Positions 1 through 64,000 of a stretch of 64,000 bases of DNA are shown here, piece after piece (positions within the stretch are counted from its first letter, which is position 1; every line of letters begins with the position of its first letter). Position numbers and translations under genes: made by a program. The notes under the pieces are model-generated. The model worked only from the letters and a program-made list of their open reading frames with translations, searched no databases and was not told where the DNA came from. Origin of the DNA: an uncultured Candidatus Saccharibacteria bacterium (lineage in GTDB: Bacteria; Patescibacteriota; Minisyncoccia; Phycocordibacterales; CAIZLB01); assembly GCA_964550955.1 (NCBI GenBank), contig CAZKAF010000001.1, positions 174,728-238,727 on the forward strand. Direction: 5' to 3'.

Positions 1-234
1 TCCAAGCAGGCGCCCGAAAGCGTGCTTGAGGAGGATGTTGCCCGGGACGAACGGGCGGCCTTACGGCATCTGACGCGCCTTGCTGCTGCGCTTGGGTTGA
101 TGGGCACAGACGAGTATGCGTTCATGATTGAAAGCGGAGGAGACGATACTCGGACCAATATACGGGCGCGCATCCTGTACAGGGAATTGTTCAAGGAAGC
201 TCAGCGGACAGAGTCTGATGCGGTTGCTGCGTAA
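1..234 (+). CDS. 3' end of an unidentified gene entering the window (C-terminal ~77 aa)
   Basis: Frame 1 is open from the window edge to TAA at 232-234 (…SKQAPESVLEEDVARDERAALRHL…). No motif I can recognise. Confidence 0.3.
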   Translation, partial: SKQAPESVLEEDVARDERAALRHLTRLAAALGLMGTDEYAFMIESGGDDTRTNIRARILYRELFKEAQRTESDAVAA

Positions 235-311
235 AAGCAACTATGCTACTGGGAAGCATGGAGCAAGTAAGATCAAGACAAACAAAACCACCGACCCAGC
301 GGTGGCTTTTT

Positions 312-725
312 TTATTTTCCTTTAATTGCGCACTTCGGGCATCTGCAGCCAGCCGGCTTCAAGTGCGCGTCGAAGTATTCTTTGCCGTAGTCATAGCAAA
401 TTTCTTCGCCGGAGGAAATCTTCCTCGTCGCAAAAATGAAAGCCCTGGAATTATGTATGACTATTTCCGCATTGGGCCTGCATGAATGGTTGATGTACCT
501 CGCCGTGTTCGATCTGTCCCGGCCGTCAATCGTCTTTCGGGAATTTATCTCAAAAAGATATTTGCTTCGGCTCGTGTACTCTTCCTCGCCCTTGATGACC
601 CTTCCGACATATTCGATGATGCATGCTCCTTTCGGAATGTCCGCGCTTGCGAAGAGGCCGAGGCCGGCCGATGATTTCTTGACCGAATAGGCCGTCTTGT
701 CGAGCGTCGCGTAGTTTCTTCTCAT
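312..725 (-). CDS. SET-domain protein (putative protein-lysine N-methyltransferase)
   Basis: 137 aa carrying the SET hallmark motifs GLGLFA, RYINHSCRPN, EEICYDYG and a post-SET Cys cluster CRCPKC. Confidence 0.8.
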   Translation of the reverse strand: MRRNYATLDKTAYSVKKSSAGLGLFASADIPKGACIIEYVGRVIKGEEEYTSRSKYLFEINSRKTIDGRDRSNTARYINHSCRPNAEIVIHNSRAFIFATRKISSGEEICYDYGKEYFDAHLKPAGCRCPKCAIKGK

Positions 726-897
726 GGCTGGATTTCTTAGTTTGTTTGCGGTTATGTTGAGAGCATATTATATGCGCACTTCGGATAATAGCAAAGCGCG
801 CGGCAAAACGTCCGGCCGCGCCTGCCGGCGAAGCCTGGTCAGGCGCTTCATGAATTCGAGGGTGGTCATCGCCGGCATTCTTTTATATGATTAGAAC

Positions 898-1521
898 ATG
901 CTTGGTCTCAATCGCGATGAACTGAAAATACTCAAGAGGCTGTCCACCCCGATTAAGATACAAAATTTCCTGGACACCCTGGCCATCAATTGGGAAAAGG
1001 GCGGAGAGACGAACATGTCGCCTCGCCGCGTTCTGCGCGAACGGAAGGCGCACTGCCTTGAAGCGGGTCTTTTGGCCGCCGCGGCCCTCTGGCTTCAGGG
1101 CGAGAAGCCGCTGATCATCGAGCTCAAGACTCCCGGCGAGGCCGGGCACATAGTCGCGCTTTATAAGAGAAACGGATATTGGGGCGCCATGAGCAAGACG
1201 AATCATAACGCGCTCCGTTTCCGCGATCCGGTTTACAAGACGGTTCGCGAGCTGGTGATGTCGTATTTCCATGAATGCACGAATGACAGAACGGGAAGGA
1301 AGGTCTTGAGGGGATATTCCGGCCCGTTCAGTGCCAAGAAGTGGGGGACCTCTTGGATTACCAGCGAGGAAGACCTCTATCATATTGCCGAAGAGATTTT
1401 CGATGCTCCGGTCAAGGAACTGTTCCCGAGAAAAAATGAGGCGCTCATACGCAATGCGGACGCGTTTGAGCTCAGGGTGGGAAGAATCATAGAATGGGAC
1501 AAGGAGGATACGGGAACTTGA
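898..1521 (+). CDS. hypothetical protein, possible transglutaminase-like (Cys-His-Asp) fold
   Basis: 207-aa ORF with good coding look. The spacing AHCLEAG … GHIVALYKRNGYWGAMS … RFRDP resembles the C/H/D pattern of transglutaminase-like cysteine peptidase domains. This is a weak, by-eye call. Confidence 0.5.
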   Translation: MLGLNRDELKILKRLSTPIKIQNFLDTLAINWEKGGETNMSPRRVLRERKAHCLEAGLLAAAALWLQGEKPLIIELKTPGEAGHIVALYKRNGYWGAMSKTNHNALRFRDPVYKTVRELVMSYFHECTNDRTGRKVLRGYSGPFSAKKWGTSWITSEEDLYHIAEEIFDAPVKELFPRKNEALIRNADAFELRVGRIIEWDKEDTGT

Positions 1522-1602
1522 CCCGCCCTGCCCCGGCCATCTGCTGCAAAAGGGTTGCAATTAGCCCGAAGTATTATATAGTCATGTCATAGCATCAAAG
1601 AC

Positions 1603-2418
1603 ATGACATACGTATACGTACTTTCGCTGATCATTGCCTCCACCGCGCTCGTCGGCCTCCTGTTCGGCAGGAGGGTAGAGGGCTTTCTTGCAAAATACTC
1701 GTCTCCGGTTCTCGGGGTTTCGGTCGGCATCCTTTCCATCACGGTCTTTCATCTGGGATATGAGGCGATAGAGGAATCGGCTCTCTTCTGGCATGCGGGA
1801 CTTGCCATCTTGGCAGGATTCGTATTCGCCGACATGCTTCACCGGTTTTCGCACGAGACGCATTGCCATCATGGCCATGACGAGCATGAGCATCATGACG
1901 AGGGCCAGCTTGCTCGGCGAGATCTCGTCGGCGGTCCGGTCCAGAATCAGGATTCGAGCGGGGTCCTCAGAAAGGTCGTCGTGGGCGACTCGATTCACAA
2001 CCTGATAGACGGCTTCACGCTGGCAGCCGTATCCGTCTCTCTGCCGTTGGCGACCTTGCCTCTTGCATTCAGCATGTTCTTGCACGAATCCATTCAGGAG
2101 GTGGCCGAGTTCCTGGTCTTGAAGGAAGCCGGCATTCCGAAGAAAAAAATAATCCTGTACAATCTCCTGAGCGGCCTTTCCATCGTTCTTGGCGTTTTTC
2201 TAGGCCTTTCTCTCTCGTTCGTGCATGAGCTGGTGCCGTATCTTGCCGGGTTCTCGGCCGGAATCTTGGCGCATTTCATGACTTATGACGGAGTGAACAT
2301 CGTATTCAAGCCGGCAAAAGGCAAGTCAGTCGCGATTCATGCCTTCAGCGCGCTCTACGTGCTTGGGGGAATCGCCCTGGGATTCGCGCTGCTTGAGATG
2401 TTTTCAACGCATGCTTAG
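1603..2418 (+). CDS. zupT: ZIP-family divalent metal (Zn) transporter
   Basis: 271-aa polytopic membrane protein. It has a His-rich cytoplasmic loop (HETHCHHGHDEHEHHDEG) and the conserved ZIP motifs HNLIDGFTLAAVS and HESIQEVAEF. Confidence 0.75.
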   Translation: MTYVYVLSLIIASTALVGLLFGRRVEGFLAKYSSPVLGVSVGILSITVFHLGYEAIEESALFWHAGLAILAGFVFADMLHRFSHETHCHHGHDEHEHHDEGQLARRDLVGGPVQNQDSSGVLRKVVVGDSIHNLIDGFTLAAVSVSLPLATLPLAFSMFLHESIQEVAEFLVLKEAGIPKKKIILYNLLSGLSIVLGVFLGLSLSFVHELVPYLAGFSAGILAHFMTYDGVNIVFKPAKGKSVAIHAFSALYVLGGIALGFALLEMFSTHA

Positions 2419-2440
2419 CGTCCTTCAATTCTCGGGCGCC

Positions 2441-3196
2441 CTATTTGACGTATTCAAAGCAGCCTAGATACTCCTTGTTGCCCGAACCGCCTTCAATTGG
2501 GCTTTCGATTACGGATATAAAATTAAAATTATGCTCCTTGAAAATGGCGCTTATTTTTCCGATAATTTCTTCAGACAATTCCTGGTCTTTGACGATTCCG
2601 TTTTTATTCAGGTTTTCTTTTGTAACTTCAAACTGCGGCTTGATGAGAGCTATGACCTTGACGCCTGCCGGCCTGCCGACATCGGCATCGGCACCTATGA
2701 ATCTCTCAAGGTGCGGAATTATGTACGAAAGCGAGATGAAAGAAACATCAATTACGATTAAAGAAACGGGCTCGGGCAGGCTTCGCAGGGTGCGGATATC
2801 CGTCTCTTCGAGCGAAACGACTCGGGAATCATTTCGCAAGCTCGGTGCAAGCTGGTCCTTGCCTACATCCACCGCATAAACTTTGCGAGCGCCGTGCTTC
2901 AGGAGCACTTCCGTAAATCCTCCTGTAGAAGAGCCGATATCCAATGCAATTTTCCCCTCTGCCTGGATGTCGAATTCCTGGATAGCCTTTTCGAGCTTGT
3001 ATGCGCCTCGTCCGACATATTGCTCCGCGCGTATCTCCACGTCTTCTGGATTCAAGGGCTCCTCATATTCTTTTGATGCCTTCTTCACCTGCACTGATTT
3101 AACATATACATACCCGCGATTAATCATGTCCTGGGCTTCCGACCGGCTTCGGGTCAGGTTCATTTTTGTCAGCAGGGCATCTATTCTTGTTTTCAT
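2441..3196 (-). CDS. tlyA: TlyA-family rRNA 2'-O-methyltransferase (S4 domain + FtsJ-like MTase; 'hemolysin A')
   Basis: N-terminal S4-like RIDALL…RSEAQDMI, SAM-binding LDIGSSTGGFTEVLL, and TlyA-typical length of 251 aa. Confidence 0.85.
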   Translation of the reverse strand: MKTRIDALLTKMNLTRSRSEAQDMINRGYVYVKSVQVKKASKEYEEPLNPEDVEIRAEQYVGRGAYKLEKAIQEFDIQAEGKIALDIGSSTGGFTEVLLKHGARKVYAVDVGKDQLAPSLRNDSRVVSLEETDIRTLRSLPEPVSLIVIDVSFISLSYIIPHLERFIGADADVGRPAGVKVIALIKPQFEVTKENLNKNGIVKDQELSEEIIGKISAIFKEHNFNFISVIESPIEGGSGNKEYLGCFEYVK

Positions 3197-3657
3197 GGAT
3201 GGTTTTTAGTAGAGAGAGGTCTTTTTTTGGACGGCTTATGGCGTTGTCGTTTTCGGCAATCGGATTTTTTAATTCCCTGCGCGATGCGTATGCTACTATT
3301 CTCTATATGTTAATCCATGTCAAGGTGCATGCCGATTCCAAGTCCGAGAAAATAGAGCTTATCCGCCAGAATTCATACTCCGTTCATGTGCGCGAGAAAG
3401 CTGAAAACAATGCCGCGAACAGGCGGGTCGTTGAAGTGCTGTCGCTCCACCTTTCTGTCATCTCCTCCAAGATGCGCATCGTCACGGGACATCATTCGCC
3501 TTCAAAAATCATCGAGATTCAGGACTGATTCTTTGCCAAATGGCCTCAAGCGGCCTTGATGCCGCACGGCACTTTTCTTCACATTCCAATTTGTTGCTTC
3601 CGATGAGTCGGAGTACAATATAGGAGTAGGGTAGATTATAAGTTCACAAAAAATATC

Positions 3658-4026
3658 ATGAATATCATCATCAAGGGGGTACATATGGAAATGACAGAAG
3701 CCATTCGGTCTTACGTACAAAAAAAGCTTGAACCGGTCAAGAAATTCGTTGATGAGGGTTCAAAAATAGAAGTGGATCTGGGCAAGACTACCAATCATCA
3801 TAGGAACGGGGACATTTTCAGGGCGGAATACAACATCGTGACCGACGGAAAGCTTACTCGGATCGAAGCGGTGGCGGAAGATCTTTATACCGCCATAGAC
3901 GTCGCGCAGACGGACCTGCTCAACGCGCTCGCGAACCAGAAAGGCAAGAAGCAGACTCTCTGGAAGAAGGGTTCCCAGCGGATCAAAGACTTTGCTCGCG
4001 GACTTGCCAAGCGAAAGAGGAAATAG
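3658..4026 (+). CDS. hpf: ribosome hibernation promoting factor / RaiA (YfiA) family
   Basis: 122 aa. MNIIIKGVHMEMTEAIRSYVQKKL… is the typical HPF N-terminus, and the C-terminus is basic. Confidence 0.85.
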   Translation: MNIIIKGVHMEMTEAIRSYVQKKLEPVKKFVDEGSKIEVDLGKTTNHHRNGDIFRAEYNIVTDGKLTRIEAVAEDLYTAIDVAQTDLLNALANQKGKKQTLWKKGSQRIKDFARGLAKRKRK

Positions 4027-4107
4027 AATAGAGCACGAAAAAAGCGAAGGGTTGCTGGCGGTGAGGGCTTGCCGCGGCGGCACGCGTGACATCCGCTCGG
4101 CCGCGCG

Positions 4108-5019
4108 CTAATTCTTCAAAAAGTTCTGGAAATCTTTCCAAGTCATATCGCCCCTGCCTTCAGGGGTGATTTTGATTATTTCCAGGCTTCCGGCATCTTC
4201 GTTCCAAAGTACCTCTTTGACTTTAACTCGCATGTCTTTGTCTTTGTGCGATACAAAAAAGTAAAGTCCCGGCCATGCGGACAGCGCCTGAAACTTCAGG
4301 TAAATTTTATATCCGATTGAGCTGTCAAAAATCCCGGTATCGCTATCAAGCTTTAAGATTTCTTCAGCGGCCACGAACCCGTCCTCCTTCGTGATTTTCC
4401 TGGTGAACGTGGCCTGATCGTGATTCTGGACAAGAAGTTCCGCTTTTCCTGCAATGTAGTCAGGGAGGGATTCAAGAAGGATGTCCGCGCCTTTCTCGGC
4501 AAGCAGCTTCTCGAGGTCGAGGATGTTCATCGGCCAAGGCGTCAGCTTCTTGCTCCATTGGGCAAGTATCGGCCCGTGATCCATTTCCTTGTCCATCTGT
4601 ATGATGGTCACGCCCGTCTGCTGCATGTCCTCGAGAATGGAGGTCTGAAGCGGCGTCGCCCCGCGAAGCTTCGGCAAAAGGGACGGGTGGACGTTCAGCG
4701 AGCCGTGTTCGGGTATGTCGAGCACGGCCTGGGGGATTATTTTCCCGTATGAAGCCACTATAAAGATATTGTGAGCGGATTCGGGCAAGCTCGCGGTTAT
4801 TTCGGCAAGCGTCTCGACTGCGGCCTGATTCAGCTTTTCAAACTGAATGCAGTGCACGCCGTTCTGCTCGGCCCAGACTTTGACAGGGGGAGGGGTCATG
4901 AGCATCTTTCTGCCTGCCGGCCTGTCAGGGACGGTCACTATGACTTCGGGTCTGATTCCTTTTTCCAGGAATCGATTCAGGACATGTATGGAGAATGCGG
5001 AGGTGCCGAAAAAGATCAT
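4108..5019 (-). CDS. fmt: methionyl-tRNA formyltransferase
   Basis: IFFGTSAFS N-terminus and the NVHPSLLPKLRGATP catalytic motif. It lies immediately downstream of def, the classic def-fmt operon. Confidence 0.9.
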   Translation of the reverse strand: MIFFGTSAFSIHVLNRFLEKGIRPEVIVTVPDRPAGRKMLMTPPPVKVWAEQNGVHCIQFEKLNQAAVETLAEITASLPESAHNIFIVASYGKIIPQAVLDIPEHGSLNVHPSLLPKLRGATPLQTSILEDMQQTGVTIIQMDKEMDHGPILAQWSKKLTPWPMNILDLEKLLAEKGADILLESLPDYIAGKAELLVQNHDQATFTRKITKEDGFVAAEEILKLDSDTGIFDSSIGYKIYLKFQALSAWPGLYFFVSHKDKDMRVKVKEVLWNEDAGSLEIIKITPEGRGDMTWKDFQNFLKN

Positions 5020-5020
5020 C

Positions 5021-5734
5021 TCATTGTTTCTTTAATTTTTTAATCTTGGTCGCGGCCTCCGTCCGCTGATTGTCCTCTGCGGTCGTTTCTTCCGCTTCTG
5101 CCTGCCGGCTTCGGGCAGAAAGGGCGTCTTGGCCTGACCTTTCCATTATTTCCTTGTGCTGGGATTGGCTCGTGACGGGGTTCACTTCCTTCGGGTCCAC
5201 GTGCTCGAGGTCCTTTGCCCGGTCGATGAACAAGATGCCGTTGAGGTGATCCACTTCATGCTGGAAGATATGCGCGAGGAGACCCCCCGCTCCTCGTTCC
5301 ACGATCTCGCCCTTTTCGTTGAGTGCCCGGATTGAAACCTTGGTCGATCTCTTCACCTTGCCGTATACCCATCGCACCGAAAGGCATCCTTCGCCTTCCA
5401 TCCATTTCTTTTCCTTGGACTCCTTGGTTATGACCGGGTTTATGAAAACTGCATCCTGGCCGTTTTCTCCGAAAACTTTCTTGGAAACTACGAAGATCCT
5501 TCTTGAAACGCCTATTTGCGGAGCCGCCAGTCCGATGCCGTCATGCTGCGAATCCAGGACGGCCTTCATGCGCGAGATGAGTTCCTGGACTTCGGGACTT
5601 TGTATCTGGTCCGCAGGAACCTCTTTGGCCATTTCGCGAAGCGCCGGATGACCTTCGCTTACGATTTGCGAAGCCAGGGCCGAAGCGCCTTTTGAGGTTG
5701 TTTTCTTGGATTTTGCCATTGGTTTTCTATACAA
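5021..5734 (-). CDS. def: peptide deformylase with ~65-aa low-complexity C-terminal extension
   Basis: PDF motifs GIGLAAPQIG, EGCLS and HEVDHLNG. Its stop overlaps the fmt start. Confidence 0.9.
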   Translation of the reverse strand: MYRKPMAKSKKTTSKGASALASQIVSEGHPALREMAKEVPADQIQSPEVQELISRMKAVLDSQHDGIGLAAPQIGVSRRIFVVSKKVFGENGQDAVFINPVITKESKEKKWMEGEGCLSVRWVYGKVKRSTKVSIRALNEKGEIVERGAGGLLAHIFQHEVDHLNGILFIDRAKDLEHVDPKEVNPVTSQSQHKEIMERSGQDALSARSRQAEAEETTAEDNQRTEAATKIKKLKKQ

Positions 5735-5886
5735 TACGTATTATATCAAAAGGTTGCAAGACGCGCTTAGCGCCGGACGCCAAGCAAGTCCGACGTCTTC
5801 GCATTCGGCTTGAGGAGAAGCCGGGGCGTTCCGTCGCCACCCGGTCACGGATTCTTGAACGCCTTAAAGCAGGCCCTCTGGGCGTC

Positions 5887-7893
5887 TTAGAGCAAGCTCT
5901 CGGGATTCACCCTGACCTGATATTCGGGCGGAAGGCTTTTGAGCAGGTTCGCCAGTTCAGGATACGGCCAGCGCTCGGGCTTCAGGGTTATGAGCATGTG
6001 CAGCATGGCCCTTCCTTTTTGAGTCGGCACGAAGGCGGGAAATACGAGGTACGTGAAAATGCTTTCGTGTTCCGGAATCTTTCTGCCCTTGTAGGCGTGC
6101 TCGATTGTCTCGAGCTTGTCCTTGAGAAGCTTCATGAGCTGCGTCGCGCGCTCCTTGGTCTCTTCGATTGTAATCTTGATGTGCGTGCTGAACGGCGGAT
6201 ATTGGATTTCCTCCCGCATCTCCAGCTCGTCCTTGTAAAACTGCGACAGGTTTCCGGAAGTGAAATGGCTCAGGACTTCCGCGTTGTCGGACCGGGTCTG
6301 AATGAGCATGTATGCCGTCGTCCGGTCGAGCATGCGAAGAAGCAATTGCATGATTCGCTCATGGATCCTGAAATCGGGAATCGAGAAAAGGGAATCGAGC
6401 GAAGCGACTGCCGAATATTTGAGTTCCGGCAGGAATGCCAGCGCCGTTTCGGTGCCGATGAGAACCGCGCCTTTTGCGTCCGAGAATTCCTTGATGACGT
6501 CCCGGGCCTGCTTGTCCGTCGTCACCGTGTCCCTGTCGATGGTGAATATCTTCTTGTTCGGAAATAATTTCCTGACTTCGCTCGACACGGTGTCTATTCC
6601 TATGCCGAGGGTTGTCAGCTTCCAGCTTCCGCATTTCTTGCACGTTTCGAGCGCGCCTCTTTGGGCGCCGCAATGATGGCACAGGAAGTACCGGCTCTCC
6701 TGAAGCTCTTTTTCGGTCTGCTTGGCTTTCTTGTTCTCGTGCAAAACTACCGGCGCGTCGCAAACATGGCACTGAACGGTCAGGCCGCAGTCTCCGCATA
6801 CGGTTTGGGGGGAGAGGCCGCGCCGGACGCTGAAGATGAACATGTTGTCTTCCTTCTTGTCGGCGTATTCGATCATCGAGACAAGCTCTTCGCTCAAGAC
6901 CCGGAACGGCTTCTTTTCGCCCGGATCAGGATTGTCGGCATCCGCGGCGGCCTTCTTCGGCTTCATGCTGACCGCGAGGACGTCGGCCGTCTTTTCGATG
7001 CGGTATGAGACGGGGAAGAAGTCCGCGAGCTCTCCCGACTCCCTCCTGTACAGCGTGTCGATGCGAAGCATGCTGTCGCCGAGTATCAGCCGGACTCCGA
7101 GCTGCCTTGCATAGGCCTCAAGATAGTCGCGATAGTCTATGTACGGCGCTCGCATGGTCGAGTATCCGCGCGAGGATTCTTTTTCGATGATGATGGTGCT
7201 GATATCGTTTCTCGGCACGCAGGCGAAGAGCGGCGTGGCGACGATGAGCAGCGAATGGTCTTCCTTGACGGTCTTGCTCCATGCGTCGAGCTGCTTCTTC
7301 TTTGAAAATTTTCCATGCATCAGGACCGCATGCTCGTCGATGCCCTTCTTGAGCGCGCCGAACAGCTCTTCCGCGCTTGCGACCGTCGGAGCGACAAGTA
7401 TGACAGATTTTTTTCGGGCGAACTCTTCCCGCACGATGCTTTTGTAGGTGCTGAGCCTGTCATTGTAATTTGTCTGATACACGACGACATCCGCGACGGT
7501 CTTCAGCGACTCCTCCTTGGCGATTTCTTCCGGAGTCTTCTGTATCTTGACGCTTGCCTTCGACTCGAATGCAATGTCGGGAATGCATGCCTTGAGAGCG
7601 GTGCCGAGAGGCGACACGTATTTTTCAGAAACCTGAATGCATGCCTTGACGCATTCCGGCCGGATAGCCTGGGTTTCGGCTTTCTTTTCTATCTTCTTCG
7701 TGACAAAAGATGCCTGCTTGATGTTCGCTTTCGCATGGCTGGCCGGAGTGACCGCGCCGACGAGCGCCGGAATGCTCTTGTTTCGAAGCGGCACCTCGAT
7801 GATCGAGCCAGGAAGAAAAGAATGGGAGCTCCAGTAGGTGAGTTCTTCCTTGAATGCCCGGCGCATGATCGGATATACGGTTACGATGTTCAT
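5887..7893 (-). CDS. priA: primosomal protein N' (replication restart helicase PriA)
   Basis: 668 aa. It has a DEAD-like helicase core (VILVAPTVASAEELF) and the PriA Cys-rich zinc fingers CGDCGLTVQCHVCD…CHHCG…CKKCG. Confidence 0.9.
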   Translation of the reverse strand: MNIVTVYPIMRRAFKEELTYWSSHSFLPGSIIEVPLRNKSIPALVGAVTPASHAKANIKQASFVTKKIEKKAETQAIRPECVKACIQVSEKYVSPLGTALKACIPDIAFESKASVKIQKTPEEIAKEESLKTVADVVVYQTNYNDRLSTYKSIVREEFARKKSVILVAPTVASAEELFGALKKGIDEHAVLMHGKFSKKKQLDAWSKTVKEDHSLLIVATPLFACVPRNDISTIIIEKESSRGYSTMRAPYIDYRDYLEAYARQLGVRLILGDSMLRIDTLYRRESGELADFFPVSYRIEKTADVLAVSMKPKKAAADADNPDPGEKKPFRVLSEELVSMIEYADKKEDNMFIFSVRRGLSPQTVCGDCGLTVQCHVCDAPVVLHENKKAKQTEKELQESRYFLCHHCGAQRGALETCKKCGSWKLTTLGIGIDTVSSEVRKLFPNKKIFTIDRDTVTTDKQARDVIKEFSDAKGAVLIGTETALAFLPELKYSAVASLDSLFSIPDFRIHERIMQLLLRMLDRTTAYMLIQTRSDNAEVLSHFTSGNLSQFYKDELEMREEIQYPPFSTHIKITIEETKERATQLMKLLKDKLETIEHAYKGRKIPEHESIFTYLVFPAFVPTQKGRAMLHMLITLKPERWPYPELANLLKSLPPEYQVRVNPESLL

Positions 7894-8017
7894 AAATGTA
7901 TGTGTCTATCTTATAGCATTATTCTCGCAGATATGGAGGGCCGCGGTGTATTGACTTGATTGCTTATTTGGTGTGATATTTTTTTATCTTTTGTTCATTC
8001 TGTAGTACTATATCGGC

Positions 8018-9031
8018 ATGGGATTTTTCTCCAAAAAGCTGGGAATAGATTTAGGGACTGCCAATACGCTTGTTTTCGTTCCCGGGCGCGGCCTCATCCT
8101 GAATGAGCCTTCAGTAGTGGCCGTTTCCGAGCAGGATAACCGCATTCTGGCGGTAGGAAACGAGGCCAAGGACATGATCGGCAAGACTCCCGACAGCATC
8201 ATCGCGTACCGGCCGATGAAAGACGGCGTTATCGCGGACTATCGAGTTACCGAAGCCATGCTTCGATACTTCATAAACAAGGCGCTGGGGAAATGGAATA
8301 TCTGGAAGCCTGAAGTGATGGTTTCCGTTCCGGCCGGCGTGAGCTCGACTGAGCGGCGGGCGGTCATCGAGGCTGCCATCAAGGCGGGCGCGAAAAATGC
8401 ATACGTCGTCAAGGAGCCTATTCTTGCCGCTATCGGCGCGGGCATTTCCATTCAGGAAGCGGTAGGGCACATGATCGTGGACATCGGCGGCGGCACGACG
8501 GACGTCGCGGTGATTTCGCTCGGAGGCATCGTGGCCTGCACTTCCGTAAAATGCGCGGGCAACAGGATTGATGCGGCCATCACGGATTACATCAAGAAGA
8601 CATATAACTTGGCCATCGGAGACAAGACGGCTGAGGAAATCAAGATACAGGTGGGGTCCGCAGTTCCAGTTGAGGAAGAGCTCACCATGACTATCAAGGG
8701 GCGGGACTTCCTTACGGGGCTTCCTCGGGCGGTGGACATCAAGACAAACGAAATCGTCAAGGCAATTTCCAAGGAGCTTCGGGACATGATCAAGGCGATC
8801 AAGGACGTGCTTCAGGAGACTCCGCCGGAGCTCGCATCCGACATCATCGACAACGGCATCACCATGACGGGCGGATCGTCGCAGCTTCGGAACTTGCCCG
8901 AGCTTGTCTTCAGGAGAACTGGCGTGAAGGCGGTCCTTGCGGACGATGCGCTGTACTGCGTGGCGAAGGGGACCGGCATCGCCTTGAATCATCTCGATAC
9001 CTACAAGAAGACCATTATCGCGAAGCGGTAA
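8018..9031 (+). CDS. mreB: rod shape-determining actin homolog MreB (paralog 1)
   Basis: GIDLGTANTLVFV phosphate-1 motif, DIGGGTTDVAV, and MreB length of 337 aa. Confidence 0.9.
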   Translation: MGFFSKKLGIDLGTANTLVFVPGRGLILNEPSVVAVSEQDNRILAVGNEAKDMIGKTPDSIIAYRPMKDGVIADYRVTEAMLRYFINKALGKWNIWKPEVMVSVPAGVSSTERRAVIEAAIKAGAKNAYVVKEPILAAIGAGISIQEAVGHMIVDIGGGTTDVAVISLGGIVACTSVKCAGNRIDAAITDYIKKTYNLAIGDKTAEEIKIQVGSAVPVEEELTMTIKGRDFLTGLPRAVDIKTNEIVKAISKELRDMIKAIKDVLQETPPELASDIIDNGITMTGGSSQLRNLPELVFRRTGVKAVLADDALYCVAKGTGIALNHLDTYKKTIIAKR

Positions 9032-9088
9032 GCTTCTCGGCGTTCTGATGCCGGTCTCGGTTCTAATGCATCAACAATCACGGCACGC

Positions 9089-9817
9089 ATGAAAATCTTT
9101 CCAATAAAAAATAAAGAAGACCTGCATCATGCATACATTCTTGAGGGCTCCGTCGAAACGGCGCGCCCCGCGCTTTCTGATTTCCTCAAGGATGCCTTCG
9201 GTGTTCAGATGAGCGGCAATCCGGACGTGTTCATTCATGACACGCTTGCGTTCGGCGTCGACGACGCGACATTCGTCATCGACAAAAATAGCAGAAAATC
9301 ATCATCCGGGCAGAATAAATTCATCATAATTTCACTGAACACCATTTCGCATCAGGCGCAGAACAGCCTTCTCAAGACGCTCGAGGAGCCGACGCCCGGC
9401 ACGCACATATTCATAATTGCTCCGACTGCCTCGTCGTTTCTTCCGACCATCAAGTCGCGCGTGCATGTCGTCTCGCTTAAGGACGATCCGAGCGACGCGA
9501 CCGTCGAGCAATACGCCGATACTTTCTTAAGATCAAATCATCCTGAACGGCTGGAAATCATCAAGGCCATATTGTCGGACAAGGAGAAGGAAAAGATAAA
9601 CGATTCGCACATCGCCGTTTTTGTTCGGTCGCTCGAGAAGAAGAGCCGCGAACTGCTCGGGCGTGAGCATGGCTTGTCCGACGCTGCCGGAGCGGCACGG
9701 AGAAAGGATATGCTGAAAGCTTTCGTAACCGTCAGCGAGTATCTGTATGACACGTCTTCTTCGAAGAAGATGTTGCTGGAGTATATTGCTTTGAGGTTGC
9801 CGGTATTCAGAACCTAA
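9089..9817 (+). CDS. holB: DNA polymerase III delta' subunit-like (clamp loader)
   Basis: HHAYILEG, NSLLKTLEEP and the TIKSR sensor motif. There is no intact Walker A, as is usual for delta'. Confidence 0.7.
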   Translation: MKIFPIKNKEDLHHAYILEGSVETARPALSDFLKDAFGVQMSGNPDVFIHDTLAFGVDDATFVIDKNSRKSSSGQNKFIIISLNTISHQAQNSLLKTLEEPTPGTHIFIIAPTASSFLPTIKSRVHVVSLKDDPSDATVEQYADTFLRSNHPERLEIIKAILSDKEKEKINDSHIAVFVRSLEKKSRELLGREHGLSDAAGAARRKDMLKAFVTVSEYLYDTSSSKKMLLEYIALRLPVFRT

Positions 9818-9920
9818 GGGCTTGGACGGGGAGGGCAGCGTCAAGTCGCCGCCTTGCTCGGACTTGCTCATGGGTCGCAGGGCTTTGTATGCCGCATTCA
9901 TATGCTACAATGTTCGCCAT

Positions 9921-10472
9921 ATGGCATACAATTTTTCAAAATTTCAGCAAAAAATAAAGGAGACCCAGGAATGGTACTCCAAGGAATTATCAGCGATCCG
10001 GACGGGAAGGGCCTCGACGTCTTTCCTGGACCCTGTCCGAGTGGAGTCTTACGGCTCTGAAATGCCGATTACCTCGCTCGCGACGGTTTCCGCCGAGGAT
10101 GCGAAGACGGTGCGAATCTCGCCGTGGGATAACAGCCAGACGCAAGCTATCGAAAAGGCAATCAACGTTTCAAACTTAGGAGTGAGCGTCGTCGTCGACG
10201 GATCGGGGCTGCGGGTCATTTTCCCCGAACTTACCGGCGAGCGAAGGCTTCAGCTCGTGAAAGTGGCGAAGGAAAAGCTTGAAGACGCGCGAGTGGCGCT
10301 TCGAAGGGAGCGAAACGAGGTATCGGATGACCTTAACTCGATGAAAAAGAGCGGCGAGATGGGCGAGGACGACGTCATGCGGGCGAAGAGCGAGATGGAG
10401 AAAATTTTCCAAGAAGGCTCGGTCAAGCTTGAAGAGCTCTTCGACAAGAAAGAGAAGGAGATTGCCGGCTAG
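9921..10472 (+). CDS. frr: ribosome recycling factor
   Basis: Frr motifs RTGRASTSFLD, NLGVSV and ELTGERRLQLVK. The ATG at 9921 is preferred over the upstream in-frame extension because TACAAT lies 9 nt upstream of it. Confidence 0.9.
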   Translation: MAYNFSKFQQKIKETQEWYSKELSAIRTGRASTSFLDPVRVESYGSEMPITSLATVSAEDAKTVRISPWDNSQTQAIEKAINVSNLGVSVVVDGSGLRVIFPELTGERRLQLVKVAKEKLEDARVALRRERNEVSDDLNSMKKSGEMGEDDVMRAKSEMEKIFQEGSVKLEELFDKKEKEIAG

Positions 10473-10587
10473 CCAGCTGGCATGTCAGCCCGACTGTCGG
10501 GCTGCGCCACCTACATTAATCGAGCATTGCGATGCGGGCATCGCAATGCAAAATCGCGCAAACGCGCATCAGCTAACAAACTAAAAC

Positions 10588-11691
10588 ATGTCCACCGCTA
10601 TTATTTTCCTGCTTGTCCTGACCGTGCTTGTCTTCGTGCACGAGCTCGGGCATTTTCTTGCCGCCCGGCTGTTCAAGATTCGGGTCGACGAGTTTGCGAT
10701 CGGCTTTCCGCCGAGAGTTTTCAGCTGGATGTGGGGCAAGACCCGATACGCCATAAACCTTCTCCCTCTTGGGGGATACGTGAAGATATACGGCGAGAAT
10801 CCCGACGATGAGCGCACTTCGGACAGCATTCTTGCAAAACCGAGATGGCAGCAGGCCGTCGTTCTCGTGGCCGGCGTCACGTTCAATATCATATTGGCCT
10901 GGATACTTCTTTCGGGCGCGCTCATGCTCGGAACAAAGGCCTCGGTCGCTTCCATGCCTGCCGAACTGGTAAAGGACCCCGTTCTTACCGTAGTCATGCT
11001 GGCGCCGGGAAGTCCGGCTGAAAAGGCGGGGCTTCGCGCCGGCGCCGAGATTCTTTCCATAACGGACGGCAGCGACATGGTCGCGACGACTTCGCTTTCA
11101 GTTGAAAGCGTTCAGCGGGTCATTGCAACCGCCGAAACGGACGTGACGCTGGAAGTCATGCAGAAGGGAACTTCGACGGATGGGATTGCGGCGGCGACTG
11201 TCGTCATTACGCCCGTTGAAGGAATCGCTCCCGGCAAAAAAGCCATCGGCATCTCGATGGATTATCTTGGCGAGGCAAGAGCTCCGTTCTTCAGCGCATT
11301 TTATTACGGAGCTCAGCAGACATATCATCTCACCATAAATGTCGCGCTCGGCCTGGCCGATTTCTTGAAAAATATTTTCATAGGAAACGCCAGCTTGAGC
11401 CAAGTCAGCGGCCCTGTCGGCATTGCGGGCGTGGTTGGAGAATCTGCCCAAGTCGGCTTTGCGAGCCTGCTCGTGATAGCGGCGGTCATATCAGCCAACC
11501 TTGCGGTACTTAACCTCGCTCCATTCCCGGCGCTCGACGGCGGACGGCTTGTGGTCGTTCTCGTCGAAAGCGTCATCCGAAGGGACGTGAGCCCGAAGAT
11601 TCTCATGTGGGTCAACGGCATAGGATTCCTGCTCCTGATTTCGCTGATGATTCTTGTTACGGTCAAGGACGTGTTCGTCTTGGTAAATTAA
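10588..11691 (+). CDS. rseP: RIP site-2 metalloprotease RseP (M50 family, with PDZ domain)
   Basis: HELGHF HExxH motif in TM1, a PDZ segment (LAPGSPAEKAGLRAGAEILSI), and a C-terminal LDGG motif. Confidence 0.85.
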   Translation: MSTAIIFLLVLTVLVFVHELGHFLAARLFKIRVDEFAIGFPPRVFSWMWGKTRYAINLLPLGGYVKIYGENPDDERTSDSILAKPRWQQAVVLVAGVTFNIILAWILLSGALMLGTKASVASMPAELVKDPVLTVVMLAPGSPAEKAGLRAGAEILSITDGSDMVATTSLSVESVQRVIATAETDVTLEVMQKGTSTDGIAAATVVITPVEGIAPGKKAIGISMDYLGEARAPFFSAFYYGAQQTYHLTINVALGLADFLKNIFIGNASLSQVSGPVGIAGVVGESAQVGFASLLVIAAVISANLAVLNLAPFPALDGGRLVVVLVESVIRRDVSPKILMWVNGIGFLLLISLMILVTVKDVFVLVN

Positions 11692-11743
11692 ATTGCAGGA
11701 TTTCATCCGCAAGGACTTGTTCCGATTGCATTAAAATTGTATT

Positions 11744-11779
11744 AAAAAACCGCGGAGAGCCTTGAGGGGCTGTCCGCGG
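11744..11779 (-). terminator. rho-independent terminator for the 11818-12378 membrane-protein gene
   Basis: On the minus strand the hairpin CCGCGGA…TCCGCGG is followed by TTTTTT. Confidence 0.55.
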
Positions 11780-11817
11780 CTGTCGTTCTCGCTGTTGCCG
11801 GAACGTGGCGCCGATTG

Positions 11818-12378
11818 TCAGTCGGTGCCGTTGCTCCACTTTTCGAGAATCAATTCTGCATCGTCTCCGAAGAGCCTGAGCACTTTCTTTCGCCTTGATG
11901 CCTGCGCCGCGTAATTGAGAATCAGGCTGAAAGCCATCAGTCCCGCCGAGATGCCGAGCGAACGGAAATCAAACGGTCCTGACGGCTCTCCGGCGGAATG
12001 ATGCTCCATGTCCGCGATCATGTAATCGGCCAGCGTCTCCAGGAGCAGGACTGCTCCGATGAATCCGACAATGGTGCTGTACGTGACCAGGAGCGTCTCG
12101 TGATAGGCGTATCTGTATTCGCTGTCCACCTCCTCGGAGCCGCAATCCATGCGGTCCTTGGCGCGCTTCAGATAGAAATCGGACGTGTAATAGACGAAGC
12201 AGCCGGCAAAGAATGCCGTCAGCTTCGTCCAGCCGGAAACGATGTTTATTTCCGGAACCGCCGGCGCCGCGTACCACAAAAAGATGACGGCGACGGCTGC
12301 CCATGCGGCAACGAATCCTGCGGCCCTTGAAACGTGCAGGATTCGGAGAACGGTCTTCAGTTCAGCTTGCGTTTTCAT
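11818..12378 (-). CDS. hypothetical membrane protein
   Basis: 186-aa ORF with several hydrophobic segments. No recognisable motif. Confidence 0.5.
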   Translation of the reverse strand: MKTQAELKTVLRILHVSRAAGFVAAWAAVAVIFLWYAAPAVPEINIVSGWTKLTAFFAGCFVYYTSDFYLKRAKDRMDCGSEEVDSEYRYAYHETLLVTYSTIVGFIGAVLLLETLADYMIADMEHHSAGEPSGPFDFRSLGISAGLMAFSLILNYAAQASRRKKVLRLFGDDAELILEKWSNGTD

Positions 12379-12398
12379 TGTTTGCTGGTTTCAACTTT

Positions 12399-13025
12399 CT
12401 ATTTTGGCTGCTTCTCTTTCTTCGGCACCGCCGGCAAAGGCGCTGCCTGCTCTGAATTCCCCGGCCACATGAGCAGCAAGGGGGCGTACGTTCTGCCTGT
12501 CAGGAATTCGACTCGCTGCAGGTAGAATTTCCTGTTCTTTCGCCCGTAATGCCACATGAGCATGCCGGCTATCAGGATTATCCATTCGGTTCCGGCATGC
12601 TCGTCGGGATTGAACATGAAGCCGAGCTTCTTGTTCACGATCGAGTGCAGTCCGGCGAATGAAATTCCCGCAAATTCGGCAACGACGCTGAGATTGAATA
12701 GCAGGTTCTCGACATGCGAAGAGCTGAGCTTCGGGTCGAGATTCCTGCCTTTCCTGAAAGCGTCGGCGATGTTCGCATGGTGCTTGCCGGTAAATATCAA
12801 GGCGATTCCGAAAATCGGAATCAGGCTGAATAGCGTCGTGAGCCTGCTGTCAAAATACAGCGCGGCCACGCCCGCAATCAGCATGGACCAGCCCGATATC
12901 TGGGCGATTCGAAACAGCCAGACGTTTGCCGCGACTGCCAGGGGAGAGGATTCCGTGTTCATTTGATTTGCTGAATGTGCTTGTTTGGATGTCGGATGCA
13001 TGGGAGCCGAAGTGCCCCGATGCAT
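12399..13025 (-). CDS. hypothetical membrane protein (start possibly at internal Met, ~12962)
   Basis: 208-aa ORF with 4-5 hydrophobic helices. It is co-directional with, and 20 nt upstream of, the previous gene. Confidence 0.5.
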   Translation of the reverse strand: MHRGTSAPMHPTSKQAHSANQMNTESSPLAVAANVWLFRIAQISGWSMLIAGVAALYFDSRLTTLFSLIPIFGIALIFTGKHHANIADAFRKGRNLDPKLSSSHVENLLFNLSVVAEFAGISFAGLHSIVNKKLGFMFNPDEHAGTEWIILIAGMLMWHYGRKNRKFYLQRVEFLTGRTYAPLLLMWPGNSEQAAPLPAVPKKEKQPK

Positions 13026-13178
13026 CTTGCTGAAATGAGCAATCTGTTGCCTGGTAGGGATACTATCATAAATATGAAAAAAGTTAACTAAAACGCATGT
13101 TTTGGTGTAGAATGTTGACCATGACGCTCGCCGGCACGATATGTTGCGGGCGGGCGGTATGAGCTATTTATAAAGACC

Positions 13179-14435
13179 ATGAGACAATCAAAACTTTTTA
13201 CGAAAACGCGCCGGGAAGCGCCAAAAGACGAAGTCGCGAAAAACGCGCAGCTGCTTATCAGGGCGGGATATGTCGAGAAGACCCTTGCCGGGGTGTATTC
13301 GTTTCTGCCTCTCGGCCTCAGGACCATCGAGAAAATCAAGGCCATTATCCGGGAGGAGATGAACGCCATGGGCGGGCAGGAGCTTTCGCTCGCGTCCTTG
13401 CAGGACAAAAATGTATGGGAAAAAACTGATCGATGGGATGATGCGAAAGTGGACAATTGGTTCAAGACGGAACTTGCGAACGGCGCCGAAGTCGGGCTCG
13501 GGTTCACGCATGAAGAGCCGCTTACTGAATTGATGAAAAATCACATTCATTCTTTCAGGGATCTTCCGCAGTACGTGTATCAGTTTCAGACCAAATTCAG
13601 GAATGAAAAGCGCGCAAAGAGCGGAATCATGCGAGGCAGGGAGTTCCTGATGAAAGACCTGTATTCGTTCTCAAGAGACGAGGCGCAGCACGCTGACTTT
13701 TATGAAAAAATGAAGGTCGCGTACAAGTCAGTTTTTGACAGGGCCGGAGTAGGGCATCTCACATATCTGACGTTCGCGGGCGGGGGGACTTTCTCGAAAT
13801 TCTCGCATGAGTTCCAGATGGTTACGGAGGCCGGCGAGGATACTATTTACATCGACGAAGAGAAGGGCATCGCGCTGAACGAGGAGGTAAACAATGACGA
13901 GGTGCACAAGATGCTCGATTTGGACCCCAAGAAGTTCAAGGAAGCGAAGGCGGTAGAGGTCGGAAACATATTCAGTCTCGGAACCAAGTTTTCTGACGCG
14001 CTGGAACTCGGCTACGCTGATGAGTCGGGAAAGAAGGCGGCGGTTGTCATGGGCTGTTATGGCATCGGCGTTCCTCGCCTGATGGGCGCGATCGTCGAAG
14101 TCTTGTCAGACGACAAGGGCATCGTTTGGCCGAAGTCGGTCGCGCCGTTCGCGGTTCACCTGGTACTGGTCAACGGTTCGGAGGAAACGAGCCAAAGGGC
14201 CGAGCAGCTGTACAAGACGCTTACGGATGAAGGCATCGAGGTGCTGTTCGATGACAGGGACGCCCGAGCCGGCGAAAAGTTCGGCGATGCGGACCTCATG
14301 GGCATGCCGATTCGGGCGGTTGTCAGCGACAAGAACCAGAAGAACGATGCCGGGGAATTTCTCATAGAAGCAAAGGATAGAAAGACGGGCGAGGTTCAGA
14401 ATGTCACGGCTGAAGAATTGATAAAATTATGCTAA
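13179..14435 (+). CDS. proS: prolyl-tRNA synthetase, compact form lacking the INS editing domain
   Basis: Class II motifs YSFLPLGLR and RGREFLMKDLYSF and a ProRS-type anticodon-binding C-terminus. At 418 aa it is much shorter than the ~570-aa bacterial form. Confidence 0.85.
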   Translation: MRQSKLFTKTRREAPKDEVAKNAQLLIRAGYVEKTLAGVYSFLPLGLRTIEKIKAIIREEMNAMGGQELSLASLQDKNVWEKTDRWDDAKVDNWFKTELANGAEVGLGFTHEEPLTELMKNHIHSFRDLPQYVYQFQTKFRNEKRAKSGIMRGREFLMKDLYSFSRDEAQHADFYEKMKVAYKSVFDRAGVGHLTYLTFAGGGTFSKFSHEFQMVTEAGEDTIYIDEEKGIALNEEVNNDEVHKMLDLDPKKFKEAKAVEVGNIFSLGTKFSDALELGYADESGKKAAVVMGCYGIGVPRLMGAIVEVLSDDKGIVWPKSVAPFAVHLVLVNGSEETSQRAEQLYKTLTDEGIEVLFDDRDARAGEKFGDADLMGMPIRAVVSDKNQKNDAGEFLIEAKDRKTGEVQNVTAEELIKLC

Positions 14436-15493
14436 AAAAACTCAGAAACAGATTTCTAAAATTCGCGTCAAATGACATCGGCATCGATCTCGGCACTGCC
14501 AACACGCTCGTGTACGTGTCCGGAAAGGGCGTGGTCATAAACGAGCCTTCGGTAGTTGCCGTGAACCAGAAGACGGGACGGGTCGTGGCTGTCGGCGCGC
14601 AAGCCAAAGCGATGCTTGGCAGGACGCCGGGACATATCATCGCGGTTCGGCCGCTCGTTGACGGCGTTATTTCGGATTTTGAGATAACGGAGGAAATGCT
14701 TTCGTATCTGATCAAGAAAGCCGAAGGTCTTTCGAAGAAAATGCTCGGTCCGAAAGTTGTCATCGGCGTTCCGTACGGCGTCACGAACGTCGAGCGGCGA
14801 GCGGTTCGCGACGCGGCTAAAAACGCCGGCGCCAGGGAAGTGCATATCGTGGAAGAGCCCATGTCGGCAGCCATCGGCATCAGGCTTCCGGTTCGAGAAG
14901 CGACGGGCAGCATGATCATCGACGTCGGAGGAGGGACGACCGACATTGCGGTCATCTCGCTTGGGGGCATCGTGCGGGCCAAGAATCTCAAGGTCGCGGG
15001 CGACAAGCTCAATGCCGACATCATGTCGTATATCCGGAACGAGTTCAAGATTCTCATCGGCGAGAAGACTGCCGAAGACGTGAAAGTGGCCATCGCCAGC
15101 GTGCTTCCGTGCAACCCTTCGCTCGAGACGACTATCCGAGGACGAGACTTGGTCACGGGCCTTCCGCGAGAGGTGATCATCACCGATTCGGACATTCGCG
15201 AGGCCATAGGAGCGTCCATCGACACGCTTCTTGACTCGGTCAAGGAAGTTCTTGAAACCACTCCGCCTGAAATCCTCGCCGACGTCATGCGAAACGGGAT
15301 ACACCTTACAGGCGGCGGAGCGCTGATCAGAAGCCTTCCCGAAGTGCTTTCCGAGTACGTCGGCATTCCGGTATATGTTGCGGAAGATCCGCTCACAGCG
15401 GTCGCCCGAGGCGCCGGAATCATCCTCGAAGAGATAGATTATTTCGAAGACATGCTAATCCAAAACGAAAATGAGCTACCTGCTACGCGATAA
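14429..15493 (+). CDS. mreB: rod shape-determining protein MreB (paralog 2, head of mreBCD-pbp2 operon)
   Basis: IGIDLGTANTLVYV and DVGGGTTDIAV. It overlaps the proS stop and is followed by mreC. Confidence 0.9.
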   Translation: MLKKLRNRFLKFASNDIGIDLGTANTLVYVSGKGVVINEPSVVAVNQKTGRVVAVGAQAKAMLGRTPGHIIAVRPLVDGVISDFEITEEMLSYLIKKAEGLSKKMLGPKVVIGVPYGVTNVERRAVRDAAKNAGAREVHIVEEPMSAAIGIRLPVREATGSMIIDVGGGTTDIAVISLGGIVRAKNLKVAGDKLNADIMSYIRNEFKILIGEKTAEDVKVAIASVLPCNPSLETTIRGRDLVTGLPREVIITDSDIREAIGASIDTLLDSVKEVLETTPPEILADVMRNGIHLTGGGALIRSLPEVLSEYVGIPVYVAEDPLTAVARGAGIILEEIDYFEDMLIQNENELPATR

Positions 15494-16199
15494 GAAAAAA
15501 TCATCCTCGAAGCTTGTCCTGAAGATTGTCGGGGCGGCTATTATCATTTTGGCCCTGACCGCAGTTTTCAGCGGTCCGCTTGACGCGGGGATAAGCAGCC
15601 TGCAGCGTTCGGTCGGATACGCGTTCGGATACTATAATGAGCCCGTAAGGCCCATTTCTGAAAATTCGCTCATAGAATCCTTGAGATCGGAAAATGAAGA
15701 ATTAAAGCTGCTGCTTGGGCGGAAAATCGACGCGGATCAGAAAATATTTTCCGTGGTGCTCATGAGGCCTCCCAAGACCCCATATGATTCGCTGGTCATC
15801 GACATCGGCGAGAATCAGGGGCTTCTTCCGGGCGACCTGGTATACGGCGGAATGGATTATCTGATCGGGCAAATCGAGGAAGTCGCGCCCGCCACGTCGG
15901 TGGTGAAGCTGTTCTCGACTCCGGGCGAGCGGATTGACGCGTTTCTCGGCACCGGATCCTCGACGTCCGCCGTGGTCGTCGAGGGACGCGGCGGAGGAAA
16001 TTTCTATATCAAGATTCCGAGGAACATCGTCGTGAACGAGGGCGATCCCATCGTCGTTCCCGGAATAAACTCGTACGTGCTCGGCACCGCTGAAAATATT
16101 GATTCAGGCGAAGGGGAGGCGTACGCGCACGTGTACTTCAAGCTTCCGGTCAAGCTAAATTCATTACAGTATGTTCAAGTCAAAAAGGCTATTCGCTAA
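15471..16199 (+). CDS. mreC: rod shape-determining protein MreC
   Basis: N-terminal TM, a coiled coil (ENEELKLLLG), and a beta-rich C-terminus. Its position after mreB supports the call. Confidence 0.8.
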   Translation: MSYLLRDKKKSSSKLVLKIVGAAIIILALTAVFSGPLDAGISSLQRSVGYAFGYYNEPVRPISENSLIESLRSENEELKLLLGRKIDADQKIFSVVLMRPPKTPYDSLVIDIGENQGLLPGDLVYGGMDYLIGQIEEVAPATSVVKLFSTPGERIDAFLGTGSSTSAVVVEGRGGGNFYIKIPRNIVVNEGDPIVVPGINSYVLGTAENIDSGEGEAYAHVYFKLPVKLNSLQYVQVKKAIR

Positions 16200-16455
16200 C
16201 GTCGTCGTGTTCGGGACGCTGTTCCTGCTGCCGATGATTCCCTGGTACGTTCCGCTTGTCATCGCCGTTTGGGCGTCATGGCATTTCATGTATTACGAAA
16301 TCCTGATTCTCGGGGCATTGATGGACATCCTGTTCAAAAGCGACCTGTTCTTCGCCGTTCACGGCATCGCGTTTCCGTATCCGTTCCTGGCCGCTGCTGC
16401 GGCATCGCTGGCAATCCTGCAGGTAATCAAGAGAAAAGTCCGCTTCTATTCATGA
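16171..16455 (+). CDS. small membrane protein, possible truncated MreD
   Basis: 94-aa hydrophobic ORF sitting between mreC and the PBP2 gene. Only the position supports the call. Confidence 0.4.
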   Translation: MFKSKRLFANVVVFGTLFLLPMIPWYVPLVIAVWASWHFMYYEILILGALMDILFKSDLFFAVHGIAFPYPFLAAAAASLAILQVIKRKVRFYS

Positions 16456-16561
16456 TTGCCCCAGGCCGGCGTTCGAAGCCTCGCGAAGAGAAGATGAGGC
16501 CGCCGCGTTCTTCATGATTGTTTCGCGGAATGCTGTATAATGCGTATCAAGCCGCGCCGAT

Positions 16562-18340
16562 ATGATTTTAAGAAAATCCCGAAAAATAAAGAGAAATCAT
16601 GAAATAGCTCCGGATGAAATTTTCCTCGATTCGTCGAACTTGCCCAAATTCGACCGGGACCAATTCGAAGGGCAGATAGAGCGGCCCATTTCATACGGCT
16701 CGCTCATGTTCACTGCGGGCTTCTTCGCGCTCGTGGCCCTCGTCTTCCTGTTCAGGATAGGATCCCTGCAGGTGGCCGAAGGCGCGAAGTACAAGGACAT
16801 ATCCGAAAATAACCGCCTTCACCGCAGCCTCATCTTCGCGGAGCGCGGCGCCCTGACCGACAGGGAGGGCAAGCTGCTTGCCTGGAATACTATCGATCAG
16901 AACCAGAATGAGTTCTCGCTGAGAGCATATTCCGCCGAACCGGGACTGCACGGCTTCCTGGGCTATATCAAGTATCCGAGAAAGGACAAGTTCGGATTTT
17001 ATTACAATACCAAGTACGAAGGAGCTGACGGAGTCGAAAAATATTTTGATTCGATTCTGTCCGGCCAGAACGGCCTGAAGATCACGGAAACGAGCGCGAC
17101 CGGCGAATTGCTGTCCCAGAGCACGGTTCGTCCCGCTCTCAAGGGCGAAAACGTCGAGCTCTCGATTCACGAGGGCATACAGAAAGCCCTGTACGGATCC
17201 ATAGAGGAGATGACCCGGCGCTCGGGCTTCGAAGGCGGCGCGGGAATCATGATGGACATCGAGACGGGCGAAGTCATCTCGAGCGTCTCATATCCCGAAT
17301 ACGATTCGAACGTCATGACGGACGGCAGCGATTCTGCGGCCATCAAGGGATATCTTACCGACAGCAAGAAGCCTTTCCTGAACAGGGTTTCCAGCGGGCT
17401 GTACACTCCCGGCTCGATACTCAAGCCGATGTTCGGCCTGGCGGCGATCGCCGAGGGAGTCATCAGCCCTGACAAGAAGATAGAAAGCACCGGCGAGCTG
17501 AGGGTCCCGAATCCGTACCAGCCCGGCGAATTCACGGTCTTCAAGGACTGGAAAGCTCACGGCTTTACGGACGTGAGGCAGGCCATCGCGGTGTCGTCCG
17601 ACGTTTACTTTTATCAGGTCGGAGGCGGGTTTCCGGGACAGAAAGGCCTCGGCATCCTGCGAATGGACGAGTACGCGAAGATGTTCGGCCTCGGCGATTC
17701 GCTTGAGGGCACGTTCTTCAGCGGAAGGAAAGGAGTCATCCCGACTCCCGAATGGAAGAAGGAAAATTTCAAGGGGGACATCTGGAGGGTAGGAGACACG
17801 TATAACACGGTCATCGGCCAGTACGGATTCCAGATAACTCCCGTGCAGGCGGTTCGAAATATCGCGGCGATGGCGAATGATGGAAAATTGATAACGCCAA
17901 CGATCCTTTCCAAGGCTTCGGAACGCGATTTGGCAGACAAGGGATTATACAGCTCCGGAGTTCCGAAAGCCGTGACCGTGGAAAATGTGGGCGGGGTGTC
18001 GCCTGAAAGCGGAAAGAAGCCGGACGCCGCGGCCTTGAGCCGGTATTATCAGATCATAAGGGAGGGCATGCGCATGACGGTGACGGAAGGGACGATGCAG
18101 GCCTTGAACGTCCCGTACGTGAAAGTGGCGGGGAAGTCGGGAACGGCGCAGCTCGGCGTCTCGAAGAAGTTCATCAACTCCTGGGCAGTCGGATTCTTCC
18201 CGTATGACAAGCCGAAATACGCCTTTGCCGTGCTTCTCGAAAGGGGTCCCCATACCTCGACTGTCGGCGCCACGGCTGCCGTGGCGGCATGGCTGGACTG
18301 GATGAACCTGTATGCTCCGGACTACCTTAAGAACGAGTAG
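16562..18340 (+). CDS. mrdA: penicillin-binding protein 2 (elongasome transpeptidase)
   Basis: N-terminal TM plus a dimerisation domain, and transpeptidase motifs SILKP (SxxK), SSD (SxD/N) and KSGT. Confidence 0.85.
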   Translation: MILRKSRKIKRNHEIAPDEIFLDSSNLPKFDRDQFEGQIERPISYGSLMFTAGFFALVALVFLFRIGSLQVAEGAKYKDISENNRLHRSLIFAERGALTDREGKLLAWNTIDQNQNEFSLRAYSAEPGLHGFLGYIKYPRKDKFGFYYNTKYEGADGVEKYFDSILSGQNGLKITETSATGELLSQSTVRPALKGENVELSIHEGIQKALYGSIEEMTRRSGFEGGAGIMMDIETGEVISSVSYPEYDSNVMTDGSDSAAIKGYLTDSKKPFLNRVSSGLYTPGSILKPMFGLAAIAEGVISPDKKIESTGELRVPNPYQPGEFTVFKDWKAHGFTDVRQAIAVSSDVYFYQVGGGFPGQKGLGILRMDEYAKMFGLGDSLEGTFFSGRKGVIPTPEWKKENFKGDIWRVGDTYNTVIGQYGFQITPVQAVRNIAAMANDGKLITPTILSKASERDLADKGLYSSGVPKAVTVENVGGVSPESGKKPDAAALSRYYQIIREGMRMTVTEGTMQALNVPYVKVAGKSGTAQLGVSKKFINSWAVGFFPYDKPKYAFAVLLERGPHTSTVGATAAVAAWLDWMNLYAPDYLKNE

Positions 18341-18360
18341 GAGGGGCTCCCGAACCTTGT

Positions 18361-18389
18361 TTGACCTTATCAGCCAAACCTAGTATACT
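18361..18389 (+). promoter_or_regulatory. sigma70-like promoter of greA (TTGACC-17 nt-TATACT), -10 only 9 nt from the ATG
   Basis: The -35 and -10 hexamers are near-consensus with 17-nt spacing, and there is no Shine-Dalgarno before the ATG at 18399. Confidence 0.5.
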
Positions 18390-18398
18390 TCCCGTCTA

Positions 18399-18869
18399 AT
18401 GGCAAACATGAACAAAGAATACCTATCAAAGGAGAAGTTTACCGAGCTCAAGAAGGAGCTCGAAGAGCTCAAGACGAACAAGCGAAAGCAGATTGCCGAC
18501 GAGCTGGAATTTGCCAAGTCTCTCGGCGACCTTTCCGAGAACGCGGAATACCACGAAGCGAGGGAAGCTCAGGCCGCGCTCGAGGATCGCATCTCGCAGC
18601 TTGAGTCAGTCCTGACTCATGCCGAAATCGTCTCGACTCATCATAGCGACAAGGTCGAAGTGGGATCTGTCGTTCATATCAAGAAATCCGGCGACAAGAA
18701 GGAGCGGGTTTACAACATCGTGGGTTCCGAAGAGGCCGACACGTCCGCGGGCAAAATCTCATTCAAGTCTCCTCTGGGGCAGGCTCTTCTCGGAAAGAAG
18801 AAGGGCGAGAGCTTCGCGTTCAGCACTCCCGCAGGCGAGGCGAAGTACACCGTGGTCACTATCGACTAA
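18399..18869 (+). CDS. greA: transcription elongation factor GreA
   Basis: LTKEKFTELKKELEELKT…IADELEFAKSLGDLSENAEY coiled-coil N-terminus and an FKBP-like C-terminus. Confidence 0.9.
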   Translation: MANMNKEYLSKEKFTELKKELEELKTNKRKQIADELEFAKSLGDLSENAEYHEAREAQAALEDRISQLESVLTHAEIVSTHHSDKVEVGSVVHIKKSGDKKERVYNIVGSEEADTSAGKISFKSPLGQALLGKKKGESFAFSTPAGEAKYTVVTID

Positions 18870-18960
18870 GGTTCCGGCAGTTTTTTCGGCAAATCGAGTA
18901 TTGGTGTATAATTGCTAGGCAATATTAGCAATATTCTTGGGTAATACTTCAGCAATAATC

Positions 18961-20988
18961 ATGGCATCACAAGAGGAAATAAAAGAGGTGCGCCTCGAAA
19001 AGCTAAAAAAGCTCGAGTCGCTCGGCATCGAAGCGTATCCTGTTTCTGTCCGCAAGGATTATGACATGGAAAGCTTGAGGGAGAAGTTCGACTCCCTTGC
19101 GCAGGAGCAGGGCAGCGAAGGGCAGCAAGACGGGCGAAAACAGGAGATTGCCGTTGTCGGCAGGATCATGTCCATGCGTGGCCAGGGCGCCCTGATTTTC
19201 TCCGATCTTTTTGACGGCACGGGCACGTTTCAGATAATTCTCAAGAAGGACCAGGCTCCCGCGTATATTCGAAGTTCCCAAAAAGGGGAATCCGTTTCGG
19301 GCATCGAGGAGACCGTCCCTCATCCTCAAGTCGATGACGCGTTCGAGCTGTTCAAGGAAACGGCTGACATCGGGGACTTTGTCGAAGCGAGGGGAAGCCT
19401 CATGAGAACCGCGAGAGGGGAAATGAGCCTCCTTGTTTCGTCCTGGAGAATTATCGCGAAATCGCTTCGGCCCCTTCCGGAAAAATGGCACGGCCTTCAG
19501 GACGTCGAGGAGCGATACAGGAAAAGATATCTCGACGTGCTCACCAATCAGCCTGTCCGGGATTCGTTTGTCCTCCGAACCAGGCTGCTTTCAGCGGTAC
19601 GCGAATTTTACGATTCCCATGGATATCTCGAGGTCGAGCTTCCCATTCTCCAGGCGCTCGCCGGCGGCGCCACGGCCGCAGTTTTCAATACGCATCACAA
19701 CGCCCTCGGCCTCGATTTCAACCTTACCATCGCTCAGGAGCTATACTTGAAAAAGCTCATAGTCGGAGGGTTCAACAAGGTCTATGAAGTGGGTAGGAGG
19801 TTCAGGAACGAGGGGATCGACACGACTCATAATCCTGAATTTACCATGCTCGAATCCCAGGAAGCATATGCCGATGCCAAGTCGCAGCGGCAGTTCATAC
19901 AGGACCTCATGCAGTCTCTGGTGCGAAAGCTGTTCGGCAAGGACTCTTTCGAATACGAGGGGCAGGTCATAGACACCTCGAAGCCTTTCGAGGTCCGGGA
20001 ATACCTGGACGTCATTGCGGAATCGGCGGGCATAGCTGACGTTCGGTCCAAGTCCCGCGACGAGCTCGTGGCCGTGGCTCATGGATTCGGAGCTGAGATA
20101 GAGCCTTCGGACGAATTTGAGAAGATTATAGACAAGATTTACAAAAAAGCAGTCCGGCCGAAGCTCATCCAGCCGATTTTTCTCATAAACTATCCCGTAG
20201 AATTCAATCCTTTCGCCAAAAGAAGGGAAGACGACAGGACGCTTATCGACCGGTTCCAGCTCGTGGCAGGCGGGCTTGAAGTGACGAATTGCTTCTCCGA
20301 ATTGAACAATCCAGTCGATCAGAAAGAGCGGTACGAAGAGCAGGACCGAAAGAAGAGGCAGGGCGACGGGGAGATTTCCCCGAGCGATCAGGATTACCTG
20401 GAAGCCATGGAATACGGCATGCCCCCGAACGGCGGCATCGGCATCGGCATCGACCGCCTCGCCATGCTTTTCATGAATTCCGGCAATATCAAGGATGCCA
20501 TCCTGTTTCCTACGATGAAGCCGGAAAATCCGGCAGGTGGCAGCGGAGCAGGTTCTCAAAGGAAAAAGGAGGGCGAAGTGGCGGTCATCGTCTTGAATGA
20601 ATCCGCGAATCTGCTCGGGTGGCAAAAAATGAACACGGTCGCGCATCTGAGCGCCTCATTTGCCGGATCGGCCGGAAGGAAGCTCTTCATGCAGGAGAAG
20701 ATTCAGACTGCCGACGCCAAGGACATAAAGCTCAATATTCAGCACGCCATCATGATAAAGGAGCTTGGCACGAGCGCAGCGCTGAAAGAGGTCAGGGAAC
20801 GGGCCGAAGCGGCCGATCTTTCCATTGCGGAATTTACCAGAGAGATGATCGAGACTACGAACGACAAGAAAGTCATCGCCCAGACAAAGGAAAAAGACTT
20901 TGATGAAATAGAGTATCTCGGCATATTGGTATTCGGTCCAAAAAGCGCCGTCGAGAAAATCACGGAAGGCGCCGTTCTGGCCGGATAA
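18961..20988 (+). CDS. lysS: lysyl-tRNA synthetase (class II) with ~150-aa C-terminal extension of unknown function
   Basis: OB-fold N-terminus, motif 2 FRNEGIDTTHNPEFTMLE, and motif 3 GGIGIGIDRLAML. The ATG at 18961 (MASQEE…) is preferred; the ORF-track start at 18937 is a TTG. The core ends at about 20530, and the extension starts EVAVIVLNESANLLGWQKMNTVAHL. Confidence 0.85.
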   Translation: MASQEEIKEVRLEKLKKLESLGIEAYPVSVRKDYDMESLREKFDSLAQEQGSEGQQDGRKQEIAVVGRIMSMRGQGALIFSDLFDGTGTFQIILKKDQAPAYIRSSQKGESVSGIEETVPHPQVDDAFELFKETADIGDFVEARGSLMRTARGEMSLLVSSWRIIAKSLRPLPEKWHGLQDVEERYRKRYLDVLTNQPVRDSFVLRTRLLSAVREFYDSHGYLEVELPILQALAGGATAAVFNTHHNALGLDFNLTIAQELYLKKLIVGGFNKVYEVGRRFRNEGIDTTHNPEFTMLESQEAYADAKSQRQFIQDLMQSLVRKLFGKDSFEYEGQVIDTSKPFEVREYLDVIAESAGIADVRSKSRDELVAVAHGFGAEIEPSDEFEKIIDKIYKKAVRPKLIQPIFLINYPVEFNPFAKRREDDRTLIDRFQLVAGGLEVTNCFSELNNPVDQKERYEEQDRKKRQGDGEISPSDQDYLEAMEYGMPPNGGIGIGIDRLAMLFMNSGNIKDAILFPTMKPENPAGGSGAGSQRKKEGEVAVIVLNESANLLGWQKMNTVAHLSASFAGSAGRKLFMQEKIQTADAKDIKLNIQHAIMIKELGTSAALKEVRERAEAADLSIAEFTREMIETTNDKKVIAQTKEKDFDEIEYLGILVFGPKSAVEKITEGAVLAG

Positions 20989-21063
20989 CGGGCTTAGGCG
21001 AGGCTCTGGCAAAAAAGCTCAAGAGAGTTCCTGCCGGTTAGGCCAACGCTCGAGATTTTATAT

Positions 21064-21106
21064 GAAAAAAAGCCACCCCGCGAGAGGTGGCCTTTGCTTG
21101 AGTTTT
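21064..21106. terminator. bidirectional intrinsic terminator between convergent lysS (+) and lipoprotein gene (-)
   Basis: AAAAAAA-GCCACC-ccgcgaga-GGTGGC-CTTTGCTTGAGTTTT, with A/T runs on both sides of the hairpin. Confidence 0.6.
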
Positions 21107-21174
21107 GCAGCCGGGGCTGCGGAAGGGGGATCCTCCAGGTTTTCCTGGTCGGAAATCCGAACAGGCTTTCGGAA

Positions 21175-21552
21175 CTAGTCCTGCCACCTGAATACCTTGG
21201 CTCGGGGAACCGGCTCGAAGATGCGCGCTCCGGGTACCGGATGCCTGATAATCTGGACGATCGCGCCTCTCTTGACGGTAACATCGTCGCCCTTTTGAAG
21301 GAACGGCGAATAGTTGCCGAGAACTTTCACCTCGGTCGTCGTTGCGGGGAAAGGCCCTGCGTGGCTTATCAGGTGAATGCGCGTGATCCAGAAGGGAAGG
21401 AACGTGTGCGTCTCCGGCCTTGACTCGACCGTGTACGTTACCGGGAAGGTGCTGTACGGGAAGAAAAGATGCAGGCGACCGTAATCGATGCATCCGACGA
21501 TGAGGAGGACGATCAGGGCGAGCTTAACAAGCTTGAGAAAGAATTTCTTCAT
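21175..21552 (-). CDS. hypothetical lipoprotein
   Basis: 125 aa. N-terminus MKKFFLKLVKLALIVLLIVGC carries a lipobox (IVGC). Confidence 0.5.
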   Translation of the reverse strand: MKKFFLKLVKLALIVLLIVGCIDYGRLHLFFPYSTFPVTYTVESRPETHTFLPFWITRIHLISHAGPFPATTTEVKVLGNYSPFLQKGDDVTVKRGAIVQIIRHPVPGARIFEPVPRAKVFRWQD

Positions 21553-21598
21553 GGCATGATTCGAATCTATTGGTCTGGGTTTCTGATTTTCTGACTTC

Positions 21599-21631
21599 CG
21601 CGCGACATGGTGCCGCGCGCACGGTTTTTTG
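21599..21631 (+). terminator. terminator-like hairpin (CGCGCG…CGCGCG + TTTTTT) upstream of the mraZ control region
   Basis: 6-bp GC stem followed by a T6 run. No obvious upstream gene on the + strand, so the function is uncertain. Confidence 0.3.
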
Positions 21632-21744
21632 ACTGAATGAACTTTGACGAGCTCCGTAGCTGTCTATCTTTAGCTTTGGCCGGTGACAATGTACGCCAAC
21701 GGCCGATTTTCGTCAACAAAATTCATCAAAGTTATCCACCTTGG

Positions 21745-21811
21745 AGTGGATATTTATGTTTGCAAATGTACATGAAGTGGAATAGAATGGTATCTAAGTG
21801 GGATGAAGTGG
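21745..21811 (+). promoter_or_regulatory. putative MraZ operator: direct (A/G)AGTGG-type repeats with 10-bp periodicity
   Basis: AGTGG occurs at 21745, 21776, 21797 and 21807, and AATGG at 21786 (GAAGTGGAAT AGAATGGTAT CTAAGTGGGAT GAAGTGGTAT). This lies about 220 nt upstream of mraZ. Confidence 0.45.
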
Positions 21812-22030
21812 TATATCTGACAACTTGCCGAAGATTCTAAAAAAGCTTGTAAAATAAGCATAAAATAGAAATCAAGGTTCTCCTCGTCAGGTATCCAAGG
21901 AAAGTGAGTTTAAGAACCGAAGCCCGCTGCCAATCTGGCTTCGGTTCCCATACGGACGAAAGTCACCCGATTCAAATCAAAGCTTCTGAAAAACCCACTG
22001 CTTTGGATCGGAGAAAAAAGAGACACTCAT

Positions 22031-22471
22031 ATGCTAATAGGCGAATATACACATACACAGGACGACAAGAAGAGAATCTCCCTTCCTTCCAAGTTTCGAA
22101 AGGAAATGGGGAAGAAGATCGTTCTTACGCATGGATTGGACAACTGTCTCTTCATGTACACCGTCAAAGAATGGGTAAAAATCGCTGAAAAGCTCGGAGG
22201 GCTTTCAATGGGTCAGTCCGACAGCCGAGGATTCAATCGAATCATGCTGGCTGGCGCGGTGGAGCTCGATATCGACTCCATCGGAAGGATACTGATTCCC
22301 GATTTCCTCCAAGAATATGCAGGTCTCTCGAGCAAAACGAAGGTGGTGTTCGCGGGCGTTCACAGCCGAGTCGAAGTATGGGATGAAGGCCGATGGAAGG
22401 AATATAAAGCTCGGGTTCTCAAGCAGGCTGACCAGCTCGCTGAAAAGCTCGGAGAAATCGGCGTCATCTAA
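22031..22471 (+). CDS. mraZ: transcriptional regulator MraZ
   Basis: 146 aa with duplicated DxxxR-type halves (DDKKRISLPSKFR, DSIGRILIPDFL). It is the first gene of the dcw cluster. Confidence 0.9.
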   Translation: MLIGEYTHTQDDKKRISLPSKFRKEMGKKIVLTHGLDNCLFMYTVKEWVKIAEKLGGLSMGQSDSRGFNRIMLAGAVELDIDSIGRILIPDFLQEYAGLSSKTKVVFAGVHSRVEVWDEGRWKEYKARVLKQADQLAEKLGEIGVI

Positions 22472-22473
22472 AT

Positions 22474-23493
22474 ATGAAAAACTCACCAGAAACGCCGGGC
22501 ATGCAGAAAAAGATGCGACACGTGCCAGTTCTTTTACAAAACATTCTTGATGGTCTGAATATCGACTCATGCAAAGGGTCGGCTGAAGGCGCGTCTCCCA
22601 AGCTTCCAATCATCGTGGACTGCAATCTCGGCGACGGCGGGCATTCGGAAGAGATAATCGTTCGGCTCAAGGGCCGCGTGCATGTCATAGGTTTCGACCT
22701 CGACGGCGACGCGATCCGGCGGGCGACGGAGCATATTGAAAAGCGGGTGGCGGAAGAGCGGAAGAAGGATTCCTCTTTCATGGCTCCGAAGCTGACGCTC
22801 ATCAATAAAAATTTCAGAACATTCAAGGATTCAATAATCGATCTTCAGGCTCTGCCTGAAGGAGAGGGTGGCGGAAAAGTGGACGCGGTCCTCTTTGACC
22901 TCGGCATCAGCTCGTACGAGCTTGAGGCGTCCGGAAGGGGCTTCAGCTTTCAGAAAGACGAGCCGCTCAGCATGACCTTCGGCGATCCGGCGACGTATGC
23001 ATTCACCGCATCCGACATCGTGAACACGTGGGACGAGGAAAACATTGCCGACATCATTTACGCCTACGGCGAGGATACCTATTCAAGGAGAATAGCAAAG
23101 GCCATCGTCGCGGCAAGAGAAGGCAAGCCGATTCTTACGACTAAGGAATTGGCGGAGCTCATCAAGCTGTCTTATCCGAGCTTCGCCCGGTTCGGGCGAA
23201 CTCATCCTGCCACCAAGACGTTTCAGGCTCTCAGGATAGCGGTAAACGAGGAACTTCAGTCCATCAAGGATGCCTTGCCCCAGGCGGTTCAGATGCTTAA
23301 GGAAGGCGGAAGGATAGCCGTCATCTCGTTCCATAGCCTCGAAGATCGAATTATTAAGAATTTTTTTAAGGAAATGTCGGATGAGGGGACGCTGAGGATA
23401 CTTACGAAGAAGCCTTTGGTCCCGTCCGACGCGGAGATAGAAGAAAATCCGAGATCGCGGAGCTCGAAGCTCCGAATCGCGGAAAAGATATAA
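22474..23493 (+). CDS. rsmH: 16S rRNA (cytosine1402-N4)-methyltransferase RsmH (MraW)
   Basis: HVPVLLQNILDGL, FDLGISSYEL and SFHSLEDRI motifs. Confidence 0.9.
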   Translation: MKNSPETPGMQKKMRHVPVLLQNILDGLNIDSCKGSAEGASPKLPIIVDCNLGDGGHSEEIIVRLKGRVHVIGFDLDGDAIRRATEHIEKRVAEERKKDSSFMAPKLTLINKNFRTFKDSIIDLQALPEGEGGGKVDAVLFDLGISSYELEASGRGFSFQKDEPLSMTFGDPATYAFTASDIVNTWDEENIADIIYAYGEDTYSRRIAKAIVAAREGKPILTTKELAELIKLSYPSFARFGRTHPATKTFQALRIAVNEELQSIKDALPQAVQMLKEGGRIAVISFHSLEDRIIKNFFKEMSDEGTLRILTKKPLVPSDAEIEENPRSRSSKLRIAEKI

Positions 23494-23548
23494 GGAAGGG
23501 GAAAAAGATGGATTAAAAGAAAGACGCATTACAAGTAACTTCACAAAA

Positions 23549-23875
23549 ATGAAACAGGCGACAGCTACAATAAAGAATATCGACAGGGTTTCCCATATCG
23601 CGTTTTGGTTTTTGGCGATGTCGCTCGTGCTCATGAGCTTCGTGTACGCGTTCTTCATCCAGAAAGCCATCAGGAACGTGGTCGCGCGAGACGAAATCAG
23701 CGCTGAAATCGCGTCGCTCAACTCGAAGCTGTCAATGACTGAATTTAAATACATAAACGGACTAGAGTCCGTAACGCTGGACAGGGCTTCCGTGCTCGGA
23801 TTCGTTTCAGCGGTCGAGGGCCAGACAACGTTTATCACGCGAGAAACGATTGGCAAGAACGTGGCGGTACGATAA
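23549..23875 (+). CDS. FtsL/FtsB-like cell-division membrane protein
   Basis: 108 aa with a single N-terminal TM followed by a coiled coil. It sits between rsmH and ftsI. Confidence 0.5.
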   Translation: MKQATATIKNIDRVSHIAFWFLAMSLVLMSFVYAFFIQKAIRNVVARDEISAEIASLNSKLSMTEFKYINGLESVTLDRASVLGFVSAVEGQTTFITRETIGKNVAVR

Positions 23876-23887
23876 GCTTAGCTGCAT

Positions 23888-25603
23888 ATGAACAGCATCA
23901 GGGCAAGAATTAGGTTCATCTCGATTTGCGTCCTGCTTTTCGCCTGCATGCTTTTCGCGAAGCTTTATACGGTGCAGGTGGTGAACGCGAACGAATTCGC
24001 CGAGCGGGCGGACAGGCAATACCAGCGGCCGGCAAACGCGTTCAACAGGGGAACCGTCTATTTTTCGGACAGGGAGAACAATATCATCTCCGCGGCGACC
24101 CTGAAGACCGGATTCATTCTCATCATCAATCCGAAGACGCTCCAGGCGAACAAGTCCGTCGAGGACTCATACAAGCGCCTGATGGAGGTTCTTCCTGCCG
24201 GCGCGCTGAACTATGACGACTACCTCGCGAAGGCATCGAAGCCCAACGATACGTACGAGGAAATCAAGAAGCAGCTTGACGAGGAGCTTGGCGCGAAGAT
24301 ATCCGAGCTCAAGATTCCGGGCGTGAGCCTGTACCGGGACAAGTGGCGATATTATCCGGGAGGGAGCCTTGCCTCGCACGTGCTCGGCTTCATGGCATTC
24401 AAGGAGAACGACTTGGCCGGACGCTACGGAGTCGAGAGGTTCTATGAAAATACGCTCAAGCGAGAAAGCGACAACGTCTACGTGAACTTTTTCGCGGAGC
24501 TGTTCTCGAATCTGAAAAAGACGGTCACGGTCGGCGAATCGCTGGAAGGGGACATCATTACCACCATCGAGCCGAGGACCCAGGCATACCTCGAAACCGC
24601 CCTCGAGACCATCTCCAGGCAATATTCGTCCGAGAGGACCGGAGGCATCATCATGAATCCGAAGACCGGCGACATCCTGGCCATGGCCATGAACCCGACT
24701 TTCGATCCGAACAATCTCAGGCAGCAGGGCAGCCTGGACATTTTCAGGAATGACATCGTCGAGAGCGTGTATGAGATGGGATCGATCATCAAGCCGCTGA
24801 CCCTTGCGGTCGGCATCGATCTCGGCAAGGTTACCGCCAGCACCACGTACAATGACACCGGTTCGGCTTCGTATGACGGGCATACGATTTACAATTTCGA
24901 CAAGAAGGGGAGAGGGACCATAACGATGCAGTACGCGCTTTCGAAGTCGCTCAATACCGCCTTCGCGTTCATAGTCGACACGGTCGGAACCAAGGCCGTT
25001 GGCGAATACTTCACGAAGTTCGGCTTCGGCGAGAAGACGGGCATCGATCTTCCGAGCGAGGGAACGGGCCTCATATCGAACCTCAAGAGTCCCCGCAAGA
25101 TTGAATACGTGACGGCGTCGTTCGGCCAGGGCATCGCCATGACGCCCATAGAAGTCGTGCGCGCATTTTCAGCTATCGCGAACAAGGGGGAAATGGTCAC
25201 TCCGAGAGTGGCCAAAAGGATTCAGTATCGGGTCGGCCTCGGCAAGGATCAGGGGCTGGGGCCGAAAGTCAGGGTCATAAAGGAAAGCACCGCCCGCCAT
25301 GTCTCGGACATGATGGTCTACAACGTGGATGAGTCGCTCCTGGATGGCAAGGCGAAAAATCCCCGATACACCATTGCGGCCAAGACCGGCACCGCGCAGA
25401 TTGCCGAGAACGGAAAGTACGCCGAAAACCGATACCTGCACTCGTTTGTCGGCTTCCTGCCGGCTTCCGACCCGAAATTCCTGGTGTTCCTGTTCACGGT
25501 GAATCCCCGAGGCGTAAGCTATGCCTCGGAGACGCTTGCAAAGCCGTACATGGAGATGACCAAGTTCCTCATCAATTACTATCAGGTCGCCCCGGACAGG
25601 TAG
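23888..25603 (+). CDS. ftsI: penicillin-binding protein FtsI-like (divisome transpeptidase)
   Basis: N-terminal TM anchor and transpeptidase motifs SIIKP, SKS and KTGT. Confidence 0.85.
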   Translation: MNSIRARIRFISICVLLFACMLFAKLYTVQVVNANEFAERADRQYQRPANAFNRGTVYFSDRENNIISAATLKTGFILIINPKTLQANKSVEDSYKRLMEVLPAGALNYDDYLAKASKPNDTYEEIKKQLDEELGAKISELKIPGVSLYRDKWRYYPGGSLASHVLGFMAFKENDLAGRYGVERFYENTLKRESDNVYVNFFAELFSNLKKTVTVGESLEGDIITTIEPRTQAYLETALETISRQYSSERTGGIIMNPKTGDILAMAMNPTFDPNNLRQQGSLDIFRNDIVESVYEMGSIIKPLTLAVGIDLGKVTASTTYNDTGSASYDGHTIYNFDKKGRGTITMQYALSKSLNTAFAFIVDTVGTKAVGEYFTKFGFGEKTGIDLPSEGTGLISNLKSPRKIEYVTASFGQGIAMTPIEVVRAFSAIANKGEMVTPRVAKRIQYRVGLGKDQGLGPKVRVIKESTARHVSDMMVYNVDESLLDGKAKNPRYTIAAKTGTAQIAENGKYAENRYLHSFVGFLPASDPKFLVFLFTVNPRGVSYASETLAKPYMEMTKFLINYYQVAPDR

Positions 25604-26106
25604 CCGCTGTGTTTTTGAGCCGCGCGATGCGTTTTTGAAATAAAAAAGCGACCAGGCAGGAAATCCTGCGAGGTCGCCGGGAAGGATAAGCATTCTTATC
25701 CAGCGTAAGGAAGCGTCGCCCGCGAAGCGGGCTTCGCCATTCCTCCTCGTTCTTGCCAGGCAAGGTCGAGTGCCTCATTCAGCGGATCGATGGGCTCGAC
25801 CGGACCGGCTGGTCCATCCGGAACTTTCTCGTCGGAGTCCGTACCCGGTGCGATTGTCGTTGCTCGGTACATAGGCTTGGTTCTGTTTCCCGGCAGAGCT
25901 TTGGCGTTATGCCTGGCTCCTCAGCTGACATTTGTATAATGCCATTAAGATGTCCGTTTGTCACTTTTTTGCGGAGGGCATGATGGCGCGGGCATCAGAG
26001 AACCCGGTGTCGCTCCGGACCCAGCATGAGCCCCTGTATTTTTTACGAAAAATGTGTAAAATGCCTATACGCGGACGCCGAACGGCTCGGATGCCGCGAA
26101 CAAGAT

Positions 26107-26165
26107 GGCCCTATCGTCTAGCGCAAAATGTGCATAGCGGCGAAGCCTTCTCAGGAAGGCTGGGC
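26107..26165 (+). pseudogene. tRNA fragment (5' part of tRNA-Glu with a ~13-nt insertion and no T-arm)
   Basis: GGCCCTATCGTCTA…CGAAGCCTTCTCA is identical to the start of the intact tRNA 92 nt downstream. The D-stem is broken and the anticodon loop deformed. Confidence 0.45.
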
Positions 26166-26198
26166 AATAAGATGATATGTGGAAGTAAAGCAAAACAT

Positions 26199-26270
26199 GG
26201 CCCTATCGTCTAACGGTTAGGACGAAGCCTTCTCAAGGCTTAAATCGGAGTTCGATTCTCCGTAGGGTCA
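26199..26270 (+). tRNA. tRNA-Glu (anticodon CTC)
   Basis: Hand-folded cloverleaf. Acceptor GGCCCTA/TAGGGTC; D-stem GTCT/GGAC; anticodon stem AAGCC/GGCTT with loop TTCTCAA; T-arm CGGAG-TTCGATT-CTCCG; discriminator A. CCA is not encoded. Confidence 0.8.
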
Positions 26271-26365
26271 CAAATAGCAAGAAAGATAAAAGTGGAGATT
26301 GGCAATGAGAAAGTACACGTAAAATCTGTCGTTGAATTTTATCCGAAAATAGATATAGTTATATA

Positions 26366-27466
26366 ATGAATTTACGTACGCGTGCCATCTATCTCTTGAT
26401 TATTGAAGTAGGATTAGTTCTCGTTCTGGTTGGTATATATCCACTAATGAGCAAAGAGATATTTGATAGTGGCGGCGACCCTCTTTTTGGCTTCGGCATT
26501 CTCATGTGTCTGGCTTTAGGGATTGCGTGGTGTATGATTGATTTGTATAAAATCTCAAAAGGTACTGCAAAACCGTTTGCACGTGTTAATAATGGACAAA
26601 CAGAATTTACTGTCATCAAGTTAATCAAAAGGCAACCAACCTTTGTTCTGTCTGTATTATTTACAATTATTTTTCCGCTACTCTTTCTGACTATAATAGC
26701 TGTGGGTTTTTCGACAGGATGGACGCTTATATTTTTAGAAGATTTTGATAGAATAACAGAGGTCTACGTTGGTTGGACTGCTGTTTTCCTGCCTTTCTTC
26801 GGTGTAGCTTTTGTGATTTTTTTCTTACAAACAGTCGGGTTCTTGATCACAGGAGAGAGTTTACAACAACATCTTACTGAAGGTCATGATAATTTCTTTT
26901 TGCATATAATAAAGGGTGTGATTATTGCACTGCCATACGTGGTTCTTTACAGCTTCGTGTTCATAATAATGATGTTCTTGCATGGAAAGAATTCAAAAGA
27001 GAGAACGGCGGGTTTAAGAACAACAATCGGAAGCCTGTCGATCTTCTTTGGCTTACAAGCCTTAAAATACTTCATATACGCAAATCTATCCTCGATAGCA
27101 TTTGAAGACAAATACTCATACACCACGCTCAAAGACTCTGCACAATACATGAAAGGTAATGCGGCCAGTTTGCCTTCAGTGTTTACTAACTCAGCGTGGC
27201 TGTCTATGGTGGCTTTTCTCTACCTGCTTGTCCTAATAGTTTGGGCTAGCAAAACTTCTTTTTTAAGTGAGGGTGAGATAGTCATGTTTTCTCTTGCTTT
27301 TACTGCCGTTATTGTTGCATGGATGACATTTGTGGAACAAGTCCTCTTTCTTCTTAACTACGTTCGAGTACAACACCCGGAGTGTGACATGTCTAGCTTG
27401 CTTGAAGACAAGTCATCCAATCAGGACTCACAGATTTTAATGAGCGAAGTGAGCATGAAATCGTGA
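26366..27466 (+). CDS. hypothetical polytopic membrane protein (AT-rich island gene 1)
   Basis: 366 aa with 8 or more hydrophobic helices. AT-rich codon usage unlike the flanking genes. Confidence 0.55.
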   Translation: MNLRTRAIYLLIIEVGLVLVLVGIYPLMSKEIFDSGGDPLFGFGILMCLALGIAWCMIDLYKISKGTAKPFARVNNGQTEFTVIKLIKRQPTFVLSVLFTIIFPLLFLTIIAVGFSTGWTLIFLEDFDRITEVYVGWTAVFLPFFGVAFVIFFLQTVGFLITGESLQQHLTEGHDNFFLHIIKGVIIALPYVVLYSFVFIIMMFLHGKNSKERTAGLRTTIGSLSIFFGLQALKYFIYANLSSIAFEDKYSYTTLKDSAQYMKGNAASLPSVFTNSAWLSMVAFLYLLVLIVWASKTSFLSEGEIVMFSLAFTAVIVAWMTFVEQVLFLLNYVRVQHPECDMSSLLEDKSSNQDSQILMSEVSMKS

Positions 27467-27565
27467 TGTCGCGACACTCAGGATTTGCGAAGCAAAGACG
27501 CTTGTGTCGGCGACGCACACCTTCAACGGCTAGCACGAGCGGCGTCAGGACAACAGTTCAGAAAG

Positions 27566-27603
27566 TTTGCATGGCTACGCAATTTGAGGAAAAGCGATAT
27601 AAT
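27566..27603 (+). promoter_or_regulatory. 38-nt repeated promoter-like element, copy A (…TTTGAGGAAAAGCGATATAATT)
   Basis: A near-identical copy lies at 28750-28787. It ends in TATAAT 8 nt before the Nudix ATG. Confidence 0.5.
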
Positions 27604-27611
27604 TAAAGTAT

Positions 27612-28118
27612 ATGGAACCAGTTCTAAAATTAAATCCGGATAATATTACGGATGAAGCTGCCGCCAGGTTAAGGACCAGATTTGCTGCCAGAGGCGTCGT
27701 CTTTGACGAAAACAAAAACGTAGCGCTTCTCCCGGTCACTGCTCACCACTATTACAAGCTTCCAGGCGGCGGAATCGAAGAAGGCGAAGATAGGGTTGAA
27801 GCTTTTCGCAGGGAATGCTTGGAAGAAATCGGTTCAGACGTGGAAGTGGTGCAAGAGTTAGGGTCGGTGGTCGAGTACAGGGCAGAATTTTCTCTTGCTC
27901 AGACTTCGTATTGCTTTGTGGGCAAAGCAATAGGGGAAAGGACAAAAGCGACTTTTACCCAGCATGAATTGGACAATGGCTTTCAAGAAGCATTGTGGGT
28001 TCCTTTAGATAAGGCCATTGAACTCATGGAAAGTCAGGCGGACAATTATGAGGGCAAATTTATTGTAGAGAGGGACACATTTCTTTTAAAAAAGGTGAGA
28101 TCGTCGGGAATCCTCTAA
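27612..28118 (+). CDS. Nudix hydrolase
   Basis: Nudix box LPGGGIEEGEDRVEAFRRECLEEIGS (Gx5Ex7REUxEExGU). Confidence 0.8.
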   Translation: MEPVLKLNPDNITDEAAARLRTRFAARGVVFDENKNVALLPVTAHHYYKLPGGGIEEGEDRVEAFRRECLEEIGSDVEVVQELGSVVEYRAEFSLAQTSYCFVGKAIGERTKATFTQHELDNGFQEALWVPLDKAIELMESQADNYEGKFIVERDTFLLKKVRSSGIL

Positions 28119-28160
28119 AGTACCGGGCAGGATTATCCGACCCATGCTACAATTTATCTC

Positions 28161-28703
28161 ATGAAAAAACTGATTGCGCTTCTCATATTCTTAATAATCG
28201 CTCTTGTTGCTTATAATACGCGAGATAATTTTTGGGCTAAAGATCAGGACGAGCGCGTGCAGGCGACCGATGCCATGAATTATGTGTTCCTTTCGGGCAA
28301 AAAAGGCAGTCCGATACTTCCGATAAAAACAGCCTATACTTCAAAGGCGGACATGAGCATCATTTCGTCTACTTACATAGAGCAAACCAATCTTGATCTC
28401 AGCAAGATTGAAACCGGAGATGAGGTGTCGATAGTGTCATGGGATGGAAGGGCAATTGAGGGCAGAGTTGATTTATTCGAGAGCGGAAACATGATGACGG
28501 GCGGACGTCTGGAAGAATTTAAAAGAGTGGCTGGACAGCTGAAAGAGGGAGGGGCATATTCGTTAACATTGGATAAGGACTTTAAAGTAACCGCCGGGAC
28601 TATCTTCGGATTCACCGGAAAATACTTTTTTACTATCAAGAAAGATTCTGATGGCAAGTTGGTGATGGATGAAAGGCCGCGAGAGGCGGTGGTGTCTGAA
28701 TAG
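28161..28703 (+). CDS. hypothetical secreted/membrane-anchored protein
   Basis: 180 aa with an N-terminal hydrophobic anchor (LIALLIFLIIALVAY). No motif. Confidence 0.5.
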   Translation: MKKLIALLIFLIIALVAYNTRDNFWAKDQDERVQATDAMNYVFLSGKKGSPILPIKTAYTSKADMSIISSTYIEQTNLDLSKIETGDEVSIVSWDGRAIEGRVDLFESGNMMTGGRLEEFKRVAGQLKEGGAYSLTLDKDFKVTAGTIFGFTGKYFFTIKKDSDGKLVMDERPREAVVSE

Positions 28704-28749
28704 GTAGAAATTATCCGCTCGGGCAGCATCAGGGCAATAATCCAGCGAT

Positions 28750-28787
28750 TTTGCATGGCTACGCAATTTGAGGAAAAGAGATATAAT
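28750..28787 (+). promoter_or_regulatory. 38-nt repeated promoter-like element, copy B
   Basis: One mismatch to copy A. TATAAT lies 7 nt before the ATG at 28795. Confidence 0.5.
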
Positions 28788-28794
28788 TCAAGGC

Positions 28795-29823
28795 ATGGAA
28801 AAACAATCCCGCATACGCTTCCTCAATCAGCCCAAGCCTCTTGCTGAACGCGCTTCAGGGTACGAGAAGGATGAATATGAACGAAAGATGGCCCTCATTC
28901 CTTGCGTGGAACACTTTCTTTCATCTAATGACAGCTTTAAAGGCAAGGACGTTTCCGTTACCTTTCCCCATACGGGGGTATCTTCGCTTGTATGCATATT
29001 GGAAGCTGACGGTGAAAAAACCGTACTCAAAATCCCCGTTAGCATCAACCTTCCCGAAGGCGAATCCGATTGCCTGAAAAGCTGGGAGCTGGTCGGCGTC
29101 AGCGTGCCGCATGTTATCCAAGAGGGGATGATCGAAGGCCGACCGTACATTCTCATGTCCCATATTGATGCCGTGCGCTTGATGGATGTTCCTGCCGAGA
29201 AAGCGGACAAGGAAATATACATGAAGCTCGGCAGGACGCTTCGCCAAATGCATCAGTCCAAAGCTTGCGGTTACGGGCGCATTAAAAATCACAAAGCCGA
29301 GCATGTTCAATTCAGGGATTGGCTTAATAGTGAATATGAACAAAGGATGATCAATCACGTGCGCGCTCGAAATATCATAGATGACGAGAAGCACGGATCC
29401 TTGTCGAAGGCTTTGGAAATATTAACCATGTACGTCGAATCGAATCCGCAGAGCGCGTACTGCCATCATGATTTCAGTACGGGCAGCACATTCGCCACCG
29501 ATCCGATTGCCGTCTTTGATCCCAACCCTTTGATCAATCATCCGATCATTGATATTGCCCGCAGCGTTGTCTTGATTGCCGGAAGCGGACCGAATGAAAA
29601 TGTCAGGCAATTCATTGATCAAATGATGGAAGGATACTTTGGCGAAGAAGCGCACGACAAGCAGGCTTTCCAGGCGGCCATACTATTGAATGCGCATTCA
29701 AAAATCTTTAACTGGCGTAATTCCGGACGAACTCAAAATATTGAGAACATGCTCGCGTATTTATCTGAAACTAAGCATTTGTTGTCCTGGCAAGGACCGA
29801 TGAAAGGCAGGGTTATCGAATGA
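28795..29823 (+). CDS. phosphotransferase-family kinase (APH / choline-kinase-like fold)
   Basis: CHHDFSTGSTF (HxD catalytic loop), a downstream DPNP (DFG-like) motif, and DIA. The ATG at 28795 is preferred; the ORF-track start at 28768 is a TTG inside the repeat. Confidence 0.7.
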   Translation: MEKQSRIRFLNQPKPLAERASGYEKDEYERKMALIPCVEHFLSSNDSFKGKDVSVTFPHTGVSSLVCILEADGEKTVLKIPVSINLPEGESDCLKSWELVGVSVPHVIQEGMIEGRPYILMSHIDAVRLMDVPAEKADKEIYMKLGRTLRQMHQSKACGYGRIKNHKAEHVQFRDWLNSEYEQRMINHVRARNIIDDEKHGSLSKALEILTMYVESNPQSAYCHHDFSTGSTFATDPIAVFDPNPLINHPIIDIARSVVLIAGSGPNENVRQFIDQMMEGYFGEEAHDKQAFQAAILLNAHSKIFNWRNSGRTQNIENMLAYLSETKHLLSWQGPMKGRVIE

Positions 29824-29924
29824 TCTGCATCCTGATTGCCTGATTCCGCGGAAGATAGTACTATCTTGGCAGATCGCACCCAAGCAACAATCAACCTTAA
29901 CAGCGATCCTGGAAAGATACCGCC

Positions 29925-30059
29925 ATGGCAAGACAAGCGCACGATCGTGGCCTGCAGAAGCAGACCAAGAATTACCCAAGCTTCACGGCGGCACGCCGGA
30001 GAAGAAGGGCTCATAAGGCGAATCGTCGCCGACTCCAACAGGGAGGGAGGTCATTCTGA
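29925..30059 (+). CDS. possible small arginine-rich protein (44 aa, MARQAHDRGLQKQTKNYPSFTAARRRRRAHKANRRRLQQGGRSF)
   Basis: An ATG preceded by GGAAAG, with a strong intrinsic terminator 45 nt downstream. There is no homology I can assign. Confidence 0.3.
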   Translation: MARQAHDRGLQKQTKNYPSFTAARRRRRAHKANRRRLQQGGRSF

Positions 30060-30102
30060 TTATCGGTGACGGGTTCGGCTGCCCTTACGGGGCTTCAACG
30101 AG

Positions 30103-30155
30103 GCCGCCGACTTCATGCGCATTCGCGCGAAGTCGGCGGCTTTTGTCTTTTGATT
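30103..30155 (+). terminator. strong rho-independent terminator
   Basis: 12-bp stem GCCGCCGACTTC…GAAGTCGGCGGC followed by TTTTGTCTTTTGATT. Confidence 0.6.
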
Positions 30156-30596
30156 CGCCTGCGCGAGAGCCTGCTTGAGCCTTCGGGCTGGCAGCTTCCC
30201 GGGTCTTGGGCCGGAGCATCTCGGGCATGCCAGCTGAGCTTCGCGTCATTGAATAATGCCCGCGGGCGTAGTAGCATTATTGCAGACATTCGATTGTTCC
30301 TTGCTGCTTAACGCGGCATTTTCATGCAAAAAAACCAGGCAAGATAGAAAGAACCGAACCATGCCCCAAGCACATGACCCCGGCAGAATCAAAAGAGTCA
30401 AGCAGATGCTGAGAAAGCGGCAAAAAGCCGAAACGAAAGCGCACTTCGACCATTCGTTCCATTCGCGAGACATGACAGTTCTCGGAGATATCTGGGAAGG
30501 CCGATTTCGCCGCGAGAATCGAGCTGCGGCTCATGCGCACGACTCTCGCCGGTCGGACTTCTGACCCTCGCTCAGCCGGCAGATTTTCTGCCAACC

Positions 30597-30637
30597 AAAA
30601 ACCCCTTTCCGCACAAAGCGTGGATAGGGGTTTGTTT
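30597..30637 (-). terminator. intrinsic terminator downstream of the yqeY-like gene
   Basis: On the minus strand the stem AAACCCCT…AGGGGTTT is followed by TTTGGTTGG. Confidence 0.5.
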
Positions 30638-30677
30638 AATGCAAACGGGCCATGCCCGAGATTGTCGAGCCCTAAAT

Positions 30678-31130
30678 CTAAAACAAGCTTTCAAGCACTT
30701 CTTTCACGTCCGTTCCGTCGGCCTTTCCTTTGAGATCCTTCATCAGGGCGCTCATGAGCATGCCTTGCTTTGACTTGTCATCAATGCCGAGCTCAGCTTT
30801 CTTTGCTTCGGCGATAGTCTTGATTTCATCTTTTGACATCATCTGGGGAAGGTATACTTCAAGAAGCGCAAGTTCTGCCTGCTCGGACTCGGCAAGTTCC
30901 GGCCGTCCGGCATTCGTGAACTGCTCGATGGCGTCCTTTCGCTGCTTGACCGCTCTTCGGATGACGGCAGTCGTCTCTTCGTCCGAAAGGGCGTCCTGCG
31001 GAGTTCGGCCGAGCGAGACAAGCTCGTTGGTAAAAGAGCTCATGAGGCCCCGGATAACCGTCAGTCGAACGGCGTCCTTTGCCATCATGGCTTCCTTTAA
31101 GCTCGCCTTTATCGTTTCTTGAAGTGACAT
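30678..31130 (-). CDS. yqeY: GatB/YqeY-domain protein
   Basis: 150 aa. LKEAMMAKD…LSDEE…VKQRKDAIEQF…AGRPELAE…YLP matches the YqeY family pattern. Confidence 0.8.
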   Translation of the reverse strand: MSLQETIKASLKEAMMAKDAVRLTVIRGLMSSFTNELVSLGRTPQDALSDEETTAVIRRAVKQRKDAIEQFTNAGRPELAESEQAELALLEVYLPQMMSKDEIKTIAEAKKAELGIDDKSKQGMLMSALMKDLKGKADGTDVKEVLESLF

Positions 31131-31153
31131 ATGTGTTATAATCTCAATTAAAT

Positions 31154-32371
31154 ATGAATAATTCTTTGGTGCTTATTGTAGCCTTAATCCTTGTCATTAT
31201 CAATCTTGCGGCCGTCATCTATTTCTTCAGAAGGCAATCTCAAAATGCCGGCGCGCCTCAGGACATTTTCGGATTCGGCACGGGAACGGGCGCGGGAGCG
31301 AACGGCCAAGCCGGAGGAGGGGAGAATCATCCGGCGCTCCAGCTGCTGCTTCAGCAAATCAATGAGCTCGGCAGGACCGTCGATGCGCGGGTAAGCGACG
31401 TGACCAAGACCATCGACTCGAAGATGCACGACATGGGACGGAACGTGGACTCGAAGCTCGGCGAGTCGCACAAGCAGATGCAGGACACGGTTCGATATCA
31501 GACGGGGGAATCGTTCAAGCTGCTCAAGGACGTGACGGAGCGCCTGACAAAGCTCGACGAGACGAACAAGCAGGTTGTCTCTTTCGCCGATCAGCTCCAA
31601 AGCCTTCAGGACATCCTGAAGAATCCCAAGCAGCGAGGCATTCTCGGCGAATATTATCTTGAGACGCTCCTGAAGAACGTCATGCCCACGGGCAGCTTTC
31701 AGATGCAGTACGCATTCAAGGACGGGACCATCGTGGACGCCGCGGTTTTCGTGAAAGACAAGGTCATTCCGATCGACTCGAAGTTCAGCCTCGAGAATTA
31801 CAATCGGCTGGCAGAGGAACGCGACCCTGTCGAGCGGGAGCGGCTGGAGAAAGTCTTCAAGAACGACCTCAAGAACCGCATAGACGAAACGTCCAAGTAC
31901 ATCAAGCCGGAAGAAAACACCATGGAGTTCGCGTTCATGTTCATTCCGCATGAAGCCATTTACTACGACCTGCTCGTGGCGCAAGTCGGCTCGGTGAAAA
32001 TCAACACGAGGGATCTCATCGAATACGCGTTCAAGGACAAGCGGGTAATCATCGTGTCGCCGACTTCGTTCCTGGCTTACCTTCAGACCGTGCTTCAGGG
32101 CTTGAAGGCGATGCAGATAGAAGAATCGGCCAAGGAGATCCGCAAGCGGGTAGAGGAGCTCGGCACGCACATAAAGAGCTACGATCAGTACATGTCTTCA
32201 TTGGGCAAGTCGCTCGGAACCACGGTGAATCATTACAACAAGGCTCACAATGAGCTCAAGAAAATAGACAAGGATGTCATGCGCATCACGGCCGAAGGCG
32301 GAGCGGCGCTTGCGGCGACCATAGAGCCGCTTGTCATCGAGCGTCCGGACATGGATGGCGCGGAGGAATAA
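31154..32371 (+). CDS. rmuC: DNA recombination protein RmuC
   Basis: N-terminal TM, a long coiled coil, and the RmuC C-terminal region (YYLETLLKNVMP, FMFIPHEAIYYDLL). Confidence 0.85.
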   Translation: MNNSLVLIVALILVIINLAAVIYFFRRQSQNAGAPQDIFGFGTGTGAGANGQAGGGENHPALQLLLQQINELGRTVDARVSDVTKTIDSKMHDMGRNVDSKLGESHKQMQDTVRYQTGESFKLLKDVTERLTKLDETNKQVVSFADQLQSLQDILKNPKQRGILGEYYLETLLKNVMPTGSFQMQYAFKDGTIVDAAVFVKDKVIPIDSKFSLENYNRLAEERDPVERERLEKVFKNDLKNRIDETSKYIKPEENTMEFAFMFIPHEAIYYDLLVAQVGSVKINTRDLIEYAFKDKRVIIVSPTSFLAYLQTVLQGLKAMQIEESAKEIRKRVEELGTHIKSYDQYMSSLGKSLGTTVNHYNKAHNELKKIDKDVMRITAEGGAALAATIEPLVIERPDMDGAEE

Positions 32372-32441
32372 AAGGAGTAAGATATATATAATAAATGAGG
32401 CCCTGACTCTGCGCAGTGCACGCAACATGCATACATAACAT

Positions 32442-33230
32442 ATGAAAAAATTCATCATCTTCCTCGTATTCGTAATAGTCCTCTCAATCATCGTCCTCCC
32501 TTTGATCCTGGTCGGCCTCGGAAGACTTAAGAATCCCGTTGATCAGTTCGCGCAGAACTCCGCGCCCGGCCGCGTTCAAGGAGGCGGCGGGGCTCAAACC
32601 ATAAACTACATACCTCAGTCAGGCACGTTTGCCGGACCAAGCAGCGCATCGCTTCAAAGGCAGGAAACATTAAAGCAGGTGGCCGCCTGCTTTTCCGGCA
32701 GTACTCATGAGGTTGAGGCGCGTTATGCGGTAACCGAGAATGAGGAGAAGAAAAATTTGCTCAAAATATCAGGCGCGGCGGAATGGACTTTGAATGGATA
32801 CGAGCTTAAGCAGGTTCCGATGACGGGCTCGCTCGGCTCGCAGGGATTCACGCTCGATGTTTTCCAAATGAACCCGGCATGCGAACTTTCCGATGCGCAG
32901 CTGCTTGCCGAGCTTCATGATAGCGGAGAGTTCAGCAGGCTTGTCGATACGGACGGATTCACGCTCACCAATCAGGGCGCGTCAAGAATTAGCGGCCTTG
33001 AATATCGGTGGAAGCTGTATGAATTGAACACCCAGCTCGACCTTAGAAGCGCGAAGAAGGATAATTCTTTCAGCGCGATTTATCATGCATTTTATGGCAA
33101 GAGGCTGATTTCGTTCCAGTTTCATGGGACGACCAAGGTGTTTGCCAATGAGCGCGATTTTCTCAGGCAGACGCAGGCTTGGCTTACCGGGGTAAGGTAC
33201 CTGCCCATGGTTCCAGAAGCCAGGATTTAG
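32442..33230 (+). CDS. hypothetical secreted protein
   Basis: 262 aa with an N-terminal signal/anchor. No motif. Confidence 0.5.
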   Translation: MKKFIIFLVFVIVLSIIVLPLILVGLGRLKNPVDQFAQNSAPGRVQGGGGAQTINYIPQSGTFAGPSSASLQRQETLKQVAACFSGSTHEVEARYAVTENEEKKNLLKISGAAEWTLNGYELKQVPMTGSLGSQGFTLDVFQMNPACELSDAQLLAELHDSGEFSRLVDTDGFTLTNQGASRISGLEYRWKLYELNTQLDLRSAKKDNSFSAIYHAFYGKRLISFQFHGTTKVFANERDFLRQTQAWLTGVRYLPMVPEARI

Positions 33231-33244
33231 GCGCATAACAGCCT

Positions 33245-33274
33245 ATTGCAAGCCTTTGCGAGATGAGGTATACT
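33245..33274 (+). promoter_or_regulatory. sigma70-like promoter of rplU (TTGCAA-17 nt-TATACT), -10 about 8-9 nt from the ATG
   Basis: Near-consensus hexamers with optimal spacing, and no Shine-Dalgarno before the ATG. Confidence 0.45.
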
Positions 33275-33282
33275 GGCAACCT

Positions 33283-33657
33283 ATGGCAACAGCTACAACA
33301 AAAACAGCTCCAAAATCTACTGAAAAAGCTTCATCCGAAGGCTTTGCGGTTATTAAAACGGGAGGCAAGCAGTACCGAGTTTCTGCTGGCGACATTATCA
33401 AGATTGAGAAAATGGAAGGCGAGTTCAGCGTAGGGGACAAGGTGACATTCGGCGAAGTTCTCCTTACCGACTCCGGTTCGGACACGGTAGTCGGCGCTCC
33501 TTTCGTCGCAGGCGCAAAAGTGACAGGCGAGATCACGAAGATCGACCGAAACCCGAAGCTTATCGTCGCCCGATACATCCAGAAGAACCGGTCAGGCTTC
33601 AAGAAAAACGGTCACCGACAGCCATACTTCATGGTCAAGATCAACGCTATCGCGTAA
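33283..33657 (+). CDS. rplU: 50S ribosomal protein bL21 with short Ala/Thr/Lys-rich N-terminal extension
   Basis: FAVIKTGGKQYRVSAGD…IEK core. The ATG at 33283 is preferred; the ORF-track start at 33256 is a TTG inside the -10 region. Confidence 0.85.
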   Translation: MATATTKTAPKSTEKASSEGFAVIKTGGKQYRVSAGDIIKIEKMEGEFSVGDKVTFGEVLLTDSGSDTVVGAPFVAGAKVTGEITKIDRNPKLIVARYIQKNRSGFKKNGHRQPYFMVKINAIA

Positions 33658-33817
33658 TCTCGCATCATAAAGAAATAAAATCTCCTCTTTGAAACAGGCC
33701 GCCCCGATCGGGCGGTTTTTTTCTTGCTCGACACCCCTGAATTTCCTGCAAATGGCCTAAGATATGTGGAAAACAAAAGCGAAAAGCGCCATTTTTCATA
33801 TATAATTAAGCATAGCA

Positions 33818-36800
33818 ATGAAAGCCTTTTTCTCGTATCCGGTAAGAAACTTCGCGGCTCTCTGTCTGACGCTCGGTCTCATTCTCGCCCCCAACGCATC
33901 TCTTCTTGCTCAGGTAGGCGACAGCAGTCTCACGTTCCTTCAGCGCCTCAGATGCGCATTCAACCCCGTGCTTCTGGTGGTTCCTTTGCCCGGCTATTGT
34001 TACCGGGTTGATATTGCGGATGACACTTCGGCTGCCGCTTCGACGTCGGAGTCGGAAACGTCGGCTCTTGCAAGCATCCTGCAACCAAGGGGCATGGCGG
34101 CGCCTGCGGCTCATGTTCCCTCCAGCGCGGAAATTCCTGCTGCGACGACGCGAGCTGAAGGCATTTCCTCTTCAGGGCAGCGGCCTGTATACGTCACGAA
34201 TACTCTGTATCGAACCGATCCGGACGCGGTAACTCGCCAGCAATTGGAGCAAAGGCTCCAGCTGTTCAAGAATACGCTTCCCGTGACGGTTACGGCTACA
34301 GGCTATTCAGCCCCGACTTACGCTTCTTATTCATGGACCAATCCGCCGCCAAACATGGCATCCGCGGAGTATGTCAATTCAAGGGTGTCCGAGAGTTTCT
34401 CTTCCCTGGCGCTTCGCATCGATGACATTGAGCAGAATCAGCAGGGCACATCCAGCCCTTCGCAGTGGGCTGACGGAATCGCGGGCATTTCATATACGGG
34501 AGGGAATGTCGGAATCGGCACTACCACCCCTCCGTTCACCCTGACCGTAGCAATGCCGAGCGGGGAGCAGGCGTTCTTTGTCACTTCGAGCGGAGCTGCG
34601 GGAAATAGCACCGCAAATCCTCTTGATGCTACCGGCGTCGGCCTTACGCCGAGGAGGTTTTCATGGGAGGTTCCTGGGGCGGGATCTGGCTGGGGTGCAC
34701 GTTTCTCGAATGCCGGCACAGGAAATTTTAAGAACGTTCTCTTCCTTTCTGCCGCATCAACTTCTACATTCAGTTATATCCTGAGTGCTGAAAGCGGCGG
34801 CGTCAGCAGGTTCATCGTGAAGGCAAACGGCAGAGTCGGCATCAATACGGCCGCCCCGTCGAGCATGCTCGATATCAGGGCGATGAATGGGGATACTGAC
34901 CTTTTTTCTGTCACATCTTTTAATAATAATCCGTCTCTCGTTGTAAGGAATACCGGCTTGGTCGGAATCGGAACCGGCAATCCAGACGCAAGGCTTCATG
35001 TTTTGTCTGCAGCCACGAACGCTGCCACGCTTGTTGCCCAGGCCACTACTTCCCAGGCAGCATCCGTCCTTGATGTTCGGGATTCCACGGGAATCTCACT
35101 TCTCAACGTGCTGCCGGGAGGTAATGTCGGCATGGGCACCGCTTCGCCGAACCATCTCTTGGAGGTTTCCCATGCGGGCACGGCCGACTTCCTGGGCGTA
35201 GGGGCTTTCTTTGCGCCGAACAACACTACGGCCGGATACGCGACGCAGCTTAAGTTTGGCGTGAGCAATACGATGGGCAACAGCGCGGAATGGCGATACG
35301 TTCATCAGGGAAGCGACAACAACGCAAACCGGATTGACTTTGGATTCAACGGATACGCATCTCCTGTGCTTTCGTATAACAAGGCCGGCAATGTAGGTAT
35401 CGGCACCACAACACCAGCACAAAAACTTTCAGTCGCTGGCGGTATGCGACTCACTGGAGCGTTCTTCGACGGTGCAAATACGAGCGGCACAGCGGGCATG
35501 GTTTTGCAAACTACAGGCACTGGCACGCAATGGGTGGCCACTTCGTCATTGGGCATCTCCGGCGGCGAGTCGTCGCAATGGACAACCTCCGGATCTGACA
35601 TTTATTATGATGCAGGAAAGGTGGCGGTAGGGACGACTACGGCCTGGGATGACTTTACCGTCAGCTTGAATGGCGGAAAGAGAATGTCCATGGGTGCCGA
35701 CTCGAACAATTATCTCGCATGGGGGTTCACGAGCGGCGGCTACAGTTCAGTTCCAAGTTATGCCAATGCGGGCGGTACTGGCAATAGGACATCGCTCATT
35801 ACGGTATCCGGAACACTTACTCTTGCGGTTGGAGCACCTTCACGATTGGTAAACGGAGATATTTCGGCAAACGCTGCTTATTTTACAAACAATGAATCTG
35901 TGGCAGGCAAGTATCTTGTGTTCGACTTCGGCGTGGATGCGTCGAAAGTTATCACTGAAGCAAGATTTTACCAGAACCCTGCCATTTCTCAAGGAACGTT
36001 CAATTGGCAAGGGTCGAATGACGGCAACACCTGGACAGATATTGGCTCAAGCTTTGTTCTTGGTGGAAATACGGTGCAAACCATTACGACTCTTTCGGAA
36101 AATACTACAGGCTATCGATATTATCGAATCCTTGGATTGTCCGGGACGACGAATTGGAATTCCTACATACATCAGTTTGAGTTTCAGATTGATGATTTTC
36201 AAACAGCAACCTATGCCTCTGGGCAAACATATTCAATTGATGGTGTTTCGGCTGCCGGTACTGTTGCGCTTCAGTCGTCTGGCGGCAGCGTGGGAATTGG
36301 TACCGTGTCCGCATTGTCCAAGCTCGATGTTAACGGAAATGTATCCATCGGATCATATGCTGGAACAATAGCGGCGCCAGTAAACGGCTTGATTGTGAGC
36401 GGCAACGTGGGTATTGGCACTACGACTCCTGCCAGCAAGCTTTCGGTTGCCGGAAGCGCATTTATCGGCGGCGATTTGGTCGCAACAGGCAGCATCACCT
36501 TCGGCAATTTTAATATGAATGCTGTGGCAACGTGCGGTCAGCAATACCATACCTTTATCGGCTCCATCGGAGACGTCGGCGGCGATCAGTGCGCGGCCCT
36601 GAACGTGACTCAGCAGGATACGAACGGAAATGTTATTTACCGCTTCGGCGGAGTCGGCCAAGCATGGGCTGGTGAATTTTATGCCAACAGCTCTCTGGTT
36701 GGAATGAACACTAAGGGTGGCATCCCCCTCAGCTTTCAGATCGGCCAGACTGAGGCGATGAGGGTTGCGACAAACGGCAACGTGGGCATAGGAACGACGA

Positions 36801-38194
36801 CTCCAGCCTACAAGCTTGATGTCAACGGCGACATCGGCCGTTCCGGCGGCGACTTGGTGATGTACGCCGGCGTGAAAGACAATTCAAGCCTTTGGTTTAG
36901 AACTGGAACGAGCGCGAACTATACGGACGAATTTGTCATAAATGGAGCTGCAAATACCATTTCCCTTGGCGGCAATGATTTGCTGCTTTCTTCAGGAAGG
37001 ATAGGCATTGGCACCACCACGCCAGCGAGCAAACTCCACGTCTTCTCTGGCGAGGCTGGTCCGGTTGTCGCGACCACTACGGCAAGCCTGGTACTCGAGA
37101 GCGCTTCGAGCAATTTCCTTCAGTTCATGAATCCTGGAGCCGCCGCCTCCGGTGTGTTCTTCGGCCACGGCAATAGCGGCGGCACGTACCGCGACGGCGC
37201 AATCCTCTATAACTACGTCGGCCCCTCGAACAGCTTGGCCTTTTACGCGGACGGCGTCGATCCGCGCATGATTATCACGGGCACGGGCAACGTGGGAATC
37301 GGCACCACGACTCCTACCGAAAAGCTCGATGTGGTTGGAGGCATACGAGCATCGAGTCCTTCAGGGAACATCGGCGTATCCGTGCATTATTCCGGGTCTG
37401 GAGGAAGGGAATATCAGTTCTTGTCATGTTCGAATTGCGGCACTGCCAGCCTCGGCGGCCTTGAGGTGTATGACCGCAATGCCAGTGCGGGACGCGCATA
37501 TATCGCGGCGGGAGTGAACGGCTGGCAGACGCCATCCGACCGACGCCTCAAGAAAGATATCGAGACGCTGAGCGTTCTCGACAGGCTTGGCGAAGTTCGG
37601 GGCGCAACGTATGTCTTGCGCGATTCGGACATCAAGCAAATCGGCGTCATCGCTCAGGAAATCAGGGACGCGTTCCCTGAAGCGGTGTCAGGAGAGGAAA
37701 TAGAAGGGCGCTTCCTCGGAGTTTCATATGATGCCATCGCGACTATTGCGCTTCAGGGCGTCAAGGAAATCGCCGATCTTTCAAGCGCCTTCAAGAATCG
37801 TCTGATCGGTTGGTTTGCTGACGCCTCAAACGGAATTGGCAAATTGTTTGTCGGCGAAGTTCGTACCGAAAAGCTATGCGTAGGCGATACGTGCGTCACT
37901 GAAGCCCAGCTCCAGGCGCTCCTTCTCAATGCGAGCCTTTCTCAGGCTCAAGCGTCAGGAGGATCAAGCGCGCCAGCTGCTGAATCAGGCGCTCAAAATG
38001 ACAAGAACGACGCGGGCAAGGAAAAGCCGAAAGATGCGGCCGACAATGCGCCGGCAGCCGGCGGGAAGCCGGATGATTCAGCGCCCGCTGACAAAATTAA
38101 AGATGCCGCCGTCATTTCTCCGCCGGCTGATCCCGTGATTTCAGAAGCCGGGCTCTCGTTGCCGACGACGCCCGAAGCTCCAGTTGAAAATTAG
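33818..38194 (+). CDS. giant secreted fibre/adhesin-like protein (1458 aa) with tail-fibre-type repeats, discoidin-like segment and C-proximal intramolecular-chaperone (peptidase S74-like) domain
   Basis: Signal peptide MKAFFS…LLAQ. At least 10 copies of G(N)VGIGTTTPxxKLxV. Segment KYLVFDFG…FNWQGSNDGNTWTDI…YRYYRILG resembles F5/8 type C. PSDRRLKKDIETLS…GVIAQEIRDAFPEAV…VSYDAIATIALQGVKEI matches the tail-fibre/endosialidase chaperone domain. An Ala/Pro/Asp/Lys-rich tail follows. Confidence 0.8.
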   Translation: MKAFFSYPVRNFAALCLTLGLILAPNASLLAQVGDSSLTFLQRLRCAFNPVLLVVPLPGYCYRVDIADDTSAAASTSESETSALASILQPRGMAAPAAHVPSSAEIPAATTRAEGISSSGQRPVYVTNTLYRTDPDAVTRQQLEQRLQLFKNTLPVTVTATGYSAPTYASYSWTNPPPNMASAEYVNSRVSESFSSLALRIDDIEQNQQGTSSPSQWADGIAGISYTGGNVGIGTTTPPFTLTVAMPSGEQAFFVTSSGAAGNSTANPLDATGVGLTPRRFSWEVPGAGSGWGARFSNAGTGNFKNVLFLSAASTSTFSYILSAESGGVSRFIVKANGRVGINTAAPSSMLDIRAMNGDTDLFSVTSFNNNPSLVVRNTGLVGIGTGNPDARLHVLSAATNAATLVAQATTSQAASVLDVRDSTGISLLNVLPGGNVGMGTASPNHLLEVSHAGTADFLGVGAFFAPNNTTAGYATQLKFGVSNTMGNSAEWRYVHQGSDNNANRIDFGFNGYASPVLSYNKAGNVGIGTTTPAQKLSVAGGMRLTGAFFDGANTSGTAGMVLQTTGTGTQWVATSSLGISGGESSQWTTSGSDIYYDAGKVAVGTTTAWDDFTVSLNGGKRMSMGADSNNYLAWGFTSGGYSSVPSYANAGGTGNRTSLITVSGTLTLAVGAPSRLVNGDISANAAYFTNNESVAGKYLVFDFGVDASKVITEARFYQNPAISQGTFNWQGSNDGNTWTDIGSSFVLGGNTVQTITTLSENTTGYRYYRILGLSGTTNWNSYIHQFEFQIDDFQTATYASGQTYSIDGVSAAGTVALQSSGGSVGIGTVSALSKLDVNGNVSIGSYAGTIAAPVNGLIVSGNVGIGTTTPASKLSVAGSAFIGGDLVATGSITFGNFNMNAVATCGQQYHTFIGSIGDVGGDQCAALNVTQQDTNGNVIYRFGGVGQAWAGEFYANSSLVGMNTKGGIPLSFQIGQTEAMRVATNGNVGIGTTTPAYKLDVNGDIGRSGGDLVMYAGVKDNSSLWFRTGTSANYTDEFVINGAANTISLGGNDLLLSSGRIGIGTTTPASKLHVFSGEAGPVVATTTASLVLESASSNFLQFMNPGAAASGVFFGHGNSGGTYRDGAILYNYVGPSNSLAFYADGVDPRMIITGTGNVGIGTTTPTEKLDVVGGIRASSPSGNIGVSVHYSGSGGREYQFLSCSNCGTASLGGLEVYDRNASAGRAYIAAGVNGWQTPSDRRLKKDIETLSVLDRLGEVRGATYVLRDSDIKQIGVIAQEIRDAFPEAVSGEEIEGRFLGVSYDAIATIALQGVKEIADLSSAFKNRLIGWFADASNGIGKLFVGEVRTEKLCVGDTCVTEAQLQALLLNASLSQAQASGGSSAPAAESGAQNDKNDAGKEKPKDAADNAPAAGGKPDDSAPADKIKDAAVISPPADPVISEAGLSLPTTPEAPVEN

Positions 38195-38308
38195 CCCCCC
38201 TTTTTGTTCATCTTTTTAAATGTTCCCGACAAAAAACGCCTCTCTGTACATGGCGTTTTTTTCTTGCGTATCGATTCGGACAGCTTCAGCCTTAGCCGCC
38301 GGCTTGGC

Positions 38309-38965
38309 TTATCTGGAAAGCCTTCTGTTTTCAAGCGCGCTTCTGAGCGTGTCGCTGTCCGAATACTCGAGCTCCGTTCCAGTTGAAAGTCCGCGCCCAA
38401 GGGTGGTAACTCGCAGTTTCTTTTCTTGAGCAATAGGGTAGAGAAGCGAACTAATGTACTGTGCCGTATGCTCGCCTTCAGGGTTGATACTCGTTGCTAG
38501 AATTATTTCAGACAAACTGTCTTTCTCAGCAAGATTCGCGACTCTTTGCAGGAGTTCCTTCTGCCGGATTTTCTGATCGGGCATGTCGTCCAGGATGGGA
38601 ATGTTGCCGCCGAGGACGAAGTAGACGCCGTTGAATGCCCGGCTCTTTTCAAGCGCCAGCAGGTCTATGTCCTTCGAGACCACCATGAGCACGCTTCGGT
38701 CGCGGTTCTGGTCCTTGCAGATAGAGCATGCGGGCTGAGTTTGGGAAACAAGCTGGGTCTGCCGCTCGTTTTCCGAGACGGCGAAGAACCTGCCGCATTC
38801 GGAGCAGACGCTGGTATGGGCATGAAGATCGGACAAGCTTTTTGTGAATTCCTGAATGTCATTCTTGCTCTGCGTCAGGAGATGATATACGAAGCGCTTG
38901 GCCTGCCGCGGGCCAATTCCTGGAAAATGCCTGAATATTTCTTCTAGTTTGTTGAAAGCGTCCAT
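38309..38965 (-). CDS. recR: recombination protein RecR
   Basis: HhH motif HFPGIGPRQAKRFVYHLL, the C4 zinc finger CSECGRF…CSIC, and a Toprim region. Confidence 0.9.
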   Translation of the reverse strand: MDAFNKLEEIFRHFPGIGPRQAKRFVYHLLTQSKNDIQEFTKSLSDLHAHTSVCSECGRFFAVSENERQTQLVSQTQPACSICKDQNRDRSVLMVVSKDIDLLALEKSRAFNGVYFVLGGNIPILDDMPDQKIRQKELLQRVANLAEKDSLSEIILATSINPEGEHTAQYISSLLYPIAQEKKLRVTTLGRGLSTGTELEYSDSDTLRSALENRRLSR

Positions 38966-39073
38966 GTCGGGTGATTGTCGGGTGTCGAATGATTGTATGA
39001 AAGCGAGGCTTGAAAAGGGGAATGGGGAAATGGCGCAGGGGTGGCGGCGCGAAATGCGCTTGCCGGCCCTGCG

Positions 39074-40498
39074 CTACATGAATGCGTCTCCGAGGTCTCC
39101 GAAGTCGCTCTTGTCCATGGTAAGGAACGTCGTTCGTTCCGGGATGAACTTGAGCTGCACGACGCCCGTAGGCCCGTTTCGGTGCTTTTCGATGAGGATT
39201 TCGGCGATGCCGTCTCTCTGGTCATGCTCCTTGTACCGGTCTTCGCGATGAATGAACATCACCACGTCAGCATCCTGCTCGATGGAGCCCGAATCTCGAA
39301 GGTCGGAGAGCCGGGGCTTTCCTCCTCGCTGCTCGACGGCTCGCGAGAGCTGCGACAGGGCCAGTACCGGCACGTCCATTTCCCTGGCAAGGTGCTTGAG
39401 TCCTCGGGATATCTCCGTGATCTGCTGCACGACGTTGTCGCCCTTGGTCTGAGTCGGAGTAATGAGCTGGAGATAGTCGATGATGATGAGGCCGAGGCCT
39501 TTCTCGGACTTGAGGCGCCTGCACGTGCTTCTGATCTTGATGAGGTTCGTTCCCGCCTGGTCGTCGATGTAGATGGGAGCCTGGCTGAGCTTGTCGATTC
39601 CGTCGCGGAGCTTCACGAAGTCGTCATCCTGAAGCTTTGCAGTTCGAATCTTCCATGAGTCCACATACGATGCCGCGGAGAGCATTCTGGTAGTGAGCTG
39701 ATGCGCGCTCATTTCGAGCGAGAAGATGGCAACCGGCGTCTTGCCGTCGATGGCGGCGTTTCGAGCGAGGTCGAGGGCGAAAGAGGTCTTTCCGACTGAC
39801 GGCCGGGCGGCGAGAATGATGAGGTCGGATTTTTGCAGGCCCGAAAGCTTCGCGTCCAGGTCCCTGAATCCTGTCGGAACTCCTCTCATGGCATCTCCCG
39901 CATGGTGAAGCGTGTCGATCGCTTCCCATGCCTCGTTGAGGGCATCCTTCATCTCGATGAATTTTCGGGTGCTGCCCTTGTTTGCCAGCTCGTATACGTG
40001 CTGTTCGGCCTTGTCGAGGATGTCTTCGAGGTCTCCGGTTTCTTCGAAGCCGAGCTCTGAAAGCTTTTCGGATGCCGAGATGAGCCGTCTCATCATGTAT
40101 TTCTTCTGAACGATTTCCGCGTAATGGACCACGCTCGACGCTGACGGCACGGTATGCACGAGCTCGGCAAGATACGCGGCCCCTCCGGCCTGCTCAAGCA
40201 TGTGCTGCTCTTCGAGCTTCGTCTTGATGGATACGATGTCGATAGGGTCGTTCTTGGTGGCAAGCGCGAGCATTATGTTATAGATGAGCTTGTGCTTCTC
40301 GCTGTAAAAGGACTCAGGGGTGATGATGTCGTTGATGTCGTAGAGCGCGTCCTTTCGAAGCATGACGGAACCGAGCACGGCTTTTTCGGCGTCCAGGCTG
40401 TGCGGCGGCACGCGGAGCTCCTTTTTGAGATTGTAAGGTGATGCGATGATCTGTGCCATGTGTGTACCCATTGTACCCCTCTCCGTATCCGAAGCCAA
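39074..40498 (-). CDS. dnaB: replicative DNA helicase DnaB
   Basis: N-terminal SLDAEKAVLGSVM, Walker A ARPSVGKTSFAL, and the RecA-like C-terminus. Confidence 0.9.
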   Translation of the reverse strand: MASDTERGTMGTHMAQIIASPYNLKKELRVPPHSLDAEKAVLGSVMLRKDALYDINDIITPESFYSEKHKLIYNIMLALATKNDPIDIVSIKTKLEEQHMLEQAGGAAYLAELVHTVPSASSVVHYAEIVQKKYMMRRLISASEKLSELGFEETGDLEDILDKAEQHVYELANKGSTRKFIEMKDALNEAWEAIDTLHHAGDAMRGVPTGFRDLDAKLSGLQKSDLIILAARPSVGKTSFALDLARNAAIDGKTPVAIFSLEMSAHQLTTRMLSAASYVDSWKIRTAKLQDDDFVKLRDGIDKLSQAPIYIDDQAGTNLIKIRSTCRRLKSEKGLGLIIIDYLQLITPTQTKGDNVVQQITEISRGLKHLAREMDVPVLALSQLSRAVEQRGGKPRLSDLRDSGSIEQDADVVMFIHREDRYKEHDQRDGIAEILIEKHRNGPTGVVQLKFIPERTTFLTMDKSDFGDLGDAFM

Positions 40499-40533
40499 GA
40501 TAAAAAAGCTCTAAAACGTTGTACAAGCTGTGC

Positions 40534-41109
40534 CTAAGTTGTGGATAACAAGACGTTCTTTATATATATGCTTATTTTTGAGGCGATATAGCTGAGGACG
40601 ATGAACGAGAGGCTGAAAACGAGAATATTTTCCGAGATAAGCGTCAAGAGCCTTCCTTGCTCCTGATTTGCTGAACTCAGGATGATGATGAAAATCCAGG
40701 CCATGCTGGAATACGACGCCGTCGATGCGAGGGAGTTCTGATGAAAGGCGAAATGAGGGGACAGGTGGCTGTATTCGTACTGATGCCTGACAAGCGAGGG
40801 GATATGAATCTTTCTCAAGGTAAGTCCCGTCACGAGCGCGAGGAAGTACAGCGCGAGCTCGAGGCCCGTTATGGCCAAATTGGGAACTATCTGCTGCTCG
40901 AGCGACAGCCCGACCATTAATATGAACGAGACCAGGCTCAAGATGGTCGCGCTCAGGGAAAGAAGGCTTATTCGCGAGAGGGCGAGGATCTCATGCTTCT
41001 TGAGCTGGTGGTCTTTCAGGCAGAGCAGGAAGAAGGAATTGAATATGAACGCGCCTCCTGCGCCCACGCATAGACCGACGATTTCAAATACTTTCAAAAG
41101 AAGCTCCAT
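40534..41109 (-). CDS. hypothetical membrane protein
   Basis: 191 aa with 5-6 hydrophobic helices. Confidence 0.5.
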   Translation of the reverse strand: MELLLKVFEIVGLCVGAGGAFIFNSFFLLCLKDHQLKKHEILALSRISLLSLSATILSLVSFILMVGLSLEQQIVPNLAITGLELALYFLALVTGLTLRKIHIPSLVRHQYEYSHLSPHFAFHQNSLASTASYSSMAWIFIIILSSANQEQGRLLTLISENILVFSLSFIVLSYIASKISIYIKNVLLSTT

Positions 41110-41120
41110 GTCGCATCTAA

Positions 41121-42647
41121 TTATACCTTAAATATCCGCTGGTCATCGGAGTTATCGACAACCTCGTATCCGAGCGCCTTGAGCTGGTCCCGGAGATCAT
41201 CGGATCTTTTCCAATCTTTCCGTTCCCGGGCGCTTTTTCTTTCTTCGACGAGCTGCCGAATGTCCGACGGAAGATCGCCGTCGGCAAGGGCTGCCTTGGC
41301 GGCCGCATTCTCCTCGATCCATTCTTTCAATCTTAATCCGAAGACCCGGTCGAAATCGATGATCGTCGCAAGCTTGGACTCGTCTGAAACGCTCTTGTCT
41401 TTCAGGAGATTCCAGGCGAGGGCGAGCGCTTTTGAAACGTTCAGGTCGTCGTAAAGCGATTTTTCGAATTCGGATTTGCATGCGAGGTCAATCGTTCCGC
41501 CAAAAGAACCTGCCTTGATCCAAAGTTCCCGCAGCGATTCCCGAAGCCTGCTTAAGGCTGTCTCGGCTCCGGAGAGCGATTCCTCGGTGAAATTGATCTG
41601 CGTTCGGTAATGGGCTGTCAGGAGCCAGTATCGGTAGGCGAGCGGCTGTATGTTCTTTTCCTTGAGCACCGGAAGGGTAAAGAAGTTGCCGGCGGATTTG
41701 GCCATCTTCTTGCTGTCCACGTTCAGGAATCCTGCATGAAGCCAGGCGTTGACGAACGTCTTTCCCGTCACGCCTTCTGACTGCGCGATTTCGTTCGTAT
41801 GATGGGGGAATATGAGGTCGCTTGCGCCGGTGTGAATGTCTATGGTCGGTCCGAGGGCTTTCATGGCCATGGCCGAGCATTCGATGTGCCAGCCCGGCCG
41901 GCCTTTTCCGAAGGGCGTATCCCAGGACACGTCGCCGTCTTCTTCGGCATGAAATTTCCATAAAGCAAAATCCTGGGCATTTTCTTTGTCGTATTCGTCA
42001 ACTTTTATGCGGTGGCCTTTTTCGCCGGCATTGTCAGCGTCTTCAGGGCAATCCTGGCACGAGCTCATGTCCAAGCGGGCGAGAGTTCCGTATCCGGGAG
42101 ATTTTTTGATGGAAAAATAAATGCCGTCCGCAGTCTTGTACGCGATTTCCTTCTTCAGCAAGTCTTCGATGAGCAGTATCATGTCCGGAACGCTTTCCGT
42201 CGCTCGCGGCATTCCCGTAGGCTTTTTAATATTCAACTCATCCAGCTCCGACTTGAATATCTCCTCGTATTTTCTGGTGAATTCCGAAAGGCTCATTCCG
42301 CTCTGCCTGCTTCCTCGTATCGTCTTGTCGTCCACGTCCGTTATGTTCATGACCTGATGCACCGAGTAGCCCGCATACTCGAAAACTCTCCGAAGAACGT
42401 CGCCGAAAACGTATGTGCGGAAATTTCCTATGTGAGCGTAGTTATAGACAGTCGGTCCGCAGTTATAAATGGAGACTTTGCCCGCCTGGAGAGGCTTGAA
42501 AAGCTCCTTCTCGCCGGTCAGGGTATTGTGAAGAAATATGCTTGGCGGGACAGCGTCTCCGGATTCGTTCGTGTGAGTCATATGCATTAGAGTATATCGC
42601 ATATTTTTATTTGACCCAATTGGGGTTCTTTGAGATACTTGATGCAT
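41121..42647 (-). CDS. cysS: cysteinyl-tRNA synthetase
   Basis: HIGH motif CGPTVYNYAHIGN and KMSKS-type KMAKSAGN. The true start may be an internal Met. Confidence 0.9.
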   Translation of the reverse strand: MHQVSQRTPIGSNKNMRYTLMHMTHTNESGDAVPPSIFLHNTLTGEKELFKPLQAGKVSIYNCGPTVYNYAHIGNFRTYVFGDVLRRVFEYAGYSVHQVMNITDVDDKTIRGSRQSGMSLSEFTRKYEEIFKSELDELNIKKPTGMPRATESVPDMILLIEDLLKKEIAYKTADGIYFSIKKSPGYGTLARLDMSSCQDCPEDADNAGEKGHRIKVDEYDKENAQDFALWKFHAEEDGDVSWDTPFGKGRPGWHIECSAMAMKALGPTIDIHTGASDLIFPHHTNEIAQSEGVTGKTFVNAWLHAGFLNVDSKKMAKSAGNFFTLPVLKEKNIQPLAYRYWLLTAHYRTQINFTEESLSGAETALSRLRESLRELWIKAGSFGGTIDLACKSEFEKSLYDDLNVSKALALAWNLLKDKSVSDESKLATIIDFDRVFGLRLKEWIEENAAAKAALADGDLPSDIRQLVEERKSARERKDWKRSDDLRDQLKALGYEVVDNSDDQRIFKV

Positions 42648-42652
42648 ATATT

Positions 42653-43894
42653 ATGGAACAACCTCAATCAAATAAAGCATTATTATCGCTCGGCCTCATC
42701 CTCGTCCTTCTCGGCACGTTTTACTTCGGATTCGTGTCCGGACAGTCCCAAACGGTGGAGGCGAGCAAGTTCCTTCAGGTGGCTCCCGGCATAACGGCGG
42801 AGGGCGCGGCTTCGACTGACGCCGATTTCGCGCTGTTCTGGAAAGTATGGAATCTGGTAGATGAAAAATTTGCCCAGACCAAGGTCGCAAGCACGACGAC
42901 TGACAAGGAGCGGGTATACGGCGCCATCAAGGGCATGGTAGATTCGATGGGCGATCCGTACACGACATTTTTCCCTCCGCAGGAAGCCACGGCATTCGAA
43001 ACTGAAATTGACGGGAATTTCGAGGGCGTGGGCATGGAAATGGGCATCAAGGACGAGGTCCTGACCGTCGTCACTCCGCTCAAGAACTCTCCGGCGGAAC
43101 GGGCCGGCATCAAGAGCGGCGACAAGGTCATTCAGATCAACGGCCAGGTAACTCAGGGCATGTCAATCGAGCAGTCCGTGAAGCTTATCCGGGGCAAAAA
43201 AGGCACTCCGGTGAGCCTTACCGTTGCCAGGGAAGGCGAGTCGGCGCCAATCGAGCTCACGATCGTTCGGGATGTCATCAATATTCCGACCATCGACACG
43301 AAGTTCAATCAGCAGAACGGCATTTTCACCATCAGCCTGTACAACTTCTCGGCGCAGTCGGCATCGCTTTTCAGGAGCGCTCTCCGCGACTTCGTCAATT
43401 CAAAATCAAACAAGCTCATCCTTGATTTGCGAGGCAATCCGGGCGGTTTCCTTGAGGCCGCGGTAGACATGGCGAGCTGGTTCTTGCCGACGGGGAAGGT
43501 CATCGTGAGCGAGAACTACAGCAACGGGGCGGGCGAGGTAGTCGAGCGAAGCAGGGGATACAACATATTCAACAGCAATCTCAAGATGGTCATCCTCGTG
43601 GATGGCGGGTCTGCCTCGGCTTCTGAAATCCTAGCCGGAGCCCTGAGCGAGTACGGCGTGGCGCAGCTGGTCGGCACGAAGACGTTCGGCAAAGGATCCG
43701 TTCAGGAATACATCAAGGTCAATAACGAAACGGCGCTCAAGGTCACTGTCGCGCGATGGCTCACTCCTCAGGGTCGGTCCATCTCGGAAGGCGGCCTCAC
43801 GCCTGACGTGGAGGTCAAATTGACGGCGGAAGACGTGAAGGCAGGAAAAGACCTTCAAATGGAGAAGGCTATCGAAATCCTGTTGAATCAATAG
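42653..43894 (+). CDS. ctpA: C-terminal processing (tail-specific) peptidase, S41 family, with PDZ domain
   Basis: S41 motifs LDLRGNPGGFL and TFGKGSVQ plus a PDZ domain. The ATG at 42653 avoids overlap with cysS. Confidence 0.85.
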   Translation: MEQPQSNKALLSLGLILVLLGTFYFGFVSGQSQTVEASKFLQVAPGITAEGAASTDADFALFWKVWNLVDEKFAQTKVASTTTDKERVYGAIKGMVDSMGDPYTTFFPPQEATAFETEIDGNFEGVGMEMGIKDEVLTVVTPLKNSPAERAGIKSGDKVIQINGQVTQGMSIEQSVKLIRGKKGTPVSLTVAREGESAPIELTIVRDVINIPTIDTKFNQQNGIFTISLYNFSAQSASLFRSALRDFVNSKSNKLILDLRGNPGGFLEAAVDMASWFLPTGKVIVSENYSNGAGEVVERSRGYNIFNSNLKMVILVDGGSASASEILAGALSEYGVAQLVGTKTFGKGSVQEYIKVNNETALKVTVARWLTPQGRSISEGGLTPDVEVKLTAEDVKAGKDLQMEKAIEILLNQ

Positions 43895-43980
43895 CTTTTC
43901 TGTGATAGAGTGCCTAGTACACGTTTTGGAGAGACCCAAACCCCTTTATAACGTTATTATCCAATATTTTATAAAATCTC

Positions 43981-44427
43981 ATGAAAGTAATCCTTCTAAA
44001 ATCAGTGCAGAAAGTCGGCAAGAAGTATGACGTCGTCGAAGTGGCCCCTGGCTACGCGATGAACGCGCTTTTCCCGAAGAATCTCGCTGAAAATGCCACT
44101 CCCAAGGCTATCGCTCGCGTCGCGGTTCTCAAAGAGGCCGAAGAAGCTGAGCGAAAGGTCCGGGAAGACCTCCTTCTCAAGAACTTCAGCGAAATCGGCG
44201 CGGCGAAGATCGAAGTTTCCGGCAAGGCAAACGACAAGGGTCATTTGTTCGCGGGCCTTCACAAGGAAGAGCTCATCTCCGCTCTCAAGGAGCAGGCTCG
44301 ACTCGACATTACTCCTGAATACATCGTTCTTGAAAAGCCAATCAAGGAAATTGGCGAGCACAAGGTGGAAGTCAGGGTTCAAGATAAGACCGCAGAATTT
44401 ACAGTGGTCGTATCCGCAACTGAATAA
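43981..44427 (+). CDS. rplI: 50S ribosomal protein bL9
   Basis: MKVILLKSVQKVGKKYDVVEVAPGYAMN N-terminus, 148 aa. Confidence 0.9.
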   Translation: MKVILLKSVQKVGKKYDVVEVAPGYAMNALFPKNLAENATPKAIARVAVLKEAEEAERKVREDLLLKNFSEIGAAKIEVSGKANDKGHLFAGLHKEELISALKEQARLDITPEYIVLEKPIKEIGEHKVEVRVQDKTAEFTVVVSATE

Positions 44428-44650
44428 TCTCTCGTTTTCCAAGAATAAGACGCTTCGGTAAGGGTCCGCAAAATGCCGTTCAGATAATGCTGGGCGGCAT
44501 TTTGTTTATGCAAAGACGGATGGCATCTCGGGCATGCCGGAGTTTGGAAAATCAAGCCCGGCTTTCATATAGAGCGGACAGCTTGCACGAAAAAACCACC
44601 GTTTCGGGTGGTTTTTTCGTTAGAACCTTAGTTAGATTGAGTGTCGGATC

Positions 44651-44923
44651 TTATTCAACGTGAGCCACTTTCTTCTGATTAACCTTGTTATCAAAAGCTG
44701 TTACTCGCTTTGAACCGTATTTGACCTTTCCTTCCTTGAGAGCAAAGAGGGTATGGTCTTTTCCGAGCCCTACGTTCTTTCCTGGAAGAATCCGAGTGCC
44801 TCGCTGTCGCACGATGATAGCTCCTGCAGAAGCTTTTTCACCGGCATAGAGCTTGATGCCCAGATACTGAGGATTTGAATCTCTGAGGTTTTTTGCTGAA
44901 CCTGCTGCTTTTTTTGTTGCCAT
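44651..44923 (-). CDS. rpmA: 50S ribosomal protein bL27
   Basis: Contains the bL27 motif [11 protein letters not shown]; 90 aa. Confidence 0.9.
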
Positions 44924-45050
44924 GGCTTTTTATATTTGTTTTAAGCTTTCTTCAGGTAACCTAATGTATTCTTGATACATTATGAGTAACAGGATATACC
45001 AAAATGGAGCGAGTTAGAGTATAGCGCATCTTTCGAACAATTTCAACCGT

Positions 45051-45266
45051 ATGAATCGATTTAAGCTATATTTTAAACACTTGGCAGGGCAGGGAATCCA
45101 GTTCTGGATATCGCCGCTTTTGGTCTTCCTGTCTCTCTTGCTCATTTTCATGACAGTTTTGGCCCTTGAAATGATTCATGAGCCTTCGAAAATCGAGATT
45201 TTATGCCCTGAAAACTTCAATCAGGAGATAGAAAGGGTGAGGGAGATGATAGAGAATCTGAACTAG
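45051..45266 (+). CDS. possible small membrane protein
   Basis: 71-aa ORF with one hydrophobic helix. Weak call. Confidence 0.3.
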   Translation: MNRFKLYFKHLAGQGIQFWISPLLVFLSLLLIFMTVLALEMIHEPSKIEILCPENFNQEIERVREMIENLN

Positions 45267-45521
45267 CTGTATTATATATTATCATTGCATATATGTCAAT
45301 GTATATTGTCTAATTATATCCTTATTTAAAGCCATATTATTAGGTTCAGGTACTTAGTTTTTGGTCAAAAATCATTGACAAATAGGGGGTAGGGTGCTAT
45401 CCTTATAGGCAAGAAAACACATAACCTGTGTTTTTTAAATTTGTGCAAGCGCATCGCAATCCAGCAATAGACATGCGCATTACCAGTTTAGAAAAAGCTT
45501 ATTTTACAACTCACAATCGGC

Positions 45522-46031
45522 TTGGCAATGCTTGTTTCGGGCATGATGGCGTCAGACACGGCGGCATCGTACCTAAAAGAAGAGTCCATTACCACGCCAG
45601 CAGTTACGGCAACTAGCACGCAGGCAGCGGTAGGCCAGTTGACGGTAGCTGCAACGACTACCAAGCAGTCGGTCAATCCGAATGCCGACATCGAGAGCCA
45701 GGTGCGGGAATATTTCAAAGATATCCCTCTCATGGCCGAAATCGCGTATTGCGAGTCACGATTCAGGCAGTTCGACAAGGACGGCTCGATTTTCCGAGGG
45801 AAGGTAAACAGCAAGGACGTTGGAGCACTCCAGGTCAATGAATATTACCACCTTGAACGATCGAAAAAGCTTGGGTATGACATTCATACTTTGGAAGGGA
45901 ACATGAAGTACTCTCGAATCCTTTATAAGGAAAGCGGAGCGCAGCCATGGAACCCGTCCTCTCCTTGCTGGATGAAGTCCGAAGTGGCGCAAGCCATGTT
46001 CGGGACAAAAGTCCTCGCCGAGAACAAGTAA
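45522..46031 (+). CDS. small lysozyme-like / lytic-transglycosylase (SLT)-like protein
   Basis: IAYCESRFRQF…GALQVN resembles the SLT catalytic region (AESGFN…GLMQI). Hydrophobic N-terminus. Confidence 0.5.
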   Translation: MAMLVSGMMASDTAASYLKEESITTPAVTATSTQAAVGQLTVAATTTKQSVNPNADIESQVREYFKDIPLMAEIAYCESRFRQFDKDGSIFRGKVNSKDVGALQVNEYYHLERSKKLGYDIHTLEGNMKYSRILYKESGAQPWNPSSPCWMKSEVAQAMFGTKVLAENK

Positions 46032-46193
46032 GAAGGTCATGTCAGCGGCCCTTCGGCCCATCTCCAGAAAAAACGCCCTTCATGCTATCCGGCATCCGGG
46101 CGTTTTTTTGTCGGTTTATATATCCTGAGTTTTGTGAGAGAATATTGACGCAAGGCCCGCATCGGCTCAAGCCGTGCCTGGCCGCATATCACC

Positions 46194-46955
46194 ATGAAAG
46201 AATCACTCAACAGTCATGATCCTCTCGAGAGCTTGGGCGCTCATTTGTCCGAAGGCGAAAAGCCCATCGTGGCGTGCATCGGAATCGAATCGGAACATGA
46301 GGAATCGCTGCCTCAGGACATGAGTGTCATCTGGCAAAACGGCAAGCCTGAAAATGCGGTCAATGTCGATTACTACGATTCTGTTTCTGAAAAAATGGCG
46401 AAAGGCATGGTTAGCGGCGGACGGTACGAATATGTCATCTCCGGAATCGACGCCCGGGACAAATATTCTTCCGACCTTTACTCATGCCTGGGCCTGGTCG
46501 TCGTGGGGCGCGATATCGGGACGGGAAAAGATGTCTCGCTCATGCTTCATGCTCCCTTGTATAAGAAGGATGAATTGGAAGCGGAGTCGGGCCAAGTTCA
46601 GGCGTATGCCGAAGATTTGGATTTGGTAATCGGCGAAATGAAGGAGCAGTGCGAGCCGGGCAGCATCGATGCCGTCCTGTTCGGCGGATCGGTCAGCGCC
46701 TTGAATTACGACGAGGACGCGGAGCTGTACCATCAATCCGCGGAGTTTATCGACAGGCACGTCGCATCCGTCCTCGGATTCAAGCCGGTGCATGTCGGCG
46801 GCCCGAAAACTCCCATGATCGATTCCTTGCATCTGGATGAATCCGTCGCAGGAAGGGGAGACATCGCATATTTTGATACGGATGAAAGAAAGTTTTATGC
46901 CATCAGGCCTGATTACATGGAAGGTACCCAGCAGTTGCCCAAGCAAGGCAAATAA
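46194..46955 (+). CDS. hypothetical protein
   Basis: 253-aa acidic ORF with no recognisable motif. Confidence 0.45.
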   Translation: MKESLNSHDPLESLGAHLSEGEKPIVACIGIESEHEESLPQDMSVIWQNGKPENAVNVDYYDSVSEKMAKGMVSGGRYEYVISGIDARDKYSSDLYSCLGLVVVGRDIGTGKDVSLMLHAPLYKKDELEAESGQVQAYAEDLDLVIGEMKEQCEPGSIDAVLFGGSVSALNYDEDAELYHQSAEFIDRHVASVLGFKPVHVGGPKTPMIDSLHLDESVAGRGDIAYFDTDERKFYAIRPDYMEGTQQLPKQGK

Positions 46956-47291
46956 GAAAGGGGAGCGGGAAGTGGGTACACAAGGGCCGCCCTGTCGAAC
47001 ATGGGGCCTCTCGGCAAAGCATCGTCGCGCTACCGGGGCTACTGCCCTATCGGGAATCAAGGTTCCCTCATCATCGTTAAGAGAAATATTCCTCGCATTT
47101 CATAAGTTTGCAAGCTGCAATTTTCTTAAATAAAAATTTAAAACCAACCTGAAGGGGAAGAGAACGAATTTAAAATTCAGGCACTTGCATGCCGGCCTTT
47201 ACAGTCTGGCGGGGTGCCGGTAGCTTCGATTATATACATGTCGCACAATATGCCTTTTGCGACATACATATGTGAGAATAGCCCGTATTCT

Positions 47292-47337
47292 ATATAAAAA
47301 GGCCCGGATGCCGCACGCTGGGTGCATTGGCATCCGG
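47292..47337 (-). terminator. orphan intrinsic terminator (minus strand) inside a ~1-kb non-coding gap
   Basis: Perfect 9-bp stem CCGGATGCC…GGCATCCGG. On the minus strand it is followed by GCCTTTTTATATA. Confidence 0.45.
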
Positions 47338-47965
47338 ACCGAGCTCTTGATTTGGGCTCTTCCTCATCCCGATAATTTGGAATCATGCTCATCGGCTAAC
47401 ACTAAGCCAATTTGTTGCTGATTTTTTGCAGATTTCGGAAGCTGCGCGTTTGTGCAATCGTCGGCTAGTCATGCCGGACCTGATTATCGGAATTTGTTTT
47501 CTTGGTCAACCAGAGGTATCGGTCGAGACCTGGGTTCGTCAGCTGGTTGCGTATCAAAGTCTATACTAATTACCTTCCGTGTCAATTTCGAGCCTCCAGA
47601 ATCGATTTTAAGGCATCTGAAATTTTCTTCATGATACTTCGTCCATGCATGTGAATGGCAGGCCGCACCCGCACGCATTCTTGGGTCGCGTTCGGCCGAT
47701 TCTTCGGCTCGAACCTGAACTAAGTCCTTTCGAGCTCACGGGGTTTCACGCATCTGAGAATATAAATATAAGAAGAATCCCGCGAAAAAATGCAGGCAAG
47801 TCTATTGCAACTGATTTGCAATAATATGATATGAAGGGTACAGGATATGGCCCCGCTTACCGGTCAGGCTTTGCCGGTGCGTCGCATGACTACGTGCTGC
47901 ATTTATGAAATACACGGACTCGGGCTTTCTTCCGTCATTCTTCCTCACGTCTCTTCCCTCTCTCC

Positions 47966-48385
47966 TTATTCAGTCGTTTCCCCGTCAAAATCCTCGTCGT
48001 TTGCAGGATCTTCAGCCTCAGCTTTGGTGGCTCGGACTATCCCGTCTTTATGATGCGCCGGACTGTAGATTGTATAAAATTTGAGGTCTTCAGTTTCAGA
48101 CGTATTCAATACATTGTGCGCCGCTCCATGAGGAACGATGATTCCATCCCCGTCCTTCACCTCATACATCGCGTGGTTGATGATGACCCTGCCCTGCCCC
48201 GCATCGAATCTGAAAAATTGGTCATTGTCAGGATGCGTCTCGAGCCCTATTTCTTCGCCCGGCTTGAGCGACATGAGCACGAGCTGGATATGATCGTTCG
48301 TGTAAAGAACTCTTCTGAAATCGGTATTCGCGACAGTCTCTTCTTCCAATGCGACTTTGAAGCCGTGCTTAAGTTCTGGATCCAT
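47966..48385 (-). CDS. cupin-domain protein
   Basis: 139 aa. G(x)5HxH-like ETHPDNDQFFRFDAGQG and PHGAAHNVLN cupin motifs. Confidence 0.65.
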   Translation of the reverse strand: MDPELKHGFKVALEEETVANTDFRRVLYTNDHIQLVLMSLKPGEEIGLETHPDNDQFFRFDAGQGRVIINHAMYEVKDGDGIIVPHGAAHNVLNTSETEDLKFYTIYSPAHHKDGIVRATKAEAEDPANDEDFDGETTE

Positions 48386-48405
48386 GTTTTTATTTAGCTA
48401 ATTTA

Positions 48406-48645
48406 TTAAAATAATCCTTTGATAAAGGCGACAATTTCGAGAATGTCAGCCCATACGAGCTTCAGGAGGCTGATCATGTATGCGCCGAAGTCCTGAACCC
48501 AAGGCTTGGCGAGGACTTCTGAAATGTCGATGCCGAACACCCTCAGAAGCACCAGCGCGATGATGACGACGACTATCAGCTCGAGAAAGCCTCTTTGCCC
48601 GTGCTTATAATGATTTTTCCTATTTTCTCTGCTTGGCGATTCCAT
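48406..48645 (-). CDS. small membrane protein
   Basis: 79-aa ORF with two hydrophobic segments, immediately downstream of asnB. Confidence 0.35.
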   Translation of the reverse strand: MESPSRENRKNHYKHGQRGFLELIVVVIIALVLLRVFGIDISEVLAKPWVQDFGAYMISLLKLVWADILEIVAFIKGLF

Positions 48646-50500
48646 GATTTTTTATGAATGCATTATACCACATCGCGAGCATGAGAAGCGCGTAAATCTT
48701 CCGCGCATTGTCCTTCCGGCCGTCGATGTGGTCCTGAATCAGGGAGTCCACGTAGTCCTCGTCGAACTTTTCCTTGACGTAGTCGTTCTCCTTGATGATT
48801 CGCTCTATCTCGTCCGGCCGGTCTTTTATCCACTGCTTGATGGGCGTCGGAAATCCGAGCTTCTTTCTTTGGGCCGTTTCCTTCGGCAGGACGCCCTCGA
48901 AGGCTTTCCTCAGGATGTGCTTCGTGGCGCCGTCCTTGTACTTGAGCGAATCCGGAATTCTGGCCGAGATCTTCGAAACTTCGATGTCCAGGAACGGGAC
49001 TCGGAGCTCGAGCGAATGGGCCATCGTCATCTTGTCCGCCTTGGCGAGAATGTCTCCGGGCAGCCAGAAGTTGATGTCGATGTACTGCATCTTTCTCGAG
49101 TCGCTCTCGTTTCTCGCGACGTCGAAGTACGGCTTCATGTCTATCATTTTCGGAGGCATTCCCTTGTACATTTTCTGAACTTCATGCAGCTTGAAGATGT
49201 AGGCGTTGCCGATGTATCGCTCCTCGACCGTCTTGAGCGCCCGCTTGATGTAGTTCAGGCCGTAAAGCTCGAATGGAAGCTTGCTCAGCGGCTTCAGGAA
49301 AATTTTCAAGAAAGAAGGAAGCTTTTGGATGCGGGCGATGTCGAAAGGCTCCCTGTAAATATTGTATCCGCCGAACAGCTCGTCCGCCCCTTCGCCCGAG
49401 AGGACCACCTTGACTTTCTTCCGCGCCTCGCGTGCCAGAAAGTACAAGGCCACGGCCGAAGGATCCGCGACGGGCTCGTCAAAGTGCCAGGTGATGTCTT
49501 CAAGCGCGCTGAAGTATTCGTCAAACTTGACGTGAACCTCGGTGTGGTCCGTATGAATCGAATCTGAAACCTGCCTCGCCTCGTCGTGCTCGCTCACGTG
49601 GTCGAAGCCTATGGTGAACGTCGAAACCGGCTTCTGGCCGCCCTTCTTTCGCAGGTTCTGGACCGTGCTGACGATGATTCCGCTGTCCACTCCGCCCGAA
49701 AGGAATGAACCTACGGGCACGTCGCTTATGAGATGGTGCTTGACGGAATCCTCGACCACTTTCTTGATTTCCTTCGCCAGGCTTTCCTCGTCCTGCTCGG
49801 TCTCGGACGGCCATTCGTTCTTGTTGAAATGGTAATGCCAATACGGCTCGATCTTGAAGTCGCCGGTATCCAGGTCGACGGTCATGTAGTGGCCCGGAGG
49901 GAGCTTGAAGATGTCCTTGAACATCGTTTCCTCAAGCGGGTTGTATTGGAACGAAAGATAGTTTCGCACTGCCTCGTCGTTCACTTTCGGGACGAAGCTC
50001 CTGTCTTCGAGGATCGACTTTATTTCGGATCCGAAGCTGGCGAACTTCCTGTCCTTGACCCTGTAATACATCGGCTTGATGCCGAAAAAGTCCCGGGCTA
50101 TGAAGAGCTGATTTTTCTTCTCGTCAAAAATGCAGAAGCCGAACATGCCGCGCAGCTTCTTGACCATATCCTTCCCGTATTGCTCGTAGAGGTGAACCAG
50201 GCCCTCGGTGTCGCTCTCGGTCTTGAAGGCATGCCCGAAAGAGATGAGCTCCGGCCGAAGCTCCCTGTGATTGTAGATTTCGCCGTTGAATACGACCGTG
50301 ACGGTGCCGTCTTCGTTCGAGATGGGCTGATGCCCTCCGCCGAGATCGATAATGGAGAGCCTCCGCATTCCGAATGCGAATTTCTTGTCTATGTGCACTC
50401 CTCTGTCGTCCGGTCCTCTATGCGCAATAACGTCAACCATCTTGTCGATGATTTTTTTTGTCTGTTCCGGCTTTCCGATTGTTCCTGTAATTCCGCACAT
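48620..50500 (-). CDS. asnB: asparagine synthetase B (glutamine-hydrolysing)
   Basis: MCGITG catalytic N-terminal Cys, and SGGVDSG in the PP-loop synthetase domain. The start is set at the Met preceding Cys2, not the upstream ORF-track start. Confidence 0.9.
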   Translation of the reverse strand: MCGITGTIGKPEQTKKIIDKMVDVIAHRGPDDRGVHIDKKFAFGMRRLSIIDLGGGHQPISNEDGTVTVVFNGEIYNHRELRPELISFGHAFKTESDTEGLVHLYEQYGKDMVKKLRGMFGFCIFDEKKNQLFIARDFFGIKPMYYRVKDRKFASFGSEIKSILEDRSFVPKVNDEAVRNYLSFQYNPLEETMFKDIFKLPPGHYMTVDLDTGDFKIEPYWHYHFNKNEWPSETEQDEESLAKEIKKVVEDSVKHHLISDVPVGSFLSGGVDSGIIVSTVQNLRKKGGQKPVSTFTIGFDHVSEHDEARQVSDSIHTDHTEVHVKFDEYFSALEDITWHFDEPVADPSAVALYFLAREARKKVKVVLSGEGADELFGGYNIYREPFDIARIQKLPSFLKIFLKPLSKLPFELYGLNYIKRALKTVEERYIGNAYIFKLHEVQKMYKGMPPKMIDMKPYFDVARNESDSRKMQYIDINFWLPGDILAKADKMTMAHSLELRVPFLDIEVSKISARIPDSLKYKDGATKHILRKAFEGVLPKETAQRKKLGFPTPIKQWIKDRPDEIERIIKENDYVKEKFDEDYVDSLIQDHIDGRKDNARKIYALLMLAMWYNAFIKNHGIAKQRK

Positions 50501-50519
50501 GCTGCTGATGATTATATTT

Positions 50520-51806
50520 TTATTTCTTCGGAAGGTAAAGGGCCGGGTCCAGATATGCCTCAATCGGCGCGATCGGCATGGTGTATACCCTGCCTCCGCA
50601 GCTTATGCTCGGCCTGTCCTGAACCTGCACCGCGTCTGCCGCATAGATGCCGAGGTGAAGGTGCGGGCCGGTCGAATAGCCCGTATTTCCTGAAAGCCCG
50701 ATGACTTCGCCTGCCGCCACCTGCTGCCCCGCCTTGACGTTTATGACGGACAGGTGGGCATAGAGGGATGAGAGGCCGTTATTGTGCCTGACGAGTATCC
50801 AGCGGCCAAATGAGGCCCCTTTGCAGGCGATGTCGGTGTCGCCCTGTCCCATGACGACCCCTGACTGCACGGACTTGACCGGCGTGCCGATTTTGGCGCC
50901 GAAGTCCATGCCGTTATGCGATCCTGAAACGTAGAGCCGCTGAGCCGCCACCGTCCGGCCGAACTGCTGGGTAATCCTGACGTCGTCGAGGGGCCACTGA
51001 AGCGGGCCGGATCCCGCCTGAGGAATGCTCGTCGGATCAAGGGTGTACTTGAGCTTGGATTCGAAATCGAAGAGCTCCTTTTCGGTCGCCGCCCTGAGCG
51101 CTACCTTGTCCTTGAGTATCCTTTGGTATTCCTGCTCCTGATTTTTCGTTTCCTTCAGGATCTTGTCCTGCTCGCTCTTCGTGTAGTCGACCGCCTTTCT
51201 TTGCCCTGACAGGTCTTCCTGGAGCTTGACCAGCTCCTGCTTCTTCTCTTCCTGCGAAAGCTTGCTGTTGCTCAATATTGCCTGCTCCCTTCTTGATTCC
51301 TCAATGAGCCTCTGGAGCGCGGCGCTGAAGTTCATTTGGGAGTTTATTTCCTCGAGGGTCGTCGAGAGGTTCTGATTATTCAAAAGTATCTCGACCAGGT
51401 TCGTCTGGTCGGACATGTACATGTTCCTGATCGATTCGGCGATGCTCTTTCGGCTCATGTCCACCTTGCTTTCCGACTCGTCGATGTTCAGGTCGAGCCT
51501 CCGGATGTCCAAGTTCGCCGCTTCTATCTTCTCGCGAATTTTCCGTATCTCGAGGTCGATGGATTTCGCGTTGTTTTCCAGCTGCTTGATTCGGGCCTGA
51601 AGCGTCTTGGCTTCCTGCCCCGTCTTGTCCGCCAGCGCCTCGAATTCCTTGATTTCCCTGTTCAGCTGCTCGATGTTCGCGTTCTTCTCCTGAATGGCCC
51701 TTTGAAGCTGCTCCGCCTCGGTCTGGGCGTTCAGGCTCGCTCCCGCGAACGATGCGAGGATGATTCCTATGATGATGAGTATGTGTTTTATTTTTTGAGC
51801 GGGCAT
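50520..51806 (-). CDS. M23-family murein endopeptidase with N-terminal coiled coil (EnvC-like)
   Basis: Signal/TM, about 250 aa of heptad-rich coiled coil, and M23 motifs HNGMDFG and GYSTGPHLHLGIY. Confidence 0.8.
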   Translation of the reverse strand: MPAQKIKHILIIIGIILASFAGASLNAQTEAEQLQRAIQEKNANIEQLNREIKEFEALADKTGQEAKTLQARIKQLENNAKSIDLEIRKIREKIEAANLDIRRLDLNIDESESKVDMSRKSIAESIRNMYMSDQTNLVEILLNNQNLSTTLEEINSQMNFSAALQRLIEESRREQAILSNSKLSQEEKKQELVKLQEDLSGQRKAVDYTKSEQDKILKETKNQEQEYQRILKDKVALRAATEKELFDFESKLKYTLDPTSIPQAGSGPLQWPLDDVRITQQFGRTVAAQRLYVSGSHNGMDFGAKIGTPVKSVQSGVVMGQGDTDIACKGASFGRWILVRHNNGLSSLYAHLSVINVKAGQQVAAGEVIGLSGNTGYSTGPHLHLGIYAADAVQVQDRPSISCGGRVYTMPIAPIEAYLDPALYLPKK

Positions 51807-51822
51807 TGCGTGGTATCTCTGA

Positions 51823-53325
51823 TTAGCGTATCTTTTCCCGGGCAGCTTTTAATCTTTGGATCGTCTCGTCCTGGCCGAGTATCGAGCACATGGCGAACGG
51901 GTCGGGCGACTTTTCCTTGCCGGTCAAGGCCGTTCGCACCGCCCATAGCACTATTCCTCTTCCTTCCTGATCCGCATAGTCCCAGAGAATGCTTCTGTAA
52001 TCTTCAGGCGAAGCGTCTGCGCTCGGATTTGCGGAACGTATGAGATTTTCAGCGTGCTCAAGAACCTTTTTAATATCTATTAGTCCCGCCTCTTTGCCTT
52101 TTCGAAGCTTTTCCGGACATAATAATAACTCAACAGTATATTCAGGTTGCATGAAGAAATAATGAAGGTCGCCTGAATCAAGCATTTGGTGGATTTCCCC
52201 GAAGACGGAGATTCGCTCCTGAAGAATTGGCAGGATGCCTTTCATTTTTCTTTCGTATGCCGGATCGTTTTTGAACTGGTCAGGCAGTATTTTTTCCACT
52301 TCGGCTTGGAATTCTGCGGTTGCAAGCTTTCGCAGATGCTCCTTGTTGAACCAGAGGAGCTTCTCCTCGTTGAGCTGCCCTCCGGCCTTCTGGATGCCGG
52401 GAAGATCGAAAGCTTCTATGAATTCGCTTGGTGTAAATACTTCCCGGTCATCGCCAGGATTCCATCCGATAAAGGCGAGAAAATTGACCATTGCATCAGG
52501 AAGAAAACCTTCCTCCTTATACGCAAGAATGTCCTTCGCGCCGTCTCTCTTGCCGAGCTTCTTCTTTCCGTCCGGACCCATGATCGGCGGCAGCGTTATG
52601 AACTTCGGCGGAGTGATTTCAAGCGCTTCATACAGCGCCAGGAATTTTGGAGTTGATGAAATGAACTCGTCTGCCCTGAAAATATGCGTCGCGCCCATGT
52701 ACAGGTCGTCTATGATATGCGCGAAGTTATATGTCGGGTATCCGTCGCTTTTCATCAGTATAAAATCGTCGAGAGCTTCGGGTCCTGCTTCAAGGTCTCC
52801 CCGGACCTCGTCATGCCATTTGCTCGTCCTTATGTCCTGGATTTTCAGCCTAAGAGGCTTCGTTCCGTCCCATGCAGGAGGATTTTCAGGCCGATAATTT
52901 CTATATAAGAAAGGTTTCTTGTCCGCTTCAGCCTGCTTTCTGAAAGCGTCTAATTCTTCAGGCGTGTACGGGTCTGCGTACGCCAAGCCCTTGTCGGCGA
53001 GCATTTGCGCGTATTTTTTGTACGTGCCGAGCCGTTCTGACTGGATATACGGCGCATTCGGGCCGCCGATGTCCGGCCCCTCGTTCCAGTCTATGCCAAG
53101 CCATCTGAGCGACTGCATTATCTGCTCGATGGACCCTTCGACTTCCCGCGCCTTGTCAGTGTCTTCTATGCGAAGTATGAAAGTGCCGTCATGCTTTTTA
53201 GCAAAGGCCCACGCATAAAGGGCCGTTCGGACGCCTCCGACGTGCATGAATCCTGTCGGCGAAGGAGCGAATCTCGTTACTATCTTTTCTGGTGCTTGTG
53301 CTGGTTGCGTCATTTTATTTTTCAT
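51823..53325 (-). CDS. gltX: glutamyl-tRNA synthetase
   Basis: RFAPSPTGFMHVGGVRTALYAW (HIGH region) and a KMSKS-like KLGKRDG. Confidence 0.9.
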   Translation of the reverse strand: MKNKMTQPAQAPEKIVTRFAPSPTGFMHVGGVRTALYAWAFAKKHDGTFILRIEDTDKAREVEGSIEQIMQSLRWLGIDWNEGPDIGGPNAPYIQSERLGTYKKYAQMLADKGLAYADPYTPEELDAFRKQAEADKKPFLYRNYRPENPPAWDGTKPLRLKIQDIRTSKWHDEVRGDLEAGPEALDDFILMKSDGYPTYNFAHIIDDLYMGATHIFRADEFISSTPKFLALYEALEITPPKFITLPPIMGPDGKKKLGKRDGAKDILAYKEEGFLPDAMVNFLAFIGWNPGDDREVFTPSEFIEAFDLPGIQKAGGQLNEEKLLWFNKEHLRKLATAEFQAEVEKILPDQFKNDPAYERKMKGILPILQERISVFGEIHQMLDSGDLHYFFMQPEYTVELLLCPEKLRKGKEAGLIDIKKVLEHAENLIRSANPSADASPEDYRSILWDYADQEGRGIVLWAVRTALTGKEKSPDPFAMCSILGQDETIQRLKAAREKIR

Positions 53326-54454
53326 GTCGAAGCGCGATTTTTAAAATTTCCTGCGCGATGAGTCCGGCCGAATCAACCCGGGCGAAATTCCGCGAGCTGT
53401 TCCTCATTCGTTCCGCGAGCTTTCCGTCAGTCATCACCCGATCGATCTCGTTAAGGATGATCTCGGGGCTCAAGTTGGATTCTTCTATGACGATGGAACC
53501 GGTATCCCGGGCGAAGTTGTAGGAGTTCTTTCTCTGGTGGTCGCCGTTCGAGTTCGTGATCGGAATGAGGATGCTCGGAATTCCCCAAAGGGCTATCTCG
53601 AAGATGGTCGATCCTCCTCTCGAGATGATGAGCGACGCTACCCCTGCCGACATTCGCATGGCGAGATTGTTCATGTAATCGATCGGATGATACCGTTCCT
53701 TGCGCTGGCTGTCCCTGAGGATCACGTCCGCGGTTCTTGAAACTTCCGCGAAGTTCGCCTTGCCGGTCTGATGGATGACCTGATATTTTTCGACCAGCTT
53801 CGGAAGGGCTGTCAGCACGGCGTCGTTGATGACGCGCGCTCCCTGCGATCCTCCGAGGATGAGGATGACCGGAGCGTCCGTCTCGAGGTTCAGGTATTCC
53901 ATCGCGCCCGTGGTAAGCGGCTCGCGGATTTCCTTCCGAACGGGATTTCCCGTGTAGGCCGTCTTGTCCTTCGGGAAAAAATGCGCCGCCTCCTTGTATG
54001 AAAGGGCTACCCTCTGCGCGAATTTTCCGGCCCATGCGTTGACTCTTCCCGGGACGCTGTCCGACTCATGGATCACGACCGGGATGCCGAGCACGCGGGC
54101 GGCCATGAGCGCGGGAAAGCTCGTGTATCCGCCTTTGGCAAAGACGACATCCGGAAAAATGAAGAAGAGCTTGATCGTTGCTGAAATCACCCCGAGGCCC
54201 ATCTTGAACGCGTCTATGAGGTTGAGAATCTTCGAAAAGCCTGAAGGCTTGATTCGCTTTTTTCCTGCCATGACCGGCACGAACTCGATATCCCTGTCAA
54301 AGAGCGCTTTCGGATTGTAGGGATCCGGGGCCATGAAGTAGAGCTTCGGCTCGAGAATCTTCTCCCTTTTGCAGATTTCCTGTATTTCCTCCGCGACGGC
54401 GATCAAAGGGTAAAAGTGCCCGCCCGATCCTCCTCCGGTCATGAGTATTTTCAT
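53315..54454 (-). CDS. murG: undecaprenyldiphospho-muramoylpentapeptide beta-N-acetylglucosaminyltransferase MurG
   Basis: MKILMTGGGSGGHFYPLIAV N-terminus and GT-B fold length. Confidence 0.9.
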   Translation of the reverse strand: MKILMTGGGSGGHFYPLIAVAEEIQEICKREKILEPKLYFMAPDPYNPKALFDRDIEFVPVMAGKKRIKPSGFSKILNLIDAFKMGLGVISATIKLFFIFPDVVFAKGGYTSFPALMAARVLGIPVVIHESDSVPGRVNAWAGKFAQRVALSYKEAAHFFPKDKTAYTGNPVRKEIREPLTTGAMEYLNLETDAPVILILGGSQGARVINDAVLTALPKLVEKYQVIHQTGKANFAEVSRTADVILRDSQRKERYHPIDYMNNLAMRMSAGVASLIISRGGSTIFEIALWGIPSILIPITNSNGDHQRKNSYNFARDTGSIVIEESNLSPEIILNEIDRVMTDGKLAERMRNSSRNFARVDSAGLIAQEILKIALRHEK

Positions 54455-54565
54455 ATGCCATTCAGTATATCACGGCTTAATTGCAAGGGAAAATGGCGTA
54501 TTGCACATGTTTTCGAGTGAGAATCCGGGTTTCTGCCCAATCATTGCATGCATGAGGAGATTCTT

Positions 54566-55732
54566 TCAGGAAGAGCCCTTCTTCTGATATTTTGAAACGT
54601 TCAGGATGATGCCGACCGAAGCCAGCGCGAAGAAAAGGGCCGTCCCTCCGTGAGATATGAAAAGCAGCGGCGTGCCGGCCAGCGGAATGATGGCGAGCAT
54701 GGCGGCAATGTTGAGGAATGACTGGATGATGATGAGCGACACGATGCCGATGACCAGGAACGTCCCGAACAGGTCCGGCGAGCGGAGCGCGATCTTGAAT
54801 CCCCTGAAGGCGAATACGACATAGAGCAGGATGATTGAGACCGATCCGACGAATCCGAACTCCTCGCTCGCGACCGCGAATATCGAGTCCCCGATCGGTT
54901 CCGGCAGGAAATTGAATTTCTGGATGCTCTGGCCGAAGCCTCTTCCGAACATTCCGCCCGATCCTATGGCGATGAGCGATTGCTGAATCTGGTATCCGCT
55001 TCCCGTCGGGTCCCTCGAAGGGTCGACGAATGTCATTACTCGCTGCTTCAGGTACGGCCTTTGCGATACGAGCAATGCCAGGGCCAAGGCTCCGACAAGC
55101 CCCATCAGGAACATGTCCCTCCAGCTTCCTCCGGCCGTGAGGAAGATGCAAAGTCCCGCAAGCGCGATGACCATGAAGGTGTCCGTGTCCGGCTGGGTGA
55201 GAACGATCGCGCCCGTGACGGCGACGAGTATGAGAAACGGCACCGTGCCGAGCCTGAACGTGGAGGCCTTGCCCTTTACCGACGCGAGCCATGCGGACAA
55301 GTACATGACGAAGGCTATCTTGTATATTTCGGCAGGCTGAAATGTCGTGAATCCGATGTCTATCCAGCGGCACGCGCCCTTCGCGCAAAACTGCACTCCC
55401 GGTATGAATACGCCGAGCATGATGATTACCGACGCGATGAAGATGGCGAACGCGTATTTTCTCCAGAACGTGTAATTGATCCGGGACGTTATGAAGCAGG
55501 CTACGCTTCCTCCTATCAGCCCGAAGACGACTTGGCTGAACGCTGCCGCCTCGAATCGCGCCGCTCCCCTTGTCAGGAGCCCGAGCGAGGCGGAAATGAA
55601 TATGAAAAAGCCTGCCACGACCAGGATGACCGACGTGGCGAGAAATATTTTGTCTGATTTTTTTGCTTTCAATGGTGCCATTTTGTTTTGAATGCTTCCT
55701 GCTGCATGATTCCCCGCCCCATGGCGGTTCAT
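54566..55732 (-). CDS. ftsW: SEDS-family peptidoglycan glycosyltransferase, FtsW by position
   Basis: 388 aa with about 10 TM helices. It sits between mraY and murG. Confidence 0.8.
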   Translation of the reverse strand: MNRHGAGNHAAGSIQNKMAPLKAKKSDKIFLATSVILVVAGFFIFISASLGLLTRGAARFEAAAFSQVVFGLIGGSVACFITSRINYTFWRKYAFAIFIASVIIMLGVFIPGVQFCAKGACRWIDIGFTTFQPAEIYKIAFVMYLSAWLASVKGKASTFRLGTVPFLILVAVTGAIVLTQPDTDTFMVIALAGLCIFLTAGGSWRDMFLMGLVGALALALLVSQRPYLKQRVMTFVDPSRDPTGSGYQIQQSLIAIGSGGMFGRGFGQSIQKFNFLPEPIGDSIFAVASEEFGFVGSVSIILLYVVFAFRGFKIALRSPDLFGTFLVIGIVSLIIIQSFLNIAAMLAIIPLAGTPLLFISHGGTALFFALASVGIILNVSKYQKKGSS

Positions 55733-55775
55733 GCCCTCAGCTCCCCTCCCTGTCCTTGCCTTCCCCGGCCTTTCG

Positions 55776-56840
55776 CTATCCCAAGATGGCTATGATCGTG
55801 CCGAGAATGGCCATGACCGCCGATATGACCCAGTATCGCATCGTGACCTTGTATGACGGCCATCCGACGGCTTCGAAGTGATGATGGAGCGGCGCTATCT
55901 TGAAGATTTTCTTCTTGAAATATCTCTTCGAAAGCATCTGGGCGCTCGACGAGATTGACGTGATGAACAGCGGGAACGCGATGATCGGCAGCAGAAGGAC
56001 TTCCTTGGTCAGGAATGCCACTATCGCCAGCGCGACGGTCAGCCCCAGCATTCCCGTTTCCCCCAGATAAAACCTGGCCGGAGGAATGTTGAACCAGAGG
56101 AACGCCAGGAGCCCTCCGATTACCACCGCGCAGAATGCCGCCAGGTCTATCTGATTCTGCGACAGGGCGATCATCATGTAGCCGCCGTACGCGGATATCA
56201 TCACGCCGGCCGCGAGCCCGTCGATGCCGTCGATGACCGATCCCGAGAATACGCCGAGCACTACGAGGATGAAGAACGGGATGAACAGGAGCCCGAGCTC
56301 TATTTCTCCGTAAAACGGAACGTCCACGCCGAGCGTCTGCAGCTTGAAGTAAAACCACCAGGCGCAAATCGATCCGATGAGCGTCACCACCAGCACGCGC
56401 AGATTTCTGGAAATACCGTCGCTTGTCTGCTTCTCGGTTCCGAAAATCTGCAGGAGATCGTCAAGCAGGCCGACGACTGAGCCAAAAAGAAGAACGGCGA
56501 GCGGCAGCAATGTCTGGTTCCTGCTCAGGAAGCTGAGCTTTTCCGTCGCCTCGTTCGGGAAAATGAGGGCTATCGCGTAAAGGAGCGCGATCGTGATCAC
56601 GATCGAGAACCAGACGAGAACCCCTCCGACTCTCGGCGTGCTGTTCTCCCCTTTCTCGTTGTGAATTTTCTGAAAATCGGCTGACATCTCGGCCGTGTTC
56701 ACCTTGCTTCTGGATACCCTTCTCCAGAGGCGATGCTTGTACATGATGTCCGAGAGCATCGGCGTGATTCCTATCCCTATCAGGAACGAAAGAAGCGCGG
56801 GAAGCAGGATCTTGATTACGTCGAACGTGGCTGATGTCAT
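55776..56840 (-). CDS. mraY: phospho-N-acetylmuramoyl-pentapeptide transferase MraY
   Basis: APLHHHFEAVGW motif, DGIDGLA, and a polytopic membrane topology. Confidence 0.9.
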   Translation of the reverse strand: MTSATFDVIKILLPALLSFLIGIGITPMLSDIMYKHRLWRRVSRSKVNTAEMSADFQKIHNEKGENSTPRVGGVLVWFSIVITIALLYAIALIFPNEATEKLSFLSRNQTLLPLAVLLFGSVVGLLDDLLQIFGTEKQTSDGISRNLRVLVVTLIGSICAWWFYFKLQTLGVDVPFYGEIELGLLFIPFFILVVLGVFSGSVIDGIDGLAAGVMISAYGGYMMIALSQNQIDLAAFCAVVIGGLLAFLWFNIPPARFYLGETGMLGLTVALAIVAFLTKEVLLLPIIAFPLFITSISSSAQMLSKRYFKKKIFKIAPLHHHFEAVGWPSYKVTMRYWVISAVMAILGTIIAILG

Positions 56841-56870
56841 GTGATCTTGGTTGGGTTAGGATTAACGCGA

Positions 56871-57812
56871 TTATTTGTAATTTGCCAAAGTCGTCGATGC
56901 CAGCTTTGCCATGTCCGAAAACCGCTCCTCCTCGGTCGATCCGAGCACTACTATGATGTACGGATGGCTCGTCTCGTCCCTTTGGAGCACTACCGCCAGG
57001 TTCCCGCCGGCAAACTCCGTGAAGCCCGTCTTGCCGAACTTGATTGGAAAATCATGCAGTATCCTGTTCGTGTTCTTGATTTCCACAAGGGTCTTTCCCC
57101 TTGAAAATTCAGCCTTTTCACGCGCGGTAATGTCGAGGAGTCCCGGATGCTGGCTGATGACCGCCCAGAACAGCGTTGCCATTTCCTTTGCCGTAGTCAC
57201 GCCCGCCGGACTTTCCTTCTTGGTTTTGGAATCAGGAAGCGAGAGCCCTGACTCGTTGTAGAACGTGGTGCTTGCCAGCCCGTATTGCTTCGCCAGGAAA
57301 TTCATGTATGAAATGAAAGAGGTTCGGGGAATGATATTTGCCGCAAGCGATTCGGCTGCCTTGTTCGACGACCCGATAAGCATGTAGTTCACCAGTTCCT
57401 CCGGATACCATGACGAGTCGTTGACGAGCGCCCTGTCGGCCGCGTTCTGCTCGGTCCTTGAAGTTATCTTCACCTGCTTTTCAGCCAGCTTGGGATTCAT
57501 GTTCAGGAATTCGTTCACCACGGCCGCGGTCATGACTTTCACCAAGGAAGCCATGCCGTGCTTTTCATGCGGATTCTTCTGGTAAATCAGCTCGTTTCCG
57601 ACAGGGTCATATACGATGGCCGATGGCGCCTTTATGCTCGGCCATATGATTGCGGGAGCGGCTCCTTCCATCGGCGTCGCCAAATCTGCCGCGATTTGGT
57701 TCTTTGCCTGAGCCGGCGCAATCTGAGCCTCAATCCTGAAAAATGGCGCCGTCGACAGGCAGAGTGCGGCGATAAGCGCTGTCAGGATGTATATTTCGGT
57801 CTTAATCTTCAT
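56871..57812 (-). CDS. D-alanyl-D-alanine carboxypeptidase (S11, PBP5-like)
   Basis: Signal peptide, SLVK (SxxK), SSN (SxN) and KTGFT (KTG). Confidence 0.75.
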   Translation of the reverse strand: MKIKTEIYILTALIAALCLSTAPFFRIEAQIAPAQAKNQIAADLATPMEGAAPAIIWPSIKAPSAIVYDPVGNELIYQKNPHEKHGMASLVKVMTAAVVNEFLNMNPKLAEKQVKITSRTEQNAADRALVNDSSWYPEELVNYMLIGSSNKAAESLAANIIPRTSFISYMNFLAKQYGLASTTFYNESGLSLPDSKTKKESPAGVTTAKEMATLFWAVISQHPGLLDITAREKAEFSRGKTLVEIKNTNRILHDFPIKFGKTGFTEFAGGNLAVVLQRDETSHPYIIVVLGSTEEERFSDMAKLASTTLANYK

Positions 57813-58473
57813 GTTGTTGATTCTTATTTAAAAATTCCGGATCACCCTCGGCAATCGTCCCGGCTTCCGGACTTGCATTTTCCGACTGCTCTTTTTCGCC
57901 ACCTTCGACGGAGGCTCTGAACTGCCGAAGCTCTTCCTGCACGAGCTCGAAGTTCGGCAATTTCGCGACGTCGGTTATGCCGAGAAACGAAAGGAGCTCG
58001 AAAGAGGCCTGGTAGACGGAGGCTCGCGCGTCGTCAGGAGACTGCTTCTTCTCTATGAGGCCGCGTATGAGCAAATTTCTGAGTATGAAATTCGAATTGA
58101 CTCCCCTGACATAGTCGATCTCGCTTCTTTTGACCGGACCCTTGTAGAGGATGATTGAAAGCGTCTCCAAAGATGCTTTTCCAAGGTCTTTCGAAAGTTC
58201 TTCTTTAGTGATGGCCTCGATGCGCGCGCTGGCTTCCGGGTACGTGCCGAGCGAATACTCTGTTTCTTTGTTTTCCTTGCTTTCTCTGCCGCTGCTTTTT
58301 GTCATGAGAACCACTCCCCTTGTTTTGAGATTTTCTTCAAGAGTTCCCAATGCTTTTTTGATAGATTCTTCATCTGACTTGATTATTTTCACCAGTTCTT
58401 TCACTGACAAGGGCTCGCCTTTCCAAAAAAGAATCGCTTCAACAATATTCTCGAGCTTCGCGTCAGAGTTCAT
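57802..58473 (-). CDS. scpB: segregation and condensation protein B
   Basis: Winged-helix repeats (VEAILFWKGEPLSVKEL…). Paired with scpA upstream. Confidence 0.85.
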   Translation of the reverse strand: MNSDAKLENIVEAILFWKGEPLSVKELVKIIKSDEESIKKALGTLEENLKTRGVVLMTKSSGRESKENKETEYSLGTYPEASARIEAITKEELSKDLGKASLETLSIILYKGPVKRSEIDYVRGVNSNFILRNLLIRGLIEKKQSPDDARASVYQASFELLSFLGITDVAKLPNFELVQEELRQFRASVEGGEKEQSENASPEAGTIAEGDPEFLNKNQQHED

Positions 58474-58709
58474 GCCATACAGTATACGTTTTCTCGCCTT
58501 TTTTGGCTAATATGAAGTGTGGAATCCTGAAGGCCGCGAAAAGAAGGAGTCGTGCGTGGCCATATTCGCGGGTACGCAGCGAAAAGCTGGGTAAATGTAA
58601 ATATTGGACATGCCGCGTGTCGCGGGTTATTTTCGCAAGCTCGCATGATGCATGTAGATGCATATAGCATTTTTGCTATATCGCCGCGGCAAATTTGAAA
58701 ATCTGCCTG

Positions 58710-59510
58710 TTAATATCTCGGCACGCCAATGCTCTGGCTTTCCATGTGTATCTCGTCGAACAGGCTTTCCTGGTGCGCGTCGATGGTTCCCTGCTTCACC
58801 AGTTCGAGCATGGCCAGGAAGCTGACGATGACATGCACGCGCTCTCCCCGGTCAAGCGCGCTTTTGCCGCCGCTGAACTCCTTGAAGCTCATTCGCACCG
58901 CCGATTTTATCCTGTCTGTCAGCCTGCCGATCATTTCCTCAAGGCTCACTGTCTTTTTCACCAGCACTTTAGGCTCGTTCTTGGGCTTCGGAAGCGATGT
59001 CAGCACGCGGCCCATTGCTTCAAGAATGTTAGAAAGCGTCGTGTCCTTGCTCGGCACGAACAGCTCTGCCATTTCGCTCTTGAAGTTTCCGTCAAATCCG
59101 CCTCGCGGGAAGAGAATGCTTTTGCCGAACAGCTTCTGAATCGTCTCGCTGGCACGCCGCATGATTTCAAGCTCCTTCAGCCGCTTCTCGAGGTCGGCAA
59201 TGTCCGTCTTCTCTTCCTCGGTCAGGCTGAGGGTCGGCAAAAGCGATTTCGCCTTGATGAGGAGGAGCGTCGATGCGATATAAATGAACTGAGTCCTGTC
59301 GCCGAGCGAATAATCTCCCAGCCTGTTTATGTATTGGATGTATTCGTCAGTAACTTTCGAGAGCGAAATGTCATTGATAAAAAGCTTCCGCTTTTCGATG
59401 AGCGTGAGCAGAAGGTCGAGCGGGCCTTCAAAGACCTCCGTCTTTATGACGAATACTCCGTTGGTTCCCTGCCGTGCTTCAGCTACAATTGCTTGCTCAT
59501 TGTTCTGCAT
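58710..59510 (-). CDS. scpA: segregation and condensation protein A (kleisin)
   Basis: FEGPLDLLLTLIEKRKLFINDISLSKVTDEY N-terminal kleisin motif. Confidence 0.85.
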   Translation of the reverse strand: MQNNEQAIVAEARQGTNGVFVIKTEVFEGPLDLLLTLIEKRKLFINDISLSKVTDEYIQYINRLGDYSLGDRTQFIYIASTLLLIKAKSLLPTLSLTEEEKTDIADLEKRLKELEIMRRASETIQKLFGKSILFPRGGFDGNFKSEMAELFVPSKDTTLSNILEAMGRVLTSLPKPKNEPKVLVKKTVSLEEMIGRLTDRIKSAVRMSFKEFSGGKSALDRGERVHVIVSFLAMLELVKQGTIDAHQESLFDEIHMESQSIGVPRY

Positions 59511-59637
59511 ACCCTTAGTGTACTATAAAGTTGATAGAATCTCACTTGCCTCTACCTGAGTCTCCAAGTATCAGTATTTTTTACAATTTTTTTATTTGCA
59601 TCCTGTTCACGTGGTGTGATTATTGCAATACTGCATC

Positions 59638-61092
59638 TTATTTCTTATTCACCAATAACCCCAACTCTCGTAGTTGCGCAGCTGAAACTTCGCTCGGCGA
59701 ATCCATCATCGGATCCCTTCCTTCTCCTGTCTTGGGGAATGCGATTACCTCTCGGATATTCGGCTCGTTTTCGAGGATCATCATCAGTCGGTCAAATCCC
59801 CATGCGATGCCGCCGTGCGGAGGAGTTCCGCTTCTAAGCGCATGAAGCATGTGTGAGAAGTTTTTCTCGATTGTCTCAGTCGGATATCCCATTATCTCGA
59901 ATACTTTTACAAGCGCGTCAGCCTGATGGTTTCGCATGCTTCCTCCGCCTATTTCATATCCGTTAAGCACGATGTCGTATTGTGCGGCGACAATCGTATT
60001 CAAGTCATTGTCAGCGGCCTTTGCTCCCATGAGTCGTTCGAAGTGTTCCGGCTTAGTTCCTGAAAACGGATTGTGCGTAAATGTCCACTGGCTCGTTCCT
60101 CCTCCTTCGCCGTTTTGACCGACACCTCCCGTACCCTTTTCGTTCTTTTCAAAGAATGGGAAATCCACTACCCAACAAAATGCGAGCAGGTTCGGATCCT
60201 CTTTGTCCTCTCGAATGTCCGGTCGGTCGATACTGTACTTGGCCATCGCTTCAGCGTATGGAATCCGCGGAAACGGAACCTGCTGGATTCGCTTATGAGG
60301 ATAGAGTTTCTCGACGATTTCGATGAGAAGTCTTTCAGTGATAGACATAATCTCTTCTTCGTCTGCGAAGCTGAGCTCCATGTCCAGTTGCGTAAACTCA
60401 GGCTGTCGGTCTCCGCGCGTGTCTTCGTCTCGCATGCATTTTGCAAATTGGAAATAGCGTTCAATGCCTGCAGACATAAGAAGCTGTTTATACTGCTGAG
60501 GCGACTGCGGAAGCGCGTAAAAGTGTCCCGGTGCAAGTCTTGATGGAACAATATAGTCTCTCGCCCCTTCCGGAGTAGACTTCGTCAAAATAGGAGTTTC
60601 AACTTCAGTGAAGTCGATGTGTGTGAGGAAATTTCGAACATGCTGGAGAATCTTCGCTCTGTTTCGGATATTCTTCTGAAGTCGTTCGCCTCTAAGGTCT
60701 ACGTATCGGTACTTAAGTCGTACTTCTTCAGTGACCTCTCGCGTGTCGGCGTGAATGTCGAAAGGCGGAGTCTCCGCTTCGTTCAGGACTTTCACTTCAA
60801 GAACCTCAAGCTCGATGTCGCCGTTCTGTTTGTCTGCCTGAACGTTTCGCTCCGGTCGAGGGTTTACTTTTCCTCGTACTTCCACAACCCATTCAGGCCG
60901 CACTGTAGAACCGACTGCGTGTGCCTCAGTTGCGTTAGGAAGGATTACTCCTTGGACTTTTCCGGTCATGTCCCGGAAGTCGAAAAAGATGAGCTTTCCT
61001 TGGTCTCTTCGGACATCAATCCAGCATTTGATGGTAACTTCCTGTCCCGAATGTTCTTTTAAATCTTTAATATATACGCGGTTTGAGGTCAT
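59638..61092 (-). CDS. aspS: aspartyl-tRNA synthetase, compact form without the bacterial GAD insertion
   Basis: OB-fold N-terminus, class II motifs FRDEDTRGDRQPEFTQLDME and GGGSMRNH. At 484 aa it is about 100 aa shorter than typical bacterial AspRS. Confidence 0.9.
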   Translation of the reverse strand: MTSNRVYIKDLKEHSGQEVTIKCWIDVRRDQGKLIFFDFRDMTGKVQGVILPNATEAHAVGSTVRPEWVVEVRGKVNPRPERNVQADKQNGDIELEVLEVKVLNEAETPPFDIHADTREVTEEVRLKYRYVDLRGERLQKNIRNRAKILQHVRNFLTHIDFTEVETPILTKSTPEGARDYIVPSRLAPGHFYALPQSPQQYKQLLMSAGIERYFQFAKCMRDEDTRGDRQPEFTQLDMELSFADEEEIMSITERLLIEIVEKLYPHKRIQQVPFPRIPYAEAMAKYSIDRPDIREDKEDPNLLAFCWVVDFPFFEKNEKGTGGVGQNGEGGGTSQWTFTHNPFSGTKPEHFERLMGAKAADNDLNTIVAAQYDIVLNGYEIGGGSMRNHQADALVKVFEIMGYPTETIEKNFSHMLHALRSGTPPHGGIAWGFDRLMMILENEPNIREVIAFPKTGEGRDPMMDSPSEVSAAQLRELGLLVNKK

Positions 61093-61225
61093 GTTTTTAT
61101 ATGTAATTTACTTCTGCAGTGTAGCAGAAAAGGCCGTTCTTAGCCATTAGACAGGTCGGTTCAGAGGGTTCGTTAAAAATCTTCCGCGCCTCCCTGATCT
61201 GATCCGTCCCTCCATTCTTGAGTTG

Positions 61226-61507
61226 CTAAATATTCACGCTGACGAGGTTTTGCGAGAAAACAACCACCGTGTCCAAATTCTTTCCCATCCATTTCGCAGT
61301 TTGCTTTATGTCTTCGGGAGTTAGGCGTTCTATTCGTCTGACGCGATCTTCCGAAGAGCTGGAGCTCATATTCTTGCATATAAGATGTCCAACTTCTTTG
61401 ATTGCTTGTACATTTCGCATGACTTCGTGCTGTATGTTGTATAATTTGCGTTTCAGGCGTTTTATACTGATTAGTTTCATTTGAGCCAGTATTGCAGATA
61501 CAAGCAA
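61226..61507 (-). CDS. hypothetical small protein
   Basis: 93-aa ORF in the aspS-ABC intergenic region. No motif. Confidence 0.3.
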   Translation of the reverse strand: MLVSAILAQMKLISIKRLKRKLYNIQHEVMRNVQAIKEVGHLICKNMSSSSSEDRVRRIERLTPEDIKQTAKWMGKNLDTVVVFSQNLVSVNI

Positions 61508-61612
61508 GTTGTCTGGATCAGTGAAGTTTAATTAAAATTACTAATCCTCGCAAAAATAAAAACACCGCCAGCATATTTCAGCTGACGGCGACGCGATATC
61601 GCGATTTTCTTC

Positions 61613-63448
61613 TCACTTACCATCCTGTTCAAGTTGTCTGAGTCTGCCGAGCAGGGTATCCATTTGGGACTTGTAGGCTCGACTGTATTCGTTGTCGGAC
61701 TTCAGGAGTTCCTCATGGGTACCGAAGGCTACTATTTCGCCTTTTTCCAGAACGATAACTGTCTTTGCCAGCCTGAGCGTTGCGATGTTGTGCGAGACGT
61801 AGACGGCAAGGACCTTATCCGGCAGCTCACGAAGCTGACCGAAGAAGACGTCGCAGGCATGACTGCTCAGCTCCTTCTCGGGCTCGTCGAGGATCAGCAC
61901 ATGCTTCTCGTTGGCTACCCTGATCATTCTTCGCAATATTGCGAGTCTTTTTTCCTGACCACCAGAGAGTTCGATGCCGTCGAATTCCGTTCCGAGCTGG
62001 GTGTCCAGCCCGCCTTTCTCCTGTATCACCGTCATGGCATCAGCGAACCTTGCGTGATTCAGCAAGTCTTCGTCGGTCAGAATCCTTTCGGAACATGCCA
62101 CTCGAAGTGAATCGCCTATCTTCATGGAGTACGTGTTGTTCTTCTGCATCAGGACAGACAGGTGTTCTTGCCAATCGTCCGGACTGATTTCGCAGAGGTC
62201 AATTCCGTCAACCGTAATCCTGCCTTCAGTAGGGTCATGGATTCGGCAAAGCAGCGAAAGGAAAGAGGACTTTCCTGCCCCGTTTTCGCCGAAGATTCCA
62301 ACCCTGTCTCCAGCCTTGAGCTCGAAGTTCACGCCTTTCAGCGCAAATTCCTCGGTGTTAGGGTACTTGAACCAAACGTTCTCGAACCGGATAACCGGTG
62401 CTTCATTCTTTCTTACCTGCTTTGAGCTTGTCCTCGGCGCGATTACGAGCAGGGATTCCAGCTCGAAGAAGCTGAAGATTCTCTGCACATTTTTCGCAAT
62501 TTCGAATTGACTCGCCAGCGTCGAAAGTAATGCCGAGCATGATTGCCTCATGTTATAGATATTACTGATGACGAATCCCATGGTTCCAAGCTGCACCTGC
62601 CCGTTTTGAGCGGACAGGACAATCTGGTGCATGGCGTAGATGAGGCCGATGATGCTCAGCAATGCTGTCGCAAGTGATGAAATGGCACGCTGGTTTTCAA
62701 ATCTGCATATCTTGCTGACCCGACCGGCCCAGACATGGTCAAGTTTGCCCAGGAGCATGTTCTGGCTTTTGAAGAGCTTTGTCTCCGTTACCGGAATGAC
62801 GCCCTGGAAGTGGCTTTTGAATTCGTCCATGCTTTTTCCGTCCGCTGCTATGAGCTCGATAATCCTCCAGTACTTTCTTGCGAAATATATGTCGGACACG
62901 AACTCAGGTATGACGAAGAGGAACAGCATCATTCCCAGTTTCCAGTCGAACGTGCAGATGACATACGTCGCGATGGCGAAGCTGACAAACCTGCTCATCA
63001 TCTGGAAATTGATTGAGACTGACTCGTTCATCGCCCTCCAGCCGAATGGGCTTTCGATGATTTGCTGGACCAGATTCTTGAATTCGGCGCTGCGTATGGT
63101 GCCGATGTCGAGTTCAAGGCGCTTCTGGTCGCGCATTCTTCCGAAGCGGTAATTAGTATGGATGTTCCACCTTGTCTTAATTGCCCGGTCTAGGGTGGAC
63201 CAGGTCTTGTCGGCAATCAGGCAGATGCAGATGATTACCAGCAGGACCAGAACCGACCTTGAGGGGTCTATCTGAATCGAATTGGTAATTTCCGCCGTGG
63301 CCTTCCCGACTATGAATCCGAATACTGGCGATACCAGTCCGAATGCAAGAATCGACAGGGTCAGTTTCGGACAGAGTCCGAAGATGAATTTCACAGCTTT
63401 GAAGCCCTGAATCATCAAGTTAAAGAACGCCTTTGTAGCTGTTTTCAC
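61613..63448 (-). CDS. ABC exporter, fused permease-ATPase (MsbA/lipid-A-exporter-like)
   Basis: 6-TM N-terminal domain, Walker A GENGAGKSS, signature LSGGQEKR, and Walker B ILDEP. Confidence 0.85.
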   Translation of the reverse strand: MKTATKAFFNLMIQGFKAVKFIFGLCPKLTLSILAFGLVSPVFGFIVGKATAEITNSIQIDPSRSVLVLLVIICICLIADKTWSTLDRAIKTRWNIHTNYRFGRMRDQKRLELDIGTIRSAEFKNLVQQIIESPFGWRAMNESVSINFQMMSRFVSFAIATYVICTFDWKLGMMLFLFVIPEFVSDIYFARKYWRIIELIAADGKSMDEFKSHFQGVIPVTETKLFKSQNMLLGKLDHVWAGRVSKICRFENQRAISSLATALLSIIGLIYAMHQIVLSAQNGQVQLGTMGFVISNIYNMRQSCSALLSTLASQFEIAKNVQRIFSFFELESLLVIAPRTSSKQVRKNEAPVIRFENVWFKYPNTEEFALKGVNFELKAGDRVGIFGENGAGKSSFLSLLCRIHDPTEGRITVDGIDLCEISPDDWQEHLSVLMQKNNTYSMKIGDSLRVACSERILTDEDLLNHARFADAMTVIQEKGGLDTQLGTEFDGIELSGGQEKRLAILRRMIRVANEKHVLILDEPEKELSSHACDVFFGQLRELPDKVLAVYVSHNIATLRLAKTVIVLEKGEIVAFGTHEELLKSDNEYSRAYKSQMDTLLGRLRQLEQDGK

Positions 63449-63706
63449 GCTAATTTCCTCCTTGTATTTGTTGTTGTGTTGTTTTGAAAGTGCAAAATCC
63501 TCAGCGCCCGCCTTCTTGGAAGAAGGCGCCGAGGTTTCCTATTCAAATGAGCCGCATGGGCGTCGTTCAAATGGGGCTAAAATATATCACATAATGAATA
63601 TGTAAACAAGTCAATAGCTTTTGATATGACGGATGTAATCGATGTTTATTACAAATGTGCCCTGCTGATGGTTCAAAAATTACCTTCCATGGCAATTATC
63701 AAGCCT

Positions 63707-64000
63707 CTATTCACTAAATCCTTTCGCCTGTCCCTCGAACATCGAGGCGTATACGCCCTTCTTTTTCATCAGTTCGGCGTGGGTGCCTTGCTCGGCAAGG
63801 CTGTGCCCGTCGAGCACCAGGATCTTGTCCACGTTCCTGACGCTGTTGAAGCGATGCGTGATGAGTATGAGCGTCTTGTCCTTCGTGGCCTGTTCCATCT
63901 TCTCGAATATCTCGAGTTCCGCCAGCGGGTCTATGGCCGCCGTCGGCTCGTCGAGAATGAGTATCTGCGCGGCCTGCATTCGGTAGAGGGCCCGGGCAAG
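63707..64000 (-). CDS. C-terminal part of a second ABC exporter ATPase (gene continues beyond window end)
   Basis: …ARALYRMQAAQILILDEPTAAID… Walker B and H-loop (LITHRF). The frame stays open to the window edge. Confidence 0.75.
   Translation of the reverse strand, partial: LARALYRMQAAQILILDEPTAAIDPLAELEIFEKMEQATKDKTLILITHRFNSVRNVDKILVLDGHSLAEQGTHAELMKKKGVYASMFEGQAKGFSE

Follow-up and report, generated by a model that had tools for sequence, protein, structure and literature searches.

Among characterised cellular proteins, the closest to the fibre described here are the MAT fibres of the predator Bdellovibrio, secreted, trimeric adhesins that were found by experiment to be surface-exposed and S74-self-cleaving (PMC10769870). 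The self-cleaving S74 end is present in 13 of the 21 Bdellovibrio MAT fibres, an example of this subgroup being Bd3182 (PDB 8OJN, 8ONB and 8ONC; Caulton et al. 2024, PMC10769870), and the same paper tabulates 13 selected MAT-like proteins of other organisms, with no CPR member among them. The S74 domain and its Ser-Lys motif also occur in phage fibres and spikes such as pb1, the L-shaped tail fibre of T5 (4UW8), and the K1F endosialidase (3GW6), with which the protein described here shares shaft motifs as well. Phage fibres carry no signal peptide, are encoded within tail modules, and end ~80-115 aa past the catalytic Ser. A cellular, non-viral use of the domain for trimerisation-coupled self-cleavage is represented by MyRF (ICA domain, 7DC3), a eukaryotic membrane-tethered transcription factor without such a fibre shaft. 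Cleavage of the MyRF ICA frees the N-terminal trimer for nuclear import.

Here we describe a fibre gene in a 64-kb window (the whole stretch of DNA that was analysed). Judging by its proteins, the source organism is a tiny-genome member of the Patescibacteria (CPR) related to Paceibacterota. All cultivated Patescibacteria are obligate episymbionts (PMC12206443), and Paceibacteria attach to methanogens by unknown structures (PMC10936435). We consider it rather likely, by analogy, that the gene product is an exported, homotrimeric, phage-tail-fibre-like surface fibre working like the S74-subgroup MAT adhesins; it would most likely grip the cells on which the bacterium presumably lives, as in Bdellovibrio. 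Such a protein would belong to a known kind, the S74-terminated fibre adhesins of cells, as a variant from CPR bacteria; two elements set it apart from MAT and phage fibres, namely, the near-unique N-terminal 230 aa and a disulfide-hairpin-plus-helix module beyond S74. The features of the locus are as follows.

33696..33718, + strand: intrinsic-terminator-like hairpin 3' of rplU (9-bp stem, 6 GC pairs, T-run)
33801..33806, + strand: TATAAT hexamer (read off the sequence), 11 nt before the fibre ATG
33818..38194, + strand: complete fibre gene, ATG start (1458 aa, 150 kDa, pI 4.9)
33818..33913, + strand: predicted Sec-type signal peptide or signal anchor, aa 1-32 (hydropathy and alignment)
33914..34498, + strand: lineage-specific N-terminal region, aa 33-227 (sequence comparison)
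34499..35755, + strand: shaft part 1, aa 228-646 (motifs 1-6)
35756..36190, + strand: inserted CBM32 / F5-8 type C (galactose-binding-like) beta-sandwich, aa 647-791 (profiles, homologues, model)
36191..37534, + strand: shaft part 2 and mature tip, aa 792-1239 (motifs 7-11, Cys pairs 906/925 and 1204/1207)
37535..37807, + strand: Peptidase_S74 intramolecular chaperone/autoprotease domain, aa 1240-1330 (Pfam, model)
37808..37951, + strand: post-S74 module, aa 1331-1378 (sequence; model pLDDT ~85)
37952..38191, + strand: acidic Ala/Pro/Lys/Asp-rich low-complexity tail, aa 1379-1458 (sequence; predicted disordered)

The fibre gene and its genomic context

An earlier note on this DNA had read a 1458-aa ORF at 33818-38194, with at least ten G(N)VGIGTTTPxxKL repeats, an S74 chaperone domain at about 37530-37800, and no phage genes nearby; the ORF was recovered with exactly these coordinates and this length, and the other three readings were borne out by the results below. 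The protein (P0001) has an exact match in both NCBI and Logan, the longest contig on record for it measuring 696,200 bp. The hairpin 3' of rplU, identified by its match to the consensus, would set the fibre gene apart from the upstream L21 gene. The TATAAT hexamer may serve the gene as a promoter of its own, in which case the leader would be very short or absent. No Shine-Dalgarno sequence lies between the hexamer and the ATG, and a promoter scan made no call at the hexamer, where a good -35 element is missing.

Pfam profiles matched 33 of the 41 larger ORFs scanned in the window, all of them housekeeping or general cellular genes, with eight left unmatched; no phage gene was found among these ORFs across the 64 kb, the genome as a whole measuring at least 696 kb. 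The same gene order, YqeY-RmuC-hyp-L21-fibre-RecR-DnaB-hyp-CysS, is found in the Ca. Paceibacterota MAG SMAG_U3656. The neighbouring proteins of the two genomes are 55-90% identical (64-90% for the named housekeeping proteins), whereas the SMAG_U3656 fibre, at 1013 aa, is 445 aa shorter and only ~40% identical at its two ends. Shared gene order combined with a diverged fibre points to a chromosomal, fast-evolving positional orthologue, not a prophage gene. The GC content of the fibre gene (0.547) is like that of its neighbours, in keeping with a cellular context. Relatives in other CPR genomes adjoin rpsL-rpsG-fusA or TyrRS, at times as tandem pairs. The homologue P0021, which has no signal peptide, is located within a myovirus tail module.

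That the gene is a tail fibre left behind by a prophage, or one used in trans by a resident phage, including a prophage elsewhere in the genome, appears highly improbable. Such an origin would agree with the PHROG matches, which are to tail-fibre families and reach E=1e-23, with a CBM32-like insert that is closest to phage structural modules, and with a GC3 of 0.57, at the low end among the genes of the window. It conflicts with the phage-free window, with the intact 4.4-kb ORF, whose place on the chromosome is shared by a second species, and with the signal-like N-terminus, which is incompatible with cytoplasmic virion assembly and is missing from the homologues checked on phage contigs. Moreover, the post-S74 module was detected in none of the 80 viral S74 loci, and the matches in isolated phages cover no more than 32% of the queried region, at only ~30% identity.

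N-terminal region and shaft

The signal segment consists of a K2/R10 n-region followed by the h-region FAALCLTLGLILAP; aa 12-26 are the most hydrophobic 15-aa window in the whole protein by hydropathy, and the segment aligns with the N-terminus of the orthologue P0003, which ends with LILAPYLAAAQA followed by T (predicted cleavage between AQA and T). The signal peptide proposed in the earlier note thus stands as a heuristic call, made from hydropathy, the K2/R10 residues and the P0003 alignment, and goes no further than these. The protein has eight cysteines outside the signal, and together they make up four close pairs (46/61, 906/925, 1204/1207 and 1354/1359), as would suit a protein located outside the cytoplasm.

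The region that follows (aa 33-227) comprises a Cys46/Cys61 loop, a ~65-aa Ala/Ser/Thr/Pro-rich linker and a ~100-aa conserved segment. Between the two orthologues, no other part is as well conserved (52% identity to P0003). Among 1.84 billion representative proteins, the N-terminal 230 aa matched, besides the query itself, a single real relative and one spurious repeat protein. Bacteriovoracia fibres have N-termini that show no similarity to this region. We propose that this region is the cell-proximal presentation or anchor end, although inspection, Pfam and hydropathy identified no recognised wall or membrane anchor in the fibre (LPXTG, lipobox, SLH domain or second TM segment).

The regular expression G-x-[NRKS]-[VI]-[GA]-[IVM]-[GN]-T finds 10 copies of the shaft motif, and an LVGIGT copy at aa 382 brings the count to 11 (starts at aa 228, 338, 382, 434, 524, 600, 822, 862, 987, 1060 and 1157). 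The fibre frame contains the core [VI]G[IVM][GN]T 11 times, and the remaining six-frame translation of the window just once, an enrichment not attributable to chance. At the DNA level, the copies are just 63-81% identical, which indicates that the motif is kept at the protein level and does not reflect recent duplication. Two tail fibre families of PHROG match the shaft, phrog_18345 at aa 330-616 and phrog_9942 in part 2 (E=1.2e-23). Shaft part 2 also matches beta-helix segments of the Bdellovibrio MAT fibres Bd2439 (8OL4, E=1.3e-5), Bd2133 (8OND, E=5.9e-4) and Bd3182 (8OJN, E=6.1e-3). These three MAT fibres are the only PDB sequence matches in the shaft; the remaining PDB match, a weak one, is that of the inserted domain to CBM32. 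By homology, the shaft is probably a beta-helix; confidence in the shaft of the monomer AlphaFold model is low (pLDDT ~50).

The likeness to MAT fibres goes beyond these matches. Both are products of chromosomal, non-prophage genes, and share an N-terminal signal (heuristic here), a C-terminal S74 domain with SDxxxK, a length of ~1000 aa or more, recurring GNVGIGTTxPxxKL-type capping-loop motifs and mosaic exchange of binding modules; the MAT producer lives by attaching to other cells. In contrast to MAT fibres, the CPR protein has an N-terminal presentation domain unrelated in sequence, carries its glycan-binding-type domain mid-shaft rather than at the tip, and is known here from sequence and models, whereas the MAT fibres were characterised by experiment. 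Taken together, the housekeeping context, orthologue synteny, signal-like segment and MAT matches support the earlier suggestion of a cellular secreted fibre or adhesin with a phage folding module, as might suit an episymbiotic lifestyle; the module may have been borrowed in the direction from phage to cell.

The mid-shaft CBM32-like domain

The discoidin-like segment noted earlier did not pass on the Pfam F5_F8_type_C profile by itself (aa 673-782, 18.3 bits, below the cut-off of 28.2) but was upheld by homologues, model and fold matches. There are 35 homologues of aa 647-791 at 39-58% identity, several of which carry PF00754 or PF22633. Modelled with AlphaFold (pLDDT 95), the domain matches structures of CBM32, CBM62 and factor VIII C2 (E ~6e-6, TM ~0.6) and a virion protein of Roseobacter phage RD-1410Ws-07 (E=1.6e-14, TM 0.85). 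The domain also matches phrog_10667 (E=1e-10), and the proteins most closely related to it are small, stand-alone and encoded on phage-like contigs. It has the same beta-sandwich fold as CBM32 / F5-8 type C modules, but is embedded in the shaft, not appended to a glycoside hydrolase, and we propose that it is a glycan-binding site. The domain is missing from P0003.

CBM32-type modules bind many environmental polysaccharides, among them alginate, chitosan and galactans, and host association of the source organism is presumed; both points would suit a structural envelope appendage without a partner-specific role, such as an S-layer-associated spike, a spacer, or a means of attachment to abiotic or polysaccharide surfaces. 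We regard this as unlikely because the fibre diverges far faster than its neighbours (~40% versus 55-90% identity) and swaps modules between close relatives (a 445-aa difference; the CBM in one of the two), a pattern typical of arms-race or ligand-tracking proteins, not of a generic structural element. The fast evolution, with the resemblance to phage receptor-binding proteins, is all that the analysis offers for an anti-phage decoy or receptor mask, that is, displayed or shed fibre-like molecules that occupy or shield the receptors of the cell's own phages. To our knowledge, there is no precedent for such a decoy, and no defence-gene neighbourhood is present in the 64-kb window. The rarity of CRISPR systems in CPR genomes (PMC6509639) counts for a decoy, whereas the closest characterised cellular relatives are adhesins aimed at other cells (PMC10769870); overall, we give a decoy very little credence.

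The S74 domain and the module beyond it

Pfam PF13884 (Peptidase_S74) matches aa 1240-1290 (E=1.4e-12, 48.1 bits versus a cut-off of 22), starting with the SDRRLK motif at nt 37535, and the S, D and K of SDxxxK are invariant in 22 homologues. In this region, isolated-phage proteins show just ~30% identity. The model of the domain (pLDDT >90) confirms the ICA fold, the best structural match being the MyRF ICA domain 7DC3 (E=1.1e-4, TM 0.60, 25% identity), with a further match to the K1F chaperone 3GW6. The predicted catalytic dyad is Ser1240/Lys1245, with cleavage immediately before Ser1240.

Predicted cleavage at both ends, with no recognised anchor, means that the fibre could simply be released, to act as an agglutinin, a matrix component, or a coat or block on receptors. 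MyRF, the best structural match, uses ICA cleavage precisely for release of its N-terminal trimer. We nevertheless assign a low probability to a released, rather than cell-attached, fibre or lectin, given that the best-conserved N-terminal 230 aa fit a conserved contact with the producer's own envelope, and MAT fibres of the same overall logic, for which an envelope interaction of the N-terminal domain has likewise been argued, stay on the surface (PMC10769870).

For a surface-held adhesin, the signal segment would send the chain through Sec. Outside the membrane, the S74 chaperone would set three chains in register and nucleate folding of an interdigitated beta-helical shaft with the GNVGIGTTTPxxKL motifs as recurring capping loops, as suggested by homology to MAT, T5 and K1F. 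The Ser1240/Lys1245 dyad would then cut each chain just before Ser1240, freeing a 22.7-kDa fragment (chaperone, Cys-hairpin module and acidic tail) and leaving ~124 kDa per chain as the mature fibre. Holding the fibre at the envelope may be the task of the lineage-specific N-terminal region (Cys loop and Ala/Ser/Thr/Pro linker), and glycans of a partner or host cell would be bound by the tip laid bare by cleavage and by the CBM32-like domains in mid-shaft.

The post-S74 module, absent, like the acidic tail, from MAT fibres and lacking in phage fibres, is predicted to sit on the fragment freed by cleavage. It consists of WFADAxNGI..., LCVGDTCV (a predicted Cys1354-Cys1359 hairpin) and the helix TEAQLQALLL. 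CPR cells are not known to have an outer membrane; speculatively, the module is probably an assembly accessory adapted to folding outside such a cell. It occurs in 21 genome loci, 19 from named Patescibacteria and two from MAGs without a taxon name, a distribution that marks it as CPR-restricted, and 21 of its 23 copies lie 60-185 aa beyond the S74 start, mostly at 89-118 aa. Homologues with a signal-like N-terminus carry analogous Thr/Pro/Glu/Asp-rich tails.

Gene, chromosomal setting and orthologue of the fibre

The long fibre protein described in the earlier note is encoded by a real ORF. The gene and the nearest putative transcription signal are:
33818-38194, forward strand: fibre gene, encoding the 1458-aa fibre protein (P0001)
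33696-33718: intrinsic-terminator-like hairpin, 3' of rplU

At least ten copies of a GNVGIGTTTPxxKL repeat had been claimed, and 11 are present, at aa 228, 338, 382, 434, 524, 600, 822, 862, 987, 1060 and 1157. The five-residue core of the motif occurs 11 times in the frame of the fibre gene versus once in the remaining six-frame translation of the window, so that the repeat is not a product of chance. Identity between the DNA copies is only 63-81%, indicating that the motif is conserved at the protein level and does not originate from recent duplication. The exact fibre protein is present in NCBI and Logan, on a contig of 696,200 bp in the longest record and of 21 kb in the Logan copy used, and some of its relatives have been automatically named 'tail fiber domain-containing protein' by NCBI; no NCBIfam family matches it.

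The statement that no phage genes are nearby also held: in a Pfam scan of 41 of the larger ORFs across 64 kb, the fibre gene included, no phage family was detected. Families were assigned to 33 of these ORFs, all of them housekeeping or general cellular, and 8 had no match. The identified products include Fmt, Def, PriA, two MreB, MreC, PBP2, GreA, RRF, RmuC, L21, RecR, DnaB, MurG, FtsW, MraY and several aminoacyl-tRNA synthetases, among them CysS; the sole RNA gene is one tRNA-Glu. The fibre gene looks monocistronic, given the terminator-like hairpin after rplU and the downstream RecR gene, which runs towards it. The GC content of the fibre gene, 0.547, resembles that of the genes around it, and a GC3 of 0.57 places it among the lower values in the window; composition thus gives no support to recent horizontal acquisition. 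A diversity-generating retroelement or cassette mechanism was rejected, for the window only, because no part of the gene has a second DNA copy within 64 kb, the intragenic DNA repeats do not exceed the 63-81% identity range, and no reverse transcriptase is encoded among the scanned ORFs.

A scan for related loci covered one genome per GTDB species and used a three-sequence alignment as the query. It gave no match of 100% identity but retrieved locus L019, from the Ca. Paceibacterota isolate SMAG_U3656, in which the genes around the fibre are arranged as they are here; synteny with this MAG and identity to it were used to place the bacterium.

Amino acid identity between products of the window and of locus L019, in gene order
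Upstream side: YqeY 89%, RmuC 86%, hypothetical protein 55%, L21 75%, then the fibre
Downstream side: RecR 76%, DnaB 90%, hypothetical protein 67%, CysS 64%

The fibre protein encoded in L019, P0003 (1013 aa), can be aligned to that of the window at the two ends only, with 40% (BLASTP, aa 21-395) or 52% (phmmer, aa 21-230) identity in the N-terminal part and 28% in the C-terminal part (BLASTP, aa 1057-1443). The middle comprises ~660 aa in the fibre protein versus ~250 aa in P0003. The fibre gene is thus chromosomal and has been retained vertically in a bacterium of the CPR (Patescibacteria) related to Paceibacterota; it evolves much faster than its neighbours and swaps modules. A fibre serving as a generic structural appendage fits poorly with such rapid, modular divergence.

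The N-terminus is signal-like: K2 and R10 are followed by the most hydrophobic stretch of the protein (aa 12-26; hydropathy only), which aligns with the AQA|T site of P0003. The rest of the N-terminal region consists of a Cys46/Cys61 loop, a ~65-aa Ala/Ser/Thr/Pro-rich linker and a ~100-aa conserved segment. An exhaustive phmmer search of 1.84 billion representative proteins with aa 1-230 retrieved only the fibre protein itself, P0003 and P0122, the last of which is a spurious match to a low-complexity tandem-repeat ORF. All eight cysteines outside the signal segment lie in four close pairs, an arrangement that would fit an extracytoplasmic protein.

Chaperone, shaft and CBM32-like insert

The chaperone domain that had been proposed near the C-terminus was detected by HMM search: Peptidase_S74 (PF13884) matches aa 1240-1290 with E=1.4e-12 and 48.1 bits, against a cut-off of 22. 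The SDRRLK motif starts at nt 37535 and contains, at the start of the domain, a Ser-Lys dyad of the SDxxxK type (S1240/K1245); an alignment of 22 sequences shows no variation at S1240, D1241 or K1245. In the AlphaFold model of aa 1145-1379, the S74 domain has pLDDT >90 throughout and adopts the intramolecular chaperone autoprocessing (ICA) fold, the top Foldseek matches in the PDB being the ICA domain of MyRF (7DC3, E=1.1e-4, TM 0.60) and the K1F endosialidase chaperone (3GW6). The shaft portion of this monomer model has pLDDT of ~50, a value to be expected for an interdigitated trimer that is modelled as a single chain.

Three segments of the protein match PHROGs annotated as tail fiber protein (phrog_9942, 1.2e-23; phrog_18345, 2.3e-18; phrog_5668, 4.2e-17) and belong by sequence to tail-fibre families; such matches point to homology of parts, not to a role in a virion. 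A PDB sequence search with the fibre protein yielded four distinct sequences, three of which are mosaic adhesive trimer (MAT) fibres of Bdellovibrio (phmmer; Bd2439 8OL4, E=1.3e-5; Bd2133 8OND, 5.9e-4; Bd3182 8OJN, 6.1e-3), in alignments centred on EAMRIxxxGNVGIGTTTPxxKLxVxG units. The fourth is a weak CBM32 match (5ZU6, E=0.055) to an insert at aa 647-791.

The earlier note had recognized a discoidin (F5/8 type C)-like segment in this insert, which stands at the fold level but fails at the profile level: the F5_F8_type_C profile (PF00754) scores 18.3 bits over aa 673-782, against a cut-off of 28.2. When searched alone, aa 640-800 retrieved 35 proteins with 39-58% identity, nearly all of them small stand-alone proteins of 160-280 aa and several with precomputed PF00754 or PF22633 assignments. 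The AlphaFold model of the insert, built on the alignment of these relatives (pLDDT 95.1, pTM 0.89), has a galactose-binding-like beta-sandwich fold, with 114 Foldseek matches in the PDB at E<=1e-3, led by the CBM32 structures 2W1U, 2V72 and 5ZU6 and including CBM62 and factor VIII C2 (E ~6e-6, TM ~0.6). In BFVD, the model matched phage and viral F5/8-C proteins, the closest being a Roseobacter phage virion protein (E=1.6e-14, TM 0.85, 32% identity), a much closer match than those in the PDB (E=1.6e-14 vs ~6e-6). The insert is not found in any other fibre homologue retrieved, P0003 included. It looks like a module out of the phage structural-protein pool and is predicted to be a glycan-binding domain.

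The stand-alone relatives belong to PHROG 10667, which is unannotated. Members are encoded at L162 8001-8603, L163 6444-7046 and L164 8001-8495. Two of the relatives lie in phage-like structural gene runs: the gene of one adjoins that of a 1263-aa protein, and a VirSorter contig that also encodes a P22-type portal and an SU10-type adaptor carries the other.

Post-S74 module and homologue classes

Among the 37 S74-bearing homologues, 11 have a signal-like N-terminus and 26, including P0021, lack an N-terminal hydrophobic segment. The latter end ~80-115 aa past the catalytic Ser, with the exception of P0002, which has a 251-aa acidic tail. The gene of P0021 belongs to a myovirus module and is flanked by those of Laminin_G_3 proteins on one side and of a phage sheath and T4-type baseplate on the other. 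In 7 of the 11 signal-like homologues, the fibre protein included, S74 is followed by an extra conserved module, W-F-A-D-A-x-N-G-I...L-C-V-G-D-T-C-V-T-E-x-Q-L-x-A-L-L, and then by a long acidic or Thr/Pro-rich tail. In the AlphaFold model, the two Cys of the module bracket a hairpin that precedes a helix (pLDDT ~85).

A profile of the module matched 21 of 80 genome loci and none of 80 IMG/VR viral S74 loci, counts that are no unbiased census because the loci were retrieved with patterns from the fibre's own family. The viral loci gave no match despite the Cys-hairpin peptide being one of the two search patterns in the IMG/VR scan, as it was in the genome scan. All but two of the 21 loci (19/21) are in MAGs named Kaiserbacteria, Nomurabacteria, Saccharibacteria, Paceibacterota or Patescibacteria; within the retrieved loci, S74 genes of Bacteroidota, Bdellovibrionota, Planctomycetota and other phyla lack the module. 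Its position is regular, with 21 of 23 copies lying 60-185 aa past an S74 start, most of them at 89-118 aa.

Elsewhere in the CPR, too, the fibre genes have cellular surroundings. In three loci from MAGs named Nomurabacteria and Saccharibacteria (L007, 8837-12006; L008, 3873-12504; L009), S74 fibre genes are directly upstream of rpsL-rpsG-fusA, whereas the fibre gene of the window is directly downstream of rplU. L008 and L009 each contain two S74-plus-module copies, in tandem genes in L008. Adjacency to ribosomal protein operons may simply reflect the gene density of tiny genomes; another CPR S74 fibre locus is near TyrRS and radical-SAM genes. On an 822-kb Patescibacteria contig (L166 1-5582), an ORF of >4061 aa lies 2.4 kb upstream of a gene for a 2537-aa S74 fibre (P0033), which suggests a cluster of very large surface proteins.

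The possibility that the fibre gene is a remnant of a prophage is contradicted by its housekeeping context, the synteny with another Paceibacterota MAG, the signal segment and the non-viral post-S74 module. The same features separate the protein from a functional phage tail fibre: such a fibre requires a phage structural or tail gene module, whereas this gene has a housekeeping window and chromosomal synteny, and it is assembled in the cytoplasm with no export signal, whereas this protein has a signal-like N-terminus. Proteins of isolated phages reach only ~30% identity, over the S74 region.

Relation to MATs and candidate role in host recognition

MATs are trimeric, surface-exposed adhesins with a signal peptide (Caulton et al., PMC10769870). 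Their shaft is beta-helical, with capping loops, and their tips are mosaic; the signal peptide is followed in all 21 by a shared, conserved N-terminal domain that is beta-rich and ~130 aa long (PMC10769870). An S74 domain forms the C-terminal end of 13 of the 21, and self-cleavage was demonstrated for Bd3182 and lost in S782A (PMC10769870). The 13 selected MAT-like proteins tabulated from other organisms, including Omnitrophica and Micavibrio, comprise none from CPR (PMC10769870).

The fibre resembles MATs in that its shaft is homologous to solved MAT segments, with recurring capping-loop motifs. It differs from them in the N-terminal domain, which, in a comparison at the sequence level only, has no match in the fibre protein (no Bdellovibrio match to aa 1-230); nor does the fibre N-terminus resemble that of either of two Bacteriovoracia S74 fibres. 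In the strict sense, the protein is not a MAT family member, as it does not share the sequence of the presentation domain that defines the family. We therefore treat it as a homologue of MATs in the shaft and the chaperone, one that would work like them.

Apart from the catalytic motif, the mechanism proposed here is drawn from homology. The N-terminal signal would direct Sec export of the fibre chain; the S74 chaperone would then put three chains in register, after which the triple beta-helical shaft would fold. The Ser/Lys dyad, an observed motif with a predicted activity, would cut before Ser1240 and free a 219-aa, 22.7-kDa fragment consisting of the chaperone, the Cys-hairpin module and the acidic tail, leaving a mature chain of ~124 kDa. 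We speculate that the CPR-restricted module aids assembly, which would take place outside the cell, with no periplasm to keep the chains together. CBM32-like domains and the exposed tip would bind glycans, and the conserved N-terminal region would hold the fibre at the envelope. The most serious rival explanation concerns this last step and posits a fibre that is released and unanchored. It is favoured by the lack of a known anchor motif, as no lipobox, LPXTG sorting signal, SLH domain or second transmembrane segment was seen by Pfam search, hydropathy or sequence inspection. A decoy function is unsupported.

Type IV pili are implicated in the way ultrasmall Patescibacteria recognize their hosts and hold on to them. 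A 2024 perspective on Patescibacteria names, besides these pili, only unspecified predicted adhesins. For Paceibacteria on methanogens, secreted proteins with galactose-binding folds, among others, have been reported, with the attachment structures unresolved and structural work on the attachment site called for (PMC10936435). Searches combining Patescibacteria, CPR, Parcubacteria or Saccharibacteria with S74, endosialidase chaperone or tail fibre returned nothing relevant in the literature covered, subscription-only papers lying outside it. Cellular fibre adhesins with S74 are an established concept; what appears to be undescribed is their occurrence in CPR, together with the N-terminal end specific to this lineage and the module after S74, whose matches were all in cellular loci, nearly all of them named Patescibacteria. 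The advance over known cellular S74 fibres is incremental, not categorical. The fibre would carry the concept of Bdellovibrio MATs over to another phylum, one whose cell envelope differs, and it indicates an undescribed accessory module on the S74 chaperone.

As judged from its sequence, the fibre is a well-defined candidate for CPR host recognition. The locus offers this candidate in testable form: a fibre resembling phage receptor-binding proteins that has a predictable site of self-cleavage and a domain predicted to bind glycans, whose middle evolves fast and swaps modules, and whose gene keeps its position on the chromosome. A broader proposition, which we regard as tentative and rather doubtful, is that secreted fibres terminated by S74 and marked by the Patescibacteria-restricted module of disulfide hairpin, helix and acidic tail are a phylum-wide CPR host-recognition apparatus, derived from the phage receptor-binding-protein pool, assembled extracellularly with the help of the module and diversifying rapidly at fixed chromosomal loci. 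If true, fibre sequences would be the main determinant and predictor of the host to which a CPR cell can attach.

Other features of the window

Several further features of the window were observed:
26199-29823: low-GC islet, directly 3' of tRNA-Glu(CTC) (26199-26271)
32442-33230: gene of a 262-aa hypothetical protein with an N-terminal transmembrane or signal segment, just upstream of rplU
8018-9031, 14429-15493, 15471-16199, 16562-18340 and 54566-55732: genes of two MreB, MreC, a PBP2-type transpeptidase and an FtsW/RodA-family protein
18937-20988: gene of a class II tRNA synthetase (tRNA-synt_2, Lys/Asp/Asn type) fused to a C-terminal DUF2000
59638-61092: gene of a second tRNA-synt_2 enzyme

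The islet encodes a 366-aa hypothetical protein, a NUDIX hydrolase, a 180-aa hypothetical protein and an APH-like kinase. Its GC content is 0.39-0.47 and its GC3 0.40-0.54; in the remaining genes of the window, GC3 is mostly 0.55-0.78. The islet has the look of a small insertion at a tRNA gene, gained by horizontal transfer. The 262-aa protein is syntenic in L019 at 55% identity, versus 75-90% for its neighbours, and is probably a second fast-evolving exported protein adjoining the fibre gene. The MreB, MreC, PBP2 and FtsW/RodA set amounts to a full machinery for rod shape and elongation, here in a member of the CPR with ~0.7 Mb as its longest contig on record.
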